Below, piece after piece: positions 1 through 64,000 of a stretch of DNA of 64,000 nt (positions within the stretch are counted from its first letter, which is position 1; each line of letters starts with the position of its first letter). The DNA is taken from NCBI GenBank assembly GCA_017397845.1, contig JAFQHU010000011.1:5666-69665 (forward strand), in the 5' to 3' direction. Both the position numbers and the translations under genes were made by a program. Below the pieces are notes generated by a model. The model worked only from the letters and a program-made list of their open reading frames with translations. It was not told the origin of the DNA and ran no database searches. The DNA comes from Clostridia bacterium. GTDB lineage: Bacteria > Bacillota > Clostridia > Oscillospirales > Acutalibacteraceae.

Positions 1-1
1 T

Positions 2-553
2 GATCAGAATACCACAAGTATTTACTTCGACGGTTTTAAAAATACCGAATACTTCAAGTATTATAACGGTTTGATAAATAATGAAAGATTGCTTGATGCA
101 ATGAGAAAACATGGCTACACAGGACTTTTCTGTATTCATCCCATTCATATGAAGCAAACTGTAGATTTTACAGAAAATGATGTTTTTAAAGTCAATGAGG
201 GATACATTGATTACAATGATGTTTTTGCGCATTCTTCTATGATGATTACGGACTATTCCAGTGTTTTGTTTGACTTTGCTTATCTCAGAAAGCCTGTAGT
301 TTATACTCACTTTGACAAAGAAGATTTCTTTGCCGGGCAGATTTATGACGAAGGTTATTTCAGTTATGAAAATGACGGATTTGGTCCGGTTTGCTATGAT
401 ATGGAATCTACTGTTGATGCGATTGTTGCTATTATGGAGCGAGAATGTGAAAATGAGCAAAAGTATCTCGATAGAATAAACAAATTTTATGCTTACAGTG
501 ACAAGAATAATTGTGAGAGAATTTATAATGCTATTATGAAAAAGGATAAATAA
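2..553 (+). CDS. CDP-glycerol glycerophosphotransferase family protein (TagF/TagB-like), C-terminal part; 5' end outside window
   Basis: The reading frame is open from nt 2; the track entry starts at an internal TTG at 71. The C-terminal string HPIHMK...SSMMITDYSSVLFDFAYLRKPVVYTHFD is typical of teichoic-acid CDP-glycerol transferases. Confidence 0.7.
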   Translation, partial: DQNTTSIYFDGFKNTEYFKYYNGLINNERLLDAMRKHGYTGLFCIHPIHMKQTVDFTENDVFKVNEGYIDYNDVFAHSSMMITDYSSVLFDFAYLRKPVVYTHFDKEDFFAGQIYDEGYFSYENDGFGPVCYDMESTVDAIVAIMERECENEQKYLDRINKFYAYSDKNNCERIYNAIMKKDK

Positions 554-571
554 TCTTTAAGGGTGATTTGA

Positions 572-1627
572 ATGATATTTTTTGTTTTCATTTTGGCAAT
601 GATAATGTTCTATGAACTAAAAATTGCCGATAAAAATGAGTTTATCAGTGATTATATTTCCCCCGCAAGCACAACAAGTATAAACGGAGTGTTTGTCATT
701 CTTGTTTTTCTTAGTCACATCAGCCAGTATATAAAACTTGATGGAATTTATGACGGCCCCTATTCAGTATTGAAAACTAATCTCGGACAGATGGTGGTAG
801 TTACTTTTCTTTTCTATTCAGGGTACGGAATTATGGAGTCAATAAAGAAGAAGGGTTTTACCTATGTAAAAGATATTCCTTTCAAACGCTTTTTCAAACT
901 GTTTTATCATATGGTTATAGCCGTTTTGCTCTATGTGGTCATGAACTTTTTTCTGGGTAATGCATTTAGTTTTAAGAAAACTATGTTGGCATTTACAGGA
1001 TGGATAAGTATAGGAAACAGCAACTGGTATATTTTGGCAGTTTTTGTGGTTTATATTATTACATTCTTTTCATTTGTTGTTTTCAGAAAGTATAAGTATC
1101 TTGCTGTTACGGCGGTAACCATACTGTCAGTCGCCTATGTGTATCTTCTTATGCGTATAGGAAAAGAGTCGTGGTATTATAACACACTTATTCTTTATGC
1201 TGCGGGTATGTGGTATTCCCTACTGAAAAAGTATATAGAAGCTGTTCTGATGAAAAATGATATAATCTACCTTGTGACAGGCGTGATGATTGTTGCATTA
1301 TACTATTACGTATACCTTAACCGCGTAAAGGGTATAGAGTGGTACTCAGTATGGGGAATTCTGTTTATGACTTTGGTTCTGATGCTCACGATGAAACTAA
1401 AGATAAGCAACCGTATTTTAAATTTTTTTGGTTCTCATGTTTTCAGCATATACATTCTCCAAAGGATACCTATGGCGGTACTTACGAGAATTGGATTAAA
1501 CACGTCTCATAAATATGCCTTTACATTACTTTGCTTTTTTATTACCATTGCTATTGCGGTGCTTTATGATTATTTTATAGATAAACTTGACGGAATTATT
1601 TATTTTCACTGTAAAAAGAATGCATAA
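572..1627 (+). CDS. Acyltransferase family 3 integral membrane protein (O-acyl/acetyltransferase type)
   Basis: 351 aa, about 10 hydrophobic segments, N-terminal INGVFVILVFLSHISQY pattern typical of acyltransferase-3. A GGGTGA SD precedes the ATG. Confidence 0.65.
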   Translation: MIFFVFILAMIMFYELKIADKNEFISDYISPASTTSINGVFVILVFLSHISQYIKLDGIYDGPYSVLKTNLGQMVVVTFLFYSGYGIMESIKKKGFTYVKDIPFKRFFKLFYHMVIAVLLYVVMNFFLGNAFSFKKTMLAFTGWISIGNSNWYILAVFVVYIITFFSFVVFRKYKYLAVTAVTILSVAYVYLLMRIGKESWYYNTLILYAAGMWYSLLKKYIEAVLMKNDIIYLVTGVMIVALYYYVYLNRVKGIEWYSVWGILFMTLVLMLTMKLKISNRILNFFGSHVFSIYILQRIPMAVLTRIGLNTSHKYAFTLLCFFITIAIAVLYDYFIDKLDGIIYFHCKKNA

Positions 1628-1643
1628 TTAGGTTGTTTCGGAT

Positions 1644-1676
1644 GGACAGATTATTTCTGTCTGTCCGTATTTTTTA
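1644..1676 (+). terminator. Rho-independent terminator after the acyltransferase gene
   Basis: GGACAGA / TCTGTCC stem (1644-1650 / 1660-1666) followed by GTATTTTTT. Confidence 0.6.
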
Positions 1677-1798
1677 TCTGCGTTTTGTTACAATTAACAT
1701 TTTCATCTTGAAATCCCCTTTATTATGTGTTATCATAACCTATAAGATTATAAGGAAAAATACACCTACAAAGAATATTAATAAACAGGAGTGATATT

Positions 1799-3364
1799 AT
1801 GAAGTGCAGTTATTGCGGAAATGAACTTGAAAAAGGCGCTGATTTCTGCCCCGGTTGCGGTATGATTTTAGGCATTAATGAACCCGTTGATGAACCGAAA
1901 GCCGAAACAGCTGAACCTGAATTTAAGGTTCCTGAATACATACCGAATGTTTTTCAGGCTGTTGATACGGAAGAGGAGGAAACTGCTGTTCCGGCTATGG
2001 AGCTTGAAAGTGACGAAAAAGAGGAAACTGTTCCCGTAACAGAAAATATCCCTGAATATGTTTCGGATATACCTGATTACGAAAATTACGAGTTTGAAGA
2101 TGTATCTTCCGGTAAGCCTGTCGAAGAAAATGAGCCTGAGTCTGATGAAAAAGATATCACCGATACGGTCAAGGCTGCTGATCTGGACTTTTCCGAGGAC
2201 GAGTTGACTGCTCCCGAATATATTCCTGCACCCGATATGCCTTCTGAGGATGAGCTGGATATCAGAATCCCTGAAAATGATACTATATATCCTGAATATG
2301 AAAAATATAAAAATGACCGGGCTGAAAAGGAAAATGATATTGAGGCTGACGAAGATTATGAAGAAATCGAAAGCAACGATATTTTCGTTGAATCTTCCAA
2401 AAAGAATAATAAGGTTCTTGCAGTATTCCTTGTTATAGCAGTTATCTGTGTTCTTGTTGGCGGTGTTTATGCAGTCAAGAATGTTATTCCTGCCATTGGC
2501 GGAAAAGATACAACCACCACCGAGGCACAGCAGACGGGTGATGTCACAGAGGACGATACCACGGATCCTGAGGAGGATACCACCGAAGCTGAAGAAGACA
2601 CGTCTGAATCCGAGGAAAATACAACTGATGGTGAGGAAGATACAACTCTTTCAGGTGCTGTAAGTGAAGATGAAACTACAGACGAAGCAACAGAGGATGA
2701 AGAAACAACTGCTGAGGAAGTGACTGAAAACGAAGACCTTACCACAGCTCCTTCTACTACAGTTCCTTCCACAACCAAACCTGTTACTACTACCGTACCG
2801 TCTGTTACAAAGCCTGTAACAACAACGAGACCTTCCACAACCAAACCGACTACAACAGACCCTTACGGCATAAATGATGTTGAGGTCAAAAAACCCGCAA
2901 AATACGGAAAGTCATATACTCTTTACTGTACCGCTGAGGGTGTTATTCTCAGAAACGCTCCCTCCAAATCCTCCGAAAGAGTTCTCTATCTTTCAAAGGG
3001 TGCCGACCTTACTGTTTATGCCAAAGAAAACGGATATTATTACGTAAGAAGCAACCGCTACGGTGTATACGGTTGGGTAAGTGCAGCTTATGCTTCCGAG
3101 GGAAGACCCGAAGCAGAGACCACCAAGGTTTATAAAAACACAGTAACACCTGATAAAAAATACGGGGATGTAAAGGTTAAATATACCACAAACGGACTTA
3201 ATCTCCGTAAGGGTCCCGGTACCGATTACGGTGTAATTACTCTTATCCCTAAAAATTATCCTGTAAAAGTAATCGGTTATAAGAACGGTGTTTCGGGTTG
3301 GGTTTATGTAACGGATACCACTTACGGCTATTCAGGCTGGGTATCATCAGCATACATCAAGTAA
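1799..3364 (+). CDS. Zinc-ribbon / acidic low-complexity / single-TM / Thr-Pro linker / 2x SH3b-like domain protein
   Basis: N-terminal CxxC...CxxC (MKCSYCGNELEKGADFCPGCG), TM segment VLAVFLVIAVICVLVGGVYAV, and a D/E/T-rich tract followed by PSTTKPVTTT repeats. Two C-terminal units end in GWVSAAY and GWVSSAY, typical of bacterial SH3. A GGAG SD is present. Confidence 0.7.
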   Translation: MKCSYCGNELEKGADFCPGCGMILGINEPVDEPKAETAEPEFKVPEYIPNVFQAVDTEEEETAVPAMELESDEKEETVPVTENIPEYVSDIPDYENYEFEDVSSGKPVEENEPESDEKDITDTVKAADLDFSEDELTAPEYIPAPDMPSEDELDIRIPENDTIYPEYEKYKNDRAEKENDIEADEDYEEIESNDIFVESSKKNNKVLAVFLVIAVICVLVGGVYAVKNVIPAIGGKDTTTTEAQQTGDVTEDDTTDPEEDTTEAEEDTSESEENTTDGEEDTTLSGAVSEDETTDEATEDEETTAEEVTENEDLTTAPSTTVPSTTKPVTTTVPSVTKPVTTTRPSTTKPTTTDPYGINDVEVKKPAKYGKSYTLYCTAEGVILRNAPSKSSERVLYLSKGADLTVYAKENGYYYVRSNRYGVYGWVSAAYASEGRPEAETTKVYKNTVTPDKKYGDVKVKYTTNGLNLRKGPGTDYGVITLIPKNYPVKVIGYKNGVSGWVYVTDTTYGYSGWVSSAYIK

Positions 3365-3381
3365 AAAAGAGGAGAAAAATT

Positions 3382-5139
3382 ATGATGACACTTAAAACAC
3401 GTTGGGCAGACGAGGCTATGTGCGATTTACCGCTTTCCGAATATCCCCGTCCCCAGATGGTAAGAGATAATTGGACAAACCTTAACGGAATGTTTGATTT
3501 TGCGGTTTGTGATGAAAAGACCGAATGGTGTGAGGATTATTCTGAGCAAATAAGAGTACCTTTCGCTGTTGAAAGCTGTTTGTCGGGTATATGCAGAAGA
3601 ATCAGCGCAAAGGATCGCCTTTGGTACCGTAAAAAGTTCACCACTGATATGTCAAAGAGAACACTTCTTCATTTCGGTGCTGTTGACTGGGAATGTAATG
3701 TTTACGTAAACGGTAAAGAGGTAGGCTCTCATACAGGCGGCTATTGCCCCTTTACCTTTGACATCACCTCTGCTGTTAAAGAAGGTGAAAATGAGCTCGT
3801 TGTAAAGGTTTACGATCCTACCGATGAAGGTTGGCAGAACAGAGGTAAGCAGGCAAGTGAATCCCACGGCTTCTGGTATACCTCAACCTCCGGTATCTGG
3901 CAAACTGTTTGGCTTGAAAGTGTCAGTGAGAATTATATCAGAAATTACAAGCTCACTCCCGATATCGACCGTGGTGTTATCGGTATAAAAACCGATATCT
4001 GCGGCAAGGGTGATCTTTATCTTAAAATATTTGACGGTGAAACCCTCGTGGCTGAAAAGGCTGTTTCTGCTGATGATGTTGCAGAAATTCCTGCCATGAA
4101 GCTTTGGTCTCCCGAAACTCCGAATCTTTATGATTTTGTTCTTGAACTCAGAAACGGCGATGCTGCAGAGGATAGCGTAAAAGGCTATTTTGCCATGAGA
4201 AAGTTCAGCATAGGCGAATACGAGGGTTACAACAGACTTTTCCTTAATAATGAGCCTTATTTCCAAAGAGGCCTTCTCGATCAGGGCTATTGGAGCGACG
4301 GCGGTCTGACGCCGCCTACAGATGAGGCTATGATATATGATATTCAGGTTATGAAGGATCTTGGCTTTAATATGCTTCGTAAGCATATCAAGGTTGAGCC
4401 TGCCAGATGGTATTATCATTGCGACAGGATAGGTATGCTCGTATGGCAGGATATGGTTTCCGGCGGTAAGGCACTCAATACCTTCCATGCAGGTGTGCTT
4501 CCCAATGTACAGGGTGTGCTTAATCCTATAGTGAATCTTTCGAAGAAGGACAATGCTTATGCCACCTTTAACCGTGACAGAATAGAGTGGAGACAGCAAT
4601 TTGAAGAGGAACTCTTTGAAATGATTGATTCTCTTTATAATTATCCGTCCATCTGTTGCTGGGTACCTTTTAATGAAGGTTGGGGTCAGTTTGATGCGAA
4701 GAGAATCGGCGATGCCGTCAAAGCATATGATCCTACACGTTTTGTAGACCATGCGAGCGGTTGGTATGATCAGAAGGGCTGCGATTTCAGAAGTATGCAT
4801 AAATACATTCTTCCTGTTATTCTTCCCAAATATGACGGCAGACCCATCGTTCTCAGTGAATACGGCGGATACAGTAATAAGATCCCGAATCACGTATGGA
4901 ATTGGGAAAAGAGCTTTGGTTATCAGATGTATAAGGATAAGGATGCACTCACAGCGGCATACAAAAAGCTTCACGAAAAGCAGATTATTCCTCAAATTAA
5001 AAAGGGACTTTCTGCTACAGTTTATACTCAGGTTTCTGACGTTGAATTTGAGGTTAACGGTATGCTTTCTTATGACAGAGAGCTTATAAAGCTTCACGAA
5101 GATGTTATAAAAGAAATTAACGCAAAAATGACTTATTAA
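3382..5139 (+). CDS. Glycoside hydrolase family 2 protein (beta-galactosidase/glucuronidase-like), no signal peptide
   Basis: Start moved to ATG 3382 (SD AGAGGAG). GH2-type N-terminal sugar-binding pattern (YPRPQMVRDNWTNLNG), TIM-barrel motifs NMLRKH and WVPFNEGWGQ. Confidence 0.8.
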   Translation: MMTLKTRWADEAMCDLPLSEYPRPQMVRDNWTNLNGMFDFAVCDEKTEWCEDYSEQIRVPFAVESCLSGICRRISAKDRLWYRKKFTTDMSKRTLLHFGAVDWECNVYVNGKEVGSHTGGYCPFTFDITSAVKEGENELVVKVYDPTDEGWQNRGKQASESHGFWYTSTSGIWQTVWLESVSENYIRNYKLTPDIDRGVIGIKTDICGKGDLYLKIFDGETLVAEKAVSADDVAEIPAMKLWSPETPNLYDFVLELRNGDAAEDSVKGYFAMRKFSIGEYEGYNRLFLNNEPYFQRGLLDQGYWSDGGLTPPTDEAMIYDIQVMKDLGFNMLRKHIKVEPARWYYHCDRIGMLVWQDMVSGGKALNTFHAGVLPNVQGVLNPIVNLSKKDNAYATFNRDRIEWRQQFEEELFEMIDSLYNYPSICCWVPFNEGWGQFDAKRIGDAVKAYDPTRFVDHASGWYDQKGCDFRSMHKYILPVILPKYDGRPIVLSEYGGYSNKIPNHVWNWEKSFGYQMYKDKDALTAAYKKLHEKQIIPQIKKGLSATVYTQVSDVEFEVNGMLSYDRELIKLHEDVIKEINAKMTY

Positions 5140-5149
5140 AACAAAAAAA

Positions 5150-5180
5150 GGCGCTGACCTGTTTTCGGGTCGGCGCTTTA
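5150..5180 (+). terminator. Candidate terminator after the GH2 gene
   Basis: GCGCTGACC / GGTCGGCGC stem (one G-U pair) but only a short T tract (TTTA). Confidence 0.45.
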
Positions 5181-5197
5181 ACAAAGGCGGCGAAAAT

Positions 5198-6199
5198 ATG
5201 AAGGACAAAGGCTATACCAAGCTCAAACTTTTGTACATAAAGGACTATTTGGAAAAAAACAGTGACGAGGAGCATCCTGTGAGTGTCGAAATATTGACGG
5301 ATATGCTTGGCGAAAAGGGGATTACCTGTGAAAGAAAATCCATTTACAGTGATGTAAAAGCTCTCAAAGAATACGGCGTGGATATCGTTTCGGTCAAAAA
5401 GCCTTTTGCGGGCTATGCGGTTTTATCCCGTGAATTTGAGGTCCCCGAAATCAGACTTCTTATAGATGCTGTTCAGGCGGCGGATTTTATTTCGCCCAAA
5501 AAGACCAGAGAGCTGATTGATAAAATGGGAACACTTTGCAGTTCCTTTCAGAGTAAAAGCTTACAGAAACAGGTATATATTGATAATAGAGTGAAATGTG
5601 CCAATGAGGAGATTTATTATAATATAGATGTGGTCAGCCGGGCCATTCAGCAAAAAAAGAAAATCAGCTTTATATATTATAAAAGAAAGCTAAAAGACGG
5701 AGAAAAGGTTATCGTCAGCGACGAAAAGGAGTTTACCGTAAGTCCCTATGCTCTTATATGGAGCAACGATCACTATTATCTCGTTTCCAATAACGAAAAA
5801 TACGATAACCTTATGCATACCCGTATAGACAGGATGAAGAAGGTTAATATCACTGAGGAAAAAGCGAGAGATTTCTCGGAGGTTTCTGAATATAAAAACT
5901 ATTTTGATGTGGCTGACTATTCCTCAAAAAGCTTTAATATGTACAGCGGTGATACTCAGCGTTTAGTCATTTCCTGTGACAATTCCATTTTAGAGGAGAT
6001 TATCGACCGTTTCGGTGACGAGGGTATAAGAGAGGACAAAGATGACCGCCGTTTTGTGCTTTCCACACGTTGTGTGGTCAGTGAGGGACTCGCTTCGTGG
6101 ATAATGCAGTTCGGAAGCAAGGTAAAGGTTTTGGAGCCGCAAAGACTTTGCGAAGAAATCAGAAGCAAGGCTGAAGAAATCCTGCGCACATACGAATAA
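5198..6199 (+). CDS. HTH + WYL domain transcriptional regulator (YafY-like)
   Basis: N-terminal winged-HTH-like segment (LLYIKDYLEKNSDEEHPVSVEILTDML) and a central WYL-type segment (VSPYALIWSNDHYYLVS). The size (333 aa) is typical of this family. Confidence 0.7.
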   Translation: MKDKGYTKLKLLYIKDYLEKNSDEEHPVSVEILTDMLGEKGITCERKSIYSDVKALKEYGVDIVSVKKPFAGYAVLSREFEVPEIRLLIDAVQAADFISPKKTRELIDKMGTLCSSFQSKSLQKQVYIDNRVKCANEEIYYNIDVVSRAIQQKKKISFIYYKRKLKDGEKVIVSDEKEFTVSPYALIWSNDHYYLVSNNEKYDNLMHTRIDRMKKVNITEEKARDFSEVSEYKNYFDVADYSSKSFNMYSGDTQRLVISCDNSILEEIIDRFGDEGIREDKDDRRFVLSTRCVVSEGLASWIMQFGSKVKVLEPQRLCEEIRSKAEEILRTYE

Positions 6200-6320
6200 A
6201 TGTGAGGGTGCTTTTCTTTGTGAAAGGCATCTTTTTTTATTTAAATTGTATTAAGGTTAATCAATTAAAATAAAAGTGACAGTAAAAATATGGTGTTAAC
6301 TGACCGAAGGAAGTGATAGT

Positions 6321-7829
6321 ATGAAGAAAACAGTATTTTTGACCGGTGCTACAGGAAATATGGGATTTTCAGGCTTCAAAGAGCTTTATGAAAGAAAGCA
6401 TATGTACAATATAGTTCTGTTGGTGTTTGAAGGTGAAAAGGAAGAGAATCTGAAAAAGCTGGAGCCTTATGCAGATGATCCCTGCGTGAAAATTGTTTAC
6501 GGGGACCTTGTAAATTATGATGATGTTCTCCGCTGTGTGGAGGGCTGTGATATTGTTCTTCATGTGGGCGGGATGGTTTCTCCTGCCGCCGATTACTTCC
6601 CGAAAAAAACCATGCACGTCAATATCACTGCCATGGAAAATATAGTAAAGGCAGTAAAGGCACAGAAAAATGCCGACAGTATAAAGGTCGTTTATATAGG
6701 TACTGTGGCACAGACAGGAGACAGAAATATTCCCACCCATTGGGGAAGAACGGGTGACCCTATTCAAATAAGCGTTTATGATCATTATGCTCTCAGTAAA
6801 ACAATAGCAGAAAGAATACTTGCCGAATCGGGACTCAGATACTGGGTTTCGCTGAGACAGACCGGAATTCTCTATCCCGACATTCTTAAGAATATGGATC
6901 CGATTATGTTTCATGTTCCCATTAACGGTGTGCTGGAATGGGTTACCGTAGAGGACAGCGGCAGACTTTGCGCCAAAGTATGCAACGATAAAATTCCTGA
7001 AGATTTCTGGAGAAGATTTTACAATATAAGCTCAGGTCCCGATTACCGCATAACCAACTATGAATTTGAGGTGATGCTTCTCAATGCCATAGGAATGGCA
7101 GGTAAGGACATACCCAAAAAGCTTTTTCAGCCAAATTGGTTTATATTGCAAAATTTCCACGGTCAATGGTATACAGATGCGGATGAATTGGAAAATTATC
7201 TTCATTTCCGTCTGAATATTCCTATAAAGGAATATTTTAAACGTCTCGCTGCGGAAGCACCGAAATTTTTTAAGCTTTCAGCCGTGGCACCGCCTGAGGT
7301 GCTGAAAAAGAATATGATGCAGCCTTTGGTAAATACTCCTCTTTACGGAACACAGGCATGGACAGCCAACGGTATAAAGGACAGAATAACGGCTTTTTAC
7401 GGCTCCATGGAAAAATACAGATCGATACCCGAAAGCTGGGAAGATTTTGAAATAATTGTTCCTGATAAAGAGGATATGAAATATCTTGATCACGGATATG
7501 ATGAAACGAAAGATTTCCATTCTCTGAAAATCAGCGACATGAAAAAGGCTGCGGCATTCAGGGGCGGAAAGTGTCTGAGCCTCAGAATGGGTGCGGATAT
7601 GTATACTCCTTTGGAATGGAAATGTGCTCACGGACATAAATTCCGTATGTCACCTAATCTGGTTTTAAGGGGAGGACATTGGTGTCCCGAATGTATGCCC
7701 ATGCCATGGAAATATGACGAAATCGCCAAAAAGAATCCCTTTTTTGCTCAGGTATGGTATTCACATCACGGTAAAGACGAAAATAATGTATATACCGAGG
7801 ATATTTATTATGCTTACGAAAAGGATTAA
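6321..7829 (+). CDS. NAD(P)-dependent epimerase/dehydratase-fold (SDR) protein with a C-terminal zinc-ribbon-like extension
   Basis: Rossmann motif LTGATGNMG at the N-terminus and YxxxK (YALSK). C-terminal WKCAHGHKFRMSPNLVLRGGHWCPEC resembles a treble-clef/zinc-ribbon module. Confidence 0.6.
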   Translation: MKKTVFLTGATGNMGFSGFKELYERKHMYNIVLLVFEGEKEENLKKLEPYADDPCVKIVYGDLVNYDDVLRCVEGCDIVLHVGGMVSPAADYFPKKTMHVNITAMENIVKAVKAQKNADSIKVVYIGTVAQTGDRNIPTHWGRTGDPIQISVYDHYALSKTIAERILAESGLRYWVSLRQTGILYPDILKNMDPIMFHVPINGVLEWVTVEDSGRLCAKVCNDKIPEDFWRRFYNISSGPDYRITNYEFEVMLLNAIGMAGKDIPKKLFQPNWFILQNFHGQWYTDADELENYLHFRLNIPIKEYFKRLAAEAPKFFKLSAVAPPEVLKKNMMQPLVNTPLYGTQAWTANGIKDRITAFYGSMEKYRSIPESWEDFEIIVPDKEDMKYLDHGYDETKDFHSLKISDMKKAAAFRGGKCLSLRMGADMYTPLEWKCAHGHKFRMSPNLVLRGGHWCPECMPMPWKYDEIAKKNPFFAQVWYSHHGKDENNVYTEDIYYAYEKD

Positions 7830-7850
7830 AAAAATATTTGAAAAAAATGA

Positions 7851-7879
7851 TTGACAAATATTGACCCTTGTGCTATACT
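7851..7879 (+). promoter_or_regulatory. Sigma-A type promoter for rplU-prp-rpmA
   Basis: TTGACA (7851-7856), 17-nt spacer, TATACT (7874-7879) with extended -10 TG at 7871-7872. Confidence 0.65.
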
Positions 7880-7977
7880 CATTCATACCGCATATTACGG
7901 GCGGCGTGTTTCTGTGCGCCACAAAGATATAATCTGCCCCAAAGTAGCGAGTCCATAATAAAGGAAGGAAAGAAACT
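7880..7977 (+). promoter_or_regulatory. Possible L21 ribosomal-protein leader (5' UTR of rplU)
   Basis: About 100 nt of untranslated leader between the promoter and rplU, the position where Firmicutes carry the L21 leader. I could not verify the consensus structure by eye. Confidence 0.3.
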
Positions 7978-8289
7978 ATGTACGCAATTATCGAAACAGG
8001 CGGCAAGCAGTATAAGGTAGAAGCAGGCGATACCCTCTTTATCGAAAAGCTTGACGTAGAAGCAGACTCCGAGGTTACCTTTGACAAGGTTATCGCAGTT
8101 GGCAGCGACGACGGCATCAAAGTTGGTGCTCCCTACGTTGACGGTGCTACCGTAACAGCAAAGGCAATCAAAAACGGTAAGGGTAAGAAGATTGTTGTCT
8201 TCACTTACAAGTGCAAGAAGAACTCAAAGCGTAAGATGGGCCACAGACAGCCTTACACAAAGGTTGAAATCGCAGCTATCAACGCTTAA
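7978..8289 (+). CDS. rplU: 50S ribosomal protein L21
   Basis: [25 protein letters not shown] is the canonical L21 N-terminus. 103 aa. Confidence 0.95.
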
Positions 8290-8291
8290 TT

Positions 8292-8606
8292 ATGATCGAG
8301 GCTACCTTTTATAAGAATAAAGGCTTTATTTCCGGCTTTCTTATTCGCGGCCACAGCGGCTACGCCGAAGAGGGGAGCGATGTGATTTGTGCATCAGTTT
8401 CCTCGGCGGCATATATGGCTGCCAATACACTGACGGAAATCGTTGGTGTAAAGGCCGATATAGCTGTTGAAGACGGCTGTCTTGAACTGACGTTAAAGGA
8501 AGCAAACGATAAAACCGAAATTGTTCTTCAGGGCCTTGAGCTTCACATCAGCACTCTGGCTCAGGATTATGATGAATATATCCTGTGCCGCCAAAAAACT
8601 CTTTAA
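8292..8606 (+). CDS. prp: Ribosomal-processing cysteine protease Prp (YsxB family)
   Basis: GHSGYAEEGSDVICASVS motif (catalytic His/Cys). Conserved position between rplU and rpmA. Confidence 0.9.
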   Translation: MIEATFYKNKGFISGFLIRGHSGYAEEGSDVICASVSSAAYMAANTLTEIVGVKADIAVEDGCLELTLKEANDKTEIVLQGLELHISTLAQDYDEYILCRQKTL

Positions 8607-8628
8607 AAATATTACGGAGGTGTAACAA

Positions 8629-8913
8629 ATGCTTAAGATAAACATTCAATTATTCGCTCACAAAAAAGGTATGGGTTCTACCCGTAACGGCCGTGATTCA
8701 GAATCAAAAAGACTTGGTGTTAAGCGTGCAGACGGTCAGTTCGTTCTTGCAGGTAACATCCTTGTTAAACAGCGCGGTACACACATCCACCCCGGCAACA
8801 ATGTAGGCAGAGGTAAGGATGATACTCTCTTCGCTCTTATCGACGGTAAGGTTAAGTTCGAAAGAATGGGCAAAGACCGTAAAAAGGTAAGCGTTTACGC
8901 TGTTGAGCAGTAA
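8629..8913 (+). CDS. rpmA: 50S ribosomal protein L27 with N-terminal pro-peptide
   Basis: [24 protein letters not shown]: Firmicutes-type extension cleaved by Prp, followed by the canonical L27 core. Confidence 0.95.
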
Positions 8914-8936
8914 TAAGCATTTATAATTGCAAACAT

Positions 8937-8966
8937 AGCACGTCAGTAATGGCGTGCTTTTTTCTT
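8937..8966 (+). terminator. Rho-independent terminator after rpmA
   Basis: 8-bp stem AGCACGTC / GGCGTGCT, 6-nt loop, T6 run. Confidence 0.75.
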
Positions 8967-9250
8967 TATTACCCACGGTAAAAAATGCAAAATGCAGAAT
9001 TGCGGTCGTGGATATACGAAGATAAACAATATACCCTCCAACCGCAGAGAAACCTGTGCGGCTGGAGGGCAAAGAGTGATTTATAATATTAAATATAGAT
9101 TGTGCAAAATGCTTTCATTTACATTCCTTGGCGGATATTGGGTCTTTTCCGTGGCTGTGCATCATCGATCGGTTTCCGAAATCTTACACGGATATAACAG
9201 GAACGAAGTTCCTCTTTATTTTGCATTCTGCATTAAAAAAGCTTAGCTTT

Positions 9251-9976
9251 TTATTCGAACTCCTTTATATACCCCTTTGCGCTTCTGGTCATTTCTTTAC
9301 AGAAATCCGAATCATATTTCCTTTTACAAAAGGCAGTAAGCCATTCTTCATAAGATTTATCACCGGCCTTATATGAAAGCATTTCACGCAGCTCGTCGCC
9401 GTTCATGCGGCGGTATGAGTCGGTATGTACTATGAATTTTTGCTCACATCTCGTCGGCTTGTTTCGCTTCTTTTGTCCTTCAGTGGGATATCCGATAACG
9501 AGCATGCATATGGGGACCACTCTGTCGGGTAAAGAAAAAAGCTCTTTGTGATATTCTCTGTTTTCGATTATATCACCGATGTAGCAAGAACCCAAACCGA
9601 CACTTTCTGCGGCAACAACTACATTCTGAGCGGCGATTACAGCATCCTCAATGGCGATAAAAAGGTCGCCTTCTCCTGCACTTTTCGGCTTTAGTCCGAT
9701 GCTGCGGTAGGCATCATCCCATTTTTTACAATCTGCACAGAAAATCAGTACCATGGGTGCGGTTCTTATGAAGGGCTGGTTATCGCAGGAGACGGCAAGC
9801 TTATCCTTTATCTTTTGATTTCGTACATCGATTATGGTGTAAAGCTGCTGGTTTCCTGCCGTGGGAGCCTCGGAAGCGGCAGAAAGCAAAAGCTCTCTCG
9901 TTTTTTCATCGATATCACTTTCCGTGAATTGGCGGACACTTTTTCTGTGGAAAAGACTTTTGATTATCTCGTTCAT
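9251..9976 (-). CDS. Nitroreductase family protein
   Basis: Start moved to ATG at 9976 (SD AAGGGAGAA). HRKSVRQF...APTAGNQQ pattern is typical of FMN nitroreductases. Confidence 0.8.
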   Translation of the reverse strand: MNEIIKSLFHRKSVRQFTESDIDEKTRELLLSAASEAPTAGNQQLYTIIDVRNQKIKDKLAVSCDNQPFIRTAPMVLIFCADCKKWDDAYRSIGLKPKSAGEGDLFIAIEDAVIAAQNVVVAAESVGLGSCYIGDIIENREYHKELFSLPDRVVPICMLVIGYPTEGQKKRNKPTRCEQKFIVHTDSYRRMNGDELREMLSYKAGDKSYEEWLTAFCKRKYDSDFCKEMTRSAKGYIKEFE

Positions 9977-10106
9977 GTTTTTCTCCCTTAAAGTATTTTT
10001 GAAAATTATAGCATAATTTTTACGTAAAAAACAATAGTGCATTATTGAAAAAGTGTAATTTATGTGTTATTATAAGATGAAAAGTAATGCAAAGGAGAAA
10101 TAAAAA

Positions 10107-10844
10107 ATGAAAGTAATTGTAATGAACGATGCTTTGGAAATTTCAAAAGAAGCGGCTGATATTATCGTAAAACAGGTAAATAATAAACACGGAAGTGTTC
10201 TCGGCTTTGCTACCGGTGCTTCACCTGTCGAAACATATAAGAGAATAATTGAAGCTTATGAAAGGGACGAGGTTTCTCTTAAGTACATAACAACATTTAA
10301 TTTAGATGAATATGTGGGCCTTGACAGAGAAAATGTCAACAGCTATTTCTATTTTATGAAGGATAATCTTTTCGGTAAAACCGATGTGGATTTTGACCGT
10401 GTAAATTTCCTTTCAGGCACTGCCGAAGATATGGAAGCGGAGTGTGCCCGTTACAGCCAAAAAATCAGAGAAAGCGGCGGAATAGACATTCAGCTTTTGG
10501 GAATCGGTATCAACGGTCACATCGGTTTCAATGAACCGGGTGAAAAATTTGCTGACGGACCTTTTGCTGTCAAACTTACCCAAAGCACCATAGACTCAAA
10601 CAAAAAGTATTTTGAAGCTGTAGGCGACACTATGCCCGAATATGCTTTAACTATGGGTATCGGTGACATCATGAGAAGCAAAAAGATTATTCTTATTGCC
10701 ACGGGTGAAAGCAAAGCCAAGGCGGTCAAAGAGCTTGTTGAGGGTGAGGTATCTCCTTCTTGTCCCGCAACTATACTGAAGCTTCATGCTGATGTTACGG
10801 TATTCCTCGACAAAGAAAGCGCAGCTCTCCTCAGTGATAAATAA
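10107..10844 (+). CDS. nagB: Glucosamine-6-phosphate deaminase
   Basis: GFATGASP, FNLDEYVGL and LGIGINGHIGFNEPG motifs. 245 aa. Confidence 0.9.
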   Translation: MKVIVMNDALEISKEAADIIVKQVNNKHGSVLGFATGASPVETYKRIIEAYERDEVSLKYITTFNLDEYVGLDRENVNSYFYFMKDNLFGKTDVDFDRVNFLSGTAEDMEAECARYSQKIRESGGIDIQLLGIGINGHIGFNEPGEKFADGPFAVKLTQSTIDSNKKYFEAVGDTMPEYALTMGIGDIMRSKKIILIATGESKAKAVKELVEGEVSPSCPATILKLHADVTVFLDKESAALLSDK

Positions 10845-10883
10845 TTTTCAGAAAGGGATTCCCGTTTGTGAATCATAGGAAGT

Positions 10884-11729
10884 ATGAGTATTGATAACAA
10901 AAAGCTTAAATCATGTCCCCGCATAACCGATACTTCCGTTACCGATAAGGGTGAAATTCGTATCCGGTGGACTGAGGTTCCCGGAACGGACAAATATGCT
11001 GTCAAACGTTCGGAAACTCCCGACGGAGAGTTTGAACTCGTGGCTTGGGAAAAGGGTACGGAATATATTGATAAATCCGTAAAAAAAGACATTACCTATT
11101 GGTACAGAATAGTGGCACTCAAGGTGCTTAAGGGTAAAAGAAACTCCAAAAAAATGAGCCCTGTCGCTGCACGGGTTATTTCGTCCGTTCCTGCCGCAGA
11201 AAAGCTTAAAATTACGGGTGCGGGAATGAAAATCAAGCTTGAATGGGTAAAGCCTGAAAATGTAAGCTCGTTTCTTGTATACCGCAGAAATGAATATTTC
11301 GATCAGCTTATGCCTGTGTGCAAAGTTACGGAAGGAAGCTTTATTGACCGGGATGTTGTCGGCGGACAAATTTATCATTACAGTGTGCAGAGCCTTGACG
11401 GCAACCGTCAGGGAAATTTCAGCCGGGAGGTTTCTTGTGTCTGTTTGGATTCGGGTGAAATCCTTTCAGTGAAGTCACATCTGTTTAAAAAGGTTGACCT
11501 TAAGGTGAGAATAGTTGCAGGCGCTGACGGATATATTTTTGAACGCAGTACAGACGGCGAAAGCTTTGATGAGGTCGGAAAAACCGATTCCGACGTTTCC
11601 GTAAGATATACCGATAAGGCGGATAAAGCCTTCACAGCGTATTATTACCGTGTAAAGGCATATAAAAAAGTCGGTGAAAAAACCTTTATCAGTAAACCTT
11701 CAAAGTCAGTCAGAGTCAAAACCAAATAA
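10884..11729 (+). CDS. Hypothetical protein with three FN3-like repeats, no signal peptide
   Basis: Three units of about 90 aa share the pattern (I/L)xW..V.G...Y.(V/I).R.......(F/Y)..(V/I)......Y.D........Y.Y.V.A. No N-terminal hydrophobic segment. Confidence 0.55.
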   Translation: MSIDNKKLKSCPRITDTSVTDKGEIRIRWTEVPGTDKYAVKRSETPDGEFELVAWEKGTEYIDKSVKKDITYWYRIVALKVLKGKRNSKKMSPVAARVISSVPAAEKLKITGAGMKIKLEWVKPENVSSFLVYRRNEYFDQLMPVCKVTEGSFIDRDVVGGQIYHYSVQSLDGNRQGNFSREVSCVCLDSGEILSVKSHLFKKVDLKVRIVAGADGYIFERSTDGESFDEVGKTDSDVSVRYTDKADKAFTAYYYRVKAYKKVGEKTFISKPSKSVRVKTK

Positions 11730-11744
11730 AATTGATTTAAAATA

Positions 11745-11773
11745 TTGACTTAATCAGTATTTTAGGTTAAAAT
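11745..11773 (+). promoter_or_regulatory. Sigma-A type promoter for the 37-codon mini-gene
   Basis: TTGACT (11745-11750), 17-nt spacer, TAAAAT (11768-11773). Confidence 0.55.
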
Positions 11774-11811
11774 GGACGTAAATAAATATATTTATAACGG
11801 AGGAAATAATT

Positions 11812-11925
11812 ATGGAAAATAACGACAATCGCGGCTTTATTGACATTTTCACTGATATGTTCAGAACTTTTATCGACTTCATCGTATTTATGTTTTACGG
11901 TGTATTCAGAGGAGAAACTGAATAA
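11812..11925 (+). CDS. Small Phe-rich peptide (37 aa), below the ORF-track size cut-off
   Basis: ATG at 11812 with SD ACGGAGGAA. Product is MENNDNRGFIDIFTDMFRTFIDFIVFMFYGVFRGETE. It is flanked by its own promoter and a strong terminator. Confidence 0.45.
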   Translation: MENNDNRGFIDIFTDMFRTFIDFIVFMFYGVFRGETE

Positions 11926-11939
11926 ACGACAAATCAGAG

Positions 11940-11975
11940 GGCTGCTGCACAGCTGTGCGGCAGCCTTTTTCTTTT
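11940..11975 (+). terminator. Rho-independent terminator after the mini-gene
   Basis: 11-bp GC-rich stem GGCTGCTGCAC / GTGCGGCAGCC, 4-nt loop AGCT, T-rich tail TTTTTCTTTT. Confidence 0.8.
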
Positions 11976-11983
11976 CTTACCTA

Positions 11984-12012
11984 TTGCATTTAACCTCTCT
12001 TTCGGCTATAAT
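11984..12012 (+). promoter_or_regulatory. Sigma-A type promoter for metA
   Basis: TTGCAT (11984-11989), 17-nt spacer, TATAAT (12007-12012). The leader is short, with no room for an S-box or T-box. Confidence 0.55.
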
Positions 12013-12042
12013 AAAAAGTAATTAACCAAAAGGAGAAATAAT

Positions 12043-12957
12043 ATGCCTATTAAAATAGATGACCGCCTTCCTGCAAGGGAAAGTCTTGAGAAGGAAAACA
12101 TATTCGTAATGACCGAATCCAGAGCAAAAAGTCAGGATATCCGTGCTCTTAAAATCATTATTCTTAACCTTATGCCCACCAAAATCACCACAGAAACGCA
12201 GCTTTTACGCCTTCTGAGTAATTCTCCCTTACAGGTAGATGTGGAATTTTTGCAAACTGCAACTCATAAAGCAAAGAATACCTCGGAAAGCCATATGAGT
12301 AATTTTTACCATACCTTTGATGAAATCAAGGGTAAAAAGTACGACGGAATGATTATCACGGGGGCACCCGTAGAGCTTATGGAGTTTGAAGAGGTTGATT
12401 ATTGGGATGAGCTTTGCCGGATTTTTGAGTGGACAAAGACCAATGTCTATTCCACCTTCCATATCTGTTGGGGTGCACAGGCGGGACTTTATTATCATCA
12501 CGGTATCCCAAAGTATACTTTGGATGAAAAGATGTTTGGTGTGTTTCCCCATAAGCCTTTGGATTTGTATCATCCTCTTATGAGAGGCTTTGACGATGTT
12601 TATAATGTTCCTCAGTCGAGACATACTGAGATCCGATTTGAGGATATAGCACTATGTAAAGATTTGCAGATAATATCCTATTCCGAACAGTCAGGTATCC
12701 ACCTTGTGTCTGACCTTGAGTGCAGAAATTTTTATGCTACAGGTCATTCTGAATATGATGCGGACACTCTTGCCAAAGAATATTTCCGCGACAAAGAAAA
12801 GGGCCTTGACATAAAAATCCCTTACAACTATTTTCCGGACGATGACCCAACCAAAACACCGGTCATTACATGGAGAAATGTAGGAACATTGATGTTCACC
12901 AATTGGCTTAACTATTTCGTTTACCAGAGGACACCTTATGATATAAATGACATTTAA
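12043..12957 (+). CDS. metA: Homoserine O-acyltransferase, MetA family
   Basis: [11 protein letters not shown]...[26 protein letters not shown] is the canonical MetA N-terminus. Catalytic Cys context HICWGAQA. 304 aa. Confidence 0.9.
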
Positions 12958-12960
12958 CTC

Positions 12961-12989
12961 TTGACTTATTTTAAAAGTTGAGTTATAAT
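12961..12989 (+). promoter_or_regulatory. Sigma-A type promoter for the pheST T-box leader
   Basis: TTGACT (12961-12966), 17-nt spacer, TATAAT (12984-12989). Confidence 0.6.
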
Positions 12990-12995
12990 CTCCTC

Positions 12996-13237
12996 AATAT
13001 CGTTTAAATACTATGACTGAGATCAAGTAGATTACGGACAAGGCTTTGCAGAGAGGGATTGGTTGCTGAAAAATCCCATCGCCCCCGCAGTCGAATTTCG
13101 CCTCACGAGTTGTCTGTGAAAAGCAGAATGTAGTCGCTGCATTAAAGCGAGCCAAAGCGGCAGAGTTTTTTCTCTGCAATTTGAGTGGTACCGCGGATTA
13201 TATTCGTCTCATTTTTACGATGAGACGATTTTTTTAT
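12996..13237 (+). promoter_or_regulatory. T-box riboswitch, Phe-specific (pheS leader)
   Basis: Conserved T-box sequence AATTTGAGTGGTACCGCG (13178-13195) and an AGAGA box (about 13050). GAAUUUCG at 13093-13100 gives a Phe specifier (UUU or UUC). Terminator stem TCGTCTCAT / ATGAGACGA (13204-13228) plus T7. The element lies directly upstream of pheS. Confidence 0.85.
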
Positions 13238-13259
13238 TATAAATTATTGGAGGTTTAAT

Positions 13260-14312
13260 ATGGAAAGTAAAATTTCTCTTGTCAGAGACGAGTTTCTGGC
13301 CGAGCTTACCAAAGCCGAAAACTCTGCCGACCTTGAAGCCATAAGAGTTAAATACTTGGGTAAAAAAGGTCCCGTAACGGAGCTTATGAAGGGTATGAAG
13401 GATCTTTCAAATGAAGAAAAGAAAGCCTTCGGTCAGAAGGTAAACGAGCTTAAGGCTGAGCTTACTGAAAAATTAGCCGAAAAAACTGCATTTTTAAAGG
13501 AACAGGAAATTCTCAGGGAAATCGAGTCAACACCCGATTTTGATATTTCCATGCCTGCCAACTTAGGTGAAGGGTCCTACCATCCTGTTACTCTCGTGCA
13601 GCGTCAGTGTGAACAGATTTTCAAATCTATGGGCTTCGCCGTAGAAGATTATGCGGAAATCGTTTCTGACTATGAATGTTTTGAAGCACTTAACATTCCC
13701 AAGCATCACCCCGCAAGAGATATGCAGGATACCTACTATCTTGATAACGGACAGCTTTTAAAAAGCCACACCTCTGCGGCTCAGAACGCTATTTACAAAA
13801 AATATAAGGATGCACTCATCAATGACGGTGTACCCATCAAAGCTATTTTCCCGGGCCGCTGCTTCAGAAACGAAGCTACCGACGCCTGTCACGAAAACAC
13901 CTTCTTCCAAATGGAAGGCGTTATGGTTGATAAGGACATCTCCATTTCTAACCTTATCTACTTTATGAAAACTATGCTGTCCGAGGTCTTCCAAAAGGAC
14001 CTCAAGGTAAGACTCCGTCCCGGATTTTTCCCCTTTGTTGAGCCGGGCTTTGAGCTTGACATCAGCTGCCTTATCTGTGGCGGTGACGGCTGTCCCTCCT
14101 GTAAGCACAGCGGCTGGCTTGAGCTTTGTCCCTGCGGCATGATTCATCCTGAGGTTCTCAAAGCAGGCGGAATTGATCCTGAAGAATACACAGGCTTTGC
14201 TTTCGGTCTCGGTCTTACACGTTTGGTTATGATGAAATACGGCATCAAAGATATCCGTGACCTTAACAGCGGAAATCTTAAAACACTCACACAATTTACC
14301 GACGACGAATAA
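13260..14312 (+). CDS. pheS: Phenylalanine--tRNA ligase alpha subunit
   Basis: Class II motifs (HPARDMQDTYY, FPGRCFRNE, GFAFGLGLTRL). 350 aa. Confidence 0.95.
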   Translation: MESKISLVRDEFLAELTKAENSADLEAIRVKYLGKKGPVTELMKGMKDLSNEEKKAFGQKVNELKAELTEKLAEKTAFLKEQEILREIESTPDFDISMPANLGEGSYHPVTLVQRQCEQIFKSMGFAVEDYAEIVSDYECFEALNIPKHHPARDMQDTYYLDNGQLLKSHTSAAQNAIYKKYKDALINDGVPIKAIFPGRCFRNEATDACHENTFFQMEGVMVDKDISISNLIYFMKTMLSEVFQKDLKVRLRPGFFPFVEPGFELDISCLICGGDGCPSCKHSGWLELCPCGMIHPEVLKAGGIDPEEYTGFAFGLGLTRLVMMKYGIKDIRDLNSGNLKTLTQFTDDE

Positions 14313-14330
14313 GAGGGGAGGAGGAATATT

Positions 14331-16691
14331 ATGTTTTTATCAATGAACTGGATTTCAGACTTTGTTGATTTCGAAGGTCTCGACAAATTAGAGCTTATCC
14401 GCAGATTTTCTCTTTCAACAGCTGAAGTAGAAAATGAAATTTTCTTTAAAGGCTCCGATATCAGCGGTATCGTTGTAGCGGAAATCAAAAGTGTGGAGGA
14501 TCATCCCGAATCGAAAAAGCTTCATTTACTTAAGGTGGATGCAGGTGACGGACAGCTTACCGATGTTGTTTGCGGTGCTCCCAATGTAAGAGTAGGTATG
14601 AAGACTGCCTTTGCCAAAATCGGCGCTAAAATCGGCGAAATCGACATTACTCCCCGTGCTCTTGCCGGCTATACCTCCTACGGTATGTGCTGCAGTGAAA
14701 AGGAAGTAGGCATCAGTGACGACAATTCAGGTATTATGGACATCAGAGAGAATGTTGCCAACGGTACCGATATCAAGGACCTTTACCAGGTTGAAGATAT
14801 CGTGTTCGAGGTTGACAATAAATCTCTCACAAACCGTCCCGACCTTTGGGGTCACTACGGAATAGCCAGAGAATTTGCCGCCATCGCAGGCAGACCTCTC
14901 AAACCTCTCGAAACAGTTGATCTTTCTGAATATGACGGACTTAAAAAGATTGATATGAAAATCGAAGACAGCCTTTGTCAGAGATATTCCTGTTTGCAGG
15001 TGGAAAACATTACTGAAAATGTTAGCCCCGTGAATATGAAAATCCGTCTTTTCTACTGCGGAATGAGAAGCATCAATCTTCTTGCGGACCTTACAAACTA
15101 CCTTATGCTTGAAATGGGTCAGCCCATGCATGCCTTTGACTCAAGAAAGGTAGAAAAGCTCCGTATCAAACGCTTTGACGAACCCTTCACCTTCACTACC
15201 TTAGACGGTGCAGAAAGAAATATCGACGAAAACACTCTTATGATCTGTAACGGTGACATTCCTGTTGCCATCGCAGGTATTATGGGCGGTCTTGACTCTG
15301 AAATAGTGGAAGATACAACCACTCTTACTCTCGAATCAGCCACTTTTGATGCTGTTTCCATCCGTAAATCCACCGTCCGTCTCGGTCACAGAACCGATGC
15401 CTCCATGCGTTATGAAAAATGCCTTGACCCTGAACTGACGGTTCTTGCCATCGCACGTTTTGTAAAGCTTTTACAGGATATAGACTCAGGTGTGGAGGTT
15501 GTTTCATCGCTCACCGATGAAAGAGCCTTTGAATATGACCAAATCAATCTTACCTTCAATAAAAATTTCGTAGACCGTTATACAGGTATCGAGATTGACA
15601 ATGAAACCATCGTCAAAACTCTTACCTCTCTCGGTTTCGGTGTTGAATTAAGCGGTGAGGATTTCTCCGTTTCGGTTCCCTCATGGAGAGCCACCAAGGA
15701 TGTTACAATGAAGGCTGACATTATCGAAGAAATTACCCGTATTTACGGCTACGATAACTTCGATATTCACACCACAGCCACACCTCTTTATCCCGTTCGT
15801 CCCGCCGCTGAAAAGACAGTTGAGGACAGAATAAAGGATATTTTGGTAAAGAGATTTTCTCTTCACGAAGTACACTCCTATGTGTGGGCTTACTACGATG
15901 AATACAAGGCTTTGGGTATCGAGATTGAAGATAATGTAAAGCTTATGAATGCCACCAACCCCAATATCGAGGTTATTCGTAAATCTATCATCCCCACACA
16001 GCTTTGTCAGCTCAAAATGAACAACACCTTTGCTGCCGATTACGGTATTTTCGAAGTGGGCAGAGTGGTTGAAGGATACAGAGAAGACGGTCTGTGTAAT
16101 GAAAGAAAGAAGCTTGCTGTTTCACTTTTCAGCAAAACGAAATCTGTGGAAGCTCTCTATTTCGAGCTTCGTGATATTCTTCTCACTCTTGCCGCAGACA
16201 TAAAGCATCTTCCTCTCACCTTTAAGACTGCAGAGGCCGCTCACGGCTATGAGCATCCGAAAAATCTCAATACAATTATCTGTGACGGTAAAAAGCTCGG
16301 TAAAATCGGTCTCGTTTATCCCACCGTCCTTAAAAAGATAGACAAAAAGGCAAATATCGTTTGGGCAGAAATCGATGTAACAGATTTTGCTCTTATCGAA
16401 GCAGACAGCATTAAGTATGAAGAGCCCTCCAAGTTCCCCGGTATTGAAATTGACCTTTCCTTCGTAAGCAGCAAGTTCGCACCCATCGGTGAAGCAGTGA
16501 AGAATGCAAATTGCTCTCTTATCAAGGGTATCGATGTGGTTGACACTTATGAGGACGAAAACGGCAAATCAATCACTTCCCGTATTTACTTCGCACATCC
16601 TGAAAAGACTCTTACCAAAGAAGAGGTAATGGATGTGGTAAACGGTATTATTGCCGAGCTTGAAGGCAAGGGAATTGCTCTTAAGAAATAA
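14331..16691 (+). CDS. pheT: Phenylalanine--tRNA ligase beta subunit
   Basis: 786 aa. N-terminal MxxSxxWI...tRNA-binding domain (KLHLLKVDAGDG), followed by B3/4 and B5 regions. Immediately downstream of pheS. Confidence 0.95.
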   Translation: MFLSMNWISDFVDFEGLDKLELIRRFSLSTAEVENEIFFKGSDISGIVVAEIKSVEDHPESKKLHLLKVDAGDGQLTDVVCGAPNVRVGMKTAFAKIGAKIGEIDITPRALAGYTSYGMCCSEKEVGISDDNSGIMDIRENVANGTDIKDLYQVEDIVFEVDNKSLTNRPDLWGHYGIAREFAAIAGRPLKPLETVDLSEYDGLKKIDMKIEDSLCQRYSCLQVENITENVSPVNMKIRLFYCGMRSINLLADLTNYLMLEMGQPMHAFDSRKVEKLRIKRFDEPFTFTTLDGAERNIDENTLMICNGDIPVAIAGIMGGLDSEIVEDTTTLTLESATFDAVSIRKSTVRLGHRTDASMRYEKCLDPELTVLAIARFVKLLQDIDSGVEVVSSLTDERAFEYDQINLTFNKNFVDRYTGIEIDNETIVKTLTSLGFGVELSGEDFSVSVPSWRATKDVTMKADIIEEITRIYGYDNFDIHTTATPLYPVRPAAEKTVEDRIKDILVKRFSLHEVHSYVWAYYDEYKALGIEIEDNVKLMNATNPNIEVIRKSIIPTQLCQLKMNNTFAADYGIFEVGRVVEGYREDGLCNERKKLAVSLFSKTKSVEALYFELRDILLTLAADIKHLPLTFKTAEAAHGYEHPKNLNTIICDGKKLGKIGLVYPTVLKKIDKKANIVWAEIDVTDFALIEADSIKYEEPSKFPGIEIDLSFVSSKFAPIGEAVKNANCSLIKGIDVVDTYEDENGKSITSRIYFAHPEKTLTKEEVMDVVNGIIAELEGKGIALKK

Positions 16692-16705
16692 GCTGATATT
16701 TACAT

Positions 16706-16739
16706 CTCCGCTACTGAAAAAAGTGGCGGAGTTTTTTTT
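16706..16739 (+). terminator. Rho-independent terminator after pheT
   Basis: 10-bp stem CTCCGCTACT / AGTGGCGGAG followed by T8. Confidence 0.85.
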
Positions 16740-16812
16740 GCGCTTCAGCGGTTGAAAGACAGGGTAGGTGTGTGATATAATCAATAAAGATTAATTGTTC
16801 TGAGGTTTCTTT

Positions 16813-18333
16813 ATGGATATAAAAGCATTTAAGAAAACAAAAATAGACTTATCCCTTTTAGGGTTTGATATGAACGGTGACTTTGAGCTTTATTACTGCA
16901 CACCGAAGAAAGCAAAAATTCTTGCATCATCAGGAGTTGACGGTATACATTTCTGCACTGTTCCGCAGTTCGGTGAAATGATATTTGCCGTAAGTCCCAT
17001 GAATTTCGGTGACTGTGTGCATCCCGTCGCTCGAAGCTTTGAGGATTTACTCCGTTTACTTCTCAGTTGCGGAGATATTGCCGCTTTGGAGCAATGTTAT
17101 GCTTGGGATGAAGAGCAATACAAAGCCTTTCTTAGCGATTGTCCACCGACAGAGAAACAGCGGGCAGTGTTAAATGAAATAAAAGATAAATGCAGTCTCG
17201 AACCAATGGCTGATGCTTTCGCTTATGTCAAAGAATTACAGTCTGAATTTGATTTGTCTCTGATACCGTACACCGAAGATTATTACGACCCCGAAATGAA
17301 TGCGGCGGCTCCCGAAGTACAGAGTGATTGGGCAGTATATTACGGTTGCGGTTATTGGTCTAAAAATGCCGAGGGTAAACCGGGCGAAGAAATAGTTTTA
17401 AACAAGACTTTTTCTTGGGGTGACGAAATATGGCATATTCCTGCTGTATATTCCTGTTCGAGGGGTTTGGTTATTGATTTTTGTGTTGAAATACAGCCTG
17501 AAAAAGAAAAAGCTTTTATGGATAAATGGTATCCCGTACTTGCAAAGGATGAAAATGTCAGCGATGAGCTTCGTGAACAGATTGAACAGGAAAATCCCAT
17601 AGATATAGATTTCAGTGTTCATTTACAACTGAACGGAAAGCCTGTTGTTGCCGATCACTGCAGTTCAATCAATTGGATTCCGGCTTTTTGTCTTCCTGAC
17701 GGAGTAAGATGTGAAAGAGAAGCAAAGGAGATTATCGGACATTACGGTTTGGATGAAACGCGGGTATGGTCTTTTCATCGGTGTTCTTGTTCTTGGGCGA
17801 CGAAAAGGAAGCCTGAAATCCGACGGTTAAAGCTTAGGTTGGAGCGTGAACCTGTCACGATTCAGGGCGTTCGTTTCAAAAATCCCTCTGTCGGTGATGT
17901 GATTTCTTTTGTGCATCCTGTTTATGGCACAGAGCATAAGCTGACTGTACTCGGATATGAAAAGCAGGAGTTTTCACTTAAGGGATTTCAGCATAAAGAA
18001 TATGAGTTTCCCACACATCACACGGCGATGACCTATACATTAGAGCCTGAATTGTCGGGGGAAATTTTTCGGGTTAGGGATGTTTTGCCTAATGAACAAC
18101 CGAAACTAAGACCGAAAAAACCGTATGAGCCTCGGTCGGATTATGATGCTTGTGTCGGTATCATCGGCGGTGAAGACGGTCCGACGGCAATTTTTGTTTC
18201 ACCCGATAAAAGCTTAGTACAGCACTGTGCATTATCAGCCTTGCATTTTGAGGTCACGGAGGATGTCGAATGGAAAGTTGTTTTCCGTGAAAAAATGATG
18301 GAAGATATAGAAACTGAATTATTTCATAATTAA
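16813..18333 (+). CDS. Hypothetical cytoplasmic protein, 506 aa
   Basis: Long ORF with good coding character, no TM segment or signal peptide, and no motif I can assign. Confidence 0.6.
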   Translation: MDIKAFKKTKIDLSLLGFDMNGDFELYYCTPKKAKILASSGVDGIHFCTVPQFGEMIFAVSPMNFGDCVHPVARSFEDLLRLLLSCGDIAALEQCYAWDEEQYKAFLSDCPPTEKQRAVLNEIKDKCSLEPMADAFAYVKELQSEFDLSLIPYTEDYYDPEMNAAAPEVQSDWAVYYGCGYWSKNAEGKPGEEIVLNKTFSWGDEIWHIPAVYSCSRGLVIDFCVEIQPEKEKAFMDKWYPVLAKDENVSDELREQIEQENPIDIDFSVHLQLNGKPVVADHCSSINWIPAFCLPDGVRCEREAKEIIGHYGLDETRVWSFHRCSCSWATKRKPEIRRLKLRLEREPVTIQGVRFKNPSVGDVISFVHPVYGTEHKLTVLGYEKQEFSLKGFQHKEYEFPTHHTAMTYTLEPELSGEIFRVRDVLPNEQPKLRPKKPYEPRSDYDACVGIIGGEDGPTAIFVSPDKSLVQHCALSALHFEVTEDVEWKVVFREKMMEDIETELFHN

Positions 18334-18411
18334 AAATGATTAATGATTTTTAGGTAGATTTTTATTCTATTATATGTTAACATAAATAAAAACAAACGGA
18401 GGTAAACCAAA

Positions 18412-19416
18412 ATGAAAAAAATGCTTTCAGTTTTATTGTCCCTATTGGTAATCACGTCCTGTCTGACTCTCGGTTTTACTGTGTCTGCCGAACAGCTTTC
18501 CGTGGGTAACGATGTGCTTGACGCACGCTTTCTGGACGGTAAGTGTCCCGGTGAGCTGGATTATGTTTATTACAAACCTCAGGCAAAAGCAGGGGTGAAA
18601 TATCCGCTGATGATATGGCTCCACGGTGCCAAATCCGGTGACAGACCGAGAGCACAGCTGGAATGGTACCGTTTCAGCAATTGGGCATCCGATGAATATC
18701 AGGCGAGATTTAAAAATGCAGGAGGTGCATATCTTTTGGCACCGCGTTCGTCAAAGGATATTGCCCATAATTGGTATGACGGAATTTGCTCTGATTTGAA
18801 ATCCACTATAGATTATTTCATTTCGCTGCATCCGGATATCGATACATCACGTGTTTATATCGGCGGTTATTCCACAGGCGGCTCCATGACGTGGCATATG
18901 GTTACAAAGTATCCGGGATTTTTTGCTGCCGCTATCCCGATTGCCTCTCTTTACAATCCTACCTCAGGTGAGCTTGCCGGGCTCAGCAATACATCAATAT
19001 GGATTTTCAGCTGTGACAAAGATTTTTACACTTCTGCCAGAACTTCAGTTGCCGTAAAAACCTTTGATGCTCTAAAGGGAATTACAAACCGTCCTATGGG
19101 CATACGTCACACAGCCTTTACAGAAGCAATATGGGAGTCAAACCGCAAACAGGATGCTTTTGATAAAGAGCATTATATATGGGGAGCCGTAACCAACGAT
19201 ATGTTTATGGACACGGGTGAACAGTTTTATTATTCCCGCACCTATGATGCCACAGGCTCAAAAATTACAATGACAAGACCCGACGGTATAATAAGCTGGC
19301 TGTCTGTTCAGACAAATGATAAAACAGGTGAAGACACAAAACTTTCTTTTTTTGAAAATATTTTTGCTTTTTTCAGAACTCTGATTAATAAGCTGCTTTC
19401 ACTTTTCGGTATATAA
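18412..19416 (+). CDS. Secreted alpha/beta-hydrolase (esterase/lipase-type) with a Phe-rich amphipathic C-terminal tail
   Basis: Signal peptide MKKMLSVLLSLLVITSCLTLGFTVSA, oxyanion-type LMIWLHGA, nucleophile elbow GGYSTGG. C-terminus is LSFFENIFAFFRTLINKLLSLFGI. Confidence 0.7.
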   Translation: MKKMLSVLLSLLVITSCLTLGFTVSAEQLSVGNDVLDARFLDGKCPGELDYVYYKPQAKAGVKYPLMIWLHGAKSGDRPRAQLEWYRFSNWASDEYQARFKNAGGAYLLAPRSSKDIAHNWYDGICSDLKSTIDYFISLHPDIDTSRVYIGGYSTGGSMTWHMVTKYPGFFAAAIPIASLYNPTSGELAGLSNTSIWIFSCDKDFYTSARTSVAVKTFDALKGITNRPMGIRHTAFTEAIWESNRKQDAFDKEHYIWGAVTNDMFMDTGEQFYYSRTYDATGSKITMTRPDGIISWLSVQTNDKTGEDTKLSFFENIFAFFRTLINKLLSLFGI

Positions 19417-19433
19417 AAATATAAAATAACGAC

Positions 19434-19463
19434 GGTCACAGGTTCATAACTGTGACCTCTTTA
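19434..19463 (+). terminator. Candidate terminator after the esterase gene
   Basis: 8-bp stem GGTCACAG / CTGTGACC with a weak T tract (TCTTTA). Confidence 0.5.
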
Positions 19464-19483
19464 AGGATAAAAGGAGATTTCCG

Positions 19484-20794
19484 ATGAAAAAATCAAACGC
19501 ATTTGCACTTATCCCTATAGGGGTATTTGTGGTTTTCTACCTTTCGCTTGGCATAATATTCGAATATGTGATGAAAATTCCGATGGGCTTTTACAGCGTG
19601 CCTGTGGTGGTTGCTTTTCTTGTGGCACTTTTTGTGGCTGTGTTGCAGACGAAAGGCGTTTCTTTAGATGAAAAATTTGAAATAATGGGCAAGGGTGCAG
19701 GTGACAAAAATATTATCACCATGCTTATTATCTTTATGATGGCGGGCATTTTTGTCGGTGTGGTTGGCAGAAGCTCCGCTGAAAGTGTGGCTTATTTCAT
19801 GCTTTCTGTAACTCCGCCAAGACTTGCTGTGGTTGTAATTTTTGTCGTAAGCTGTTTCGTTTCTACAGCCATGGGTACTTCTGTGGGTACCATCACACTC
19901 ATAACACCTATTGCAGTGGCACTTTCTCAAAGTGCAGGCTTCTCTTTACCTCTTTGTGTGGGTACTGTAGTGGGTGGTGCTATGTTCGGTGATAACCTCT
20001 CGTTTATTTCCGATACCACCATCGCTGCCTGTAACGGTCAGGGATGTAAAATGAAGGATAAATTCCGTACCAATGTGGCTGTGGTTGTCCCGGCGGCGAT
20101 CATTACTCTTGTTCTTATTTTTGTGCTTTCCATGAAAGCAGACATCGCTGAAAGCATCAACAACGAATATAACCTTGTACAGATTATTCCTTATGTCCTC
20201 GTTCTTATCAGCGGGATAGCAGGTGTGAATGTGTTTCTCACCCTTCTCATCGGTATTATTTCGGGCAGCATCATAATGCTCGCCGCGGGAGGAGTAACCT
20301 TTATCGAGCTTATGTCGAATATGGGTGCAGGTGCATCGGGTATGTTCGAAACCTCCATGGTGGCTGTTCTTGTCGCCTGCCTCTGTGCACTCATAAAGCA
20401 TAATGGCGGTTTTGAGGCACTTCTTACGGGCATTCGACGTATTTTTCGCGGCAAAAAGGGCGGTCAGCTTGGTATCGGTCTTCTCGTCGGTCTTATGGAT
20501 GTTGCTACAGCTAACAACACAGTTGCAATTGTAATGGCTAATCCTATTGCAAGTGAAATGGCAGAGGAATACGGTATTTCAAATAAAAAAACCGCTTCTA
20601 TTCTCGATACATTTTCCTGTATAACACAGGGCTTTCTCCCTTACGGAGCCCAAATATTAGTGGCTCTTTCGGCTGTCAGCACTCTCGGTCATGAGCTTTC
20701 AGCCTTCAGCGTGATACAGAATCTTTTCTATCCGATGCTTCTTCTTTTAAGCTCACTTATATTTATTTTCGTAATCCCCGAAAAGAAAAAATAA
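19484..20794 (+). CDS. Na+/H+ antiporter, NhaC family
   Basis: 436 aa polytopic membrane protein. Its overall pattern (N-terminal AFALIPIGVF..., repeated G-rich helices) resembles NhaC-type antiporters. Confidence 0.7.
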   Translation: MKKSNAFALIPIGVFVVFYLSLGIIFEYVMKIPMGFYSVPVVVAFLVALFVAVLQTKGVSLDEKFEIMGKGAGDKNIITMLIIFMMAGIFVGVVGRSSAESVAYFMLSVTPPRLAVVVIFVVSCFVSTAMGTSVGTITLITPIAVALSQSAGFSLPLCVGTVVGGAMFGDNLSFISDTTIAACNGQGCKMKDKFRTNVAVVVPAAIITLVLIFVLSMKADIAESINNEYNLVQIIPYVLVLISGIAGVNVFLTLLIGIISGSIIMLAAGGVTFIELMSNMGAGASGMFETSMVAVLVACLCALIKHNGGFEALLTGIRRIFRGKKGGQLGIGLLVGLMDVATANNTVAIVMANPIASEMAEEYGISNKKTASILDTFSCITQGFLPYGAQILVALSAVSTLGHELSAFSVIQNLFYPMLLLLSSLIFIFVIPEKKK

Positions 20795-20811
20795 ACTTTT
20801 GGAGAAAAAAT

Positions 20812-21156
20812 ATGTCGGAATTTTTAGAACAGATAGAGCATATAGTAGATGCTGCTTTGCCCGATAAGGATGAGCTGATTCATAAAGAGCATCCTAAAAC
20901 GGATTATGTTATGCTTATAGTGCGCAATCTTTTGGTGGGTGTGGCTACGGTATTTTTCGTTCTGTCCTTTTTCTTTGATGATGCACATCATATTCTGAGG
21001 GCGGTAGGCTATTTCAGCGGTGCCGGTGCATATGTTTTTGAATGTTTGCTGCTCACGGATTGCTTTAAAACCAAAGTTCCACATAAGGAGCTGTTTATGA
21101 TTTATTGTCTCGGGCCTCTTTATCTGCTGATGGGACTTGGTTATTTACTGAAATAA
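20812..21156 (+). CDS. Small membrane protein, hypothetical
   Basis: 114 aa with three hydrophobic segments. SD GGAGAAAAAAT precedes the ATG. Confidence 0.5.
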   Translation: MSEFLEQIEHIVDAALPDKDELIHKEHPKTDYVMLIVRNLLVGVATVFFVLSFFFDDAHHILRAVGYFSGAGAYVFECLLLTDCFKTKVPHKELFMIYCLGPLYLLMGLGYLLK

Positions 21157-21170
21157 TGGAGGTAATAACG

Positions 21171-22010
21171 ATGAAAAAAGCAAAAATTTTACTCATAGCC
21201 GCAGGTTGTGTGGCTTTGGTTGCGGCTATAGGTGTTATCGGGTGGAAATCGGCTGTCCGTGATGCATCGAAGGAGCATAATCTGATTACTCTCGATACCT
21301 CTGCTGTGCCTTCTCCCGTAACAAAGTTTACGGAACATGATATACAGCTCAGCGAGGTTAAAATGCATTATGCCGTTTACGGCAAGGAGGGTTATCCTCT
21401 CATTCTCATTCACGGAAACGGCGGGGATAAAAATTCTCTTTCTGAGGCGGCGTCTTATCTTGCCAATGATTACAGGGTTTATGTTCCCGAAAGCCGATGC
21501 CACGGTGAAAGCAGTGACCCCGGTGTGATCTCTTATGACCTTATGGCAAAGGACATAAAGGAATTCTGCGAAGCACTCGGCATCGAAAAGCCTTACATTA
21601 TGGGACACAGCGACGGCGGTATAAATGCACTCACTTTGGCTTATACTTATCCCGAACTCCCGGGTGCTGTTATTTCCTGCGGTGCTAACTCTGTACCTGA
21701 AACCTTCAAGCCTTATTTCACTATAGGTGTAAAGGTGATGAATCTCTTTAAGCCCGACAAGCTCAATGATATGATGCTTACTCTGCCTCAGATGAATGCA
21801 GAGCTTCTCGGTAAGATAACCTGTCCCACATACATCGTGGCAGGGGAAAACGACATTATGTGGCTGAGCGATACTGCCTTCCTTTATGTGAGCACACAGC
21901 CTCACAGCGAAATTGCCATCATAAAGAATGCAAACCATTCCTCCTACATATCCCAGGACGGAAAACAGGCTTATGTTCTGGCAAAGGATTATTTAGATTC
22001 GTTGAAGTAA
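21171..22010 (+). CDS. Membrane-anchored alpha/beta hydrolase
   Basis: Start moved to ATG 21171 (SD GGAGG). N-terminal anchor KILLIAAGCVALVAAIGVIGW, LILIHGNGG, nucleophile elbow GHSDGG. Confidence 0.75.
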   Translation: MKKAKILLIAAGCVALVAAIGVIGWKSAVRDASKEHNLITLDTSAVPSPVTKFTEHDIQLSEVKMHYAVYGKEGYPLILIHGNGGDKNSLSEAASYLANDYRVYVPESRCHGESSDPGVISYDLMAKDIKEFCEALGIEKPYIMGHSDGGINALTLAYTYPELPGAVISCGANSVPETFKPYFTIGVKVMNLFKPDKLNDMMLTLPQMNAELLGKITCPTYIVAGENDIMWLSDTAFLYVSTQPHSEIAIIKNANHSSYISQDGKQAYVLAKDYLDSLK

Positions 22011-22015
22011 AAATA

Positions 22016-22060
22016 AAAGACCGTCGAGTGACTTTAAGAGAGTCATCGGCGGTCTTTTTT
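22016..22060. terminator. Bidirectional terminator between convergent genes
   Basis: Long imperfect hairpin AAGACCGTCGAGTGACT / AGTCATCGGCGGTCTT flanked by an A-run and a T6 run. Confidence 0.7.
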
Positions 22061-22062
22061 GA

Positions 22063-22548
22063 TTATTCTTTTTCAGGTAATTTGCACACATCCACCCAGC
22101 CGTCACATTCGCTGAATTTTTCGAGCTCCTCCATATTCAGCTCGATGGCACTGTTACTGCTTCCCACAGCAGGAAAAACGGTATCAAAGCGTTTTAGGCT
22201 TTCGTCAAGATAAACTCTGACACCTTTGTTTATGCCGAAGGGGCATACACCGCCCACGCTGTGACCTATCATTTCTTCCACCTGTTCGTATGTAAGCATT
22301 TTCGCTTTTTGCGAAAAGGTCTGTTTGTATTTTTTGTTGTCGATTTTAGCGTCGCCCGCAGCAACAATCAGAATAGCACCGTCTTCGAGAAGAAAAGACA
22401 GCGTTTTTGCGATTCTCTTTCCTTCGGTATTAAGTGCTTTTGCGGCAAGCTCCACCGTAGCGCTTGAAACCTCGAACTCCATTACTCTGTGGTCGGCACC
22501 GTATTTTTTGAGATGCTCTCTTCCTTTTTCTATTGACAAAACAATCAT
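22063..22548 (-). CDS. YbaK/EbsC-type aminoacyl-tRNA editing domain protein
   Basis: 161 aa. KTL.F......ILIVAAGD and GHSVGGVCPFG motifs are typical of YbaK/ProX deacylases. Confidence 0.75.
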   Translation of the reverse strand: MIVLSIEKGREHLKKYGADHRVMEFEVSSATVELAAKALNTEGKRIAKTLSFLLEDGAILIVAAGDAKIDNKKYKQTFSQKAKMLTYEQVEEMIGHSVGGVCPFGINKGVRVYLDESLKRFDTVFPAVGSSNSAIELNMEELEKFSECDGWVDVCKLPEKE

Positions 22549-22676
22549 TCCTTTTTTCAGTTTTAACCATTGTACTCCTCTTTTTATTTTAAGTCAAATA
22601 TTTTCGAAAATCAGTTGTTTTTTTCTCCGTTTTAATGTAAAATTAAGAGGTATGTTTAACAGTAAAGAGGTATAAT

Positions 22677-25076
22677 ATGGCATCGAAAGAATTTTTGGAA
22701 TTAAGAAAAAAGATAATCGAAAAAGACTTTAAATATATGAACGATAAACAGCGTGAGGCTATCTTTCAGGTAAACGGCCCCGTTCTTATTTTAGCCGGTG
22801 CGGGAAGCGGAAAAACCACCGTTATCGTTAACCGTATAGCAAATATCGTAAAATACGGTAATGCTTATAAAAGCAAAGAGGTAGCCTTCGAGCCCAGTGA
22901 AAGGGATATGCGTCTCATGAAAGCGTATCTTGACGGGGAAGAGGATGCACTTTTCGACATCGAGGATCTCCTCTGCGTAGAGCCTGCCCGTCCATGGCAG
23001 ATATTGGCCATTACTTTCACAAATAAAGCAGCTAACGAGCTTAAGGAAAGATTAGAAAAAATGCTCGGTGAAGAGGCAAAGGAAATATGGGCTTCCACCT
23101 TCCATTCCAGCTGTGTCAGAATACTGCGCCGTGACGGTCAGGTTTTAGGCTACAGCAAAAGCTTTACCATTTATGACACTGACGATACCAAAAGGCTTAT
23201 AAAAGAATGCCAGAGACAGCTCGGCATAAGTGATTCCAACCTTCCTCATAAAACTATTCTGAATGAAATCAGCCACGCAAAGGACAGCCTTATTTCCCCT
23301 GAAGACTATATCGCTTCTGCAGGCAAGGATGCACGTAAGGCACAGATAGGCAAGGTATACAAAATGTACCAAAAGGAGCTGAAAAATGCCGATGCCATGG
23401 ACTTTGACGACATTATCGTAAACACTGTAAAGCTTTTGGAAGAGCACAGCGATGTAAGAGAGTATTATCAGAAAAAGTTCCGATATATTATGGTTGATGA
23501 ATATCAGGATACCAACCATGCACAATATAAGCTGACGGAGCTTTTGGCGGGCGGTCACAGAAATATATGTGTGGTAGGTGACGATGACCAAAGTATTTAC
23601 CGTTTCCGAGGTGCCACTATAGAAAACATCATGAGCTTTGAGCACCGTTACGCTGAATCAAGCATTATCCGTCTTGAACAAAATTACCGCTCCACCCAAA
23701 CTATTCTCGATGTAGCTAATGAGGTTATTTCGAACAATAAAAAGAGAAAGGGCAAAAGTTTGTGGACAGCTAACGGCGGCGGTGACAAGGTGGTTATCAA
23801 TACCGCCTATGATGAAACCGATGAGGCCAAATTCATTACCGAAACCATCGAAGAAAACGTCAGCTCAGGTAAATTCACCTTTAGCGACCACGCTGTTCTT
23901 TACCGAATGAATGCCCAATCAAACACCATAGAAAATGTTCTCGTCAGAGCGGGTATTCCTTACCGTATTATCGGCGGCCATCGCTTCTACGAAAGAGCAG
24001 AAATCAGGGATGCCATAGCTTATCTGACTATTCTTAATAACCCGAATGATAATGTTAAGCTCCGCCGTATTGTCAATGTACCAAAAAGAGGTATAGGTGA
24101 CACTACGGTAAATAAAGCAAGTGAAATAGCCTCAGGCCTCGGCATCAGCCTTTTTGAGGTGTTTTCTCACGCCGATGAATACGAAAGTCTCAAACGAAGC
24201 GCAAAAAAGCTCATGGAGTTTACGGCCACCGTCGAATCCGTGAGAGCCAATGTGGATAAGGTTCCTTTGGATGAGCTTTTCGAGGATATTATCCGCAGAA
24301 CGGAATATATGGCACATCTTCGTCTTGATAAAGAAAAGGGCTCCGAAAGAGTCGAAAATATCTACGAACTTGTAACCAACCTTAAAAATTATCAGACAGA
24401 AAATGAAGAGGCAACTCTTTCAGGCTTTCTTGAAGAGGTCGCTCTTATGACAGATATTGACAACTATAACGCACAGCAGGATGCGGTTGTGCTTATGACC
24501 ATTCATTCATCAAAGGGTTTGGAATTCCCGGTGGTATTTCTTCCCGGTATGGAGGAAAGCATCTTTCCCGGTGTGCAGAGTATGTTTAATCCGGATGATG
24601 TTGAGGAGGAGAGAAGACTTGCTTATGTAGGTATCACCAGAGCCAAAAGAAAGCTGTTTATCTCCCATGCAAATTCCCGTATGCTTTTCGGTACCACTCA
24701 AAGGAATCTTCCCTCCCGCTTCGTTATTGAAATTCCCGATGCTCTTACTGAAAGAACGGGCAGACGTCCCACTTCTCAGATGTCCTTTGATGTATTGGCA
24801 TCCGGCGGTTATGAAAGAGGCGGCAGAGAGGAAAGAGGCAATTTTTCGGGCAACGGATATCTTTCCAGAAACAAAACACAAATTTCAAAAAAATCTGCTC
24901 CCGTTTCCACCGAAACATATTCTGTCGGTGACACGGTAATGCATAAGGTTTTCGGCAAGGGTGTGGTTTTGTCGGCAAAGCCTATGGCAAACGATTTTAT
25001 GCTTGAAATCGCCTTTGAGGGCGGAAGCACGAAAAAGCTTATGGCGAACTTTGCCAAATTAACCAAAGTCAAATAA
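22677..25076 (+). CDS. pcrA: ATP-dependent DNA helicase PcrA (UvrD family)
   Basis: Walker A AGAGSGKT, DEYQDTN, VGDDDQSIYRFRGA, QNYRST, TIHSSKGLEFPVVF, VGITRA motifs. 799 aa. Confidence 0.9.
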   Translation: MASKEFLELRKKIIEKDFKYMNDKQREAIFQVNGPVLILAGAGSGKTTVIVNRIANIVKYGNAYKSKEVAFEPSERDMRLMKAYLDGEEDALFDIEDLLCVEPARPWQILAITFTNKAANELKERLEKMLGEEAKEIWASTFHSSCVRILRRDGQVLGYSKSFTIYDTDDTKRLIKECQRQLGISDSNLPHKTILNEISHAKDSLISPEDYIASAGKDARKAQIGKVYKMYQKELKNADAMDFDDIIVNTVKLLEEHSDVREYYQKKFRYIMVDEYQDTNHAQYKLTELLAGGHRNICVVGDDDQSIYRFRGATIENIMSFEHRYAESSIIRLEQNYRSTQTILDVANEVISNNKKRKGKSLWTANGGGDKVVINTAYDETDEAKFITETIEENVSSGKFTFSDHAVLYRMNAQSNTIENVLVRAGIPYRIIGGHRFYERAEIRDAIAYLTILNNPNDNVKLRRIVNVPKRGIGDTTVNKASEIASGLGISLFEVFSHADEYESLKRSAKKLMEFTATVESVRANVDKVPLDELFEDIIRRTEYMAHLRLDKEKGSERVENIYELVTNLKNYQTENEEATLSGFLEEVALMTDIDNYNAQQDAVVLMTIHSSKGLEFPVVFLPGMEESIFPGVQSMFNPDDVEEERRLAYVGITRAKRKLFISHANSRMLFGTTQRNLPSRFVIEIPDALTERTGRRPTSQMSFDVLASGGYERGGREERGNFSGNGYLSRNKTQISKKSAPVSTETYSVGDTVMHKVFGKGVVLSAKPMANDFMLEIAFEGGSTKKLMANFAKLTKVK

Positions 25077-25164
25077 TAAGAATTTTTATGATGTAAAAAA
25101 TGTTTCTGTGAGGATACTGCTTGTCGTGTCCTTAGGCAGAAATATATTTAAGCGAGGTAAAAAA

Positions 25165-26520
25165 ATGAAGCTTTATAACGTAAAAGATTTCGGAGCTGTC
25201 TGTGACGGAAAGCATGATGACGGCGATGCCATACAAAAGGCGATTGACCTTTGTACCGCTGAGGGCGGAGGAACTGTTATTCTTGGTGCAGGCGAGTATT
25301 ACAGCCATTCAATACAGATAAAAAAGGATGTAGAGCTTTATCTGCAAAAAGGCGCACATCTTAAAGCAAGTGCAGATATTAATTCTTACATCAGACCCTG
25401 TGAAACCATCAATGACCCGAAAACTGCTCTTGTTGGAAATCCCGTAACGGGAAAGCCCTCCTTTGCTTTTATTTACGGTTACGGTGCAGATAATGCTACC
25501 ATCAGCGGTGAGGGTGTTATCGACGGCAACTGTTACGCCTTCGTGGAAAGAAAGAGTCAGTATTATGTTACGGGTAATTTTTATCCCAGACCTACAGTTA
25601 TTTACATCGAAAACAGCCATCATATAACAGTTAAGGATGTCACCGTAAAGGATGCTCCCTTCTGGACTCTTCATCCCGCAGGCTGTGACGATGTACTTAT
25701 TTCAAATATCCGTATCCTTAATCCCATAGATGTGGCAAACAGTGACGGTATTGACCCTGATCATTGTTCAAATGTCAGAATTATCGGCTGTCATGTGGTT
25801 TGTGCTGATGACTGTATTTGTCTGAAAGCATCCAAAGGTAACAGTGAATACGGTCCTTGCGAAAATATCGTCATCACGGGCTGCACTCTTACGTCCACCT
25901 CGGCTGCGATCAAAATCGGTACAGAGGGTGTGGGTGATTTCAGAAATGTTATAGTTGATAACTGTGTTATTTCAAAGTCTAACCGTGGCATATCCATTCA
26001 GATAAGAGACGGCGGTAATGTTGAAAATGTCAGCTTTTCAAATATTATTATTGAAACCCGCCGTTTTTGTCCCGATTGGTGGGGCAGTGCAGAGCCTGTG
26101 GCGATTACTGCCTTCAGACGTGACGAAAACACTGTTTGCGGTCATATTAAAAATATCCGCTTCAGCAATATCACCTGCAAGGGTGAAAACGGAATTTTAG
26201 TGCATGGCACTGAGGATAATCCTATAGAAGATATCACCTTCGAAAATGTAAAGGTCACCGTTGAAAAAACCACCAAATGGAACTGCGGCATTTATGACCT
26301 TCGTCCCGCTGTGGACTACGGAATTACCGAAAACAAAAATTCCTGTATTTACATAAAGAATGCAAAGGATGTTTCTATCCGCAGAACAAAGGCTGTTTTC
26401 GGCAATTTCAGCGACTTTTATGCCTATGGACTTTACTGCGAAAACGTGAAAAATATTGAAACGGATAGCTTTTATGCCGAAAGTGTTTCGGAGAATTATG
26501 AAAATATTAAAATTATCTGA
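25165..26520 (+). CDS. Glycoside hydrolase family 28 / pectate-lyase-fold protein (polygalacturonase-like), no signal peptide
   Basis: Start moved to ATG 25165 (SD GAGGTAA). N-terminal VKDFGAVCDGKHDDGDAIQKAID, then NSDGIDPD...GCHVVCADDCICLK and RGISIQ, the typical GH28 catalytic region. Confidence 0.75.
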   Translation: MKLYNVKDFGAVCDGKHDDGDAIQKAIDLCTAEGGGTVILGAGEYYSHSIQIKKDVELYLQKGAHLKASADINSYIRPCETINDPKTALVGNPVTGKPSFAFIYGYGADNATISGEGVIDGNCYAFVERKSQYYVTGNFYPRPTVIYIENSHHITVKDVTVKDAPFWTLHPAGCDDVLISNIRILNPIDVANSDGIDPDHCSNVRIIGCHVVCADDCICLKASKGNSEYGPCENIVITGCTLTSTSAAIKIGTEGVGDFRNVIVDNCVISKSNRGISIQIRDGGNVENVSFSNIIIETRRFCPDWWGSAEPVAITAFRRDENTVCGHIKNIRFSNITCKGENGILVHGTEDNPIEDITFENVKVTVEKTTKWNCGIYDLRPAVDYGITENKNSCIYIKNAKDVSIRRTKAVFGNFSDFYAYGLYCENVKNIETDSFYAESVSENYENIKII

Positions 26521-26601
26521 GAAAAAAGCTGAAAACTCTTTACACTTTACTTTATATTTAGTAAAATAAAAAGCAAGAGAAAACAATGGAGGTATTTTGT
26601 A

Positions 26602-27309
26602 ATGGCAAGTAAGTATAAAAGAATACTCCTTAAGCTCAGCGGTGAGGTTTTAGCCGGTGAAGAGGGTAAGGGTATTAATTTCGATATCGTTAACGATGTG
26701 TGTAAAAGAATCAAAAAATGTACGGAGCTCGGCACACAGATAGGTCTCGTTGTCGGCGGCGGCAATTTCTGGAGAGGAAGAAGCAGCGGTGAGATGGACA
26801 GAACAAGAGCTGACCATATGGGTATGCTTGCCACCTGCATCAATGCACTCGCTCTCTGTGACACACTTGAGCAGTTGGGTGTGAAGGCTTATGTTCAGAC
26901 TGCAATTCCGATGCCTTTGGTAGCTGACCCTTATACCAAAAGAGGTGCTGTGGAGCATCTTGAAAAGGGCGAGGTAGTTATTTTCGGCGCGGGTATCGGA
27001 TGTCCGTTTTTCTCCACAGATACCACAGCTGCTTTACGTGCTGCTGAAATCGGAGCGGAAATTATTTTCAAAGCAACAAATGTCGACGGCGTATATGACA
27101 AAGACCCCAATAAATACGATGATGCCGTGAAAATTGACACACTCACACATTCTGAGGTGCTTTCAAAGGGACTCAAGGTTATGGATGCCACAGCCGCTTC
27201 TCTTTGCAGAGATAACAACATTGACATTTTAGTTTTCAATCTCAACGATTACGATAATATCGTAAGAGCAGTCGAGGGTGAAAGCATAGGTACCGTAGTT
27301 AAGGAGTAA
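26602..27309 (+). CDS. pyrH: UMP kinase
   Basis: [11 protein letters not shown]...[10 protein letters not shown]...[15 protein letters not shown] motifs. Confidence 0.95.
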
Positions 27310-27359
27310 GCTCCTTACAGATAAAAAAATAAATTATTTACATAAGAGAGGAAATAGTT

Positions 27360-27914
27360 ATGAAAACTGTATACGAAATCGCAAAAACAAAAATGGGTAA
27401 AACCGTTAATGCTCTCATTGCCGAATACGGTGCAATCAGAGCCGGCAGAGCAAATCCCCAAATTCTCGATAAGGTTACCGTGGATTATTACGGCACACCC
27501 ACTCCCATCAACCAGCTCGCATCCGTTTCTGCCACAGAGGCCAGAGTTCTTACCATTCAGCCTTGGGATAAAAGCGTTCTCAAAGGTATTGAAAAGGCAA
27601 TCCAGATCTCAGATATCGGCATCAATCCCCAAAATGACGGCTCCGTTATCCGTCTCACCTTCCCTCCTCTTACAGAGGACAGACGTAAAGAGCTCGTAAA
27701 GGATATTCAGAAAATTGCTGAAAATTCAAAGGTTGCCGCCCGCTCCATCCGCCGTGACTGTCTCGAAAAGCTTAAGGCTATGAAAAAGAACAGCGAAATC
27801 ACAGAGGATGACCTTAAAGACGGTGAAAAGGAAATCCAGAAAATCACCGATAACATCATAAAAGAAATCGATGAAATCTCTGCTGCTAAGCAGAAGGAAA
27901 TTATGGAAATCTAA
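27360..27914 (+). CDS. frr: Ribosome recycling factor
   Basis: 184 aa. IRAGRANPQILDKVTVDYYG and LTEDRRKELVK motifs. Confidence 0.95.
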   Translation: MKTVYEIAKTKMGKTVNALIAEYGAIRAGRANPQILDKVTVDYYGTPTPINQLASVSATEARVLTIQPWDKSVLKGIEKAIQISDIGINPQNDGSVIRLTFPPLTEDRRKELVKDIQKIAENSKVAARSIRRDCLEKLKAMKKNSEITEDDLKDGEKEIQKITDNIIKEIDEISAAKQKEIMEI

Positions 27915-27996
27915 GAAATATTACTTTTTATGGTGGCTGTTTCTCGCGGACAGCCACTGAATGTCTTTATAAAGTGCAATAAAACACAGGAGTCGG

Positions 27997-28725
27997 ATGT
28001 TTATGGAAAAGAAATTTGAATGTCTTCCTGAGCATATCGCCATCATTATGGACGGTAACGGCAGATGGGCAAAAAACCGCGGTCTTAAACGTACAGAGGG
28101 CCACAAGGTTGGCGCAAAGGTTTTCGAAGAAATCTGCGAATACTGTGCTGAAATCGGTATTAAGCACGTAACCTTTTATGCCTTCTCCACTGAGAATTGG
28201 AAAAGGTCTAAGTTAGAAGTAACGGCCATAATGAATCTTTTCAGAGGCTATCTTGACCGCATGCAGGAAAGAGTTCTCGAAAACGAAGAGGCAGGCTATC
28301 GCATACGCTTTCTCGGTGCCAGAGAGGGTATGCCAAAGGATATAGTCAGTCGTATGGATGATGTGGAAAAAAGAAGCGCCGACAAAACAAGGATAAATAT
28401 AAATATTGCCGTTAATTACGGCTCAAGAGATGAAATTGTCCATGGTGTAAAGGATATAGTCCGCGACATACAGTCGGGTATAATCGGTATTGATGATATT
28501 GACGAAGAACTGATTTCGTCCCATCTTTACACAGCAGGACAGCCCGATCCGGATCTTATCATAAGGCCCAGCGGTGAATACCGGCTTTCTAATTATCTTA
28601 TGTGGCAGGCGGCATACAGTGAAATTTACATCGATGATGTTTTGTGGCCTGATTACACGTCTGCGGATTTGGATAAGGCGATAGAAGAATATTCAAAAAG
28701 AAACCGTCGCTTTGGCGGAGTTTAA
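27997..28725 (+). CDS. uppS: Undecaprenyl-diphosphate synthase (isoprenyl transferase)
   Basis: HIAIIMDGNGRWA, FSTENWKR and IRPSGEYRLSN motifs. The true start may be the second ATG at 28003, which has better SD spacing. Confidence 0.9.
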   Translation: MFMEKKFECLPEHIAIIMDGNGRWAKNRGLKRTEGHKVGAKVFEEICEYCAEIGIKHVTFYAFSTENWKRSKLEVTAIMNLFRGYLDRMQERVLENEEAGYRIRFLGAREGMPKDIVSRMDDVEKRSADKTRININIAVNYGSRDEIVHGVKDIVRDIQSGIIGIDDIDEELISSHLYTAGQPDPDLIIRPSGEYRLSNYLMWQAAYSEIYIDDVLWPDYTSADLDKAIEEYSKRNRRFGGV

Positions 28726-28759
28726 TTGCAGATTTCGAATAAAAAAAGGAAGATTAATT

Positions 28760-29665
28760 ATGTCAAAAGATACAAAAGAAAAGAAAAAGCTTTTTAAAGG
28801 AGAGCGTACTGCCTCCACCATCATCATTATTATCGGTCTGGCGCTGTTTCTCGTAACGGTGGCCATGGACTGGGTGCCCGCTATGACAGTGATTTTAGGT
28901 GCTATTGCCGCCATGGCTACTTACGAGGTGGTAAGAGCCGTCGGAAATAAGAGCAAAATACTTTATACTTTTTCCTGTACGGTAAGTCTTTTTACTGTTT
29001 TAGCCGTAGGCTTCGGTATCCCCGTTCCCGCTGTCGGAGTTCTTTACAGCTTTTATGCGCTTATCCTTCTTTCACTTGGTGTGTTTGATAATAAAAACAT
29101 TCAGTTTATCCACACGGTGACAGCCTTTTTTGCTTCTACAGCATTACCTTATGCCTTTTCCTGCTTTATCAGACTTAACAATATATCGGAAATCAATCCC
29201 GAATATACTCATCAGGAGGGAATTTATTTTGTAGGTCTCGGATTTGCTGCCTCCTGGCTTACTGATTCCTTTGCATATCTTGTGGGCAGAAAATTCGGAA
29301 AGCATAAAATGGCACCGGTTATCAGCCCGAAAAAATCAATTGAAGGAGCAATAGGCGGTGTGGTAATTACTGCCGCATTTAATGTGCTTATTCTCTTCCT
29401 TTTCACCGTGGGATGTAAAAATCTTTATGATTACACACTTTTCGGTGAAAGTGCTATGAAATATCTTTATATTATTCCCATTTCCGTTGTTCTTTCTCTG
29501 GTAAGCATGGTAGGTGATCTTTCCGCTTCTGTGCTCAAAAGAAACTTCGGTATCAAAGACTACAGTCAGCTTCTTCCCGGTCACGGCGGTATAATGGACC
29601 GTTTTGACAGCTGTACCTTTGTTCTTCCCGTGCTTTACGGAATAGTTGCGCTTATTTCTCTTTGA
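28760..29665 (+). CDS. cdsA: Phosphatidate cytidylyltransferase
   Basis: Start moved to ATG 28760 (SD AAAGGAAG). C-terminal signature SVLKRNFGIKDYSQLLPGHGGIMDRFDS. Confidence 0.85.
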   Translation: MSKDTKEKKKLFKGERTASTIIIIIGLALFLVTVAMDWVPAMTVILGAIAAMATYEVVRAVGNKSKILYTFSCTVSLFTVLAVGFGIPVPAVGVLYSFYALILLSLGVFDNKNIQFIHTVTAFFASTALPYAFSCFIRLNNISEINPEYTHQEGIYFVGLGFAASWLTDSFAYLVGRKFGKHKMAPVISPKKSIEGAIGGVVITAAFNVLILFLFTVGCKNLYDYTLFGESAMKYLYIIPISVVLSLVSMVGDLSASVLKRNFGIKDYSQLLPGHGGIMDRFDSCTFVLPVLYGIVALISL

Positions 29666-29691
29666 GTTTTCCTTAAAAGGAGGAAAATAGT

Positions 29692-30837
29692 ATGACGAAA
29701 AAAATTTCCATTTTAGGCTCCACAGGCTCCATCGGTACACAAAGTCTCGATGTTGCCGAAATGAGAGGTTATGAGATTGTCGCTCTCACTGCTGACAGAA
29801 ATGCAGCAGTTTTGGAGGAGCAGATAAGAAAATGGAAGCCGAAATATGCCGCCCTTAATGATGAAAAAGCGGCAAAGGCTCTTAAAACAGCCGTAGCAGA
29901 TACGGACACAAAGGTTTATTCGGGTGCTGAGGGCGTAGCCTTCTGTGCTGCCGCCAAAGAGGCAGATACGGTGCTTAACTCCGTGGTTGGTATAGCGGGA
30001 CTTAAACCTACACTTACTGCAATCGGAGAGGGCAAAAATATTGCTTTGGCAAATAAGGAAACACTTGTTGCCGGCGGAGCCCTTGTTATGAAAAAAGCTA
30101 AAGAAAAGGGCGTTAAGATTTTACCCGTAGACAGTGAGCACAGTGCTATTTTTCAATGTTTAGAGGGCATGAATAAAAAAGAGGAGCTCAAGTCAATCAT
30201 ATTAACAGCATCGGGCGGACCTTTTTTCGGTAAAAAAAGAGAAGAGCTCGAAAAAATAACTGTGGCGGAGGCTCTCAGACATCCCAATTGGAGCATGGGT
30301 GCCAAAATAACCATCGACAGTGCCACTATGATGAATAAGGGCCTTGAGCTTATCGAAGCAGTGTGGCTTTTTGATGTGAGCCCTGATATGATAGATATTG
30401 TGGTTCACAGAGAGAGCATAATTCATTCCCTTATCGAATATAATGATAACTCGGTGATAGCACAGCTCGGCGTCCCCGATATGAGAATTCCCATACAGTA
30501 TGCTCTGACTTATCCGGAAAGGTATCCGTCTCCCGTTAAAAAGCTTAATTTGTGGGATTACCGCAATCTTACCTTTTTTAAGCCTGATTACGAAACCTTT
30601 TCCTGTTTGGGTATTTGCCGTGATGCCATACGCAAAGGCGGACTTTACCCCTGTGCGGCAAACGGTGCCAACGAAAGAGCAAATGCTCTTTTCAGAGAGG
30701 GAAAAATCGGATTTTTACAGATTGCCGAATTAGTTGAAAGGGCAACTGAAAAAACCGAAAACAAAACCGCATATACTCTCGACGATGTTCTCCGTACGGA
30801 TAAATATGCCAGAGAACTTGTAGACAGCTTGTTATAA
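29692..30837 (+). CDS. dxr: 1-deoxy-D-xylulose 5-phosphate reductoisomerase
   Basis: ILGSTGSIGTQSLDV, LANKETLV, DSEHSAIFQC, HPNWSMG motifs. Confidence 0.95.
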   Translation: MTKKISILGSTGSIGTQSLDVAEMRGYEIVALTADRNAAVLEEQIRKWKPKYAALNDEKAAKALKTAVADTDTKVYSGAEGVAFCAAAKEADTVLNSVVGIAGLKPTLTAIGEGKNIALANKETLVAGGALVMKKAKEKGVKILPVDSEHSAIFQCLEGMNKKEELKSIILTASGGPFFGKKREELEKITVAEALRHPNWSMGAKITIDSATMMNKGLELIEAVWLFDVSPDMIDIVVHRESIIHSLIEYNDNSVIAQLGVPDMRIPIQYALTYPERYPSPVKKLNLWDYRNLTFFKPDYETFSCLGICRDAIRKGGLYPCAANGANERANALFREGKIGFLQIAELVERATEKTENKTAYTLDDVLRTDKYARELVDSLL

Positions 30838-30895
30838 TTAAACAATAATCGGATAATTTTTCAGAAAGGAAAGAGAGTTATCTCTTTGTTTTAAG

Positions 30896-32185
30896 ATGGA
30901 TTTTTCTTCAGTTATATCTAAAGTATTACCCTTTGTAATTGCCGTGCTTTTTTTCGGTCTCATTATCTTTATTCATGAATTCGGACATTTTATCTTTGCC
31001 AAACTTTTCGGAGTAAAGGTAAATGAGTTTGCTATAGGTATGGGACCCACCGTATTAAAAAAGCAGGGCAAGGAAACCAAATACGCACTTCGCCTGTTGC
31101 CCTTCGGCGGCTTTGTAAGCATGGAGGGTGAAGAGGAAAAAAGTGAAGACAGCCGTGCCTTTTGTAATCAGAAGGTATGGAAGAGAATGATTATCATTTC
31201 TGCGGGAGCCGTTATGAATCTTATTCTCGGATTTATTGTCTGTATTTTTCTCGTTTCGGGCAGTGAGCTTGTGGGCACAAATGAAATATTGCAGTTTTAT
31301 GAGGGCGCCGTAAGCTCTGAGAGCGGTCTTGCCGTAGGTGATAAAATTTTAGAAATCGACGGAAAAAAGGTTTATTCCGATTATGATATCAGCTTTCTTA
31401 TGCAGAGAAACAGCAGCGGGAAATATGACTTTCTCGTTGAGCGCGAAGGAGAGAAGATTTACTTTGAGGATGTAACCTTCGCCAAAAGAACAAGCGGAAA
31501 TTTTTATTACAGAGAAAATTGCTCGGTTTATGATGTCTCTGCTCTGCTGAAGGATCAGGGCTTTAAGGATGAGGATATTATTCTTAACATAAACGGAAAA
31601 GCAGTAAAAAATGCGGAAGAATTGATCGCACAGATTGATGCAGATAAAGATTTTACTTATGATTTCACCCTTAAAAGAGGGGAAGAGAAAATCTCCCTTT
31701 CACAGGTAAAGCTTAATACGGCTACTGTCTTTGATTTTTCTATTTTAGGCGAAGAAAAAAATGTGCTTAATGTTTTATCCTCCGCCTTCGGTTACAGTAT
31801 TTCCATGGGCAGAATGGTTTATCTGAGTCTTTTTGATTTACTCAGAGGTCAGTACGGACTCAATGATCTGGCGGGTCCCATCGGTACCGTAACGGTAATA
31901 GCTGATATTGCCCAAAGCAGTATTGCCGCTGTTGATTGGAGCGGACTTTTCATGATGATGGCTATGATTACCATCAATATCGGTCTTTTTAATCTTTTGC
32001 CCGTTCCCGCTCTTGACGGCGGTCACCTGTTCTTTATGGTGTTTGAAATTATATTCAGAAAACCCGTACCTCAGAAATATGAATCCTGGATACATGCCGC
32101 GGGACTGATTATCCTTTTGGCTTTTATGGCGGTTATCAGCTTCAGCGATATATGGAAGCTGGTTTCGGGACGCGGATTTTATTAA
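30896..32185 (+). CDS. rseP: RIP metalloprotease RseP (site-2 protease, M50) with PDZ region
   Basis: HEFGHF zinc motif in TM1 and C-terminal NLLPVPALDGG motif. Conserved position after dxr. Confidence 0.85.
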   Translation: MDFSSVISKVLPFVIAVLFFGLIIFIHEFGHFIFAKLFGVKVNEFAIGMGPTVLKKQGKETKYALRLLPFGGFVSMEGEEEKSEDSRAFCNQKVWKRMIIISAGAVMNLILGFIVCIFLVSGSELVGTNEILQFYEGAVSSESGLAVGDKILEIDGKKVYSDYDISFLMQRNSSGKYDFLVEREGEKIYFEDVTFAKRTSGNFYYRENCSVYDVSALLKDQGFKDEDIILNINGKAVKNAEELIAQIDADKDFTYDFTLKRGEEKISLSQVKLNTATVFDFSILGEEKNVLNVLSSAFGYSISMGRMVYLSLFDLLRGQYGLNDLAGPIGTVTVIADIAQSSIAAVDWSGLFMMMAMITINIGLFNLLPVPALDGGHLFFMVFEIIFRKPVPQKYESWIHAAGLIILLAFMAVISFSDIWKLVSGRGFY

Positions 32186-32204
32186 GTGAAACAAGGTGAA
32201 ACCT

Positions 32205-33257
32205 ATGATAAAAAAAAGAGAATGCAAAAAGGTTAAGGTAGGTAACATTTTTATCGGCGGAGACAGCAAGATTACCGTTCAGTCCATGCTGAACATTCCC
32301 GCACACGATATACAGGGTAATGTTTCGCAGGCGCAGAGGCTTGAAAAAGCCGGCTGTGAAATTATAAGAGTAGCCGTTCCTGATATTGAAAGCGTAAAAA
32401 CCGTGGCGGCACTAAAAGAAAATATCAGTGTGCCCGTCGTAGCGGACATACATTTTGATTACCGCCTTGCTTTGGCAAGTATCGATGCCGGGGTAGATAA
32501 AATCCGCATAAATCCGGGTAATATCGGTGCCGACGAAAATGTTAGGGCTGTGGCTGAAAAATGCCGTCTTCACGGTGTTCCTATCCGTATCGGAGTTAAT
32601 TCAGGCTCTGTGGAAAAGGAAATGTTGGCGCGCTATGGCGGGCCCACCCCGGAGGCTATGGCACAAAGTGCGATGTATCACGTTAAACTGCTCGAAAAAT
32701 ATGATTTCGATGATATCGTAATTTCCATAAAATCATCAAATGTTTGTAATATGATAAGTGCATACGAAAGAGTAGCGGAGCTTTGCTCTTATCCTCTTCA
32801 TCTCGGTGTTACTGAATCGGGTACAGCGAGAATGGGACTTATCAAATCAAGTGTGGGTATCGGTTCGCTGCTTACCCGCGGAATAGGAGACACCATCCGT
32901 GTATCTCTGACCGATGACCCGGTAAATGAGGTCTATGCAGGCTTCGATATTCTGAAAGCCATCGGTATAGACAAAAGCACACCCTCTCTCGTTTCCTGTC
33001 CCACCTGCGGCAGAACAAAAATTGACCTTATCTCTTTGGCAAACAAGGTCGAAGAGAGACTCCGCTCTGTCAAAAAAAATATCACCGTAGCGGTTATGGG
33101 CTGTGTTGTAAACGGTCCCGGTGAAGCTAAGGAAGCAGACATCGGTATCGCAGGCGGTGACGGATGTGCCATTATTTTCAAAAAAGGCGAAATTTTAAGA
33201 AAAGTCAGCGAAGAAAATATTTTAGACGAATTAATGAAAGAAATTGAAAATTTATAA
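32205..33257 (+). CDS. ispG: 4-hydroxy-3-methylbut-2-en-1-yl diphosphate synthase
   Basis: VQSM.N, RINPGNIG, CPTCGRT and MGCVVNGPGEA motifs. ATG 32205 is preferred over GTG 32196. Confidence 0.95.
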   Translation: MIKKRECKKVKVGNIFIGGDSKITVQSMLNIPAHDIQGNVSQAQRLEKAGCEIIRVAVPDIESVKTVAALKENISVPVVADIHFDYRLALASIDAGVDKIRINPGNIGADENVRAVAEKCRLHGVPIRIGVNSGSVEKEMLARYGGPTPEAMAQSAMYHVKLLEKYDFDDIVISIKSSNVCNMISAYERVAELCSYPLHLGVTESGTARMGLIKSSVGIGSLLTRGIGDTIRVSLTDDPVNEVYAGFDILKAIGIDKSTPSLVSCPTCGRTKIDLISLANKVEERLRSVKKNITVAVMGCVVNGPGEAKEADIGIAGGDGCAIIFKKGEILRKVSEENILDELMKEIENL

Positions 33258-33270
33258 GACGGAGAATTAA

Positions 33271-36200
33271 ATGAACAGTGTTTTTGAGGAACTGTTCGGA
33301 CCTTTTAATTCAAAGGAAATAAGTGAAAGGTTCGCAGAATGTAAAATAGAAAACGTTGCAATTTCCATGGAGAAAAAGTTGGTCGAAATCAAAGCTTTCT
33401 TTCCGTGTCTTGTTACGGATAAAATTATAGAAGAAGCTCAGTCGGATTTGGCAAATCGTCTGGGCGTTGCTTCGGTGTCAATAAAACCACGTATGCCTTC
33501 CGAATGCTTTTCTGAGGGCTATTTTGCCACCCTTATAAGAGAGACAAACTCAGCTCTTGCCGCCACTAACGGTTTTTTTGAGGACAGCAAGGGCTCCTTT
33601 GACGGGACAACTCTTTTTGTGGAGCTTTCCCACGGCGGTGCTTCCATACTTGAAGGTGTCGGAGCAGGGGAATATATATCAAAGCTTATCGGTGAACGCT
33701 TCGGCAGAAAAGTAGACGTTCAGTTCACGGGCATTAGAGAGCTGCAGATAAGCGACGAAGAAATTGCCTCTTTCCACAGAAAAGCCGAAGAGGAAAATCT
33801 TCGTGCCAAGGGCATTGACCCCGCCGAATATATGACTCCGAAGCCGAAAGAGCATAAAATTGTAGAGGGTATTCCTCTTTATCTTGAAACAGTTAAGCCC
33901 ATCTACGGAAATAAGATCACAAAAAATCCAAAACCGCTTAATGAAATCTCTGTTGAAGACGGCTCATGTGTGGTATGGGGCGACGTTTTCGGCTTTGACA
34001 GCAGAGAGACCAGAGACGGCAGAAGCTACATAATAACCTTTAACATTACAGATAACACCTACGCCTATACCTGTAAGGTTTTTGAAAGAAAGGAAAACTG
34101 TGATGCCATTATGGCGAAGGTAAAGGACGGCGTTACTCTTATGATAAGAGGCGACCTTGCCTTCGATAAATTTTCGGGTGAAAATGTGATCTCCCCCCGT
34201 GCCATCTGTCTCGTGGATAAGATACAGAAAGAGGATAATGCAGAAGAAAAAAGAGTTGAGCTTCATCTTCACACCAAAATGTCCATGATGGACGGTATGA
34301 CGGATGCATCGGTTCTTGTAAAAAGAGCAATTGCATGGGGTCACAAAGCTATTGCCATAACCGACCACGGTGTCGTTCAGGCTTACCCCGAAGCTGTTTC
34401 CGCCGCAGGAGGAAAGATAAAAATCATCTACGGTATGGAAGGCTATTTTATGGATGACACGGACATAAGCTTTGAGGATTGGAAAAAGGCAAAGAATAAA
34501 TATTTCCATCAGATAATTTTAGCAAGAAATCTCACAGGTCTTAAAAATCTTTATAAGCTTATTACCAAATCAAATCTCGAATACTTCCATCGCAGACCCA
34601 TAATTCCGAAAAGCGAGCTCATAAAGCACAGAGAGGGCCTTATTATAGGCAGTGCCTGTGAGGCAGGTGAATTGTACCGTGCCATCGTTGAGGGTAAAAG
34701 CGATGAAGAAATACTTAAAATCGCATCTTTTTATGATTATTTGGAGATTCAGCCCTGCGGTAATAATGAATATATGATAAGAAGTGAAAAATTTCCTCAC
34801 GTAAATTCCGTGGAGGATATAAGAAACTTCAACCGTAAGGTGATTCATGTGGCGGATGCTGTGGGCAAGCCCGTAGTTGCCACATGTGATGTACACTTTA
34901 TCGATCCTGAGGATGCACGCTACAGAGCAATTCTCATGGCGGGTCAGGGCTTCTCCGATGCAGATATGCAAGCTCCGCTTTTCTTCCGAAACACAGATGA
35001 AATGCTCTCTGAATTCGACTATCTCGGTGAAGATACGGCAAAGGAGATCGTTATAACAAATCCTAATATGATTGCCGATATGGTTGAAAAAATCATACCG
35101 ATTCCCAGCGGTAACTATCCTCCATCACTTGAGGGTGCTGATGACGAGCTTACCCGTCTTTGTTGGGATAAGGCAAAAAGTCTTTTCGGCGATCCTGTTC
35201 CCGAATATGTGGCAAAAAGACTCGACAAAGAGCTTACTTCCATCATCAAGCACGGCTTCGGCGTTCTTTATATGATTGCTCAGAAGCTTGTTAAAAACTC
35301 CGAAGAACACGGCTACCACGTAGGCTCACGAGGCTCTGTCGGCTCCTCATATGTTGCCAACGCTTCAGGTATTTCAGAGGTTAATCCTCTTGCACCTCAT
35401 TACCGCTGTCCGAACTGTAAATGGTCGGAATTTTTCCTCAAGGGTGAGGTTGGTTCAGGCTATGACCTTCCCAAAAAGAACTGTCCCGAATGCGGTACGG
35501 ATCTTATCCGTGACGGACACGACATTCCCTTTGAAACCTTCCTTGGCTTCAAGGGCGATAAAAGCCCTGATATTGACCTTAATTTCTCAGGTGAATATCA
35601 GTCGAGAGCGCATCGCTATACAGAAACTCTTTTCGGTGACGGTCACGTTTTCAAAGCGGGAACCATCGCTTCTGTTGCCGATAAAACCGCTTACGGCTAT
35701 GTTAAAAAGTATCTGCAGGAAAGAGATATTGTGGTCAGCCGTGCCGAAGAGGATCGACTTACCCGTGGCTGTACGGGAGTAAAAAGAACCACAGGCCAGC
35801 ATCCGGGAGGCATGGTTGTTGTTCCCGATTGCTTTGATGCTGCGGATTTCACCCCTATTCAGCATCCTGCCGACGACTCAAAGAGTGATACAAGAACCAC
35901 TCACTTCGACTTCCATGCACTTCATGATACCATTCTGAAGCTTGATAATCTGGGTCATGATGTTCCTTCACTTTATAAACATCTTGAGGACCTGACAGGT
36001 ATCCCTGTTATGGAAACGGACATTTGTGACCCGAAGGTTTATGAGCTTATTCTTTCACCGGCACCTCTTAATGTTACTCCCGAAGATATCGATTGCCCCA
36101 CAGGTACTCTTTCCATTCCTGAAATGGGTACACCGTTTGTTATCCAGATGCTGTTGGATGCGAAACCCCGTAATTTCTCCGAGCTTTTGCAGATATCAGG

Positions 36201-37005
36201 TCTTTCACACGGTACGGGAGTATGGCTCGGAAATGCTCAGGACCTTATTAAAGAGGGTACGTGTACCATTGCAAATGTTATCGGTACGCGTGATAATATT
36301 ATGGTTTACCTTATGCATAAGGGTGTTGAGCCGAGCATGGCTTTCAAAATTATGGAAATCGTTCGAAAGGGTAAGGCAACCAAGCTTCTCACCGATGAAC
36401 ATAAGCAGGCTATGAAGGACAACGGTGTAGAGCAGTGGTATATAGACTCCTGCATGAAAATTCAGTACATGTTCCCGAAAGCTCACGCTGCCGCTTATGT
36501 CAGTGCAGCATTGCGGCTCGGTTGGTACAAAATATATTATCCGCTTGAATATTATGCTGCATTTATGACAGTACGAGGCGGAGATATCGAAGCGGTTACC
36601 GTGCTGAAGGGCAGAGATGCCGTCAGAAGACGTATGGCGGAAATAAAGGCAAAAGGCAAGGATGCTCAGCCGAAAGAGCTCAACATGTATCCTTCACTTC
36701 AGGTGGTCAACGAAATGATGGCACGAGGAATTGAGTTCTTACCCATCGATATTTATAAATCCGATGCCACAGTTTACCGCATAGAGGACGGGAAAATCCG
36801 TATGCCCTTCGGTGCCATGGCAGGTGTAGGCGAAAATGCCGCCATAGCTTTGGCCAAAGCGAGAGAGGGTGTAGCGGAATTTGTCTCGATTGATGATTTT
36901 GCTCAAAAGGCATCGGCATCCTCAGCGGTAATAGAGGCACTCCGTCAGGTAGGAGCCTTCGGCGATTTGCCGGAAACGAGACAAATGAGCTTATTTGATA
37001 TGTAA
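33271..37005 (+). CDS. polC: DNA polymerase III PolC-type, apparently lacking the DEDDh 3'-5' exonuclease insertion
   Basis: PolC architecture is present: N-terminal domains, OB region, PHP (ELHLHTKMSMMDG, ITDHGVVQAYPE), palm with Zn module (CPNC...CPEC), GQHPGGMVVVP, KAHAAAYV. It is 1244 aa, and GMEGYFMDD is followed after about 20 aa by FHQIILARNLTGLKNLYKL, with no DxE...HxxxD exonuclease block. Confidence 0.9.
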   Translation: MNSVFEELFGPFNSKEISERFAECKIENVAISMEKKLVEIKAFFPCLVTDKIIEEAQSDLANRLGVASVSIKPRMPSECFSEGYFATLIRETNSALAATNGFFEDSKGSFDGTTLFVELSHGGASILEGVGAGEYISKLIGERFGRKVDVQFTGIRELQISDEEIASFHRKAEEENLRAKGIDPAEYMTPKPKEHKIVEGIPLYLETVKPIYGNKITKNPKPLNEISVEDGSCVVWGDVFGFDSRETRDGRSYIITFNITDNTYAYTCKVFERKENCDAIMAKVKDGVTLMIRGDLAFDKFSGENVISPRAICLVDKIQKEDNAEEKRVELHLHTKMSMMDGMTDASVLVKRAIAWGHKAIAITDHGVVQAYPEAVSAAGGKIKIIYGMEGYFMDDTDISFEDWKKAKNKYFHQIILARNLTGLKNLYKLITKSNLEYFHRRPIIPKSELIKHREGLIIGSACEAGELYRAIVEGKSDEEILKIASFYDYLEIQPCGNNEYMIRSEKFPHVNSVEDIRNFNRKVIHVADAVGKPVVATCDVHFIDPEDARYRAILMAGQGFSDADMQAPLFFRNTDEMLSEFDYLGEDTAKEIVITNPNMIADMVEKIIPIPSGNYPPSLEGADDELTRLCWDKAKSLFGDPVPEYVAKRLDKELTSIIKHGFGVLYMIAQKLVKNSEEHGYHVGSRGSVGSSYVANASGISEVNPLAPHYRCPNCKWSEFFLKGEVGSGYDLPKKNCPECGTDLIRDGHDIPFETFLGFKGDKSPDIDLNFSGEYQSRAHRYTETLFGDGHVFKAGTIASVADKTAYGYVKKYLQERDIVVSRAEEDRLTRGCTGVKRTTGQHPGGMVVVPDCFDAADFTPIQHPADDSKSDTRTTHFDFHALHDTILKLDNLGHDVPSLYKHLEDLTGIPVMETDICDPKVYELILSPAPLNVTPEDIDCPTGTLSIPEMGTPFVIQMLLDAKPRNFSELLQISGLSHGTGVWLGNAQDLIKEGTCTIANVIGTRDNIMVYLMHKGVEPSMAFKIMEIVRKGKATKLLTDEHKQAMKDNGVEQWYIDSCMKIQYMFPKAHAAAYVSAALRLGWYKIYYPLEYYAAFMTVRGGDIEAVTVLKGRDAVRRRMAEIKAKGKDAQPKELNMYPSLQVVNEMMARGIEFLPIDIYKSDATVYRIEDGKIRMPFGAMAGVGENAAIALAKAREGVAEFVSIDDFAQKASASSAVIEALRQVGAFGDLPETRQMSLFDM

Positions 37006-37039
37006 TAATAATTAATGATGGAAGAAAGGAAGAAAGAAT

Positions 37040-37759
37040 ATGAGTAAAATTTTTGCGCACAGAGGCTTTAGCGGTAAATATCCTGAAAACACTATGCTTG
37101 CTTTTGAAAAGGCTGTGGAAATCGGTGTTGACGGTATTGAGCTTGATGTTCATCTGACAAAGGATAATGAGCTTGTTATCATTCATGATGAAGATATAAA
37201 GCGCACCTGTGACGGTGAAGGTCTTGTAAAGGATATGACATTGGAGGAGCTGAGAAAATTTGATGCTTCCGCCACCTTCAAAGGTGTTTACGGCTTTTGC
37301 GGTATTCCGACCCTGAGAGAATACTTTGAACTCATTAAGGATACGGCAATCATCACAAACATTGAGCTTAAAACAGGTGTTTACGAATATCCCACAATCG
37401 AAAAAAGAACGGTTGATCTTATCAGAGAATACGGTATTGAGGACAGAATAATCTTTTCTTCCTTTAATCATTTCACAGTAAAGCGTTGTGAGAAAATTGC
37501 ACCCGATATTAAAAGAGGCTTCCTTACAGGCGACTGGCTCGTAGATTTCGGCAAATACACTGCCGAAAGAAATGTGCAGTGCTGTCATCCCTGGCATGTA
37601 ACCTTAAGTCAGGAGGTAATCGATGAAATGCACGCAGAAGGCAGAGAAATCAACACATGGACTGTTAATGAATATGAGGACATCGAAAGACTTGCCGCTA
37701 TGGGCGTTGATTCACTTATCGGTAATTTCCCCGACAGGATGATAGAAAAGTTGAGATAA
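37040..37759 (+). CDS. Glycerophosphodiester phosphodiesterase (GlpQ/UgpQ family), cytoplasmic type
   Basis: IFAHRGFSGKYPENT, GVDGIELDVHLTKD, IIHD motifs. 239 aa. Confidence 0.85.
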   Translation: MSKIFAHRGFSGKYPENTMLAFEKAVEIGVDGIELDVHLTKDNELVIIHDEDIKRTCDGEGLVKDMTLEELRKFDASATFKGVYGFCGIPTLREYFELIKDTAIITNIELKTGVYEYPTIEKRTVDLIREYGIEDRIIFSSFNHFTVKRCEKIAPDIKRGFLTGDWLVDFGKYTAERNVQCCHPWHVTLSQEVIDEMHAEGREINTWTVNEYEDIERLAAMGVDSLIGNFPDRMIEKLR

Positions 37760-37793
37760 GATATGACAGTTAATTACTGTTAACAGTATTGAC

Positions 37794-37822
37794 TTGAAAA
37801 TAATAGTCTGTAGTAGTATAAT
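37794..37822 (+). promoter_or_regulatory. Sigma-A type promoter for the glycosylation gene cluster
   Basis: TTGAAA (37794-37799), 17-nt spacer, TATAAT (37817-37822). Confidence 0.5.
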
Positions 37823-37852
37823 CTAAGTGTTTGATTTACGGAAGGAAAGATA

Positions 37853-39766
37853 ATGGAAAATTTATTAAATAAAAATCAGAAACAATGGTTTATATCGTTT
37901 CTTCTTGCTTCACTGACAGTTTTTTCGTACGGCTTAAAGATATCTCTGGCTGTTGTTCCTGAAAGTGTGACAGAACTGGAAATATATTCCTTTGCCCCCT
38001 TCAGGTTTATCACCGATATTATTTATTCGACTAAGGCACCTGATTGGTTTATGGTTTTGCTTTGTGCAGGCATGGCTTATCTGTATAATGAAAGGCTTTT
38101 TTGCAAAAGGAATGTGAAAAGCAGTGTCGCGATTACGGCAGTTTCTGCGGTTATTGTTTTTGCACTTCTGCTTTGTTACAGCTACAGCAACACCAATTCT
38201 TGGGATCTGGTTTTTGCGGGAAAGACAGTGTTTGCGAAGGCCTTGATAAAAGTTGCAGGCTTTACTCCTGCGGTGTTTATCGTTGTTGATTTTTTTGTGA
38301 ATCTTAATCTTGTAGTTACTCAGAATGAATCATATAAAGGTGAGCCTTTTAAAACCGTATTAATAACTGCCGCGGCTTTTATGCTGTGCTGGGTGCCGTA
38401 TTTCATTCTGCTTTATCCGGGATGTGTTACTAATGATGCTTTTGATCAGCTGGCACAGGCTATATATGCTCCTGGCTACTGCTGGAGTAAAAACACGGTA
38501 GTTCTTTTGGACGAAAGCGTTATACTTAATAACCATCATCCGCTATTTTACACTGGTGTTATGAAACTCACTGTAATGCTTGCTAAGGCTATGAATAATG
38601 CCTACGAAGCGGCCTTTGAGATTCTTTGTATTTTCCAGTCGCTGACTCTTGCGGTAACCTTTGCATATATGATTTATGTGATGCAGAAGAATAATGTCAG
38701 CAAACGTTACAGACTTGGAGTATTTTTATTCTGTGCCCTTAATCCGCTGTTCCCGATTTACGGGATGACGGTGGTAAAGGATACTTTCTTCTGTGCTATG
38801 TTTGTAGCGGTGGGAGTGCAGCTTTACGAGCTTCTTACACTTGAAAAAACCAGCATACAACGGTATGCAGTATTCTTTCTGACGGTTTTAATTTTCTTGT
38901 TTACACGAAATAACAGCGTGTATATTATGGGACTGATTGCATTGTGTGTAATTGTTCTTTATTTCAGAAGCAAGATAAAAATGATTAAAATAACAGCAAT
39001 AATTCTTGTACCTGTTATTTTATATCAGGTAGTATTCATCGGTATGATATGTCCTGCCTTTAGCATAACTCAGGGAAGTCCGCGTGAAATGCTTTCTGTT
39101 CCGTTTCAGCAGACGGCACGCTATATCAAAGAGCATCGCGATGAAATAACTCCGGAAGAGGAGGAGATAATCACTGCTGTTTTTAACTGCAATGATGATA
39201 TAGATACACTGACGGAGCTTTACGCAGGAAGTTTTGCAGATAATGTTAAGAACACCTTTAATAAGAACGCAACAAGTGAAGAACTCGTAAAGTATTTTAA
39301 AATGTGGTTCAGTTGTCTCATGAAGCATCCTATGACGTATGTAGAAGCTTATCTTAATCTTCATTACGGATGGTTCTCTTATGAAGGAAACAATTTCATT
39401 TCTTATGCATCGGTAGGAACCTGGTTCGGTGGGGAAATGATAAAGTCCTTTGAAGGTTATATGGGTAATAGTTCTATGAGAGCCATAGTAAGTAACGGTC
39501 TTGAATTTCTTAATAAAAGTCCACTTACATCACTGATGCTGGAAATGGCAACTTATACATGGCTATATCTGTTGCTTCTGTTCTACATCATAAAAAGAAA
39601 GAATAAATCGGGCTTTATAGTGTGCGGTCTGGCATTCTTTAACTACCTTATATCATTTGTAGGTCCTGTAGCCTATATGCGCTACGCTTTACCCATGGTG
39701 TGTCTTGCGCCTTTTGCAATATTCATAGTATTTAAAAAGAAAAAGGAGATTGAAAACAATGGATAA
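37853..39766 (+). CDS. Large polytopic membrane protein, candidate GT-C-type glycosyltransferase
   Basis: 637 aa with more than 10 TM segments and an extracytoplasmic-looking loop (DAFDQLAQA...NNHHPLFYT). It is translationally overlapped with the downstream GT2 gene. The function is inferred from context only. Confidence 0.45.
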   Translation: MENLLNKNQKQWFISFLLASLTVFSYGLKISLAVVPESVTELEIYSFAPFRFITDIIYSTKAPDWFMVLLCAGMAYLYNERLFCKRNVKSSVAITAVSAVIVFALLLCYSYSNTNSWDLVFAGKTVFAKALIKVAGFTPAVFIVVDFFVNLNLVVTQNESYKGEPFKTVLITAAAFMLCWVPYFILLYPGCVTNDAFDQLAQAIYAPGYCWSKNTVVLLDESVILNNHHPLFYTGVMKLTVMLAKAMNNAYEAAFEILCIFQSLTLAVTFAYMIYVMQKNNVSKRYRLGVFLFCALNPLFPIYGMTVVKDTFFCAMFVAVGVQLYELLTLEKTSIQRYAVFFLTVLIFLFTRNNSVYIMGLIALCVIVLYFRSKIKMIKITAIILVPVILYQVVFIGMICPAFSITQGSPREMLSVPFQQTARYIKEHRDEITPEEEEIITAVFNCNDDIDTLTELYAGSFADNVKNTFNKNATSEELVKYFKMWFSCLMKHPMTYVEAYLNLHYGWFSYEGNNFISYASVGTWFGGEMIKSFEGYMGNSSMRAIVSNGLEFLNKSPLTSLMLEMATYTWLYLLLLFYIIKRKNKSGFIVCGLAFFNYLISFVGPVAYMRYALPMVCLAPFAIFIVFKKKKEIENNG

Positions 39767-40712
39767 AATAGCAGTTCTTATTCCCTGTTACAACGAAGCC
39801 AAAACAATAAAAAAGGTTGTTGAGGATTTCAAATCAGCACTTCCGGACGATGCAGTAATTTATGTTTATGACAATAATTCCTCTGACGGCACTGCAGAAA
39901 TAGCCAAAGAAGCAGGTGCTGTGGTTCGTTATGAGCGTAAGCAGGGTAAGGGTAATGTAATCAGAAAAATGTTTTATGAAATAGATGCCGAATGTTATAT
40001 TATGGCTGACGGTGACGACACCTATCCTGCTGAAAGTGCAGGTGAGATGGCTGATAAAGTTCTCAGTGAGGGTGTGGATATGGTTATCGGTGACCGTCTT
40101 TCATCGACTTACTTTACTCAGAATAAGCGTCCCTTCCATAATTTCGGTAACGATTTGGTAAGAAAGAGTATAAATCTGCTTTTCAAAAGTGATATAAAGG
40201 ATATCATGACCGGCTATCGCGCCTTTAGCTATCGTTTCGTTAAATCATTTCCGCTGCTTTCAAAAGGCTTCGAAATTGAAACTGAAATGAGTATCCACGC
40301 AGTGGATAAGAACATGACTTTGGAAAATGTGGTAATCGAATATCGTGACCGTCCTGAGGGCAGTGAGTCAAAGCTTAACACCATTTCAGACGGTATCAAG
40401 GTTCTCAGAACCATAGTTCGTCTTTTCAGAAACTATAAACCTCTCAGATTTTTCGGTATTATTGCCGCTGTTCTTGCGATTCTGAGCATAGGCTTCTTTA
40501 TTCCCGTTCTGGTGGAATACATTAAAACAGGACTCGTACCTCATTTCCCTACTCTCATCGTGTGCGGTTTCACGGCTGTTGCTGCTATACAGTCTCTTTT
40601 TTCGGGTCTGATTCTTGAAAATATACAGCAGAAAAACAGACAGGACTTTGAGATGGCTCTTATTAATATAAGACATCATTATCTGGAGAAAAAAGGTGCA
40701 GACGATGATTGA
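39759..40712 (+). CDS. Family 2 glycosyltransferase, polyprenyl-phosphate sugar synthase type (GtrB/CsbB-like)
   Basis: IAVLIPCYNEAKTI, YDNNSSDGT and MADGDDTYP (DxD) motifs, plus two C-terminal TM helices. ATG 39759 with SD AAAGGAG overlaps the upstream stop codon. Confidence 0.85.
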   Translation: MDKIAVLIPCYNEAKTIKKVVEDFKSALPDDAVIYVYDNNSSDGTAEIAKEAGAVVRYERKQGKGNVIRKMFYEIDAECYIMADGDDTYPAESAGEMADKVLSEGVDMVIGDRLSSTYFTQNKRPFHNFGNDLVRKSINLLFKSDIKDIMTGYRAFSYRFVKSFPLLSKGFEIETEMSIHAVDKNMTLENVVIEYRDRPEGSESKLNTISDGIKVLRTIVRLFRNYKPLRFFGIIAAVLAILSIGFFIPVLVEYIKTGLVPHFPTLIVCGFTAVAAIQSLFSGLILENIQQKNRQDFEMALINIRHHYLEKKGADDD

Positions 40713-41100
40713 GCTTATAAAACAGTTAGTTAAGTTTGGCTTTGTTGGTGGTATTTGCTTCGTAATAGACTATGGAGTGATGGTGCTGCTCACAGAGGTG
40801 GCAGGGATGGAATATCTTCTTTCCTGTGGAATATCCTTTACTGTTTCTGTTATTGCGAATTATATTCTGAGTATGAAGTTCGTTTTTGAAAGAAAAGATA
40901 ATATGGACAGAAGGGTAGAGTTTATAATTTTTGTAATTATGAGCGTTATAGGTCTGGGTTTAACGGAGCTTCTTATGTGGGTATTCGTTGACAAGGCTGA
41001 TATTCATTATATGATTTCGAAGATAGTAGTTACGGCCATAGTTATGGTATATAACTTTGTTACTCGAAAGATTTTTTTAGAAAAGAAAAAAAGTTCATAA
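40696..41100 (+). CDS. GtrA family membrane protein (polyprenyl-phosphate-sugar flippase-like)
   Basis: 134 aa, four TM segments, LVKFGFVGGICFVIDYG N-terminus and YNFVTRKIF C-terminus typical of GtrA. The start is either GTG 40696 or ATG 40705. Confidence 0.8.
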   Translation: MQTMIELIKQLVKFGFVGGICFVIDYGVMVLLTEVAGMEYLLSCGISFTVSVIANYILSMKFVFERKDNMDRRVEFIIFVIMSVIGLGLTELLMWVFVDKADIHYMISKIVVTAIVMVYNFVTRKIFLEKKKSS

Positions 41101-41106
41101 AACGAA

Positions 41107-41140
41107 GAGCAACCGATTTTATTTCGGTTGCTCAGATTTT
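41107..41140. terminator. Bidirectional terminator between convergent genes
   Basis: 10-bp stem GAGCAACCGA / TCGGTTGCTC with a T-rich tail on the plus strand. Confidence 0.7.
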
Positions 41141-42090
41141 TATATTAATTTATATTCAAATCTTGTATAATCACCGGTCTTATATTCACCGCTGATAAAT
41201 TTACGAGCCCGGAAGATCACTTTGTCTTCATAAACTTCGCACAAATAACCGACACCGCAGTCTGTGATACCGAAGTTGTTTTCCTTTCTGTAGCCTGGGA
41301 TACTGATGGAATGCACATTGTTTTCTTCGTTTATTACTTCTGCCACTTTTTCAAAAATGCCGCCGTGAAGATGTCCGTTGATGAAAAATACATTCTTATA
41401 TTTTTCCATAACTGCTCTGACTTCGTCATTCTGTTCGCCCATATCGCCTGTCTTCCATACTTCGGGAAGACCGTGGGTTTCAGCAAAGGGCTGATGGCAC
41501 ATAACGAAAACGGGCTTTCCGTCTTTGGTTCCTCTGGCTAATTCTTTGTCTAAAAAAGCAATCTGCTCAGGGGAAATATACGCTTTTTCCAATATTCTCT
41601 TTTCAGTACATAAAACTATAAAGGTATAACCCTTGATATCGCAGGAGTAATAAACCTTTCCTGTATTGTCACCGAGATAATCCCTGATTTTTTTTATGAG
41701 GATTTTTGTGTTCTTTTTAAAAAACAAACGGGCATCATGGTTTCCCATGGTAACAAGTAGCTTATCAGCGACATTCTGTTTGTCGAGAACACGGAAAAAT
41801 CTTTCGTATTCATTATCGGTTCCGTAGTCGGCTATGTCACCCGCCATGAGAAAGGTATCAAACTTTTCCTTTGAGTTTGCCATATCTTCGAAAGTATTGG
41901 CAAGATTTTTTTCCGCACTTTCTCTGTTCGGTAAATGTGTGTCGGCAATTATTGCCATGGAAAGCTTAATGTTTTCGCTGTCTTCGAAGGTGATGGGCTC
42001 ATCCTTTGACACAGTATAAATCACGTCGTATTTCGGATTCATAGCTTTGAACTGTTTGATATATTTGTCTATAAAGATTTTGGCTGACAT
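41140..42090 (-). CDS. Calcineurin-like metallophosphoesterase
   Basis: IIADTHL, GDIADYG, GNHD and GHLHG metal-binding motifs in canonical order. Confidence 0.8.
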   Translation of the reverse strand: MSAKIFIDKYIKQFKAMNPKYDVIYTVSKDEPITFEDSENIKLSMAIIADTHLPNRESAEKNLANTFEDMANSKEKFDTFLMAGDIADYGTDNEYERFFRVLDKQNVADKLLVTMGNHDARLFFKKNTKILIKKIRDYLGDNTGKVYYSCDIKGYTFIVLCTEKRILEKAYISPEQIAFLDKELARGTKDGKPVFVMCHQPFAETHGLPEVWKTGDMGEQNDEVRAVMEKYKNVFFINGHLHGGIFEKVAEVINEENNVHSISIPGYRKENNFGITDCGVGYLCEVYEDKVIFRARKFISGEYKTGDYTRFEYKLI

Positions 42091-42190
42091 AGGTTTTTTA
42101 CCTCCGCAAATTTTATGCTTTTAATTATATCAGCATTTCGTCTTTTTTTCAAGTGGTCGTTATATAAGATTATTCCCGCTCGGTGAAACG

Positions 42191-43057
42191 TCATGGCAAA
42201 AAAAGCTTATTACCGTTTAAATCGAAATCTCTCATACTCACTCTTTCTATGCTGATGCTGTCACATCTGTTATAATAATACACACCCGTATCTGTGTTGC
42301 AGCATGAAGAGTATCGGGTGTAATGGGCTCCACCGCTTTTTCTTACACATCCCTGCGGAACACTGACCAAAGACAGCATACGGAAAAATTGATTCACGCT
42401 TTCATCTTCACCGCTTTTTGGTGAAGATTTTTCTTTTAGGCAGGCGGCGCGTATAAACCTCGACTCCGAGGAAAAGTCGCCGGGCAAAGCTTTGTCAGAA
42501 AGCATAAATGTTTCTGTATTAATCATATGGCGGTCAAATGTGGGATTGTTTGAAAGCACTCCCCATGGGTTATTATAAATTCTGAGTCCCTCTGCGACGC
42601 TTTCTACGGTAACGGAGCCGCTTTTGTCCGATATTATCCAATGGAGAGGCGATAAGGGATAATTCTCGCTGAAGGGCAAATTCACTATATTGAGCTCTTT
42701 TAATTTTTCCTTAACGTCACACAGACATGCACATTTGCCCAAAAGCCATGGTATCAGCTCGTAAGGAGCGAGGTTGATTTTATCCGGCTTCGCTTTGCCG
42801 TAAAATGCATTGTCGGGAAAGTTCAGTCCCGCCATACTCAGGCCCTTTTCGTTTGTGCCCTCGAAAAAGAGGGGATATCCATCCGTTATTACAGCCATAC
42901 CTATGAGCGCAAAGTGTTCGTGAAGGTCAGGCAGCAGCTTTATCGGAAAAGAGAATTTTCGTGGTATAACGGTAACCTTCTCACCGTATTCCATATCCAA
43001 ATCTAAATTTCTGCCGAAGTAAAAATCATTACTTTTATAAGTCAGTGCTGTACACAT
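42191..43057 (-). CDS. Choloylglycine hydrolase family protein (bile-salt hydrolase / linear amide C-N hydrolase, Ntn)
   Basis: Start moved to ATG at 43057 (SD GGGAGGCAA), giving MCTALTYKSNDFYFGRNLD with the nucleophilic Cys2 typical of this family. Confidence 0.85.
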   Translation of the reverse strand: MCTALTYKSNDFYFGRNLDLDMEYGEKVTVIPRKFSFPIKLLPDLHEHFALIGMAVITDGYPLFFEGTNEKGLSMAGLNFPDNAFYGKAKPDKINLAPYELIPWLLGKCACLCDVKEKLKELNIVNLPFSENYPLSPLHWIISDKSGSVTVESVAEGLRIYNNPWGVLSNNPTFDRHMINTETFMLSDKALPGDFSSESRFIRAACLKEKSSPKSGEDESVNQFFRMLSLVSVPQGCVRKSGGAHYTRYSSCCNTDTGVYYYNRCDSISIERVSMRDFDLNGNKLFLP

Positions 43058-43218
43058 AATATTGCCTCCCTTGTCTTTTTTTATTTTATCCTTAAATGAA
43101 AAATCTAAGCATATAAAAAGCAATTTTAGCTATCGTTTTTTTGTTTTGAGAAAAATATTAAAAATAATTAAAAATTAGGAATGGGAAATTAAGAATAAAT
43201 AAGAAACGGCTTTTACGG

Positions 43219-43247
43219 TTGTTTAAAAGAACGTAATAAGGTATAAT
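43219..43247 (+). promoter_or_regulatory. Candidate promoter for the 43319-53461 gene string
   Basis: TTGTTT (43219-43224), 17-nt spacer, TATAAT (43242-43247). The -35 box is weak. Confidence 0.35.
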
Positions 43248-43318
43248 ATCAACAATAGCGGAGGTATACGTTTTTTTTGTCGTGTGCCGAGTATACGACG
43301 GATGAAAGGAGTGTAATT

Positions 43319-43702
43319 ATGAAGAGAAGATATATCTTTTTATGGTATATTTCCATCGGCTTATTTATTGTTTCGTTGGTTCCTTTTGTCGATTTTATGT
43401 ATCATACGAATTTCAGTACGATGCGGACTCTCGTTATATGTATATCTGTAGCTACATTATGTTATGTAATCAGCACCAAACAAATAACTTATCCTGAGGG
43501 CTACACTGCTATACAGGCTATGAGCTTTTATAGGCGGTGTAAAAAAGAAGGGATAAGTAAACCGGAGCAGTGCAGAAAGAAAACCGTTAAAATGAAAGAA
43601 ACAGCATTAAAATTCGAATTTTCTAAAAAATTAGAGCTTGACGGTTTGCTTGAGTTGTATGAAAAAGGATATGAACTTTTAAACGGAAAGGAAAACAAAT
43701 AA
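43319..43702 (+). CDS. Small membrane protein (2 TM + basic/helical tail), hypothetical
   Basis: ATG 43319 with SD GAAAGGAG. Two hydrophobic segments are followed by a Lys/Glu-rich C-terminus. Confidence 0.5.
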   Translation: MKRRYIFLWYISIGLFIVSLVPFVDFMYHTNFSTMRTLVICISVATLCYVISTKQITYPEGYTAIQAMSFYRRCKKEGISKPEQCRKKTVKMKETALKFEFSKKLELDGLLELYEKGYELLNGKENK

Positions 43703-43705
43703 TTT

Positions 43706-44428
43706 ATGTATATAGCTATTCATATTATTTCAATAATAATTGCCCTCGCTTTCAGTGGGTATCACGGATATAAGCTCGGTATCGGAAAAGCAAAATCAGT
43801 TCTGATTTCCGTTTTTTGCCTTATGACCTGTTATATTTTTGTCAGTGCGATACCATGGTTTGAAAGCGGTGAAATCGGCTCTCTCAATATGGTGAAAATT
43901 TATGCCTTTACCCCGCCTTTTTATTTCCTGGCAAGCAAGGTTTTCAAAGTACCCTTCAGAAATGTGTGCGACCTTAACGGTATATGGCCTATGATTCTTT
44001 TCGGTCTTTCTCATATGGCTTGCCTGATTCCTAAGTGTTGTGGCGGTTATGTGTATCTCGAAGGAACGAAAATGTGTGCTTTGGCACAGGCTCTCACAGG
44101 AACAAATATGATACCGAATCAGCTTATGGAGTCCATAGCAGGTCTGATTATTGCTTTGGCAATGTTCATTCTCGCATATAAAAAAGACTTTAAACTTAAC
44201 GGCAGACACTATTTTATAATGATAATTGTTTACGGTATTCAGAGATTTTTCTGGGAGTTCCTCAGAAATAATAATAAGATAATAATATTCGGAGAAATGA
44301 CCAACGCCGAAAGCGGTTATTTCGGCTTGTCTGACCTTTCTTTTTACTGTATAGCGATGATAGCGGTCGGCGTAGTATTCATTATTGCACTTAATATTAT
44401 TGATAAGAAAAAGGGTAAAGAAAATTAA
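43706..44428 (+). CDS. Polytopic membrane protein, weakly Lgt-like
   Basis: 240 aa, about 6-7 TM segments. YGIQRFFWEFLRNN resembles the Y-G-x-x-R-F-x-x-E-F-x-R motif of prolipoprotein diacylglyceryl transferases. Other Lgt motifs were not recognised. Confidence 0.45.
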   Translation: MYIAIHIISIIIALAFSGYHGYKLGIGKAKSVLISVFCLMTCYIFVSAIPWFESGEIGSLNMVKIYAFTPPFYFLASKVFKVPFRNVCDLNGIWPMILFGLSHMACLIPKCCGGYVYLEGTKMCALAQALTGTNMIPNQLMESIAGLIIALAMFILAYKKDFKLNGRHYFIMIIVYGIQRFFWEFLRNNNKIIIFGEMTNAESGYFGLSDLSFYCIAMIAVGVVFIIALNIIDKKKGKEN

Positions 44429-44499
44429 GTTATTTATAGTTTTTATTTAAACTTTAAATATAAAAATATGAATACAGGAGGTGTGTCAGTTCAAACCGA

Positions 44500-44547
44500 T
44501 TACTCATTCTGAATGAGTAACAACCGAATACTCATTTAAAATGAGTA
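44500..44547. promoter_or_regulatory. Tandem palindromes (candidate operator or 5'-UTR hairpins) upstream of the giant ORF
   Basis: TTACTCATTC-T-GAATGAGTAA (44500-44520, perfect 10-1-10) and TACTCATTT-A-AAATGAGTA (44529-44547, perfect 9-1-9). They are embedded in a ~29-nt direct duplication (CAAACCGATTACTCATT... / CAACCGAATACTCATT...). Confidence 0.45.
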
Positions 44548-44578
44548 AAGTTCCGAAATTTTTAATAGGAGGAAAATC

Positions 44579-47500
44579 ATGTTAGTAACAAAAAGAGAAG
44601 TTAAGCAAACTTCTAAAAAGCTTTTAAGTGTGTTACTTGCGGTCATTATGATTATGACCAGCATGAGCGTATGCTTCGGCACTGTATCCTTTGCCGCAGG
44701 TAAGGATGTGGATGTAACTGCACTCGCTGACGCACTTAAGTATGACAGCATTAAAAATGCATCATTCTCCGGCTCGGCCAATAACTATACAGTCAGTGAC
44801 CCTGACGGTAAAGTTCTTGCGGCAGTAGATGCTTATTTTGCAGTAGTAGATGCTATGGCAAATAAGACACCTACAAATCAGAACCCTTCTACAGGTACAT
44901 CCAGTACCAATCAGACTGGTGAATCATCTGACAAAACCTACAGAACCATCAACCATCTTAATGCCAGAGTAAAAACTCTTCTCAGCAATAAGATGGGCGG
45001 TGACTACACTACATATAATGTGGATGCTTTCATCACAGGTCTTTTGGCAGGATCAACAGTCAGTGAAGGAACCTCAAAGAAAACTGTAGGTCCCGCTACA
45101 TCAAACAACACCGCAAAACCTGCTACACCTCTTGCTGCTGCTCCCGATGTGAAGCTTACGGTTATGATGGAAAGTGCTGTTACGGGATACACTCTTGATA
45201 CTCTTCCCGACAGCGTAGTTACATCAAAGACCTACACAGTAAAGCACGCTAATACAAACTATGATTATAAGTTTACTTATACAGCAGCTACAAAGGATAG
45301 TTGCGGTAACAGTAACAATGATCAGAAGTATCAGCATGACTATTGGTTCTACTATAACTACAGCTCATATTCAGCAGAAGACGGCGCTTCTAAGTCTACA
45401 CAGACTATCAAAAACACACAGTCTACTCTGGAGACTTACGCTGACTATTTCTCAATGGGTATGGATGCGCTTTATGCTGTTCCTGCCTCCACTCTTGACA
45501 CAGTAAGCACTGCTGTGAAAAATGCTAAAGCAAATGTCGTCAGCGGCTTTGGTGCAGGTGTTTACTCTCACTTCTTCTCATCTTATAATGTGGAGAAGCT
45601 TACAGGTGACATCATTATCGCTAAAGAAATCCAGGTTCTTGCTCCCAAACTTCTCAAAGCTTACGAGGAGATGGAAAAGGGCTACGATGATATCATTAAC
45701 GATAAAGACGCTCTTAACACCCTCGCACAGACTGTGAAGACAGCTATGGATGCTTATGATGCAGCCTCTGCAGATGCTAAGACCTATGTTACAGAGGCAG
45801 GCTTCATCCGCACTGAAGCAGCAACCTTCTACAGCAAGGTTCTCCGTGAAATCGAGCTTATCGAGCTTCGTGAGCTTGTTGAAGAAATTACAGAAGGTAT
45901 CAAACCTTATGCTTTCTATACTGAAGACGGTATCGATGAAGGTACAGTAACATCAAAGATGATCGGTGATGCTCTTACTGCTGTTAGCGGTTATCAGACC
46001 CGTCTTGCAAAGTACAATACTGCAGATGTTGATGACATTAATCCCGGTATACGTGGCGGACTTTTTGATCTTAAGAATGTTCTTAATACTCTCAGCGTAG
46101 CTGCCGGCTATAATGATCAGTTCAGTGCACAGTATGCAAAATTTGCTTCTGAAATCTTCTCCGTAACCGATGCAAACGGTGACATCGGAACTCTTCTTTC
46201 CGCTCTTCAGAGCTATGACGGCTGGTACACAGGTCTTAAGTCTCTTATCGCAGAAATGAAATCAGTTCTCGGTGAAGAGCTCGCTGACAAGCTCTTTGAT
46301 GACCTTAACGATGTTATGACAGAGCGTATGGATGATGCTTATGTAGCACTCAATGCTCTTCTTGAAGCACAGATTGACTATGCTTACGATCTCTTTAAGG
46401 CATACACAAGTGCCTATGGCGAAAAGGTTAGCATGGCAACTGTTTCCGAGTATAGAGCCATGCAAGCTTCGATTGGTCTTATAAATGCTGATGCTTACAG
46501 CTTGCTTAACGGCACAGCCAACTTTGAAATTTCCGATGAAGCAGTGGCTAAGTACGAAGAAATGCAGAAGGATTTCCCTGAATATGAGGAATTCCTTGAC
46601 AGTCACGGCTTCTCGACCTATCAGCAGACATTTATGCCTGACCTCGAGAGACCCGACACAGAAAAGGATATCGCCCGTGAAAACGAGGATGGTGTTTACA
46701 AGACATCCGATGCAGAAATCGAAAAGATAATCAACCTTCTCGATAATCTTCTTCAGAACGATGCTGTAAAGGAACTTCTCGGTTCTCTTATTAATAAGGA
46801 TGAGGAAACAGGTGAGCCTACAGGTGAGCCCTTTGATATTGCAGACCTTATTTCCGGTCTTCTCGAAGATGTGGTTTATACTGACAGTCTTATCAACACC
46901 ATCGTTCAGTATGTATATCCTCTCGTTTGTAAGGAATTTGCAAAGGTTTGGGCAGGTCTTCCCTCCACATTCACAGCATTAGGTGTTGAAACGGGTGTTT
47001 CTCTTGCTCCTACAGCCGATGTTAAGGATTGTCCTCTTTATCTCGACGATGTAGAAAAAGCTATCGGATCAGTAGGTGTTTATCTCTCTCCCGTTAAGCT
47101 CGCTGAAAATCTTAAGAAAAATAACGATTATAAAGGCTATACTCAGGTAATTGCAAAGCTCGAATCTGCTACTACTAAGGCAGTTTATAACCTCAACGGT
47201 GAAGGTGATGCTGACGATACTTTCCAAAATCCCTGGGAAGATGCAAATCTTTTCACTAATGTTTATGATGAAGTAACAGGTGAACAGGTATTCAATGACG
47301 ACGGTACACCCAAGCAGGTCTACGACCTTAATTGGGGTGTAGATGAAGCTACCGATAAGAAAGCTGCATTTATCAACGCAGCTTGTGCAGCTCTTTCGGG
47401 TCTTGAACCTCTTCTTATGGCTATCATCGCTGATACCACTTATGTTAACCCAAATACAACAGGCACAGATGCCCGCGGATCAAAAATCGGTACAGGTAAG

Positions 47501-50500
47501 GGTACAGCACAGGTAAAGGGTCTTGGTTTCATTCCCATCACACTTACTCTTAATATCGATCCCATCACTCTTGTTCTTAACTTCCAGGGTAACGATGGTT
47601 GGGACAACGCTCTTGCTCCCATTTTTGAAGCTCTCGGCCTCACCAATATTCCTCATAGCCATGAGCTTAATACCACCAGAAAGCTTCTTGAAAAAGGTCT
47701 TTTTGCTATGATTGACCAGCTTATCAGTAAGGTAGCAGAAGCTCCCGTAACCTTCATTCTTGAGGCTCTTCCGAATCTTGCTTATGCTCTTGAGGGTGGT
47801 CTTGTTGAGCCTCTTCTGAGTATGCTTAAGACAGAAATCAGCTACTATGCTGACGCTGCATACACAGGTACTCTTGGTGATAATCAACTTGCAGCAAGTG
47901 TTCTTAAGGAAGCCATGAAATCAGAAGAACCTATCAAGATTAACATCGGTGAAATGATTAACCTTGAGGATATGGGTCTCGACATCAGCTCCTTCCAGGC
48001 TATTTGGGATATGATCGCAGGCGGCGTTGAGCTTCTCGCAGGTATGGAAGCTCCCGATGCAGGTAAGATCGCAACTATGGGTAAACTCGTAGAGAGAAAC
48101 ACCAACAGAAGCGCTAAAACCTATAACCACGGCTCAGCAGACAAAGCTTACCACATCGAAGCTAACAAGGCAGACGTTCTTGTATATCTTCTTAAGTATG
48201 TTCTCGGCAGCGGTCTTATCGACGGACTCGTAGAGAATCCCGAAGGTATCATAGCTGACCTTCTTACAAATCTCAATGAAAATCCCGATGTAATTCTTGC
48301 TGCGGTTGTCGAGCTCTTCAATCAGAAGGAATATGACACTCTCAGAAACTTCGAATGGTTCGAAGGCTATATTAACGGTGAATCCGTGATAGGTAACTCA
48401 GCTAACGCTATTTACCTTAATCCTGAAAACGATTGGACCGAAGAGAAGGCACAGTATCTTTATGAAAACCTTGATTCTATCGTATCTGCTGTCCTTACTA
48501 TGGCTAAGCTCGACCTCGATAAGGAAACAGAGGAGCTTGAAACACTCGGTGATTTCATCGGCGGTGCTATCGGCGGTCTTCTCAGTGACAAGACACTCAC
48601 AGCTCTTGCTAAGCTTCTCGGAAGCCTCGCTGACATTAACAGCCTCATCGCAGGCGAAGATGCTGCAGAGCCTCTTCCAGTTGATGTTGCAGCTCTCCTC
48701 ACAGAATTCCTCGGCATTGATTTGAGCGTTTACGCTGACTATGCAGACATCGCAGAAGATGAAATCGTTGACTTCGGCGTAGATGCAGGTACAGTTACCT
48801 TTGCTGAGGCTCTCGCTGATATGCTCGCACCTCTTTCTCCCGTTCTTGACTTCATTCTCGCAGGTGAAAACCTCGTTATCACCGTTGAAGACGAAACAGT
48901 AGAGCTTGTAGGTTATGACGGCTATAACAACGCTATCATTCCTATTCTTGAAGCTCTCGGCTGTGATGTTGCAGTAAATCCCGAAAACGCACTTGAAGCT
49001 GTTATCACAGCTCTTATGGGCAAGATTGAAGCTATCACAAAGTCAGAAACACTCATCAAGGATATCATCGATCTTCTTCCCGGTGTATTCTATTTCATCG
49101 CATCTAAGGGCCTTTCAGTTTCCGTAAGAAACCTTCTCCAGCCCGTATATGTAATCCTAGATACCGTCAGACCTGTATTTGATCTTGACCTCAATGCTAC
49201 CATCAATGATCTTCTTCCCGAAGACTTCGGCATTATGCTCAATATCGATGATATCGGTCTTGACCTCGTATTCGATCTTCTTAAGAAGTTCGTTCCCGAA
49301 CTTGACCTTTCAGGTCTTAAGGATGTTATCTATGACATCTGCTACAATGTAGGCACTGAATATGAATCCGTTTCCACACTCCAGGATAATTGGAAGAAGG
49401 GTGCATTCGGCGATAATTTCAGCGCTGCTGACCTTCTCACAGTAGTTCTTTCATTCGTTCTCGAATGGGCTACCGTCGAAGAAAACGGAGAAAAGCTCGA
49501 CGAAATGCTCGGCACAGAAGATCTCATCGCAAATATCGGTAAGGTATTTGAGGATGTAGAAATTGCATACGGTACACCGAATTGGATGTATTGGTTCGCA
49601 ACAGAGGAAGAATTCAATTCCTATGTGGAGGGTAACACAGAGCTTCCCAATACACTTCTTTCTCTCACATATCCTAACGATTGGTCAGAGGAGGCAGCTG
49701 CTTATATTGCTGACAACCTTGCTTCTCTCGTTGATATGGTGATTTCTCTCATCGAAATCGACGGCACCAAGTACGCTTCGGTTGCTGAACTTATTGATGC
49801 GAAGCTCGATGTATTCAATGCTGAAACAATCAACAGCATCATTGGTCTTATCGCAGACCTTCTTAAGGATGTAGACGATAATCTCCTTTCAGTAGGTTAT
49901 CTTCTCGATGTAGATGTAGTAGGTCTTAAGAACTACACATGCACAGCAGAAATCACTGACGTCAAGTCCTTTACTCAGGAACTCGCAAACATTCTTACAA
50001 AATACGCACACGGTCTCGTTAACTGGCTCTTCTTTGGTGATGACTTCAGATTTGCTAAGAAGTCTGACAAGACAGATACTATTGTAATCAACGGTGGCGA
50101 AGGCTATGAAAAGGGTCTTGCTCTCGTTCTCGAAGCACTCGGCTGTGACCTTCCCGAAAAGGCAACAACCGAAACAGTTCTTCTTGCTCTTGCTGCAAGA
50201 GTTGAAGAAATCCTTGCTTCTCCCGTAAACGAAGTTATAGACCTTCTTCCCAATCTCGTTTACTTCCTTAACGCTGACGGTGCATCCGTAGCCGTTAATA
50301 ACCTTCTCGCTCCCGTTTATGCACTTCTCGATAAGCTCGCAGTGCTTGGCGTTGAGCTTGATCTTGCAACTCTTCTCGGCTTCGACCTTAAGTATCTCTC
50401 ACTTGCAGATATCCTTGCTCTCGTTAAGGATAAGACAGGTCTTGACATCTCTGCAGCTGAAGAAATTCTCGTAAATCTCTGCTTCGGTAAAATTGAACAG

Positions 50501-53461
50501 GCAGAATATACTTACAAAATGGTTGCAGAAAGAAAAGATGTTGTAACAGTTGTTCTTACCACAGCACTTCTTCTTGTTAAAGATGAGGACTTTGCAGCCA
50601 AACTCGAAGAAATGATGGGAACAGAACTTATTTCTGCGATTGTTGAAGTATTTGAATCCGCTCCCGTAACCTATAAGACACCTGATTGGTATGCTCTCGA
50701 TGAAAGCGATATCGATTATGATAACGAAACAGTCGGCGTAATCAAGTATGCTATCACTTATCCTAACAACTGGACGGAAGAAAGTGCCAAGTATCTTGCT
50801 GACAATCTCGTTTCCGTCGGAGATATGGTTGCAGGCATTATCGACAGCAACTATGATTCTCTCGGTGCACTTCTCGCTGACAAGGTAAATATCTACACGG
50901 CAGATACTCTTAAGGCTATTCAGAATCTTCTCGGTGATCTCATCGGCGGCCTTGATGAAAATCTTAAAGAACTTGTAAATGTAGGTCTCGGCGCTGCAGA
51001 TGCACTCCTCGGTGCAGATGTTCAGGGTCTTCTGGATTACGATGTATCCTCCGTAAATGATAAGGCATCCTTTATAGCTGCCCTTACCGGCATGCTTATG
51101 GAGGTTGAGGGTCTTGTTGACTGGCTTCTTCTCGGTCAAAGCTACGAGCTCTTTGTTGATGACGTAAATGCAAACGGTGTATATGATGAAGGCGAAGCAA
51201 TCATCACACTCAATGGCGGTCACGGTTATGCTGAAGGTCTTGCACTTGTACTCGAAGCACTTGGTGTCGAAAATCTTCCCGATGTTTATGCGATGGAAGA
51301 AATCGATACCGAAGCAGTGGTAGGTGACGTTCTTAACGCTGTATTTGACAGAGTTGACGCTGTCTTCAATAACCCCGTGGAAGAAGTATTCGAAATTCTT
51401 CCCAATGTTCTCTATTTCATCAATGCAAACGGACTTACCGTAGCAATAGAAAACCTCATCGGTGCCGTAAACGCACTTCTCATCAAGCTTGAAGGCTTAG
51501 GTGTTGAGCTTGATATTGCATCTCTTGTAAACTTCAGTGAAATTCTCGGTGTTGAAACTGAGCTTGCTCTTGATAACATCACAATAGAAGCCGTGATTGA
51601 TCTCGTTGCTGAGCTTACAGGTCTTAACCTTGATGCGGTTGCAGATGTACTTGTCGGCTTTGCACTTGGCAGAGTTGCCGCTTATGATTCAGTAAGCAGT
51701 GCAGACATCACAGCGAAAATGTATTATCACGATGATTTCGCCAAATATGATATGATCACCGTGCTTGCTACAGTAGCCATTATCATCCTTACAGATGAAG
51801 CTAATGCTGAAAAGGTTAAGGATATGCTCGGTGAAGATATTTATCAGGTAGTACTCAATCTTGTAAATATGGGCGAAGTTGAAATTCAGGAATTCAATTG
51901 GATGTTCACAAGTGAAGAAACCGGCGGTAACAGAGTTGGCGAAACCTTCTCTGCACTCGAAAGCTCCGAAGTCTTCGCAGGACATTCCTACGGTCCCACC
52001 TTCACAGAGGAAATGGCTCAGTACATCGCTGATAATTTTGGCAAATTTGTAGATAATGTTATTTACCTTCTCGGTATTGACATTAACAGCGACGGAAAGG
52101 CAGAGACTAACCTTACAGAAACCATTAACAGCTTGCTTAACGGTTCGCTTTACAATAGTGAAAATGTAATTGCTGTCCGTGATGCTCTTGCGGGTGTGCT
52201 TGCAAATCTTACAGAGCTTCAGGTTAACGGCAAGGTAGTAGGCGGTCTTATCGCTGACGTTCTCAAAACAACAGGTATCGCAGATATCGCAGCAGTAGCT
52301 GAAGTTGAAATTCCCGAATTCAAAGAAGACAGAGCACAGTTTGTTGCCTTTCTCTGCGATGTTCTTGAACCTCTTTACGGTATACTCAGATACGTTCTTG
52401 CTGACGAAGATTTCACCTTCTTCGTAAATGCAGAAAAGAGCGATGCGATCACTCTTAAGGGTGCAGAAGGCTATGCATACGGTATCCTTCCTCTTCTCGA
52501 AACTCTCGAATGTGAAGGCATACTTGCTCCCGCTGATTACTATGCTGCTGTAGAGGCTGACGGTGATGTGCTTCTCACATCCATCCTTAATCCTCTTCTT
52601 GACAGAGTAGATGTAATTCTTGAAGCTCCTGCAGATGAAATTCTTGCGATGCTTCCGAACCTTATCTACTTCATCAATTCAAACGGTGTTGACACAGTAG
52701 TCAAAAACACACTTAATGCAGTCTATGCACTTCTTGCTGCTATTGAGCCGATTGCCAAGATTGATCTTTATGAGCTTATCGGTGTAGATCTTGCCGTAAT
52801 TGATTTCGAATGGCTTCTCGATAAGCTTCTCGAAGTAATCAAAGATGCTACAGGCTACGAATTCACTGTCGAAGATATCGACTATATCTTGGAGCTTACT
52901 GTCGGTAAGCTTGAAGCTTACGATTCACTTAACGGAAAGACCGCTTATAAGATGGTTTATTCAGAGGGTGAAATCGGTGACTCAAAAGAGCTTGTGGTTG
53001 TCGTACTCAGACTCATAGTAACCTTTATCGCAAATGAGAACAACGCTGAGCTTCTCGTAGGTCTTCTCAGAGATAATCTCGGTATGTCTGCAGAGGTAGA
53101 GGAATTTGTTCGCGGACTTCTCACCGTTTTGGTTGAATGTATTTCCGGAACTAAGCTCGGTGTCGATGTTGCACTTTCCACTCTTTACTATGTATTCTTC
53201 GGTATAGATAAGGGTGTAGGAGAAGCAGTCGGCGGTACAAAAACACTTGATCAGCTTTGGAGAGATGCTTTGTCCGACCTCAGAAGAGAAAATGAGGGCG
53301 TGGCAGACATGATTGAGGATATTCTCGGTTGGGATATCTTTGAGGATGTTATTTCTCCCGACGGCATCGCTCCCAACGGACTTATCGCATTCTTCCAAAA
53401 GATTATATCCTGGTTCCAGACAATCGTAGCATGGTTCAAAAGCTTCTTTAAAATAGCTTAA
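44579..53461 (+). CDS. Giant secreted acidic repeat protein, 2,960 aa, function unknown
   Basis: Uninterrupted 8.9-kb ORF with SD AGGAGG (44567-44572). Signal-peptide-like N-terminus KKLLSVLLAVIMIMTSMSVCFGTVSFAAG, five internal ~375-440-aa modules, and the amphipathic C-terminus LIAFFQKIISWFQTIVAWFKSFFKIA. Confidence 0.85.
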   Translation: MLVTKREVKQTSKKLLSVLLAVIMIMTSMSVCFGTVSFAAGKDVDVTALADALKYDSIKNASFSGSANNYTVSDPDGKVLAAVDAYFAVVDAMANKTPTNQNPSTGTSSTNQTGESSDKTYRTINHLNARVKTLLSNKMGGDYTTYNVDAFITGLLAGSTVSEGTSKKTVGPATSNNTAKPATPLAAAPDVKLTVMMESAVTGYTLDTLPDSVVTSKTYTVKHANTNYDYKFTYTAATKDSCGNSNNDQKYQHDYWFYYNYSSYSAEDGASKSTQTIKNTQSTLETYADYFSMGMDALYAVPASTLDTVSTAVKNAKANVVSGFGAGVYSHFFSSYNVEKLTGDIIIAKEIQVLAPKLLKAYEEMEKGYDDIINDKDALNTLAQTVKTAMDAYDAASADAKTYVTEAGFIRTEAATFYSKVLREIELIELRELVEEITEGIKPYAFYTEDGIDEGTVTSKMIGDALTAVSGYQTRLAKYNTADVDDINPGIRGGLFDLKNVLNTLSVAAGYNDQFSAQYAKFASEIFSVTDANGDIGTLLSALQSYDGWYTGLKSLIAEMKSVLGEELADKLFDDLNDVMTERMDDAYVALNALLEAQIDYAYDLFKAYTSAYGEKVSMATVSEYRAMQASIGLINADAYSLLNGTANFEISDEAVAKYEEMQKDFPEYEEFLDSHGFSTYQQTFMPDLERPDTEKDIARENEDGVYKTSDAEIEKIINLLDNLLQNDAVKELLGSLINKDEETGEPTGEPFDIADLISGLLEDVVYTDSLINTIVQYVYPLVCKEFAKVWAGLPSTFTALGVETGVSLAPTADVKDCPLYLDDVEKAIGSVGVYLSPVKLAENLKKNNDYKGYTQVIAKLESATTKAVYNLNGEGDADDTFQNPWEDANLFTNVYDEVTGEQVFNDDGTPKQVYDLNWGVDEATDKKAAFINAACAALSGLEPLLMAIIADTTYVNPNTTGTDARGSKIGTGKGTAQVKGLGFIPITLTLNIDPITLVLNFQGNDGWDNALAPIFEALGLTNIPHSHELNTTRKLLEKGLFAMIDQLISKVAEAPVTFILEALPNLAYALEGGLVEPLLSMLKTEISYYADAAYTGTLGDNQLAASVLKEAMKSEEPIKINIGEMINLEDMGLDISSFQAIWDMIAGGVELLAGMEAPDAGKIATMGKLVERNTNRSAKTYNHGSADKAYHIEANKADVLVYLLKYVLGSGLIDGLVENPEGIIADLLTNLNENPDVILAAVVELFNQKEYDTLRNFEWFEGYINGESVIGNSANAIYLNPENDWTEEKAQYLYENLDSIVSAVLTMAKLDLDKETEELETLGDFIGGAIGGLLSDKTLTALAKLLGSLADINSLIAGEDAAEPLPVDVAALLTEFLGIDLSVYADYADIAEDEIVDFGVDAGTVTFAEALADMLAPLSPVLDFILAGENLVITVEDETVELVGYDGYNNAIIPILEALGCDVAVNPENALEAVITALMGKIEAITKSETLIKDIIDLLPGVFYFIASKGLSVSVRNLLQPVYVILDTVRPVFDLDLNATINDLLPEDFGIMLNIDDIGLDLVFDLLKKFVPELDLSGLKDVIYDICYNVGTEYESVSTLQDNWKKGAFGDNFSAADLLTVVLSFVLEWATVEENGEKLDEMLGTEDLIANIGKVFEDVEIAYGTPNWMYWFATEEEFNSYVEGNTELPNTLLSLTYPNDWSEEAAAYIADNLASLVDMVISLIEIDGTKYASVAELIDAKLDVFNAETINSIIGLIADLLKDVDDNLLSVGYLLDVDVVGLKNYTCTAEITDVKSFTQELANILTKYAHGLVNWLFFGDDFRFAKKSDKTDTIVINGGEGYEKGLALVLEALGCDLPEKATTETVLLALAARVEEILASPVNEVIDLLPNLVYFLNADGASVAVNNLLAPVYALLDKLAVLGVELDLATLLGFDLKYLSLADILALVKDKTGLDISAAEEILVNLCFGKIEQAEYTYKMVAERKDVVTVVLTTALLLVKDEDFAAKLEEMMGTELISAIVEVFESAPVTYKTPDWYALDESDIDYDNETVGVIKYAITYPNNWTEESAKYLADNLVSVGDMVAGIIDSNYDSLGALLADKVNIYTADTLKAIQNLLGDLIGGLDENLKELVNVGLGAADALLGADVQGLLDYDVSSVNDKASFIAALTGMLMEVEGLVDWLLLGQSYELFVDDVNANGVYDEGEAIITLNGGHGYAEGLALVLEALGVENLPDVYAMEEIDTEAVVGDVLNAVFDRVDAVFNNPVEEVFEILPNVLYFINANGLTVAIENLIGAVNALLIKLEGLGVELDIASLVNFSEILGVETELALDNITIEAVIDLVAELTGLNLDAVADVLVGFALGRVAAYDSVSSADITAKMYYHDDFAKYDMITVLATVAIIILTDEANAEKVKDMLGEDIYQVVLNLVNMGEVEIQEFNWMFTSEETGGNRVGETFSALESSEVFAGHSYGPTFTEEMAQYIADNFGKFVDNVIYLLGIDINSDGKAETNLTETINSLLNGSLYNSENVIAVRDALAGVLANLTELQVNGKVVGGLIADVLKTTGIADIAAVAEVEIPEFKEDRAQFVAFLCDVLEPLYGILRYVLADEDFTFFVNAEKSDAITLKGAEGYAYGILPLLETLECEGILAPADYYAAVEADGDVLLTSILNPLLDRVDVILEAPADEILAMLPNLIYFINSNGVDTVVKNTLNAVYALLAAIEPIAKIDLYELIGVDLAVIDFEWLLDKLLEVIKDATGYEFTVEDIDYILELTVGKLEAYDSLNGKTAYKMVYSEGEIGDSKELVVVVLRLIVTFIANENNAELLVGLLRDNLGMSAEVEEFVRGLLTVLVECISGTKLGVDVALSTLYYVFFGIDKGVGEAVGGTKTLDQLWRDALSDLRRENEGVADMIEDILGWDIFEDVISPDGIAPNGLIAFFQKIISWFQTIVAWFKSFFKIA
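47588..53461 (+). repeat. Five divergent protein-level tandem modules inside the giant ORF
   Basis: Anchor motifs begin at nt 47588, 48911, 50093, 51215 and 52460: GNDGWDNALAPIFEALG, GYDGYNNAIIPILEALG, GGEGYEKGLALVLEALG, GGHGYAEGLALVLEALG and GAEGYAYGILPLLETLE. Confidence 0.75.
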
Positions 53462-53495
53462 CCGGCGATATAATCATACGGATAAAAACAACGAA

Positions 53496-53527
53496 GGGCA
53501 GTCGCTTAAATGCGGCTGCCCTTTATA
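53496..53527 (+). terminator. Rho-independent terminator after the giant ORF
   Basis: 10-bp stem GGGCAGTCGC / GCGGCTGCCC (one G-U pair) followed by TTTATACTT. Confidence 0.7.
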
Positions 53528-53542
53528 CTTCTAAGCTTTCAT

Positions 53543-53580
53543 AAAAAAATACAGCCGGAATACTACGGCTGCATTTTTTC
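53543..53580. terminator. Bidirectional terminator (serves the minus-strand rubredoxin operon)
   Basis: CAGCCG / CGGCTG stem flanked by an A7 run and a T6 run. Confidence 0.55.
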
Positions 53581-53595
53581 ATTTTATCATGATTT

Positions 53596-53751
53596 TTATT
53601 CTTCTTCGAATGAATCTTTGTCGAGTCCGCAAACGGGGCATACCCAATCTTCGGGAACATCCTCCCATTTCGTATTGGCAACTACACCGTTTTCGGGATC
53701 GCCGAGCTCAGGGTCGTATACGTAACCGCAAGGACAAATATATTTTTTCAT
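53596..53751 (-). CDS. Rubredoxin (51 aa), missed by the ORF track size cut-off
   Basis: Reverse-strand translation gives [51 protein letters not shown], with the two CxxCG knuckles and SD GGAGG. Confidence 0.9.
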
Positions 53752-53775
53752 AAGTTATTACCTCCATTAATATTA

Positions 53776-53988
53776 TTATGCTTTATAAGGACGGTGTTTA
53801 GTCATAATTTCAGAAATTGCGTCTAATATTTTATCGTGGCAACCTCCGCAGCCTGTAGAGCAGTGAGTTATTTCCTGCACCTCTTTAAAAGCCTTTTCCA
53901 CACTTTCAAATTTTTCAGATTTATTGAGCACATCTTCCACATCGAAAAAGCTTACCTGCTTGCATTTGCATATAGTATAATCAAACAT
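53776..53988 (-). CDS. BFD-like [2Fe-2S]-binding domain protein
   Basis: Start moved to ATG at 53988 (SD AAAGGAG). Four-Cys pattern ICKC...CSTGCGGC is typical of BFD-like domains. 70 aa. Confidence 0.6.
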   Translation of the reverse strand: MFDYTICKCKQVSFFDVEDVLNKSEKFESVEKAFKEVQEITHCSTGCGGCHDKILDAISEIMTKHRPYKA

Positions 53989-54109
53989 AAACTCCACTCC
54001 TTTTAAAAATAGGGGATGCGGTAAAATTCGCACCCCCTCAGTATTATTTTTCGGGTTAACGATTAACCGGATTTTTTTATGTAGGGGAGGATATTATCCT
54101 CCCGGATAA

Positions 54110-54649
54110 TTAACCGAAATATCTGTTAAGCAGACCTTCGAATGCCTTACCGTGTCTTGCTTCGTCTCTTGCCATTTCGTGAACGGTGTCGTGGATAGCG
54201 TCGAGACCGAGATCTTTAGCCATTTTAGCAAGATCGAATTTGCCCTGAGTAGCACCGTTTTCGGCGGCAACTCTCATTTCAAGGTTTTTCTTTGTGCTGT
54301 CGGTTACAACCTCACCGAGAAGCTCTGCAAACTTTGCAGCGTGCTCTGCTTCTTCATAAGCTGCCTTTTCCCAATAGAGACCGATTTCGGGGTAGCCTTC
54401 TCTGTGAGCCACTCTTGCCATAGCGAGATACATACCGACTTCTGAGCATTCGCCGTTGAAGTTGTCACGAAGACCCATGATGATTTCTTCGGGAACGTTT
54501 GCTTCTTTGCCTACGCCGAGGATGTGTTCAGCTGCCCATGTCATACCTGCGCCTTCTTCTCTTTCTTTCATCTTAGCTTTGCAGATGGGGCATACATCGA
54601 TTTTTTCGTCACTTTCGTAACCGCATACGGGACAATAATACTTTTTCAT
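54110..54649 (-). CDS. Reverse rubrerythrin (N-terminal rubredoxin-like CxxC pairs + ferritin-like di-iron domain)
   Basis: Start moved to ATG at 54649 (SD GGAGGAAAG). [11 protein letters not shown]...CPIC is followed by di-iron ligand motifs (E...EEAEH, E...DEARH). Confidence 0.9.
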
Positions 54650-54669
54650 TTTTCTTTCCTCCGAAATAA

Positions 54670-55059
54670 TTATTTTTTGTTTGAGCTTTTGCAATCGGGG
54701 CAGATGCCGTAGAACATCAATGAATGAGATGTTACAGTGCCATCAAAGTCGCGGGGGAGTGAATCAAGATTTACTCCCGGATCGATATCCAAATCAATAA
54801 CCTGTCTGCAGTTGATGCAGGTCAGGTGATAATGACCGTGAGTGTGCCCGTCAAATCTGTCGCTGTCACCGGTGGGGATTTTCAGGATTAAACCTTCGCT
54901 TTCTAAAAGCTTCAGGTTCCTGTACACTGTGGCAAGACTGATAGATGGGATTACCTCTTTTACTGCGAGGAAGATATCCTCCGCGGTCGGATGATCGTAC
55001 CGTGACTGTAAATTTGCCAGCACCGCATCCCGTTGCTTACTGGATTTAAGTGTTGACAT
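54670..55059 (-). CDS. Fur family transcriptional regulator (PerR-like by context)
   Basis: Start moved to ATG at 55059. It has a winged helix ([12 protein letters not shown]), [11 protein letters not shown] and a C-terminal CPDC pair. It lies upstream of rubrerythrin and rubredoxin. Confidence 0.85.
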
Positions 55060-55090
55060 AATGTCCGCTCCAATCGTTTGCATTTAATAA

Positions 55091-55105
55091 TGATAATTAT
55101 TATCA
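55091..55105. promoter_or_regulatory. Fur-family 7-1-7 operator box
   Basis: TGATAAT-T-ATTATCA is a perfect inverted repeat identical to the Bacillus-type Fur 7-1-7 consensus. It lies just downstream of the predicted -10 of the regulator's own promoter. Confidence 0.7.
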
Positions 55106-55118
55106 TTATCATGGCTTT

Positions 55119-55147
55119 ATAATAGCATAAGATTTTTCTGTTGTCAA
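55119..55147 (-). promoter_or_regulatory. Sigma-A type promoter of the perR-rbr-bfd-rd operon
   Basis: On the minus strand: TTGACA (55147-55142), 17-nt spacer, TATTAT (55124-55119). Confidence 0.6.
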
Positions 55148-55168
55148 TAGTTTTTTGAAAAATTTTTT

Positions 55169-55285
55169 GAGAAATATCTCTCAGTCACTTCGTGACAGCT
55201 CTCCTTTCATGAGAGCCTGATTAAGCCTCGCCTGAAAGGAGAGGTGGATGCGACCAACGGGAGCAGACGGAGAGGTCTCTATCAC
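55169..55285. other. GC-richer structured intergenic element (nested/alternative hairpins)
   Basis: Hairpins GTCAC-TTC-GTGAC (55184-55196) and GCTCTC-CTTTCAT-GAGAGC (55198-55216), plus the alternative 11-bp pairing CTCTCCTTTCA (55199-55209) / TGAAAGGAGAG (55233-55243). Confidence 0.3.
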
Positions 55286-55506
55286 ATAAATATATTATTA
55301 TAGTATATAAAAAATGTTTTTTTCGGTTGATTTTTTCGGAAAATGGTGGTAACTGAATTTGCGACGTTAACTGAATAACTTTTGAGAATACAAATTCACT
55401 AAAGAAAGCATACTTTGTTAAAAGTGTGTTCTCTTTGTTTTGTTATTTTTTCTTGTGTTGGAATAAATTCAAAAGTTAGCGTCGCGGCTCGGAGAATGCA
55501 TTTTTG

Positions 55507-55537
55507 GTGCGTTCTGCTTGTCGGGACGCACTTTTTT
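55507..55537 (+). terminator. Terminator-like hairpin in the leader of the Cys-rich protein gene (attenuator or sRNA end)
   Basis: GTGCGTTCT / GGGACGCAC stem (6 Watson-Crick pairs plus G-U/G-C extension) followed by T6. It ends 37 nt upstream of ATG 55574, and there is no upstream plus-strand CDS. Confidence 0.5.
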
Positions 55538-55573
55538 GTTTGTCGTAAATATTTATTTACGGAGGAAAAAACA

Positions 55574-56131
55574 ATGAAAAAGGTAGTGAAAAACTTATTG
55601 CTTGTAGCAGTTATGGTTATGCTGTGTATGACTGTGGCTGTCAGTGCGAGTGCACTTGATGAAACAGGTCAGTGCGGTGAAACTTATGTTGATGATTATA
55701 CAGATAAACTCGACCACGAGTATAAATCAGTAATCACTACCCCTGCAACTCACCTTACCGAGGGTGTTGAAACCTTCACCTGTTCTTGCGGTGACAGCTA
55801 TACAAAGCCTGTCGCAAAGCTTAAAGGTCACACCTACAGTACTTCCGTAACGGCTCCCACCTGTACAGCGCAGGGTTATACAACTTATATCTGCGAATGT
55901 GGAGACAGTTATATCAGTGATTTTGTTTCAGAAACAGGACATAAGGATGAAAATAATGACGGCATATGTGATGGCTGTGGTATAAAGCTTAAAACAGACA
56001 GCAATAAAGACAACTGCACCTGTATGTGTCACAAATCCGGCTTGATGGGAATCATATGGAAAATCATCCGTTTTTTCTATAAGCTCTTTAAAATCAATCC
56101 TGTCTGCGCTTGCGGTGCAGCACACTATTAA
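55574..56131 (+). CDS. Small secreted Cys-rich protein with an amphipathic aromatic tail and terminal CxCGxxHY
   Basis: Start moved to ATG 55574 (SD ACGGAGGAA). Signal peptide KNLLLVAVMVMLCMTVAVSASA, two T(F/Y)xCxCGDSY units, DENNDGICDGCG, and C-terminus CTCMCHKSGLMGIIWKIIRFFYKLFKINPVCACGAAHY. Confidence 0.6.
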   Translation: MKKVVKNLLLVAVMVMLCMTVAVSASALDETGQCGETYVDDYTDKLDHEYKSVITTPATHLTEGVETFTCSCGDSYTKPVAKLKGHTYSTSVTAPTCTAQGYTTYICECGDSYISDFVSETGHKDENNDGICDGCGIKLKTDSNKDNCTCMCHKSGLMGIIWKIIRFFYKLFKINPVCACGAAHY

Positions 56132-56138
56132 TTGAATA

Positions 56139-56208
56139 AACACAAGGGGCCGTATCATGCTGTGTGTCCGCACAGAGGGTATGTACCCTTGTGTTTTATT
56201 TTTTTTAA
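56139..56208 (+). terminator. Rho-independent terminator after the Cys-rich protein gene
   Basis: AACACAAGGG (56139-56148) pairs with CCCTTGTGTT (56186-56195). There is an inner CTGTG/CACAG hairpin, then TTTTATTTTTTTT. Confidence 0.8.
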
Positions 56209-56217
56209 TTTTTTCCC

Positions 56218-56246
56218 TTGACATTCGCTTTTCGTTGTGCTAAAAT
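56218..56246 (+). promoter_or_regulatory. Near-consensus sigma-A promoter with no annotated gene directly downstream
   Basis: TTGACA (56218-56223), 17-nt spacer, TAAAAT (56241-56246) with extended -10 TG (56238-56239). Confidence 0.6.
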
Positions 56247-56293
56247 AGTCACAATTTAAATCTTTAAAGCTTTAAATGAGTAAAGCGACAAAG

Positions 56294-56332
56294 ATGGACT
56301 TCTTGCAATTGAAATTTTATACTTATTTTTAA
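56294..56332 (+). CDS. 12-codon Phe/Tyr-rich mini-ORF (candidate leader peptide; speculative)
   Basis: ATG GAC TTC TTG CAA TTG AAA TTT TAT ACT TAT TTT TAA encodes MDFLQLKFYTYF. It sits between the orphan promoter and the aromatic amino-acid operon, and its SD is weak. Confidence 0.25.
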   Translation: MDFLQLKFYTYF

Positions 56333-56360
56333 TCTTTTTTATAAAATATGGGTATTTTTA

Positions 56361-56389
56361 TTGACGATTCGAGTTCATGGGTGTATAAT
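56361..56389 (+). promoter_or_regulatory. Sigma-A type promoter for the aromatic amino-acid operon
   Basis: TTGACG (56361-56366), 17-nt spacer, TATAAT (56384-56389). Confidence 0.6.
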
Positions 56390-56446
56390 TTACCATTATG
56401 CACTTTAGTATGCTGATATTTTAATTAATTAAAGACGGTGATAATC

Positions 56447-57637
56447 ATGGTAAATGAAAAAATGTACGATCTCGGTGCCAAAAGCTCCGTTATCAGAGAA
56501 ATATTTGAATACGGCAAAAAGAGAAAGGCTGAAATCGGTGCGGAAAATGTATATGATTACAGCTTAGGAAATCCAAGCGTTCCTGCTCCCGAAATCGTGA
56601 ATGAGACTATCCGTGAGCTTACGGAAACTTTTGACTCCACAGTGCTTCACGGCTACACCTCAGCTGTGGGCGACAACGATTCCAGACAGGCTATAGCTGA
56701 TGACCTGAATAAACGTTTCGGCACCGCATTTTCCTTTAAAAATTTTTATATGACTGCCGGTGCCGCCGCATCTCTTTCCATCTGCTTCAAAGCACTTACG
56801 GAAAAGGACGATGAGATTATTATTTTTGCTCCTTATTTCCCTGAATACAAAGTTTTCATCGAGGCTGCCGGTGCTGTTCCCGTAGAGGTTAAGTGCAGGG
56901 CAGAGGATTTGCAGATTGACCTTGATGCTTTCGAAAAAGCTATCACACCGAACACCAAAGCTGTAGTTGTAAATTCTCCTAATAATCCCTCAGGGGTAGT
57001 TATAAGCGAAGAAACCGTGGTTGAGCTTTGCCGTATTATGAATGAAAAGCAAAAAGAGTACGGAAAGGAAATTTTCCTTATCTCCGATGAGCCCTACAGA
57101 GAGCTTGTTTACGGCGATGTCAAAGTGCCGTACCTCACCAAATATTATGATAATACCTTGGTCTGTTATTCTTATTCCAAATCTCTTTCTCTTCCCGGTG
57201 ACAGAATCGGTTATATTCTTGTTCCCGATGAAATCAGCAACTTTGAACTTATTTACAAATCTGTGTGCGGTGCAGGCAGAGCACTCGGTTATGTGTGCGC
57301 CCCCTCACTTATGCAGTTTGTAATAAGAAAGTGCACCGGAAAAACAAGCGATGTTTCAGTTTACAAAAAGAACAGAGATATTCTTCTTGATGCTTTCTCT
57401 GAGCTTGGCTTCAAAACCGCAAAGCCTGACGGAGCATTTTATCTGTTTATGAAATCACCTGAGGAAAGTGCTGAAGCATTCTGTGAAAAGGCGAAAAAAT
57501 ATGACCTTCTTTTGGTACCGAGTGATTCCTTCGGCTTTCCGGGATATGTGAGACTTTCCTACTGTGTTTCCACAGAAATGATTAAAGCATCACTTCCGGC
57601 ATTCAGAAAGCTTGCCGAAGAGTACGGATTGATTTAA
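56447..57637 (+). CDS. Class I/II PLP-dependent aminotransferase (likely aromatic/aspartate aminotransferase)
   Basis: ATG 56447. NSPNNPSG and YSYSKSLSLPGDRIGY (PLP lysine) motifs. It is the first gene of the aro/phe/tyr operon. Confidence 0.85.
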   Translation: MVNEKMYDLGAKSSVIREIFEYGKKRKAEIGAENVYDYSLGNPSVPAPEIVNETIRELTETFDSTVLHGYTSAVGDNDSRQAIADDLNKRFGTAFSFKNFYMTAGAAASLSICFKALTEKDDEIIIFAPYFPEYKVFIEAAGAVPVEVKCRAEDLQIDLDAFEKAITPNTKAVVVNSPNNPSGVVISEETVVELCRIMNEKQKEYGKEIFLISDEPYRELVYGDVKVPYLTKYYDNTLVCYSYSKSLSLPGDRIGYILVPDEISNFELIYKSVCGAGRALGYVCAPSLMQFVIRKCTGKTSDVSVYKKNRDILLDAFSELGFKTAKPDGAFYLFMKSPEESAEAFCEKAKKYDLLLVPSDSFGFPGYVRLSYCVSTEMIKASLPAFRKLAEEYGLI

Positions 57638-57649
57638 CGGAGAAAAAAT

Positions 57650-58732
57650 ATGGATAAACTTAATAAAGCAAGACAAATAATCGGCGAAGCTGACAAAGAA
57701 ATAGCTGCACTTTTCGAAAAAAGAATGGCGGCGGTAAAGGAAGTAGCCGAATATAAAAAGGAAAGAGGTCTCCCTGTTTTCGACGGTGCGAGAGAGGATT
57801 TTCTTGTAAATAAAAATCTCGAATATATCGAAAATGAAAGTATAAAGGATTTTTATGTTTCCTTTATGAAAAGCACCATGGATATTTCGAAAAGATATCA
57901 GCACCGTATTTTAGAGGGCACAAATGTGGCATACAGCGGTGTTGAGGGAGCTTTTGCTCATATAGCCGCCGGCAGAATTTTTCCCGACGGAAAGAGAATA
58001 TCTTATCCTGATTTCAAAGCCGCTTATGAGGCCGTTGAAAAGGGTGAGTGCGACTGTGCCGTTCTTCCCATCGAAAACAGCAGAGCGGGAGAGGTAGGAC
58101 AGGTTATTGACCTTATCTTTTCGGGTTCTCTTTATGTGAACGGACTTTACAGTCTCGACATCCGTCATAATCTTATCGGTCTCGGTGATGCGGCGGAAAA
58201 GGACATAGTAAAGGTTATCAGCCATCAGCAGGCACTTGACCAATGTGCATCCTATATCAGAAATCAGGGCTACAAAGCCGAAGGCTGTGAAAATACAGCC
58301 AGAGCAGCGAAATTGGTGGCGGATACGGCGGATAAAACTCTTGCCGCCATAGCCAGCAGAGAGACTGCTGAGCTTTACGGTCTGAAGGTTATAAGAGAAA
58401 ACATAAACGAGGCGAGTGATAATACGACGCGTTTTGTTGTTCTTTCACGTACACTTTGCACCGAAAAAAGAGACCATTCAATTATTGTTTTCACCGTACC
58501 CGATGAGGCGGGCGCATTGGCACATGCCATTAATGTAATCGGTCATCACGGCTATTCCATGCGTTCCATAAAAAGCCGTGCGATGAAAGATCTCATATGG
58601 ACCTATTATTTTTATGTTGAAATTGAGGGTGATTTGCAGTCGAGACGGGGCAGATATATGCTTGATGAGCTGTCTGATTGCTGTGACCGTCTTAAGATGA
58701 TAGGTACCTATAAAGATAATTCAAAGATTTGA
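57650..58732 (+). CDS. pheA: Bifunctional chorismate mutase / prephenate dehydratase
   Basis: N-terminal AroQ-type chorismate mutase helix (ARQIIGEADKEIAALFEKRM), prephenate dehydratase core (VAYSGVEGAFAH, TRFVVL) and a C-terminal ACT-like region. Confidence 0.9.
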   Translation: MDKLNKARQIIGEADKEIAALFEKRMAAVKEVAEYKKERGLPVFDGAREDFLVNKNLEYIENESIKDFYVSFMKSTMDISKRYQHRILEGTNVAYSGVEGAFAHIAAGRIFPDGKRISYPDFKAAYEAVEKGECDCAVLPIENSRAGEVGQVIDLIFSGSLYVNGLYSLDIRHNLIGLGDAAEKDIVKVISHQQALDQCASYIRNQGYKAEGCENTARAAKLVADTADKTLAAIASRETAELYGLKVIRENINEASDNTTRFVVLSRTLCTEKRDHSIIVFTVPDEAGALAHAINVIGHHGYSMRSIKSRAMKDLIWTYYFYVEIEGDLQSRRGRYMLDELSDCCDRLKMIGTYKDNSKI

Positions 58733-58742
58733 GTGATATTAA

Positions 58743-59744
58743 ATGATTATACCCATAAATTTAGGTGAGAAATCCTATGAAATAGTTCTCGAAAGGGGAG
58801 CAATCGGAAAGGCGGGCAGGCTTCTCGGCGTAAGTGGTGACAGAAAAGTGCTTATAGTCACTGATTCGGGTGTGCCTGAGGAATATGTTGATGCTGTGGC
58901 ACGCTCCTTTAAGAAAAAGAATATTTTTATTTTCCCTCAGGGTGAAGAAAGTAAAAACTTCGAAACTTACCGTCAGATATGTGAAACCCTTATGGATTTG
59001 TCTTATACACGTAAAGATGCCGTGGTGGCAGTCGGCGGAGGTGTTACGGGTGACATGGCCGGTTTTGCCGCCGCCACTTATATGAGAGGTATAGATTTTT
59101 ATAATATTCCCACAACTCTTCTTTCTCAGGTGGATTCATCAATAGGCGGAAAGACTGCTATAGATGTTGGCAAAATTAAAAATATCATAGGAGCCTTTCA
59201 TCAGCCTAAAAAGGTTATTATTGACCCCGATGTTCTTTCCACTCTTACCGAAAGACATTTTATAAACGGTCTTGCCGAAGCTCTTAAGGCGGGCATTATA
59301 ATGGATGCTAAGCTTTTTGAAATTTTTGAAAAGGGTGAGGCGAAAGAAAGGATTGATGAGGTTATCGAGCGTTCTCTGATGGTGAAAAAGAAAGTGGTCG
59401 AAGAGGACGAAAAGGAAACCGGACTGCGTAAGGTGCTGAATTTCGGTCATACCATAGGTCACGGCATTGAGGCCTCGGTGCCCTTCGGAGAGCTTTATCA
59501 CGGTGAATGTGTGGCACTCGGTATGATACCTGTGTGCGGCGATAAAATAAAAAGCAGGGTTATCTCTGCGATAGAAAAAACGGGTCTCCCCATATCCCAT
59601 CCAATAGATAAGGAGAGCGTGAGAAAAGCTCTTTCCCATGATAAAAAAAGTGATTCAGAAGGTATAACGGCAGTTATTTGCAATGAAATCGGTACCTTTG
59701 AATTCGTAAATACAAGCACAGATGAGTTGATGAAATTAATATAA
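58743..59744 (+). CDS. aroB: 3-dehydroquinate synthase
   Basis: GGGVTGDMAGFAAATYMRGIDFYNIPTTLLSQVDSSIGGKT and HTIGHGIE motifs. Confidence 0.9.
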   Translation: MIIPINLGEKSYEIVLERGAIGKAGRLLGVSGDRKVLIVTDSGVPEEYVDAVARSFKKKNIFIFPQGEESKNFETYRQICETLMDLSYTRKDAVVAVGGGVTGDMAGFAAATYMRGIDFYNIPTTLLSQVDSSIGGKTAIDVGKIKNIIGAFHQPKKVIIDPDVLSTLTERHFINGLAEALKAGIIMDAKLFEIFEKGEAKERIDEVIERSLMVKKKVVEEDEKETGLRKVLNFGHTIGHGIEASVPFGELYHGECVALGMIPVCGDKIKSRVISAIEKTGLPISHPIDKESVRKALSHDKKSDSEGITAVICNEIGTFEFVNTSTDELMKLI

Positions 59745-59758
59745 AAGAGGAATGAAAA

Positions 59759-60850
59759 ATGAAAAACACTTTCGGCAATTCCCTTTCCGTAACTCTTTTC
59801 GGTGAAAGCCACGGTCAGGCCATAGGCTGTGTAATTGACGGCATTTCACCGGGGATAGAAATTGATAAAGCGTTTCTGATTTCTCAAATGGAAAAGAGAA
59901 AGGGTGTGAATGCACTTTCTACGGCCAGAAGAGAAGCAGACGAAGTTAAAATATTAAGCGGTGTTTTCGAAGGTAAAACCACAGGTACCCCCATATGTCT
60001 TATGATAGAAAATGCCGATACGAAAAGTAAGGATTATTCTAAAACCAAAAACCTTGCCCGACCCTCACATGCAGATTATACTGCCGAATGTAAATACGGC
60101 GGTTATCAGGATTACAGAGGTGGCGGACACTTTTCGGGCAGACTCACTGCTCCTTTGGTTGCCGCAGGTGCCATAGCGTTGAAGGCACTCGAATCAAAGG
60201 GTATAAAAATAGCGACACATATCGCCTGCTGCGGCGGTATAACGGACAGGGAATTTGAAAATTATGAAGCTGATTTCAAACTTTTGAGTGAGATAGATAT
60301 ACCGGTTCTTTGCGAAAGAAAAAGAGAGGAAATCGCTCAAGCTATTGAAGCGTGCAGGAGAGTCGGCGACAGTATCGGCGGTATTCTTTCCACAGCCGTA
60401 ACGGGTGTGCCTGCCGGTGTAGGTGAGCCTTGGTTTGATACAGTTGAGGGAATGCTTTCACACGCACTGTTTTCGGTTCCGGCTGTAAAGGGTGTAGAGT
60501 TCGGTGCCGGCTTTGATTTCAGCAAAATGACGGGCAGTCAGGCTAATGACAGCTTTTACATTGACGGTGAAAACGTAAAGACAAAAACAAACAATAACGC
60601 AGGGATAAACGGAGGCATTACAAACGGTATGCCCATCCTTTTCCGCTGTGCCGTTAAGCCTACACCGTCTATTTATAAAAAACAGGAAACGGTCAATTTT
60701 AAAGAAAAGACAAATGAGTCTTTGGTTATAGAGGGCAGACATGACCCTGCCATTATCCACAGAGCGGCGGTCGTTATAGACAGTATGACAGCGCTTACTC
60801 TCTGTGATTTGCTTTTGAGCCGTTTCGGTACAGATTACTTTAAACCGTAA
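59759..60850 (+). CDS. aroC: Chorismate synthase
   Basis: FGESHGQAIGCVIDG, RPSHADY and GGGHFSGR motifs. Confidence 0.95.
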   Translation: MKNTFGNSLSVTLFGESHGQAIGCVIDGISPGIEIDKAFLISQMEKRKGVNALSTARREADEVKILSGVFEGKTTGTPICLMIENADTKSKDYSKTKNLARPSHADYTAECKYGGYQDYRGGGHFSGRLTAPLVAAGAIALKALESKGIKIATHIACCGGITDREFENYEADFKLLSEIDIPVLCERKREEIAQAIEACRRVGDSIGGILSTAVTGVPAGVGEPWFDTVEGMLSHALFSVPAVKGVEFGAGFDFSKMTGSQANDSFYIDGENVKTKTNNNAGINGGITNGMPILFRCAVKPTPSIYKKQETVNFKEKTNESLVIEGRHDPAIIHRAAVVIDSMTALTLCDLLLSRFGTDYFKP

Positions 60851-60864
60851 GGTATGTGATATAA

Positions 60865-62091
60865 ATGAAATACGGACTTATCGGAGAAAAGCTTTCTCAC
60901 AGCTTTTCAAAACCAATACATGAAAGTATAGCCGATTATGATTATGAAATAAAAGAAATACCCCGTGAAGAACTTGATTCTTTTATGAAAGAAAAAGCCT
61001 TCAGCGGTATTAATGTTACCATACCATATAAACAAAGTGTTATTCCTTTTTTGGATTATATCGATGAAAATGCTTCACGGATAGGAGCCGTCAATACAGT
61101 AGTAAACCGTGACGGAAAGCTGTGCGGTTATAATACGGATTTCGGCGGTATGAAAATGCTGATTGAAAAGGCGGGCTTTTCCTTTAAGCATCAAAAGGTG
61201 GTTATACTCGGTTCGGGCGGTACTTCAAAAACAGCACACGCTGTTTCTGAAAATCTTGGTGCGGAAAAAATAATCACCGTCAGCAGAAGGGGCGAGATAA
61301 ATTATGAAAACCTTGCTTCACTTCACGGTGACTGCGATTTTATCATCAATACGACACCCTGCGGCATGTATCCTGACACAGATGAAAGTGCTGTGGATAT
61401 AAGTTGTTTCAAAAATCTCAAGGGTGTTATCGATGTGATATATAATCCGCTTAAAACCAAGCTCTGCCTTGATTGCGAAAATAACGGAACAGAATATGCC
61501 GGCGGACTTTATATGCTTGCAGCTCAGGCTGTTCTTGCTTCGCAGCTTTTCACCGATAACAGCTTTGATGTGAAAAAGATTACGGATGAGGTGTACGGCA
61601 GGATTTTAAACGAAAAGCTCAATGTTGTACTCATCGGTATGCCTGGAAGCGGTAAAACGACCATCGGTAAAATTCTTGCCGAAAAGCTTGGTAAAGCTTT
61701 TACAGACACCGATGAACTTATCGTCGGAGAATATGGAGATATAAGTGATATTTTTTCTGAAAAGGGTGAAAGCTTTTTCAGAGATATTGAGTCTGTGGCA
61801 GTTAAAAGGGTTGCTCTTAAAAACGGTCAGGTCATAGCCACGGGCGGCGGAGCTGTTCTGAGAAGTGAGAACGTGGAATACCTTAAGCATAACGGTATCC
61901 TGTTTTTTCTGGACAGACCTGTCGAACTTATCGCACCCACCGATGACAGACCTCTTTCGAGTAACTTTGAGGCTCTGAAAAAACGATATGAGGAAAGATA
62001 TGACATTTACCTTTCCTCCTGTGACGAAAGAATAGAAAATGACGGCAACCCGGAAAAAGCTGTCAGAAAGATATTGGAGAAATTAAAATGA
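60865..62091 (+). CDS. aroE/aroK: Fused shikimate dehydrogenase / shikimate kinase
   Basis: The N-terminal ~250 aa is AroE-like (YGLIGEKLSHSFSKPIH, NVTIPYK, GAVNTV, GSGGTSK). The C-terminal ~155 aa is AroK-like (Walker A GMPGSGKTTIG, DTD, GGGAV). Confidence 0.85.
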   Translation: MKYGLIGEKLSHSFSKPIHESIADYDYEIKEIPREELDSFMKEKAFSGINVTIPYKQSVIPFLDYIDENASRIGAVNTVVNRDGKLCGYNTDFGGMKMLIEKAGFSFKHQKVVILGSGGTSKTAHAVSENLGAEKIITVSRRGEINYENLASLHGDCDFIINTTPCGMYPDTDESAVDISCFKNLKGVIDVIYNPLKTKLCLDCENNGTEYAGGLYMLAAQAVLASQLFTDNSFDVKKITDEVYGRILNEKLNVVLIGMPGSGKTTIGKILAEKLGKAFTDTDELIVGEYGDISDIFSEKGESFFRDIESVAVKRVALKNGQVIATGGGAVLRSENVEYLKHNGILFFLDRPVELIAPTDDRPLSSNFEALKKRYEERYDIYLSSCDERIENDGNPEKAVRKILEKLK

Positions 62092-62522
62092 AATTTTTGA
62101 TTATCAACGGACCTAATCTGAATATGCTGGGCATCAGAGAGCCCGTACATTACGGCAGAGAGACCTATGATGATCTCATTAAAAAAATTAAAGCATACTG
62201 TGACCAAAAAAGCATCATATGTGACTTTTATCAGTCAAATCACGAGGGTTGTCTTGTAGATAAAATACAGGAGGCATACGGTGTTTTTGACGGTATAATC
62301 ATAAATCCGGGTGCTTATACTCACACGAGCATAGCAATTCTTGACGCTGTAAAATCCGTAGGTATCCCCACTGTAGAGGTGCATATTTCCAAAGTGGAGG
62401 ATAGAGAAGATTTCAGACAGATAAGCTACATTCGTTTTGCGGCGGTAAAAACCATAACGGGTCTCGGCACCGACGGCTATTTAAGAGCTGTGGATTTCCT
62501 TGCAGAATACCTTAAAAAGTAA
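62088..62522 (+). CDS. aroQ: Type II 3-dehydroquinate dehydratase
   Basis: MKFLIINGPNLNMLGIREPVHYG, QSNHEG and INPGAYTHTSIA motifs. The ATGA overlap with the aroE/K stop suggests translational coupling. Confidence 0.95.
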   Translation: MKFLIINGPNLNMLGIREPVHYGRETYDDLIKKIKAYCDQKSIICDFYQSNHEGCLVDKIQEAYGVFDGIIINPGAYTHTSIAILDAVKSVGIPTVEVHISKVEDREDFRQISYIRFAAVKTITGLGTDGYLRAVDFLAEYLKK

Positions 62523-62530
62523 GTGATTAG

Positions 62531-63745
62531 ATGAAAATAAAAATAGAAAAAAGTCTTCTGAGAGGAGAGATAACGGCACCGCCGTCCAAAAGCATGGCTC
62601 ATCGCCTGCTTATTTGTGCGGGACTTTCAGAAGGTGAAAGTATAATTAATAATATAGCTTTTTCAGAGGATATACTTGCTACTCTTGACTGTTTGAAAGA
62701 AATGGGAGCAGATATCGAAGCAGGGGAAAGCACCGTAAAAATCAAAGGTGTTTCGCCGCTGAACATAACTGAAAGCAAATCCTTTTCTGCACGCGAAAGC
62801 GGAAGTACACTTCGCTTTTTTATTCCTTTGGCACTTTTGTCGGGCTGGGAGCACTGTTTTACAGGCTACGGCAGACTTATGGAAAGACCGATGGAAGTTT
62901 ACGAAAATCTCTGCGCAGAAAAAGGCCTTTATTTCAGCCGGTCTGACGGAAAAATTAAAGTAAAAGGAAAACTTACCTCAGGCGAATATACCGTCAAAGG
63001 TGACGTAAGCAGTCAGTTTATAAGCGGCTTGCTTTTCTCACTTCCTCTCTGTGAGGAAGACAGCAGAATTCATCTGACGGGTAAAATTGAAAGCAGAGGC
63101 TATATAGACATGACTCTTTCCGCAATGAGCAGCTTCGGCGTTAAATCATTTTGGGAAGATGATAACACTCTTTATATAAAAGGTTCACAGAAGTATATTG
63201 AGGGTGATTTCGATGTGGAGGCTGACTGCTCCAATGCGGCATTCCCGGATGCCTTTAACTATCTTGGCTCAGAGGTAAGGGTGAAAGGGCTAAATGAAAA
63301 TACTATTCAGGGCGACAGGGCATACAAGGAATACTTTAAAGCTCTTTCTGACGGTTCACCAACTCTCGATGTGAGTGATTGCCCTGACCTTGCGCCCATA
63401 CTGATGACTCTCTCCTGTGCGCTGAACGGGGCAATTCTTACGGGTACGGCAAGACTCAGAATAAAAGAAAGTGACAGAGGCGCCGTGATGAAAAAGGAGC
63501 TTTCCGAATTTGGTGCCGATATTGATATAAAGGATAATGAAATTATAATCAGAAAGTCTCATTTACATAAAGCGAAAAAGCCTCTTTGCGGTCATAATGA
63601 TCACAGAGTTGTAATGGCACTTACGGTGCTTTTATCTGTTTTCGGCGGTGAAATAGAGGGGGCGGAAGCTGTGAAAAAAAGCTATCCCGATTTTTTTGAG
63701 AGGCTTTCGGAGCTTGGTCTGGAGGCGAAAATAAATGACAATTAA
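62531..63745 (+). CDS. aroA: 3-phosphoshikimate 1-carboxyvinyltransferase (EPSP synthase), short form (404 aa)
   Basis: PPSKSMAHR, RESGSTLRF, ESDR and DHRVVMAL motifs. Confidence 0.9.
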   Translation: MKIKIEKSLLRGEITAPPSKSMAHRLLICAGLSEGESIINNIAFSEDILATLDCLKEMGADIEAGESTVKIKGVSPLNITESKSFSARESGSTLRFFIPLALLSGWEHCFTGYGRLMERPMEVYENLCAEKGLYFSRSDGKIKVKGKLTSGEYTVKGDVSSQFISGLLFSLPLCEEDSRIHLTGKIESRGYIDMTLSAMSSFGVKSFWEDDNTLYIKGSQKYIEGDFDVEADCSNAAFPDAFNYLGSEVRVKGLNENTIQGDRAYKEYFKALSDGSPTLDVSDCPDLAPILMTLSCALNGAILTGTARLRIKESDRGAVMKKELSEFGADIDIKDNEIIIRKSHLHKAKKPLCGHNDHRVVMALTVLLSVFGGEIEGAEAVKKSYPDFFERLSELGLEAKINDN

Positions 63746-64000
63746 TAAAAATACACGTTTTCTTATAGTGGGTCTCGGTCTTCTCGGCGGTTCGTATGCC
63801 CGCGGACTTACGGGAAAGGGATACTATGTGGAAGCCATAACCAAGGATGAAATGGATGCTGAATTTGCTCTTGAACATAAAATGGTTCAGAAAGCAACCA
63901 CAGAGATAGATACGGAAATGATAAAAAGTGCAGATGTTATAATTTTTACTCTTTATCCCGGCACCTTTGTTAAGTGGATTGAGGAAAACGGAAAGCTTAT
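63735..64000 (+). CDS. tyrA: Prephenate dehydrogenase, N-terminal part; 3' end outside window (not in the ORF track)
   Basis: ATG 63735 overlaps the aroA 3' end. MTINKNTRFLIVGLGLLGGSYARGL is a GxGxxG Rossmann start typical of TyrA. The frame stays open to the window end. Confidence 0.75.
   Translation, partial: MTINKNTRFLIVGLGLLGGSYARGLTGKGYYVEAITKDEMDAEFALEHKMVQKATTEIDTEMIKSADVIIFTLYPGTFVKWIEENGKL

What the first reader, a model, noticed from the sequence alone, without database searches (positions are those of the whole stretch)
44579..53461. 8.9-kb ORF encoding a 2,960-aa secreted orphan giant protein with no recognisable adhesin or enzyme motif
Seen in sequence:
- An uninterrupted ORF covers about 14% of the window.
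- It has a canonical SD (AGGAGG 44567-44572) and a signal-peptide-like N-terminus (KKLLSVLLAVIMIMTSMSVCFGTVSFA/AG).
- The mature part is strongly acidic and rich in Ala/Leu/Val/Asp/Glu, and it looks largely alpha-helical.
- I cannot find LPXTG, SLH, choline-binding, cohesin/dockerin, Ig/FN3/Cna-B, RTX, Rhs/YD or any catalytic signature.
- Codon choice (CTT/CTC Leu, GGT Gly, GCT/GCA Ala, few TTA/ATA) qualitatively resembles rplU, rpmA and pheST rather than the AT-rich membrane genes next to it. This argues for a native, well-expressed gene rather than junk or a recent import.

Inference: this is a new family of extracellular or envelope scaffold protein.
Basis: partly seen in the sequence, partly recalled or inferred. 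Interest (0 to 1): 0.85.

Follow-up and report, generated by a model that had tools for sequence, protein, structure and literature searches.

The report
Giant undescribed modular surface protein family
The 8.9-kb ORF is a real, conserved gene for a very acidic 2,960-residue exported protein built from five copies of a ~400-residue module that matches no known domain or solved fold. It belongs to a large, never-described family of giant, probably cell-surface, proteins found so far only in uncultured gut Clostridia.

Summary
The ORF runs 44579-53461 and encodes 2,960 aa with an AGGAGG Shine-Dalgarno, a signal peptide and net charge -294. The DNA is identical in three independent assemblies. 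The gene is native in codon use and under purifying selection (dN/dS 0.19-0.26).

It is not an orphan for lack of relatives:
- At least 130 GTDB species carry a relative. The 80 loci returned are all uncultured gut MAGs labelled Acutalibacteraceae, Oscillospiraceae, Ruminococcaceae or Clostridia.
- 568 clusters at 50% identity match its ~400-aa module, with up to 20 module matches per protein and lengths up to 7,691 aa.

It is dark:
- The window protein and nine other members scanned have no Pfam hit; one distant member carries a Big_2 Ig-like domain.
- NCBIfam, PHROGs, PADLOC and PDB sequences also give nothing for the window protein.
- Two AlphaFold2 models (pLDDT ~80) find nothing with Foldseek.

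Architecture: signal peptide, variable head, five alpha/beta modules, then a conserved C-terminal aromatic amphipathic helix. Eight relatives have a transmembrane helix plus a KKKK-type tail there instead.

An Lgt-family gene lies directly upstream in 22 of 60 loci. A divergent two-component system lies nearby in 26 of 74 loci.

Best reading (inferred): a C-terminally membrane-tethered, length-tunable acidic surface fibril, working like staphylococcal Ebh but built from new parts. Function is untested.

The parts
43277..43702 (+). Small 141-aa predicted membrane protein with no family hit. It precedes the type-A Lgt-like gene here and in several related loci. Membership in the system is uncertain.
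   Evidence: ORF. No Pfam or NCBIfam hit. A homologue precedes the Lgt-like gene in L012, L015, L063 and L006. A similarly sized, uncharacterised small ORF also precedes the Lgt-like gene in L087-L089, where no giant gene is adjacent; its homology was not tested.
43706..44428 (+). Divergent Lgt-family (PF01790) membrane protein, 240 aa, 151 nt upstream on the same strand. It is a recurrent neighbour of the giant genes.
   Evidence: Pfam LGT E 2.8e-12 over the C-terminal half only. NCBIfam Lgt equivalogs score 34-39 bits against cut-offs of 119-334. An Lgt-like gene is adjacent upstream in 22 of 60 related loci. Invariant C106, C111 and C112 sit where, as I recall the E. coli enzyme, the Lgt signature lies.
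44449..44466 (+). Conserved AT-rich promoter-like element AAACTTTAAATATAAAAA.
   Evidence: The same element lies 10-15 nt upstream of the leader GGAGG motif in many related loci. No transcription start data.
44476..44481 (+). Upstream Shine-Dalgarno-like AGGAGG with no start codon, about 100 nt before the real start.
   Evidence: A GGAGG-N-GAT(A/T) motif recurs at the same position in 28 related leaders. A role as a 5' mRNA stabiliser is inferred only.
44500..44520 (+). Leader hairpin 1 (TTACTCATT/AATGAGTAA).
   Evidence: leader fold z = -2.5. Hairpins at this position differ in sequence but stay self-complementary in related loci.
44529..44547 (+). Leader hairpin 2 (TACTCATT/AATGAGTA). It has the same arms as hairpin 1, so alternative pairings are possible.
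44567..44572 (+). Shine-Dalgarno AGGAGG of the giant gene.
   Evidence: GGAGGAAAAAACATG is nearly invariant across the family leaders.
44579..44695 (+). Signal peptide (aa 1-39) with a likely signal peptidase I site VSFA/AG.
   Evidence: It is the most conserved segment of the protein, 80% mean identity. A signal-peptide-like N-terminus is present in 195 of 242 family proteins.
44696..45148 (+). N-terminal region (aa 40-190) containing Ser/Thr/Asn/Pro-rich low-complexity linkers.
   Evidence: Translation. Not modelled.
45149..45403 (+). Small beta-sandwich-like domain (aa 191-275).
   Evidence: AlphaFold2 model m83744731414b, strands at model residues 2-84. No Foldseek match.
45404..46648 (+). 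Bundle of very long helices (aa 276-690), weakly spectrin-like.
   Evidence: Helices of 30-48 residues, pLDDT 80-92. The best Foldseek hits are spectrin repeats at E 0.2, probability 0.77, which is not significant.
46649..48415 (+). Pre-module region and divergent module 1 (aa 691-1279), including two long beta-hairpins.
   Evidence: Module HMM match at aa 841-1279. Secondary structure. This is a mosaic, cassette-like region: 50-57% identical in some orthologues that are about 80-93% identical in M2-M4.
48416..49663 (+). Module 2 (aa 1280-1695).
49664..50752 (+). Module 3 (aa 1696-2058).
50753..51982 (+). Module 4 (aa 2059-2468).
   Evidence: AlphaFold2 model mabd5b16de700.
51983..53218 (+). 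Module 5 (aa 2469-2880). It keeps 63-71% identity in all but the closest homologue compared.
   Evidence: AlphaFold2 model.
53219..53377 (+). C-terminal linker (aa 2881-2933).
53378..53458 (+). C-terminal aromatic amphipathic helix GLIAFFQKIISWFQTIVAWFKSFFKIA (aa 2934-2960), the proposed membrane tether.
   Evidence: The motif NGxIxFFQKIxxWFxxIxxWFKNLF is conserved through most of the family. Eight relatives have a hydrophobic transmembrane helix plus a Lys/Arg-rich (KKKK-type) tail instead. Predicted helical, with low pLDDT.
53552..53571 (+). Terminator-like hairpin followed by a T run, 91 nt after the stop codon.
   Evidence: consensus scan only.

Best explanation
The ORF encodes a Sec-exported, roughly 320-kDa, extremely acidic modular protein of a Gram-positive gut anaerobe.

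**Proposed mechanism (inferred)**
- After export and signal-peptide cleavage, the protein stays attached to the outer face of the cytoplasmic membrane by its C-terminal aromatic amphipathic helix.
- From there it projects outward a rod of five ~400-residue alpha/beta modules.
- The rod ends in a more variable N-terminal head made of a beta-sandwich and a bundle of long helices.
- Module number sets the length of the fibre.
- The exposed, recombining distal parts bind ligands, sterically shield the cell surface, or both, as the giant staphylococcal protein Ebh does.
- The gene has its own promoter-like element and a structured 5' leader.
- In about a third of related species it lies beside an Lgt-family membrane protein and a divergent intramembrane-sensing two-component system. 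This suggests regulation and maturation tied to the cell envelope.

**Shown:** gene reality, family size, modular architecture, lack of any known domain or fold in the window protein, conservation of both termini, replacement of the C-terminal helix by transmembrane anchors in relatives, synteny, and mosaic evolution.

**Inferred:** topology, surface exposure through the wall, and the adhesin or shield function.
For: **Real, native, constrained gene**
-.

**Family size and architecture**
- 101 close homologues.
- 130 relatives among GTDB species representatives; the 80 loci returned are all gut MAGs of the Oscillospirales-type labels.
- 568 clusters at 50% identity match the module profile, with up to 20 module matches per protein and lengths up to 7,691 aa.
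- Protein length tracks module number, r = 0.90.

**Export and anchoring**
- 195 of 242 family proteins have a signal-peptide-like N-terminus.
- Most members end in the aromatic amphipathic helix, with hydrophobic residues spaced in a heptad-like pattern. Eight distant members end in a classical transmembrane helix plus a Lys/Arg-rich (KKKK-type) tail. This places the C-terminus at the membrane.
- One member carries two modules followed by a bona fide Big_2 Ig-like surface domain, E 6.9e-15.

**Evolution**
- The distal parts are mosaic and evolve faster, while the last module stays at 63-71% identity.
- Seven genomes carry two paralogues.

**Neighbourhood**
- An Lgt-like gene is adjacent upstream in 22 of 60 loci.
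- An OmpR-type regulator and a kinase with two transmembrane helices and only a short loop lie nearby in 26 of 74 loci.
- A regulator is also adjacent in the transmembrane-anchored branch.

**Precedent**
- Giant staphylococcal surface proteins, controlled through a two-component cascade, block adhesion and clumping in a size-dependent way (PMC6548404).
Against: - There is no experimental or expression evidence of any kind, and no cultured carrier was found.
- The C-terminal helix is amphipathic rather than hydrophobic (mean Kyte-Doolittle 1.09). It could instead drive oligomerisation or binding to a partner.
- Its pLDDT is low, 53-64.
- A third group of relatives ends in a different, non-membrane-like helix (...LVELLQSLAG).
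- There is no Pro/Thr-rich wall-spanning segment next to the proposed anchor.
- Model coordinates could not be inspected, so 'rod' is inferred only from the tandem modules.
- The Lgt-like gene and the two-component system are absent from about two thirds of loci. The two-component system is absent from this window.
- No ligand-binding domain is recognisable in the window protein.
Confidence: 0.5

Rival explanations
1. Released matrix or S-layer-like protein. The protein is fully secreted, and the C-terminal heptad-like aromatic helix drives self-association into coiled-coil bundles. This would form an acidic, cation-binding extracellular lattice or biofilm matrix rather than a membrane-tethered fibre.
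For: - The hydrophobic residues in the tail are spaced in a heptad-like a/d/e pattern, and the tail is not hydrophobic enough for a transmembrane helix.
- The protein is extremely acidic.
- Some relatives end in a non-membrane-like helix.
- No wall-anchoring motif is present.
Against: - Eight relatives have an unmistakable transmembrane helix plus a Lys/Arg-rich stop-transfer tail in place of the helix. That argues the C-terminus sits at the membrane.
- No SLH, CWB2 or other lattice or wall-binding domain is present.
Confidence: 0.2
2. Membrane-proximal envelope scaffold that is a client or partner of the Lgt-family enzyme. The protein would be lipid-modified, or held, by the neighbouring Lgt-like protein. 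It would lie between membrane and wall, buffering cations or organising wall synthesis, and would be switched on by an envelope-stress two-component system.
For: - Two different Lgt-family subtypes recur immediately upstream.
- The kinase is of the intramembrane-sensing type.
- The signal peptide is the most conserved segment (80% identity), and 73% of family signal peptides carry a Cys at the end of the hydrophobic region.
- Envelope genes (glycosyltransferase family 2, GtrA, DUF6020, GDPD) lie just upstream in the window.
Against: - MSVC is not a canonical lipobox because position -1 is Val.
- 27% of members have Ala, Gly or Ser instead of Cys, and one Cys-less locus (L032) still has the Lgt-like neighbour.
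- Type-A Lgt-like homologues occur without an adjacent giant gene.
- The linkage is seen in only about 37% of loci.
- Mosaic variation fits an exposed protein better than a hidden one.
Confidence: 0.15
3. Secreted toxin or contact-dependent effector delivered to competitors or host cells.
For: Large size, a secretion signal, mosaic evolution and paralogues.
Against: - No toxin, Rhs, RTX, peptidase or glycosyltransferase domain.
- No immunity-like gene recurs downstream.
- The C-terminus is the conserved end of the protein, not a variable one.
- The gene sits among chromosomal housekeeping genes.
- No PADLOC or PHROGs hit.
Confidence: 0.04
4. Spurious ORF or mis-assembly.
For: None found.
Against: - Identical sequence in three independent assemblies.
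- dN/dS of 0.19-0.26.
- Hundreds of full-length homologues.
- DNA repeats too diverged to collapse in assembly.
Confidence: 0.01

Closest known systems
Ebh / Embp giant surface proteins of Staphylococcus (about 1.1 MDa)
   Same: - Giant, mostly alpha-helical, repetitive, exported by an N-terminal signal peptide and held at the membrane by the C-terminus (my knowledge).
- Expression is controlled through a two-component cascade.
- They act as a size-dependent steric shield on the cell surface (PMC6548404).
   Different: - No sequence or fold relationship: no FIVAR, GA or DUF1542 hits and no Foldseek match.
- The modules here are about 400 aa and mixed alpha/beta, not 126-aa helical repeats.
- The anchor here is an aromatic amphipathic helix, not a transmembrane helix.
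- The protein is far more acidic.
Sortase-anchored (LPXTG) Gram-positive adhesins such as SasG, SraP and the MSCRAMMs
   Same: Signal peptide, a tandem-repeat stalk, a variable distal head and attachment at the C-terminal end.
   Different: No LPXTG motif, no Ig-like, Cna-B, G5 or serine-rich repeats, and no sortase gene among the recurrent neighbours.
RCC1-type and other giant proteins of Oscillospiraceae and Clostridia described in 'Giant genes are rare...' (bioRxiv 10.1101/2023.11.21.568195)
   Same: Very large predicted extracellular proteins from gut Clostridia metagenomes.
   Different: Those are built from RCC1 beta-propellers, Listeria-Bacteroides repeats, YG repeats or dockerins. None of these is present here.
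Giant surface proteins of the 'Hodor' megaplasmids (bioRxiv 10.64898/2026.02.21.707213)
   Same: Giant proteins bearing a signal peptide in gut Clostridia.
   Different: Those carry S-layer or MBG domains, are plasmid-borne and are associated with sortases. This gene is chromosomal and has no such domains.
Spectrin-type three-helix repeats and HEAT/ARM alpha-solenoids
   Same: Long antiparallel helices in aa 276-690. These families give the best, though non-significant, Foldseek hits.
   Different: Foldseek E values are 0.06-0.2 and TM-scores are at most 0.26. This is not evidence of homology.
Canonical bacterial lipoproteins modified by Lgt
   Same: A Cys sits at the end of the signal-peptide hydrophobic region, and an Lgt-family gene lies next door.
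   Different: - Lipobox position -1 is Val.
- The Cys is dispensable in 27% of relatives.
- The neighbouring enzyme scores far below the Lgt equivalog cut-offs, and its signature motif is replaced by a Cys-rich one.

Membership tests
Ebh/Embp-type giant staphylococcal proteins | FIVAR, GA-module or DUF1542 helical repeats | tested here: not met
   Pfam scan of the whole protein gives no family at E <= 0.1.
Ebh/Embp-type giant staphylococcal proteins | C-terminal hydrophobic transmembrane anchor with a basic tail | tested here: not met
   The window protein ends in an amphipathic helix with mean Kyte-Doolittle 1.09. A transmembrane helix plus a Lys/Arg-rich tail is present only in 8 distant relatives.
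LPXTG sortase substrates | LPXTG-like motif followed by a hydrophobic segment and a basic tail at the C-terminus | tested here: not met
   Regex searches for LPxT[GAN] and NP[QK]T[NG] give no match.
S-layer or wall-binding proteins (SLH, CWB2, choline-binding, LysM, GW) | Presence of the wall-binding repeat domain | tested here: not met
   No Pfam or NCBIfam hit.
RTX, Rhs/YD and large clostridial toxins | GGxGxD nonapeptides, YD repeats, or glucosyltransferase/cysteine-protease domains | tested here: not met
   Regex and profile searches are negative.
Bacterial lipoproteins (Lgt/Lsp substrates) | Lipobox [LVI][ASTVI][GAS]C at the end of the signal-peptide hydrophobic region | tested here: not met
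   The sequence is M-S-V-C, with Val at position -1. Cys is replaced by Ala, Gly or Ser in 50 of 183 relatives.
Spectrin-repeat proteins | Three-helix ~106-residue repeat fold | tested here: inconclusive
   Foldseek best hit is 3edv_B at E 0.2, probability 0.77, TM-score 0.26 on the target, for the long-helix region only.
HEAT/ARM alpha-solenoids | Regular helical-hairpin solenoid fold | tested here: not met
   Foldseek E >= 0.059 and TM-score <= 0.16. The modules also contain beta-hairpins.
Canonical Lgt (for the upstream neighbour at 43706-44428) | Score above the NCBIfam/TIGRFAM Lgt equivalog cut-off, and the GRxGNFxNxE signature motif | tested here: not met
   Scores are 34-39 bits against cut-offs of 119-334. 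The signature position holds [RKH]xGCxxxGCCxG, while the C-terminal Y..R..E..R residues are kept. The comparison with E. coli Lgt residues is from memory.
Anti-phage defence systems (PADLOC) and phage proteins (PHROGs) | Match to any model in the library | tested here: not met
   No families matched. Foldseek against BFVD finds nothing at E <= 0.001.

The most novel reading that the evidence does not exclude
These proteins would define a previously unrecognised envelope system of uncultured gut Oscillospirales. Its parts would be:
- giant fibres built from a structurally novel ~400-residue module;
- attachment by a new kind of C-terminal aromatic amphipathic anchor;
- maturation or holding by dedicated Cys-rich Lgt-family paralogues;
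- expression switched by an intramembrane-sensing two-component system through a conserved structured 5' leader.

The fibres would form a length-tunable, recombining, negatively charged coat that governs adhesion, aggregation, or access by phage and host immunity.
Probability: 0.2. Interest if true: 0.75.

Novelty: new variant of a known kind. Interest (0 to 1): 0.6.

Why it matters
- Acutalibacteraceae and Oscillospiraceae are abundant, mostly uncultured members of ruminant and human gut communities, and their surface biology is essentially unknown.
- A gene taking 9-23 kb that is conserved under purifying selection in more than 100 species is a large investment for the cell.
- It is likely to shape how these cells attach to plant fibre, mucus or each other, and how phages and host immunity see them.
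- The module matches nothing in the PDB or the BFVD viral library (AlphaFold DB was not available), so it is a candidate new fold and an obvious gap in the domain databases.
- A Pfam-style model built from the alignments made here would annotate hundreds of 'hypothetical' giant proteins at once.
- The recurrent pairing with non-canonical Lgt-family proteins hints at uses of that enzyme family beyond classical lipoprotein maturation.

Tried and rejected
**Profile and sequence searches with no usable result**
- Pfam, NCBIfam, PHROGs and PADLOC on the whole protein gave nothing.
- Pfam on nine other family members gave nothing at the cut-offs used. P0298 was the exception, with a Big_2 domain.
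- A precomputed PF26098 flag on P0096 was not reproduced.
- PDB sequence searches with the single protein and with the family profile gave nothing.

**Structure searches**
- Foldseek against the PDB for both models, and against BFVD for the N-terminal model, found no match at E <= 0.001.
- HEAT/ARM and spectrin hits were rejected as generic helical similarity.

**Weak hits judged compositional**
- Sub-threshold acyl-carrier-protein matches appeared in two transmembrane-anchored relatives (22 bits against a cut-off of 84). They were judged compositional, since both are acidic helical bundles.

**Hypotheses considered and weakened or rejected**
- Lipobox / Lgt-substrate hypothesis for the conserved MSVC in the signal peptide. 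It is weakened by Val at -1, by Cys-less clades that keep the Lgt-like neighbour, and by Lgt-like homologues found without an adjacent giant gene.
- Assembly collapse or expansion: rejected.
- Horizontal import: rejected on composition.

**Technical dead ends**
- RNAalifold on a MAFFT alignment of 25 leaders predicted no consensus pairs, because the hairpins are not aligned column-wise. Structure was supported only per sequence.
- Full 62-sequence alignments were too large for structure prediction, so 27-sequence alignments were used.

**Literature**
- Searches found no description of this family. The giant Clostridia proteins described in the papers found are of other types.
Full report
**1. 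Checking the observation**

It runs 44579..53461 on the + strand, encodes 2,960 codons without a stop, and is by far the longest ORF in the region. AGGAGG lies at 44567-44572, six bases before the ATG.

The N-terminus is MLVTKREVKQTSKKLLSVLLAVIMIMTSMSVCFGTVSFA/AG. It is the only strongly hydrophobic, transmembrane-like stretch in the protein.

Composition is Leu 12.3%, Ala 10.4%, Val 8.5%, Asp 8.3% and Glu 7.9%, with net charge -294.

No LPXTG, RTX, YD, HExxH, CxxC or Walker A motif is present. Pfam, NCBIfam, PHROGs, PADLOC and PDB sequences give nothing.

**2. The gene is real and native**

- The 8,883-nt gene and 1,300 nt upstream are identical in an ENA assembly and two independent Logan assemblies.
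- DNA-level internal repeats are only 51 nt long at 73-75% identity, so collapse or expansion in assembly is not a concern.
- GC is 0.436 and GC3 is 0.383. RSCU correlation with the other window genes is 0.88, matching the large housekeeping ORFs. The two small upstream genes are AT-richer.
- dN/dS against five orthologues is 0.19-0.26 over 2,456-2,926 codons, and it is below 0.4 in every region of the protein.

**3. Anatomy**

Self-comparison shows five tandem modules of 363-439 aa that are 25-39% identical to each other. They share motifs such as W[ST]EExAxYxADNL, GxxGYxxGLxPxLEALG and LPNLxYFxNxNG.

Two AlphaFold2 models were built on 27-sequence family alignments. Both are confident:
- aa 2010-2960: pLDDT 79.8, pTM 0.69.
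- aa 190-1240: pLDDT 80.4, pTM 0.55.

Each module contains about 17 helices and two beta-hairpins. The N-terminal third holds three parts:
- a small beta-sandwich (aa ~191-275);
- a bundle of very long helices (aa ~276-690);
- a divergent first module with two long beta-hairpins.

Overall the models are 56-60% helix and 6-16% strand. The protein ends in a 27-residue aromatic amphipathic helix, GLIAFFQKIISWFQTIVAWFKSFFKIA.

**4. No known fold**

- Foldseek of both models against the PDB, and of the N-terminal model against BFVD, returns no match at E <= 0.001.
- The best hits are generic HEAT/ARM solenoids (E 0.06, TM-score at most 0.16) and spectrin repeats (E 0.2).
- A family profile against PDB sequences finds nothing.

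**5. Relatives**

The protein is not an orphan in the strict sense.
- A word-indexed search found 101 homologues of 1,676-4,662 aa (all but one longer than 2,400 aa). All are 'hypothetical', and the hit table lists no Pfam domain for any but P0096. The single PF26098 flag, on P0096, was not reproduced.
- A scan of GTDB species representatives found 130 relatives. The best 80 loci are all metagenome-assembled genomes labelled Acutalibacteraceae, Oscillospiraceae, Ruminococcaceae or simply Clostridia. They come from goat, sheep, yak, deer, buffalo and human (Hadza) guts. Seven genomes carry two paralogues.
- A profile of the five window modules, searched against 1.84 billion representative proteins, matched 568 clusters at E <= 1e-3 and 341 at E <= 1e-30. 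Those proteins reach 7,691 aa and up to 20 module matches.
- Protein length tracks module number, r = 0.90.
- Pfam scans of nine other members were empty at the cut-offs used. The exception is P0298, which has two modules followed by a bona fide Big_2 Ig-like domain at E 6.9e-15. Big_2 is a domain typical of bacterial surface proteins.

**6. The two ends of the protein**

Across the family the N-terminus is a Sec-type signal peptide of the form KKxLSVxLAxxM..., followed by an AxA-like cleavage site. By a simple heuristic, 195 of 242 proteins have one.

Most members end in the motif NGxIxFFQKIxxWFxxIxxWFKNLF. Its hydrophobic residues are spaced like a heptad, and its polar face carries Lys, Asn and Gln.

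Eight distant members end instead in a classical hydrophobic transmembrane helix followed by a Lys/Arg-rich (KKKK-type) tail. This replacement is the main argument that the C-terminus is the membrane-proximal end. It also suggests that the amphipathic helix does the same job as an anchor.

A third group ends in a different helix...LVELLQSLAG, so anchoring is not uniform across the family.

**7. Evolutionary pattern**

Region-by-region identity to orthologues is mosaic:
- P0002 is 85-93% identical in modules 2-5 but only 52-57% in the pre-M1/M1 region.
- P0023 is 79% identical in M1 but 42-44% in M2-M4.
- P0032 is about 20% identical over the first 690 aa but 79% in M4.

In the more distant homologues the N-terminal parts drop to 30-43%, while the last module stays at 65-68%. 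This is the pattern expected of an exposed, recombining surface protein with a conserved base.

Unexpectedly, the signal peptide is the most conserved segment, at 80% mean identity. In 133 of 183 family signal peptides (73%) a Cys sits at the end of the hydrophobic region, mostly as MSVCFG. The remainder have Ala, Gly or Ser there. This is unexplained.

**8. Genomic context**

In the window the gene lies among housekeeping and envelope genes:
- Upstream, in order, are DnaE, GDPD, DUF6020, a family-2 glycosyltransferase, GtrA, a metallophosphoesterase, a CBAH-family hydrolase, a small 141-aa protein, and an Lgt-like gene.
- Downstream, on the opposite strand, are rubredoxin, rubrerythrin and a Fur-family regulator. 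Aromatic amino-acid biosynthesis genes follow.

Clustering all neighbours across 74 loci gives only two recurrent partners:
- An Lgt-family gene lies immediately upstream on the same strand. It is adjacent in 22 of 60 loci that have enough upstream sequence, and is sometimes duplicated in tandem.
- A divergent OmpR-type response regulator and a histidine kinase occur in 26 of 74 loci. The kinase has two transmembrane helices separated by roughly 15 residues or fewer, which is the intramembrane-sensing type.

A response regulator is also adjacent in the distant transmembrane-anchored branch.

The Lgt-like proteins score far below the Lgt equivalog cut-offs.
- From my memory of the E. coli enzyme, they keep the C-terminal Y..R..E..R residues.
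- They replace the GRxGNFxNxE signature with [RKH]xGCxxxGCCxG.
- They fall into two subtypes. Homologues of the window's subtype also occur next to a sulfotransferase gene with no giant gene adjacent.

The link is therefore real but facultative. The idea that the giant protein is a classical lipoprotein-type substrate is weak.

**9. Regulatory region (noticed in passing)**

The intergenic leader has an architecture shared by about 30 loci:
- a conserved AT-rich promoter-like element (44449-44466);
- a Shine-Dalgarno-like GGAGG with no start codon (44476-44481);
- one to several hairpins whose sequences differ between loci but stay self-complementary (window 44500-44520 and 44529-44547);
- an A/T-rich tract;
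- the near-invariant GGAGGAAAAAACATG.

Leaders fold better than shuffled controls, with mean z = -2.25 and 73% below -1.5; the window leader gives z = -2.5 in a separate fold. Rfam has no match here. RNAalifold on a plain MAFFT alignment found nothing.

By analogy with the STAB-SD element of cryIIIA mRNA (my knowledge), the upstream GGAGG could stabilise a 9-kb transcript. This was not tested.

**10. Mechanism**

The best-supported reading is a Sec-exported protein tethered at its C-terminus to the outer face of the membrane.
- It would project a module-number-dependent fibre whose distal head is variable.
- It would serve as an adhesin, a steric or electrostatic shield, or both.
- The closest functional analogue is Ebh of S. 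aureus. Ebh and other giant staphylococcal surface proteins are controlled through a two-component cascade. They block adhesion and clumping in a size-dependent way (PMC6548404).
- Membership in that family, or in any other known family, fails every test made.

Rivals:

| Rival | Confidence |
|---|---|
| Released, self-associating acidic matrix protein | 0.2 |
| Membrane-proximal scaffold that is a client of the Lgt-like enzyme | 0.15 |
| Toxin or effector | 0.04 |
| Artefact | 0.01 |

**11. Novelty and verdict**

The kind of thing, a giant repetitive Gram-positive surface protein, is known. Several features have no described precedent:
- the building block;
- the C-terminal anchor;
- the association with Lgt-like proteins and a two-component system;
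- the restriction to uncultured gut Oscillospirales-type MAGs.

Literature searches found nothing on this family. The giant Clostridia proteins described in the papers found are of other types: RCC1, S-layer or MBG.

'Orphan' should be read as 'uncharacterised', and 'well-expressed' and 'scaffold' remain untested. Interest is 0.6.

Noticed in passing
window 44440-44578; also L004-L063 upstream of the giant genes: About 30 loci share a 5' leader architecture. It consists of an AT-rich promoter-like element, a start-less Shine-Dalgarno-like GGAGG(N)GAT motif about 100 nt upstream, one to five hairpins that differ in sequence but stay palindromic, and a near-invariant GGAGGAAAAAACATG. Mean folding z is -2.25 and Rfam has no match. 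It may be an mRNA stabiliser or cis-regulatory RNA.
   Followed up: partly
window 43706-44428 (and 43277-43702): The upstream Lgt-family protein is non-canonical. It scores 34-39 bits against cut-offs of 119-334. An invariant C-x4-CC-x-G motif replaces the Lgt signature, while the C-terminal Y/R/E/R residues are kept. Two subtypes exist. The window's subtype is paired with a small ~130-141-aa protein and also occurs next to a sulfotransferase gene with no giant gene adjacent (L087-L089).
   Followed up: partly
L005 5127-6925 (-), and 25 other related loci; not present in the window: An OmpR-type response regulator and a ~350-aa histidine kinase lie divergently upstream of the giant genes in 26 of 74 loci. 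The kinase has two transmembrane helices and almost no extracellular loop (the intramembrane-sensing type). A regulator is also adjacent in the distant transmembrane-anchored branch (L090 6067-6786).
   Followed up: partly
window 44579-44695 (aa 1-39): The signal peptide is the most conserved segment of the whole protein: 80% mean identity against 52-70% for every other region. 73% of family signal peptides have a Cys at the end of the hydrophobic region (MSVCFG), which is not a canonical lipobox. This is unexplained.
   Followed up: partly
window 46649-48415 (pre-M1/M1) and other regions: Identity between orthologues is mosaic. For example, P0002 is 85-93% identical in M2-M5 but 52-57% in pre-M1/M1, and P0032 is about 20% identical in the first 690 aa but 79% in M4. 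This suggests recombination or cassette exchange within the gene.
   Followed up: partly
L040+L047, L020+L030, L016+L063, L008+L058, L043+L057, L062+L074, L067+L078: Seven MAGs carry two paralogous giant genes of this family on different contigs.
   Followed up: no
P0285, P0286, P0297, P0101 (relatives): A third type of C-terminus (...VVSQVLGMLQGDxDTVIxSLVELLQSLAG) replaces the aromatic amphipathic helix in one branch. P0298 carries a Big_2 domain after two modules.
   Followed up: partly
window 13004-13214: A T-box leader (Rfam RF00230, 115 bits) lies upstream of ORFs 13260-14312 and 14331-16691. Their sizes fit pheS and pheT, but their identity was not tested.
   Followed up: no
window 37040-41100: An envelope gene cluster lies just upstream: GDPD phosphodiesterase, a 637-aa DUF6020 membrane protein, a family-2 glycosyltransferase and a GtrA-like protein. 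The layout resembles three-component teichoic-acid or glycan glycosylation systems (my knowledge).
   Followed up: no
P0216 aa 1614-1679; P0221 aa 2360-2434 (relatives): Sub-threshold acyl-carrier-protein-like matches (about 22 bits against a cut-off of 84) occur inside the last module of two transmembrane-anchored relatives. They are probably compositional.
   Followed up: no

Follow-up and report, generated by a model that had tools for sequence, protein, structure and literature searches.

The C-terminal two thirds of a giant protein from an uncultured gut Clostridia bacterium are made up of five old tandem copies of a module of about 390 residues. As judged from profile searches and structure prediction, this module is mostly helical and has neither a described family nor a solved fold. 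The protein is encoded by an open reading frame (ORF) of 2,960 aa on the + strand (44579..53461) of the window, i.e., the whole stretch of 64,000 nucleotides that was analysed. It is very acidic (pI 4.1), L, I, V and A make up 38% of its residues, and at least 263 homologues exist.

The explanation favoured here, and held to be somewhat probable, is that the protein forms a fibre, exported via Sec, in which a stalk of modules bears a variable head and which a conserved amphipathic helix at the C-terminus holds on the membrane. The giant envelope protein would be exported via Sec with cleavage of its signal peptide, and the last ~25 residues, an aromatic amphipathic helix, would attach it to the cytoplasmic membrane from outside. 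The five helical modules beside this anchor would form a conserved stalk crossing the wall, and the fast-changing N-terminal ~660 residues would be displayed outward as an interacting head. The number of internal modules kept by a lineage would set the length of the array, which ranges from 4 to about 18 modules across the family, and homologous recombination between alleles and paralogues would reshuffle the genes. An elongated arrangement of the modules is assumed. The role of such a protein may be adhesive or protective.

Five tandem modules and their age

A preliminary description of the DNA had aligned five tandem modules by eye over this part of the protein, and the repeat was recovered by self-comparison. 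Self-BLAST of the whole protein showed the diagonal only, and the repeats were resolved with windowed BLASTP. Comparing 150-aa windows with the rest of the protein gave 32 off-diagonal matches at offsets of ~370-440 aa (best E about 7.5e-29). The internal periodicity is highly significant. The proposed anchor motif, G-x-x-G-(W/Y)-x-x-(A/G)-(L/I)-x-(P/L)-(I/V/L)-(F/L)-E-(A/T)-L, is present at aa 1004, 1445, 1839, 2213 and 2628 (nt 47588, 48911, 50093, 51215 and 52460), and the five pieces cut at these anchors align end to end (MAFFT). Both further blocks that had been claimed appear in this alignment, namely LLPNLxYF(L/I)N, degenerate in copy 1, and (Y)PN(D/N)W(S/T)EE in copies 1-4. Protein identity between module pairs is 19-36%.

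The modules, all on the + strand, are not equivalent. Module 1 (47588..48910, aa 1004-1444) is the most divergent copy; the first modules of all relatives fall together in a single clade with a long branch. Module 2 (48911..50092, aa 1445-1838), recovered by BLASTP, MAFFT and HMM, was modelled together with module 3 (50093..51214, aa 1839-2212). The latter is of the internal type, which is the type duplicated in longer relatives, and so is module 4 (51215..52459, aa 2213-2627). Module 5 (52460..53374, aa 2628-2932) is partial and holds the first ~300 of ~400 module columns. It spans columns 1-307 of the 404-column HMM and then enters the C-terminal tail. The same truncated last copy is found in relatives.

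Besides this truncation, a probable sixth fragment was added to the initial picture. The segment called B0 (46703..47587, + strand, aa ~709-1003) is similar to columns 261-389, the last third of the module, with a large hairpin region inserted in it. For the stretch immediately ahead of copy 1 (aa ~709-960), hhalign gave a probability of 88% and E 3.3e-6; in local mode, only two collinear pieces were aligned (E ~6e-4), and the HMM matches are weak and collinear. Because of this probable partial copy, the repeat region probably starts ~300 aa upstream of the first anchor, and the phase of the structural units may not be that of the anchors. HMM and hhalign detected no significant module copy in aa 1-700. 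An A-type half-module was sought in the N-terminal region by profile comparison, and none was found. A smaller sub-repeat within the module was also rejected, as its A/B halves and A1/A2 quarters have no profile similarity.

The duplication had been described as ancient and under selection, and both points hold. Nucleotide identity between copies is 39-53%, third positions are 27-40% identical and thus near saturation, and Tandem Repeats Finder found nothing at the DNA level. Therefore, the repeat is old and not a product of slippage. Moreover, dN/dS is 0.12-0.30 per module against three orthologues and 0.12-0.36 along the ORF against orthologues, and the modules are under purifying selection. 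A tree was built from 244 modules of 49 complete proteins (the window's and those of 48 relatives). In this tree, all first modules fall into a single clade (support 1.0), the second modules, bar a few outliers, form their own, all last modules but one form a third (support 1.0) and nearly all internal modules a fourth (support 0.98). Since modules cluster by position, the duplications predate the divergence of these species, and arrays grew mainly via duplication of an internal module. Taken from their sequences, the modules are best described as one new domain family, duplicated long ago.

Residues G1, Y5, E14, D149, W199 and F327 and the YPNDWTEE block are invariant across very deep divergence. 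Four modules contain 40-44% L+I+V+A, and module 2 contains 38% like the protein as a whole; their GRAVY is +0.17 to +0.46. Such hydrophobicity is unusual in a passive spacer and would also fit a ligand-binding role. The modules themselves might be the working parts, forming a multivalent array that binds a hydrophobic ligand, a lipid, a polysaccharide or the surface of another cell, with copy number tuning avidity instead of reach. This is considered unlikely, even though the low dN/dS, the persistence of invariant polar and aromatic residues, the high hydrophobic content and a size far beyond the needs of a spacer all speak for it. One- and two-module proteins also exist (an ORF of 894 aa on contig C1 of the same genome, frames of ~860-1,000 aa in relatives), so the module can be useful without a long array. 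However, the module resembles no binding or enzymatic fold, and the position-specific conservation of first, second and last modules would be explained no less well by distinct structural roles within a fibre. Furthermore, the most variable part of the protein is the N-terminal head and not the modules, and in surface proteins the variable part is usually the one facing the ligand.

Predicted fold, distribution and mosaicism

The fold was predicted with AlphaFold for two consecutive modules, using locus-derived two-module fragments as homologues. The model (pLDDT 80.6, pTM 0.66) contains ~18 helices and two beta-hairpins per module. This is in line with the earlier remark that the unit is unlike the beta-sandwich repeats of 90-110 aa known from classical Gram-positive adhesins, and it corresponds to no known repeat family. 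The novelty of the module, which a match of its profile to a described family would have removed, was upheld: the profile matched no Pfam family, and 0/73 modules scanned singly against Pfam matched a shared family. Searches with three distant relatives and with the paralogues of the same genome gave no described family either. For the whole protein, no match better than E 0.1 was obtained in Pfam-A and NCBIfam, and the PHROG and PADLOC profiles (phage, defence) gave none. The best match in the PDB by sequence and by profile had an E-value of 0.06. Foldseek searches with the two-module model ended at E 0.12 (TM ~0.1) in the PDB and at E 0.023 in BFVD. No description of the module family was found in the literature. 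The "giant proteins" of Hodor megaplasmids were considered as kin and rejected, as they carry S-layer/MBG domains and are unrelated. A module that is confidently modelled yet unmatched in PDB, BFVD and Pfam lends itself to structure determination and merits an entry as a new domain family.

The N-terminal "head" (44699..46702, + strand, aa 41-708) was modelled with AlphaFold as well. The model predicts a small alpha/beta domain (~aa 41-275) and, behind it, a rod made of very long helices (~aa 300-615), with helices of 30-48 residues. Its pLDDT is 82.9, and its pTM is low at 0.44. No PDB structure was matched by Foldseek below E 1e-3 (best E 0.09).

The taxonomic range of the module is narrow. 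It was found in 681 of 1.84 billion cluster representatives, in 37/300 sampled genomes of the window's GTDB family (~12%) and in 0/398 genomes sampled from the rest of the class. Hardly any of these carriers are cultured. This family, the Acutalibacteraceae, is common in human and ruminant gut communities. The genome studied here has four module-bearing ORFs, one of which encodes 9,354 aa and another the 894 aa mentioned above. Together, they amount to ~15,700 codons, or ~2% of the 2.3-Mb genome. The module family thus provides Acutalibacteraceae with proteins of 2,500 to >9,000 residues that are left blank by current annotation.

Copy number varies among homologues. Module counts of 5, 6, 7, 8 or 10 were obtained for 120 homologues and counts of 4 to 12 or more for GTDB loci; up to 18 stretches were matched within 7,691 aa. 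Five modules are present in all full-length relatives with at least ~57% identity, and six or more were seen only at ~53% or below. Considering this constant number among closer relatives, length is not a fast-switching trait here. Adjacent copies with 68-80% identity were met only in a few distant relatives.

The module genes are recombination mosaics with swapped N-terminal heads. In the loci L006, L007 and L012, for instance, the later modules are 55-89% identical to those of the window, and aa 100-500 (up to aa 700 in L006 and L012) are only 15-27% identical. In the locus L004, identity is ~80% but drops to 31-50% over aa 800-1200, a region where L047 reaches 76-87%.

Export, proposed attachment and comparison with known surface proteins

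The giant protein starts with a Sec-type signal peptide (44579..44698, + strand, aa 1-40, KKLLSVLLAVIMIMTSMSVCFGTVSFA, with cleavage before the A that follows). It has an n/h/c organisation and is the sole segment of the protein that is of transmembrane grade on the Kyte-Doolittle scale. The signal peptide is strongly kept across the family, and many secreted proteins of the same genome bear similar signals.

At the other end, a C-terminal amphipathic aromatic helix is encoded at 53375..53458 (+ strand, APNGLIAFFQKIISWFQTIVAWFKSFFKIA), a putative in-plane membrane anchor. The tail (D/E)G-x-AP-N-G-h-I-x-F-F-Q-K-I-I-x-W-F-x-x-I-I-x-W-F-K-N-L-F closes nearly all complete members listed and is kept even in members with less than 30% identity elsewhere. 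Its HMM also matches the C-termini of other, unrelated secreted proteins in the same genome. The tail is amphipathic, stays under the threshold for transmembrane-grade hydrophobicity and has no basic cluster at its end. No NCBIfam or Pfam model of sortase or other sorting signals (LPXTG, PEP-CTERM, GlyGly-CTERM and similar) matches it. In the 894-aa paralogue, a classical transmembrane helix and then KLKR stand in place of the tail, which suggests that a membrane anchor can occupy the same C-terminal position. A surface location of the giant protein, with membrane anchoring by the tail, would agree with these features. Alternatively, the tail might act as a tag for oligomerisation or secretion.

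Such a tag would suit a protein that is released, either as a giant secreted effector, a matrix component or a toxin-like factor, its tail serving secretion, oligomerisation or binding to a target membrane. Indeed, membrane binding by an amphipathic helix is reversible and could just as well be directed at the membrane of another cell, and LPXTG, SLH, CWB2 or other wall-binding domains were not found in the giant protein (Pfam, NCBIfam), nor was a covalent wall-anchoring signal. Release is nevertheless judged very unlikely. No toxin, peptidase, nuclease or RHS-type domain was detected in profile searches of the giant protein, the tail also ends ordinary small secreted proteins, including an ORF of the window (C4_24071_25078) that the preliminary description labelled as esterase-like, and one paralogue has a true transmembrane anchor where the tail would be.

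For the anchored fibre, the closest parallels are found among surface proteins of other bacteria. In Periscope Proteins such as SasG, Rib and Sgo_0707/SHIRT, a stalk of variable length projects an N-terminal domain (PMC8201768). Like them, the protein described here begins with a signal peptide and a region free of repeats, continues with a long array of tandem folded domains and ends in an attachment element, which is putative here. Repeat number varies among homologues in both cases. In contrast, Periscope repeats have ~80-130 aa, are beta-rich or alpha/beta, and neighbouring repeats are 82-100% identical, as in Sgo_0707 (PMC8201768). As they are near-identical, their copy number changes between strains. 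The unit here has ~390 aa and is all-alpha with two hairpins, and its copies show the 19-36% protein and 39-53% DNA identity given above. Furthermore, orthology of its modules follows their position in the array, close relatives all have the same number of copies, and no LPXTG signal is present. Old, position-specific modules with a swappable head thus contrast with the near-identical repeats of the Periscope Proteins. Because the modules are old and of low identity, long stalks can be built and kept without high repeat identity. Such stalks avoid the misfolding problem that high repeat identity raises (PMC8201768).

Another comparison is offered by Embp/Ebh of staphylococci, likewise giant, acidic, alpha-helical repeat proteins of a Gram-positive surface. 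The C-terminus of Embp/Ebh is membrane-associated and not sortase-linked, and the same is putatively true of the protein studied here, which is predicted to lie on the surface. The helical-bundle repeats of Embp form rigid rods; they consist of F and FG (FIVAR/GA) repeats with two triple-helix bundles, have ~125-170 aa and occur in ~50 copies (PMC7587433). Unlike in Embp/Ebh, no FIVAR/GA match was obtained here (Pfam, whole protein and modules), and the unit, roughly three times the length of theirs, has ~18 helices; no sub-repeat was detected inside it. Among the repeated units of bacterial surface proteins, the module would rank with the longest.

With fibrillar adhesins, the protein shares the logic of stalk plus tip, rapid evolution and difficult annotation (PMC9210967). 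A division of labour between stalk and head would apply here as well. Fibrillar adhesins are recognised via known stalk and adhesive Pfam domains (PMC9210967). In contrast, the giant protein has none of those domains, and an adhesive role can only be suggested.

Neighbouring genes

An Lgt-family membrane protein paralogue is encoded directly upstream on the same strand (43706..44428, +; PF01790, 46.9 bits). The match covers profile positions 99-239 only, i.e., the C-terminal half. Scores against the NCBIfam equivalogs are 38.9 bits vs. a cut-off of 334 and 34.3 vs. 118.9, and a bona fide Lgt (232.8 bits) is encoded elsewhere in the genome. On sequence grounds, the gene is regarded as a distant Lgt paralogue and not as the prolipoprotein diacylglyceryl transferase itself. 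Invariant D, E, R and Cys residues are retained in the Lgt-like family, which is therefore probably active. A terminator scan found no + strand terminator between this gene and the giant ORF. The Lgt-like gene is directly upstream on the same strand in 28/57 relatives' loci with upstream DNA, not counting the window. Among genomes without this neighbour, 2/5 examined show no copy at all (E <= 0.001).

This neighbour raises the question of an atypical lipoprotein, in which the transferase would lipid-modify the conserved Cys of the signal peptide (SMSVCFG). The adjacency in the window and in the 28 relatives' loci, the probable activity of the Lgt-like family and the presence of Cys in a ...S-V-C-F-G... 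context in most family members would agree with it. A lipobox, however, has an invariant Cys and a small residue at -1, and M-S-V-C, with Val at -1, does not fit. Several members (L034, L036 and L054) have A, S or G in place of the Cys although the Lgt-like gene is still upstream; one of these Cys-less loci has it as two tandem copies. As the Cys varies even beside an Lgt-like gene, a lipobox or Lgt substrate was rejected. About half of the loci also have no Lgt-like neighbour, and the lipoprotein is the explanation given the least credence.

An envelope-type two-component system lies beside the giant gene in 21/57 relatives' loci with upstream DNA. In the window, envelope glycosylation genes (GT2, GtrA and DUF6020) are located close upstream. 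Obligatory synteny was rejected, the Lgt-like gene being present in 28/57 loci, the two-component system in 21/57 and a 141-aa ORF, by tblastn, in 2 loci. Together with the pI of 4.1 and the heavy investment of ~2% of the genome in four ORFs, the glycosylation genes and the two-component system would be consistent with an S-layer-like or sheath protein, self-assembling laterally over the cell instead of projecting as individual fibres. Such a layer is thought improbable: SLH, CWB2 and other known S-layer anchoring domains are absent, the module occurs in only ~12% of sampled family genomes, and mosaic head swapping would rather be expected of exposed adhesin- or receptor-like proteins.

The fibre, in turn, might belong to something larger. 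The module gene is linked to two further unexplained features, namely a C-terminal amphipathic tag found on many secreted proteins of the same genome and the adjoining Lgt-like paralogue. The new fold, a dedicated Lgt-family transferase, the envelope two-component system and the amphipathic anchoring tag could form an unrecognised envelope system of Acutalibacteraceae, with giant helical fibres (up to 9,354 aa in the genome studied) attached or modified by lipid chemistry and heads exchanged by recombination. This is a speculative and doubtful proposal. If true, head exchange would diversify the surface that hosts, phages or neighbours encounter.

Within the giant ORF, a candidate antisense gene (50399-51223, 274 aa) was rejected; such antisense frames are irregular and absent from the orthologues L008 and L009. 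Downstream, a terminator-like hairpin followed by a T-run (53552..53571, + strand) was picked up by a consensus scan only, 90 nt past the stop. Further on, a small Cys-rich secreted protein (55415..56131, + strand) ends in the same kind of C-terminal tail. This neighbour is loosely linked, a homologue being encoded at most 4 kb from the giant gene in 8 other loci.

Module array and predicted structure

The giant protein is encoded by a single 8,883-nt ORF of the window (44579-53461, + strand). Its product of 2,960 residues is very acidic (pI 4.1), and the N-terminal signal peptide is its sole hydrophobic segment of transmembrane grade. Leucine, isoleucine, valine and alanine account for 38% of the residues overall and in module M2, and for 40-44% in the four other modules. 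Antisense open frames within the ORF (e.g. 50399-51223) were rejected as genes, as they are not conserved in the orthologues; they are by-products of codon composition.

The preliminary description had placed five tandem modules at anchors starting at aa 1004, 1445, 1839, 2213 and 2628, each module being recognizable by shared motif blocks. When 150-residue windows were compared with the rest of the protein by BLASTP, 32 off-diagonal matches were obtained at offsets of about 370-440 residues, with E-values down to 7.5e-29. The pieces align collinearly at these anchors, and all three motif blocks are present in the alignment of the five modules. Cut at the anchors and aligned, the copies are 19-36% identical in pairs at the protein level and 39-53% at the DNA level, with 27-40% at third codon positions. 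No DNA-level array was seen in the ORF by Tandem Repeats Finder.

Copy 5 ends near column 307 of the 404 in the module HMM, after which the tail begins, and relatives show the same truncated last copy. The HMM of the five copies found no further significant copy in aa 1-1003. In a profile-profile comparison, an N-terminal profile from 57 orthologues was set against a 73-sequence module profile. Residues ~709-960 matched the part of the module that begins at the (Y)PNDWTEE block (columns 261-389; probability 88%, E 3.3e-6). Because the local mode gives two collinear pieces at E ~6e-4, this stretch, designated B0, is graded as a probable rather than a certain partial module copy.

M2 and M3 were modelled together (768 aa) from an alignment of 91 two-module fragments, giving a mean pLDDT of 80.6 and a pTM of 0.66. 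About 18 helices and two beta-hairpins are predicted per module, one hairpin lying mid-module and the other at the extreme module end, just before the next G-x-x-G-Y anchor. The pLDDT is lowest at columns ~212-262, a stretch that leads into and spans the YPNNWTEE block of M3. Indels and low information cluster at columns 21-30, 91-110, 231-250 and 381-392, of which 231-250 immediately precede the WTEE block and 381-392 the anchor. Taken together, these sites and the pLDDT minimum suggest that each module consists of two sub-domains, with A spanning columns 1 to ~235 and B columns ~250 to 392. The array would then read head-B0-(A1B1)(A2B2)(A3B3)(A4B4)-A5-tail, which, re-phased at the WTEE block, would give five complete B-A units. 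No homology was detected between A and B, and no smaller sub-repeat was found inside the module.

The N-terminal 963 residues (pLDDT 82.9, pTM 0.44) are predicted to comprise a small alpha/beta domain containing long hairpins, then helices of 30-48 residues, and then a region of mixed helices and hairpins to which B0 belongs. Neither model had a Foldseek match in the PDB below E 1e-3; the top matches of both were generic alpha-solenoids or spectrin/exocyst rods at a TM score of ~0.1. The module model had no match in BFVD, and PDB searches by sequence and by profile returned nothing.

Distribution and evolution of the family

A word-indexed search yielded at least 263 homologues of 1,800-4,700 residues, all annotated as hypothetical and all from Clostridia, Ruminococcus or Acutalibacteraceae MAGs. 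Of 1.84 billion cluster representatives scanned with HMMER, only 681 matched a single-module profile at E <= 1e-3, 388 of them at <= 1e-30; the longest has 7,691 residues and 18 matched stretches. In GTDB species representatives, 272 module stretches were confirmed, nearly always in gut MAGs of ruminants and humans. Within the window's own GTDB family, the module occurs in 37 of 300 sampled genomes and 22 of 185 genera, and usually in both sampled genomes of a carrier genus; no match at E <= 1e-15 was found in 398 other sampled genomes across the class. Pfam had no match in 73 modules, in three architecturally odd relatives or in the paralogues of the same genome, and no description of the family was found in the literature searched. 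The module is a new domain family and probably a new fold; the general kind of the protein, giant modular surface proteins, is already known.

Module number varies, with 5 modules in 72, 6 in 38, 7 in 4, 8 in 4 and 10 in 2 of the first 120 homologues; across the loci of relatives it ranges from 4 to at least 12. The N-terminal part keeps a constant length of ~950-1,050 residues. A FastTree phylogeny (LG model, midpoint root) was built from 244 modules. They were taken from the window's giant protein and 48 relatives, 49 proteins in all, each complete and with an array of 4, 5 or 6 modules; truncated and non-contiguous proteins were omitted. Modules cluster by array position. A single clade unites all first modules (support 1.0), a second one the second modules bar a few outliers, and a third all last modules but one (support 1.0). 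Nearly all internal modules (3 of 4; 3 and 4 of 5; 3, 4 and 5 of 6) form a fourth (0.98), with the "3 of 4" modules at its base. Most simply, the array would have started from a four-module ancestor and lengthened through duplication of the third module, an inference that depends on the midpoint root.

The preliminary description also held the duplication to be old and under selection. Most module duplications are indeed old, and neighbouring copies are 25-40% identical even in relatives of 7,000 residues. Recent duplications do occur in a few lineages (relatives P0002 and P0015), as adjacent internal modules there are 68-80% identical, unlike in the window's protein. Every module is under purifying selection (dN/dS 0.12-0.30 against three orthologues).

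Identity to relatives shifts abruptly along the giant protein. The protein of locus L004 is ~80% identical to it except over aa 800-1200 (31-50%), whereas that of L047, at ~45% overall, reaches 76-87% in exactly this block. L006 and L012 show ~20% over aa 100-700 but 55-89% over the modules, and L007 is low through aa ~1600 and then 72-88%. The closest relative switches between successive 100-residue bins. Such a pattern is what recombination among diverged alleles or paralogues leaves behind, and it identifies the N-terminal head as the part open to exchange.

For location, anchoring and function we infer a Sec-exported, membrane-tethered fibre, the best-supported reading and one given slightly better than even odds. 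The tail would be placed at the membrane; a stalk would be formed by the five conserved helical modules, and the recombining N-terminal region would be the exposed head. Such a fibre would functionally resemble Periscope Proteins (PMC8201768) and Embp/Ebh (PMC7587433), from which the giant protein differs in the identity between repeats, in the repeat family and in the anchoring signal. The modules might themselves be the binding units, which we regard as unlikely; a lattice or sheath appears more doubtful still.

Signal peptide, tail and paralogues

The signal peptide KKLLSVLLAVIMIMTSMSVCFGTVSFA/A is strikingly conserved across the family, and many secreted proteins of the genome start with signals of this general type (KK-LLS-h-LLAV-h-M...AFA). 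Its cysteine is not invariant. Lipidation at this residue is contradicted by Cys-less members that still have an Lgt-like neighbour, and an atypical lipoprotein is given little weight beside the tethered fibre.

The final ~30 residues (APNG-h-I-x-FFQKII-x-WF-x-x-II-x-WFKNLF) are kept in nearly all complete members and are amphipathic, roughly four of every seven positions being hydrophobic. The alternative of a factor released from the cell likewise receives little weight. The tail HMM also matches the C-termini of a 1,205-aa ORF, a 679-aa ORF and the paralogue on contig C10, and similar aromatic tails end at least eight other signal-bearing ORFs of the genome. Aromatic amphipathic C-terminal helices were located in signal-peptide proteins at C15:32936-36550, C2:50662-52698, C13:44493-46166, C1:126190-127899, C3:1482-3539, C12:199379-200959 and C24:3749-5398, and in the window's esterase-like ORF (C4:24071-25078). 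As many otherwise unrelated signal-peptide proteins share such a tail, their sequences suggest that this organism has an undescribed C-terminal retention tag of general use.

Four module-bearing ORFs, together ~2% of the genome, are present in the 2.31-Mb assembly. Besides the giant ORF (2,960 aa), these are a four-module paralogue on C10 (2,480 aa), an 894-aa ORF with one to two modules (C1:77911-80592, +) and a 9,354-codon open frame (C12:143505-171566, -). The 894-aa protein ends in a classical transmembrane helix followed by KLKR in place of the amphipathic tail, which offers the best hint so far that this tail may be a membrane anchor. The 9,354-aa frame matches the giant protein in type of signal peptide and aromatic tail and contains ~17 degenerate module pieces; neither of its halves matched Pfam. 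Its immediate upstream neighbour on that strand is a 2,391-aa ORF with Listeria-Bacteroides repeat (Flg_new) matches, which ends in a related kind of tail. Other giant ORFs of the genome (a Big_2 adhesin, an RHS-like protein and an NRPS) are unrelated to the module family.

Gene neighbourhood

Directly upstream of the giant ORF lies an Lgt-family paralogue (43706-44428, +), which matches Pfam LGT with 46.9 bits over the C-terminal half of the profile only, far under equivalog cut-offs; the true Lgt is encoded elsewhere in the genome. The terminator scan found no terminator-like site between the two genes, and such a hairpin lies 3' of the giant stop codon (53552-53571). An Lgt-like gene precedes the giant gene in 28 of the 57 relatives' loci with upstream DNA, sometimes as two tandem copies (paralogues at, e.g., L021:4425-6069, L034:3882-5596 and L038:4464-6179). 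These often tandemly duplicated paralogues form a distinct clade with an invariant C...GCC.G motif, the family invariants being D89, C106, C111, C112, G114, E142, R180 and E184. The neighbour is not obligatory: among five genomes whose giant gene has no such neighbour, two encode a strongly matching copy at another site, and in two no copy was detected at E <= 0.001.

In 21 of the 57 loci, genes for an OmpR-type regulator and for a small histidine kinase with two TM segments flank the Lgt-like/giant pair and are transcribed divergently from it (L004:3211-4988, L017:1966-3703, L034:1985-3707 and others, on the minus strand relative to the giant gene). This system is not beside the giant gene in the window; its best match in the same genome is on C8. 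Two previously flagged palindromes lie immediately 5' of the giant ORF (44492-44548) and could be a candidate operator for the regulator of the family's two-component system.

A gene for a Cys-rich secreted protein (55415-56131, +), which ends in a related kind of tail and then CxCG..HY, is found no more than 4 kb away from the giant gene, on either side, both in the window and in eight other loci. Further upstream, the window carries envelope glycosylation genes (DUF6020, a GT2 glycosyltransferase and GtrA; 37853-41100, +), followed by genes for a calcineurin-like phosphoesterase and a bile-salt-hydrolase-like member of the choloylglycine hydrolase family (41140-43123, -).

Follow-up and report, generated by a model that had tools for sequence, protein, structure and literature searches.

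The question raised by this locus is what function is served by a Phe-rich, positively charged amphipathic helix found at the C-terminus of three exported proteins of an uncultured gut Clostridia bacterium, all of them encoded within a window of 64,000 nucleotides (the whole stretch of DNA analyzed). An earlier note on this DNA had proposed that the helix is either an in-plane membrane anchor or a sorting/recognition tag.

Tail-Bearing Proteins of the Window

The first host is a giant secreted protein of 2960 aa with a pI of 4.1 (44579..53461, positive strand), which contains at least four internal repeats of roughly 370–400 aa each and in which no Pfam domain was found. Its predicted signal peptide, MLVTKREVKQTSKKLLSVLLAVIMIMTSMSVCFGTVSFA (44579..44695, positive strand), was recognized by sequence reading and a heuristic, with a putative cleavage site before AG, and the protein ends in a simple tail, NGLIAFFQKIISWFQTIVAWFKSFFKIA (53375..53458, positive strand), that includes the core motif FFQKIISWFQTIV. 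The second host is a secreted alpha/beta-hydrolase of 334 aa (18412..19416, positive strand), here termed the esterase, that is Peptidase_S9/PHB-depolymerase-like; its signal peptide (18412–18489, positive strand) ends in FTVSA before EQ, and its simple tail is LSFFENIFAFFRTLINKLLSLFGI (19342..19413, positive strand). The third is a small secreted Cys-rich repeat protein (55571..56131, positive strand; likely start ATG at 55574) with a signal peptide that extends to 55654 on the same strand and ends in AVSASA before LD, followed by two to three H…TCTxxGYTTYTCxCGDSY beta-hairpin repeats and a C-terminal segment, SGLMGIIWKIIRFFYKLFKINPVCACGAAHY (56036–56128, positive strand). Translation reproduces exactly the three tail sequences and coordinates given in the earlier note, and each tail is followed by a stop codon and a terminator-like hairpin 3′ of the gene, therefore the tails are not products of read-through.

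Each of the three tail proteins starts with a signal peptide whose cleavage site is of the AxA type and, by the heuristic used, no other protein of the window does. An SH3b protein (1799–3364) and a hydrolase (21105–22010, previously listed at 21171) had been said to lack the tail, and indeed both lack it and are held by N-terminal segments. A tail-like flavor had also been suggested for a 37-aa peptide at 11812–11925; this was not upheld: the peptide comes from a small gene of its own, equipped with promoter-like hexamers, a GGAGG ribosome-binding site and a terminator, and it is an acidic, not a basic, peptide that lacks a signal peptide and gives no match to the tail profile. Its sequence is identical on 13 contigs.

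Amphipathic Character of the Tails

Hydrophobic moments, taken from the best 18-residue window at 100 degrees, identify an amphipathic helix in all three tails (0.53, 0.53, and 0.66, the giant protein having 0.53), with mean hydrophobicities of 0.33–0.38. The moment averages 0.62 over 36 family tails and 0.33 over their shuffled versions, and the periodicity is sharply maximal at 100 degrees. Phe makes up 25% of the tail composition, and the longest uncharged run averages 7.6 residues. The Kyte–Doolittle 19-mer average reaches 1.6 in none of the 36 simple tails and in only one of 79 helices of the Cys/His-clamped form described below; this hydropathy lies far below that of transmembrane (TM) segments, confirming the original view that the tails are too polar to span the membrane. 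The net charge of the simple tails is never negative (mean +2.1, range 0 to +4), although some acidic residues are present. In the AlphaFold2 model of the esterase (mean pLDDT 90.9), residues 313–331 form an isolated terminal helix (block-mean pLDDT about 72–85) behind a disordered linker modeled with low confidence (301–312).

Conservation and Exchange of C-Termini

The similarity of the three tails had been described in general terms, and it proves to be more specific than that: all share a register-exact core, F-h-x-K-I-x-x-F-F-x-x-L-h (h, hydrophobic), and the simple form of the giant protein and esterase has the consensus xxFFxKIxxFFxxIxxxFxxLFxx. Among esterase homologs the tail is kept in 38 of the 39 aligned, down to about 33–34% identity, the remaining homolog bearing a Cys/His module at its C-terminus. 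Homologs of the giant protein (n = 16, 32–61% identity) retain the tail as APNGFIAFFQKIxxFFxxIxxFFKNLF, and a more divergent one (L023:2637-7529, 25–28% identity) likewise ends in a tail. The tails of these two unrelated host families align without gaps, their pattern retained despite sequence drift, and in total well over 100 homologs show protein-level conservation of the tail. A profile built from esterase tails alone also picks up unrelated proteins at their C-termini (L061, E = 5e-5; L023, E = 1e-4). The tail HMM scores the giant protein, whose sequence lies within training alignment A4, at 23.2 bits, the match ending two residues short of the C-terminus. This conservation is stricter than amphipathicity requires, with Phe favored among the hydrophobic residues and the K, N and terminal FFKNLF kept; such strictness could reflect recognition by a partner.

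Within families the C-terminus is also substituted. One member of the esterase family (P0144) and one of the giant family (P0308) bear a Cys/His module where their relatives have the simple tail, and two distant giant-protein homologs (P0309 and P0311) end instead in a classical TM helix with a basic tail. The simple tail, the Cys/His module and the TM anchor are thus three exchangeable endings.

The Cys/His-Clamped Module

For the Cys-rich protein, the helix recognized in the earlier note is present, but its boundaries were drawn too narrowly: the real unit is a module of 38–45 residues that includes the upstream CTCMCH and reads CTCMCH-KSG-LMGIIWKIIRFFYKLFKI-NPV-CACGAAHY (56015..56128, positive strand). 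In this module the same helix occupies a spacer of constant length, 24 residues, between CxCxCH and CxCGxxH, in which C, C, H ... C, C, G, H are invariant and the residues of the polar face are near-invariant as well. The spacer is more strongly charged than the simple tails (mean +4.4). AlphaFold2 places a helix at residues 157–172 of the Cys-rich protein (block-mean pLDDT about 62–75); the CxCxCH and CxCGxxH flanks could plausibly coordinate zinc or another metal, however they are modeled with low confidence and the clamp is therefore a candidate.

The module matches 2,489 cluster representatives at E ≤ 1e-3, and its end is the last residue of the protein in 149 of the 150 best matches. Its hosts are typical surface proteins, including those with BspA leucine-rich repeats, M23 peptidases, lipases, FN3 proteins and lectins, and a Pro/Glu/Asp/Thr-rich stalk often precedes it; compared with signal-peptide proteins as a whole, the 25 residues just ahead of it show a moderate excess of Asp, Pro and Glu. 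It occurs in many copies per genome and within a restricted taxonomic range. No Pfam or NCBIfam model covers it, and the tail is a widespread C-terminal module absent from both collections.

Enrichment on Exported Proteins

Enrichment among exported proteins had been named beforehand as a test that could refute the proposal. The window and 80 related loci (81 sources, 1009 ORFs, module ORFs excluded) were searched for a hydrophobic 18-residue window with a moment of at least 0.5 inside the last 30 residues. Such a tail is present in 14 of 114 signal-peptide proteins (12%) and in 6 of 422 ORFs having neither signal peptide nor TM segment (1.4%; Fisher p = 2.4e-6). In the same signal-peptide proteins, windows drawn at random from internal positions qualify in 3 of 570 cases (p = 2.8e-9), and the tail itself always sits at the very C-terminus. 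Both comparisons depend on heuristic gene and signal-peptide calls and on loci chosen for carrying the module, which are not fully independent.

Comparison with Known Systems

The closest parallel is found in the low-molecular-weight penicillin-binding proteins. E. coli PBP5, an enzyme exported by Sec, is held at the inner membrane, on its outer face, by a C-terminal amphipathic helix of 18 residues (PMC2909392). PBP5/DacA, PBP6/DacC and DacD are likewise exported by Sec with cleavage of the signal peptide, and their last roughly 18–24 residues form an amphipathic helix that keeps the protein on the outside of the cytoplasmic membrane, as proposed here for the tail. The PBP5 anchor has a moment of 0.50 and follows the same FFxKIxx-h-h-xx-h pattern, however its score against the tail HMM is not significant (5.7 bits, E 0.89), so the resemblance is treated as analogy rather than demonstrated homology. 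The systems also differ in that the tail acts like a shuffled module, with a conserved motif of its own, has a Cys/His-clamped version, belongs to monoderm Clostridia, and is found not on DD-carboxypeptidases but on many unrelated families (esterase, giant repeat protein, leucine-rich-repeat adhesins, M23 peptidase, lipase, lectin).

Other short helices share single properties with the tail. The C-terminal helices of MinD and FtsA and the N-terminal helices of Arf/Arl proteins insert in-plane, but they do so at the cytoplasmic face, on proteins lacking signal peptides, and have no sequence relationship to the tail; the tail profile picks a single PDB sequence, IALFNKLLDWFKALF, from Arl8A (E 0.49, not significant), where it forms the N-terminal, membrane-binding helix. 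Phenol-soluble-modulin-like and antimicrobial peptides also form cationic helices, rich in Phe and Lys, about 20 residues long and similar in moment, but they exist as free peptides and have dedicated export systems, whereas the tail helix forms the covalently joined end of large exported proteins, with no evidence of release.

Proposed Membrane Anchoring and Alternative Functions

Enrichment, conservation and exchangeability together support a C-terminal localization element of exported proteins that is neither a TM anchor nor an LPXTG signal, and of the two options originally offered, the anchor is favored over the tag. A sorting or recognition tag, in which an envelope receptor or a cleaving or attaching enzyme would recognize the helix (and the Cys/His cluster in the module) by a logic analogous to sortase, exosortase or cohesin–dockerin docking, is a minority possibility. 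The recurrence of FFxKIxxFFxxIxxFFKNLF on unrelated hosts goes beyond mere amphipathicity, and the near-invariant polar residues and fixed spacer of the module point the same way. Sortase (LPXTG) and exosortase, rhombosortase and archaeosortase signals (PEP-CTERM, GlyGly-CTERM, Firmicu-CTERM) are similarly short, C-terminal, confined to signal-peptide proteins, lineage-restricted and numerous per genome, and, in typical surface proteins, follow a stalk that is Pro-rich or acidic. However, the tail has neither LPXTG nor their tripartite signature of motif, TM helix and basic cluster, no NCBIfam sorting-domain model matches it, and no conserved cleavage motif was found ahead of the helix. No processing enzyme or conserved receptor gene is encoded near the tail genes across the 80 loci, which is weak evidence because sortases are often encoded elsewhere. 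True LPETG substrates do occur within this lineage (L035:14265-15683).

The hydrophobic positions of the tail, at a, b and e of three FFxxIxx heptads, are compatible with a short Phe-rich coiled coil or bundle that would multimerize surface proteins, and E/K pairs at i and i+4 occur in some tails. This oligomerization is nevertheless improbable: three heptads are short for a coiled coil, the hosts are a mixture of enzymes, adhesins and tiny proteins, a TM anchor takes the place of the tail in distant homologs, and the net charge is always zero or positive, reaching +6 in the module, so that positively charged tails would repel one another in a homo-oligomer; it could also coexist with membrane binding. 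Still less probable is that the tail attaches non-covalently to a polymer of the wall (peptidoglycan, teichoic acid, polysaccharide) or to an S-layer in the manner of GW, LysM, CWB2 or SLH. The aromatic-rich tail does sit on surface proteins of the type that usually bear such modules, but these are folded domains or repeats of at least 40 aa rather than one amphipathic helix of 20 residues, Pfam models of wall-binding modules gave no match, and the hydrophobic face is too greasy for solvent exposure. That the tails are compositional accidents of AT-rich gene ends might be suggested by the esterase tail DNA (26% GC, against 43% for the gene) and by spurious ORFs of the window that also end in aromatic-rich peptides; this, together with a conventional TM anchor, is effectively ruled out by the conservation, the enrichment, the number of module representatives and the low hydropathy.

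The favored reading, to which we give a probability of roughly 55%, is a PBP5-like anchor lying in-plane on the outside of the cell membrane. Once the N-terminal signal peptide is cleaved, the protein would otherwise be set free; the last 20–25 residues would then fold into an amphipathic helix whose face of Phe, Ile, Leu and Trp (about 160 degrees) is embedded in the outer leaflet of the cytoplasmic membrane, with the helix lying parallel to the membrane surface, while the Lys, Arg, Asn and Gln of the opposite face would contact anionic lipid head groups. A flexible acidic or Pro/Glu/Asp/Thr-rich linker may allow the passenger domain to reach into or through the wall. The strict sequence conservation, the few acidic residues in the simple tails, the heptad pattern and the non-significant score of the PBP5 anchor count against this reading. 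On balance, the tail is probably a portable C-terminal element that anchors Sec-exported proteins to the envelope in gut Clostridia of the Oscillospiraceae/Acutalibacteraceae type.

C-Terminal Tails of Three Exported Proteins

Three proteins encoded in the window end in related C-terminal segments: a giant protein of 2960 aa (44579-53461, positive strand; C-terminus ...APNGLIAFFQKIISWFQTIVAWFKSFFKIA), an esterase of the S9-like alpha/beta-hydrolase type (18412-19416, 334 aa; ...KLSFFENIFAFFRTLINKLLSLFGI), and a Cys-rich protein (55571/55574-56131; ...CTCMCHKSGLMGIIWKIIRFFYKLFKINPVCACGAAHY). Translation of these stretches exactly reproduced the tail sequences quoted in an earlier note on this DNA, and a terminator-like hairpin follows each of the three stop codons. 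The giant protein and the esterase carry a bare amphipathic helix (simple tail), and the Cys-rich protein carries a form clamped by Cys and His residues (module, 56015-56128). All three hosts have a typical signal peptide with an AxA-type cleavage site by heuristic prediction. The window's remaining envelope proteins, an SH3b protein (1799-3364) and a hydrolase (21105-22010), lack the tail, as the note had stated, and are held by N-terminal segments.

Modeled as alpha-helices, the three tails have best 18-residue hydrophobic moments of 0.53, 0.53, and 0.66 and a mean hydrophobicity of 0.33-0.38. Scans of the three proteins with Pfam and NCBIfam (the latter at E ≤ 1) left the tails untouched by any model. 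The AlphaFold2 model of the esterase (mean pLDDT 90.9) places a helix at residues 313-331, following a low-confidence linker at 301-312. A lipoprotein reading of this protein, prompted by an ITSC string at residues 14-17, was rejected, as the Cys is not kept in homologs P0047 and P0051; the ASA|EQ site is kept in both.

The giant protein is strongly acidic (pI 4.1), contains 12% Leu and 10% Ala, and is without a Pfam domain. It includes at least four units of ~370-400 aa, with its homolog P0308 aligning at ~1402, 1789, 2109, and 2570; these repeats were inferred from multiple alignments of homologs P0308-P0311 to the giant protein, and its self-BLAST returned zero off-diagonal rows. All of its homologs are unannotated and come from metagenomes or MAGs.

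Conservation of the Simple Tail

In the esterase family, the tail keeps its register in 38 of 39 aligned homologs, down to 34% identity, and follows a polar linker that varies between them. Most of these tails read xSFFxKIxxFFxxIxxxhxxLFx, with degenerate versions in a few of the most distant members (e.g., P0097 and P0145). Likewise, APNGFIAFFQKIxxFFxxIxxFFKNLF(SFGK) ends 16 homologs of the C-terminal region of the giant protein at 32-61% identity. An ungapped alignment of the tails from both families gives the consensus xxFFxKIxxFFxxIxxxFxxLFxx, a core into which the module helix (FIWKILRFFYKLF) also fits. The two forms are exchanged within families: P0144, an esterase homolog with 36% identity in the alignment, has a Cys/His module at the tail position (VCHCDCHSSKGFTRFIWSIKCFFYRIFNSSMKVCACGKNHW), and P0308 (38% identity) has a module in place of the simple tail of the giant family. 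The link between module and simple tail was made through these family alignments and swapped homologs; a profile of the module helix alone was too narrow to recover simple tails from other proteins.

A profile built exclusively from esterase tails matches the C-termini of unrelated large proteins in the related module-containing loci (L061, E = 5e-5; L023, E = 1e-4; L003, E = 0.015) and, weakly but in register, ~45 module helices, and reaches just E = 0.35 on the giant protein tail; what unites the tails as a class is therefore in part a motif and in part physical chemistry. The tail profile also matches some N-terminal signal peptides of the lineage, such as MFEKIIAFFMAVIAFILGIFG (L069:1671-2618, L015:10832-11857, and L005:121-1146), which reveals a preference for Phe/Ile-rich membrane-interacting segments throughout the lineage; any tail profile can thereby draw false positives from signal peptides. 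In the PDB, the only match to the tail profile was the N-terminal helix of Arl8A, which was non-significant.

The Cys/His-Clamped Module

Homologs of the Cys-rich protein share its ending on many differing N-terminal architectures. The consensus of 14 aligned endings is C-x-[CH]-x-C-H-K-[STD]-G-(helix)-N-[PK]-x-C-x-C-G-x-x-H-Y, in which C, C, H, G, K, C, C, G, and H are invariant; among the Cys/His positions these are C7, C11, H12, C37, C39, and H43, with position 9 occupied by C or H. These residues may form a metal site of the zinc-ribbon or zinc-knuckle kind. A scan of one genome per species confirmed 219 copies, the best 80 of which come nearly all from Acutalibacteraceae, Oscillospiraceae, or "Clostridia bacterium" MAGs of gut and rumen, with several copies per genome. 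In 78 of 79 distinct copies, a spacer of 24 residues separates CH from CxCG, and 72 of the 85 module ORFs called by us in 81 sources (the window and 80 related loci) have a heuristically predicted signal peptide. Searching 1.84 billion cluster representatives with the module profile identified 2,489 proteins at E ≤ 1e-3 (1,582 at E ≤ 1e-10) ranging from 55 to 4,270 aa, and in 149 of the 150 best hits the match ends on the last residue of the protein. Module hosts combine signal peptides with surface domains, including BspA leucine-rich repeats, M23 peptidase, class-3 lipase, FN3, ricin-type lectin, VWA, and Listeria-Bacteroides repeats, and a Pro/Glu/Asp/Thr-rich stalk often lies N-terminal to the module. 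Neither Pfam nor NCBIfam models (the latter at E ≤ 0.01) cover the module in 10 host proteins.

Upstream of the module, the Cys-rich protein contains the repeat H-x-Y-x(3-5)-[VI]-T-x-P-T-C-T-x-x-G-Y-T-T-Y-T-C-x-C-G-D-S-Y (55700-56010, positive strand; also in homologs P0002-P0045). This repeat is widespread in Clostridia surface proteins, is modeled by AlphaFold2 as beta-hairpins with a pLDDT of 89-96, and is without a counterpart in Pfam, NCBIfam, and the PDB. In the model of the full protein, confidence is high for the beta-hairpin repeats, moderate for the helix at 157-172, and low for the poorly defined Cys/His flanks; a sequence search of the PDB with the family found no relative, and a fold search with the model returned nothing below E = 0.26. 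The CxCG knuckle of the repeats resembles the second half of the module, suggesting that the module may be a Cys-rich repeat with a helix inserted in its loop.

A five-gene tandem array in one Acutalibacteraceae MAG (L070:10193-16842) encodes proteins of 141-709 aa that each end in a divergent module variant, some with extra residues past the final His, and looks like a local paralogous expansion and diversification. Across the 80 loci, the commonest neighbors of module genes, for example within ~120 bp, encode small helix-turn-helix regulators of the XRE type, 66 aa long in 8 loci and 110 aa long in 6, which may reflect dedicated regulation or mobile cassettes. In the window, the opposite strand immediately upstream of the Cys-rich gene (54110-55083, negative strand) carries genes for a rubrerythrin-like protein and a Fur/PerR-like regulator, both identified by sequence only; these neighbors may be of note if the module binds metal.

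Physical Properties and Enrichment on Exported Proteins

The hydrophobic positions of the tails span an arc of ~160 degrees, and Phe accounts for 25% of tail residues. Simple tails have a net charge of +2.1 on average, never negative, and the module spacer has one of +4.4. The family mean moment is 0.62 versus 0.33 for shuffles, with the periodicity maximum at 100 degrees. A classical C-terminal transmembrane (TM) anchor, taken as ~19 or more uncharged hydrophobic residues with a Kyte-Doolittle average of at least 1.6, was rejected as the identity of the tail: this hydropathy over a 19-mer is reached by none of 36 simple tails and one of 79 module helices, tail values have a mean of 0.97 and a maximum of 1.58, and the longest uncharged run averages 7.6 residues. 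P0309 and P0311, distant homologs of the giant protein (21-31% identity), instead end in a classical TM helix with a basic tail, and these genuine anchors have values of 2.1-2.8 and uncharged runs of 18-23.

The earlier note had proposed a scan of exported proteins for enrichment of such tails. Candidate tails were taken as an 18-residue hydrophobic window without Pro, with at least 10 hydrophobic residues and a moment of at least 0.5, within the last 30 residues; a first criterion (at least 4 aromatic residues, or mean hydrophobicity of at least 0.15) missed many obvious tails and was replaced. With module ORFs left out, and with heuristic gene and signal-peptide calls in loci picked for containing the module and including related genomes, such tails occur in 14 of 114 signal-peptide proteins versus 6 of 422 ORFs without a signal peptide or TM segment (p = 2.4e-6), bearing out the expected enrichment. 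Internal windows drawn at random from these signal-peptide proteins gave 3 of 570 (p = 2.8e-9 against the C-terminus). Tail-bearing proteins are large, with a median of 600-780 aa versus 341.

The note had also, as a speculation, likened a free-standing 37-aa ORF (11812-11925, positive strand; MENNDNRGFIDIFTDMFRTFIDFIVFMFYGVFRGETE) to the tails. This peptide is hydrophobic with a moment of 0.72; as it is encoded by a separate gene, is acidic, and has no signal peptide, the link was not upheld. The gene is preceded by TTGACT/TAAAAT-like hexamers and, at a distance of 7 nt, by a GGAGG ribosome-binding site; a hairpin terminator follows it, and identical copies in unchanged context were called on 13 metagenome contigs; its product is possibly a small membrane peptide. 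Elsewhere in the window, the pheS/pheT operon (13260-16691) is preceded by a T-box leader (13004-13214, positive strand; Rfam RF00230, 115 bits).

Proposed Membrane Anchoring and Alternative Explanations

The best-supported reading, drawn from sequence properties, is that the tail would act as an in-plane anchor in the outer leaflet of the cytoplasmic membrane. This is favored by its interfacial physical chemistry, its occurrence only at the extreme C-terminus of proteins that, once the signal peptide is cleaved, would be released without it, the flexible or stalk-like linker preceding it, its replacement within a family by a genuine TM anchor, and the fact that neither a cleavage motif nor a neighboring processing enzyme was seen. 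The latter also bears, if weakly, on the main rival, a recognition or sorting tag: neighborhood analysis of the 80 loci revealed no co-occurring processing gene near the module, the XRE-type regulators alone recurring. In favor of a tag is the unexpectedly strict conservation of the Phe, the polar residues, and the Cys/His cluster of the module. In its strongest form, the clamped and bare tails together would signal an undescribed Oscillospirales localization system, functionally equivalent to sortase/LPXTG and unlike a passive lipid-binding helix, in which a metal-stabilized (or covalently modified) C-terminal domain is recognized by a dedicated envelope partner to display hundreds of surface proteins, a proposal we regard as unlikely. 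Coiled-coil-type oligomerization through FFxxIxx heptads, a pattern present three times in the tail (only ~3 heptads, with a positive net charge), is less likely than either anchor or tag, as is binding of the tail to wall polymers. An artefact as the origin of the tails was excluded.

Known sorting signals differ from the tail. Unlike sortase substrates, it has no LPXTG-like motif and no TM-grade segment; LPxT[GAN] was absent from the last 45 residues of 72 module-bearing and 17 simple-tail signal-peptide proteins. Unlike exosortase, rhombosortase, and archaeosortase signals (PEP-CTERM, GlyGly-CTERM, Firmicu-CTERM, and similar), which combine a motif, a TM helix, and an Arg/Lys cluster, it has neither a model match nor a TM helix, and no NCBIfam sorting domain matched over the tail in 13 proteins (three of the window at E ≤ 1, 10 module hosts at E ≤ 0.01). 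Lipobox-like strings ([LVI][ASTVI][GAS]C) occur in 3 of 72 module proteins, and lipoproteins were rejected as the host class since a conserved lipobox is absent. An Acutalibacteraceae genome with five module loci also encodes LPETG sortase substrates and C-terminal TM/basic anchors (L035:14265-16751), showing that the tail exists alongside sortase anchoring and does not replace it.

The closest known parallel is E. coli PBP5, in which a C-terminal 18-residue amphipathic helix, required for PBP5 function, tethers the protein to the outer face of the inner membrane (PMC2909392). Like the PBP5/PBP6 anchor, the tail is a predicted extreme C-terminal helix of about 18-24 residues with a high moment and too little hydrophobicity to span a bilayer, on hosts with a predicted cleavable Sec-type signal peptide (all three in the window and 72 of 85 module ORFs, heuristically); none of the window hosts (an S9-like esterase, a giant repeat protein, a Cys-rich repeat protein) is an S11 DD-carboxypeptidase. 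Within PBP5 (DacA, taken from the K-12 genome), the best match of the tail HMM is exactly the anchor, at a non-significant score of 5.7 bits (E 0.89), and the relation is best described as analogy, not membership.

Significance for Gut Clostridia

Clusters of housekeeping proteins at 90% identity identify the organism as an uncultured Clostridia/Oscillospiraceae MAG; the contigs derive from metagenome assemblies. To our knowledge, little is known of how adhesins and enzymes are retained at the surface of the abundant, mostly uncultured gut Oscillospiraceae and Acutalibacteraceae, and apart from LPXTG, lipoboxes, and TM segments, the current predictors that we know of cover just a few wall-binding domains. 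PBP5-style in-plane anchors have so far been known mainly from DD-carboxypeptidases. The full-text literature yielded no description of these sequence strings or of amphipathic C-terminal anchors in Ruminococcus or Clostridia; the putative use of the PBP5-type principle in a portable module that bears a motif and is widespread across many families of surface proteins in gut Clostridia thus appears to be new, and for the Cys/His-clamped derivative no described counterpart was found in Pfam, NCBIfam, or the full-text literature.

Tail-bearing proteins are currently annotated as freely secreted or hypothetical, and they are frequent: the clamped form is found on 2,489 cluster representatives, and a simple tail on about one in eight of the other signal-peptide proteins in the sampled loci. 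If the tail is indeed an anchor, it would provide a new rule for localization predictors, two simple annotation profiles (A1 and A4, the latter trained on tails including that of the giant protein), and a compact surface-display tag for anaerobic Firmicutes. It would also show the PBP5-style in-plane anchor to be a general modular device and would alter the surface proteome predicted for these bacteria.
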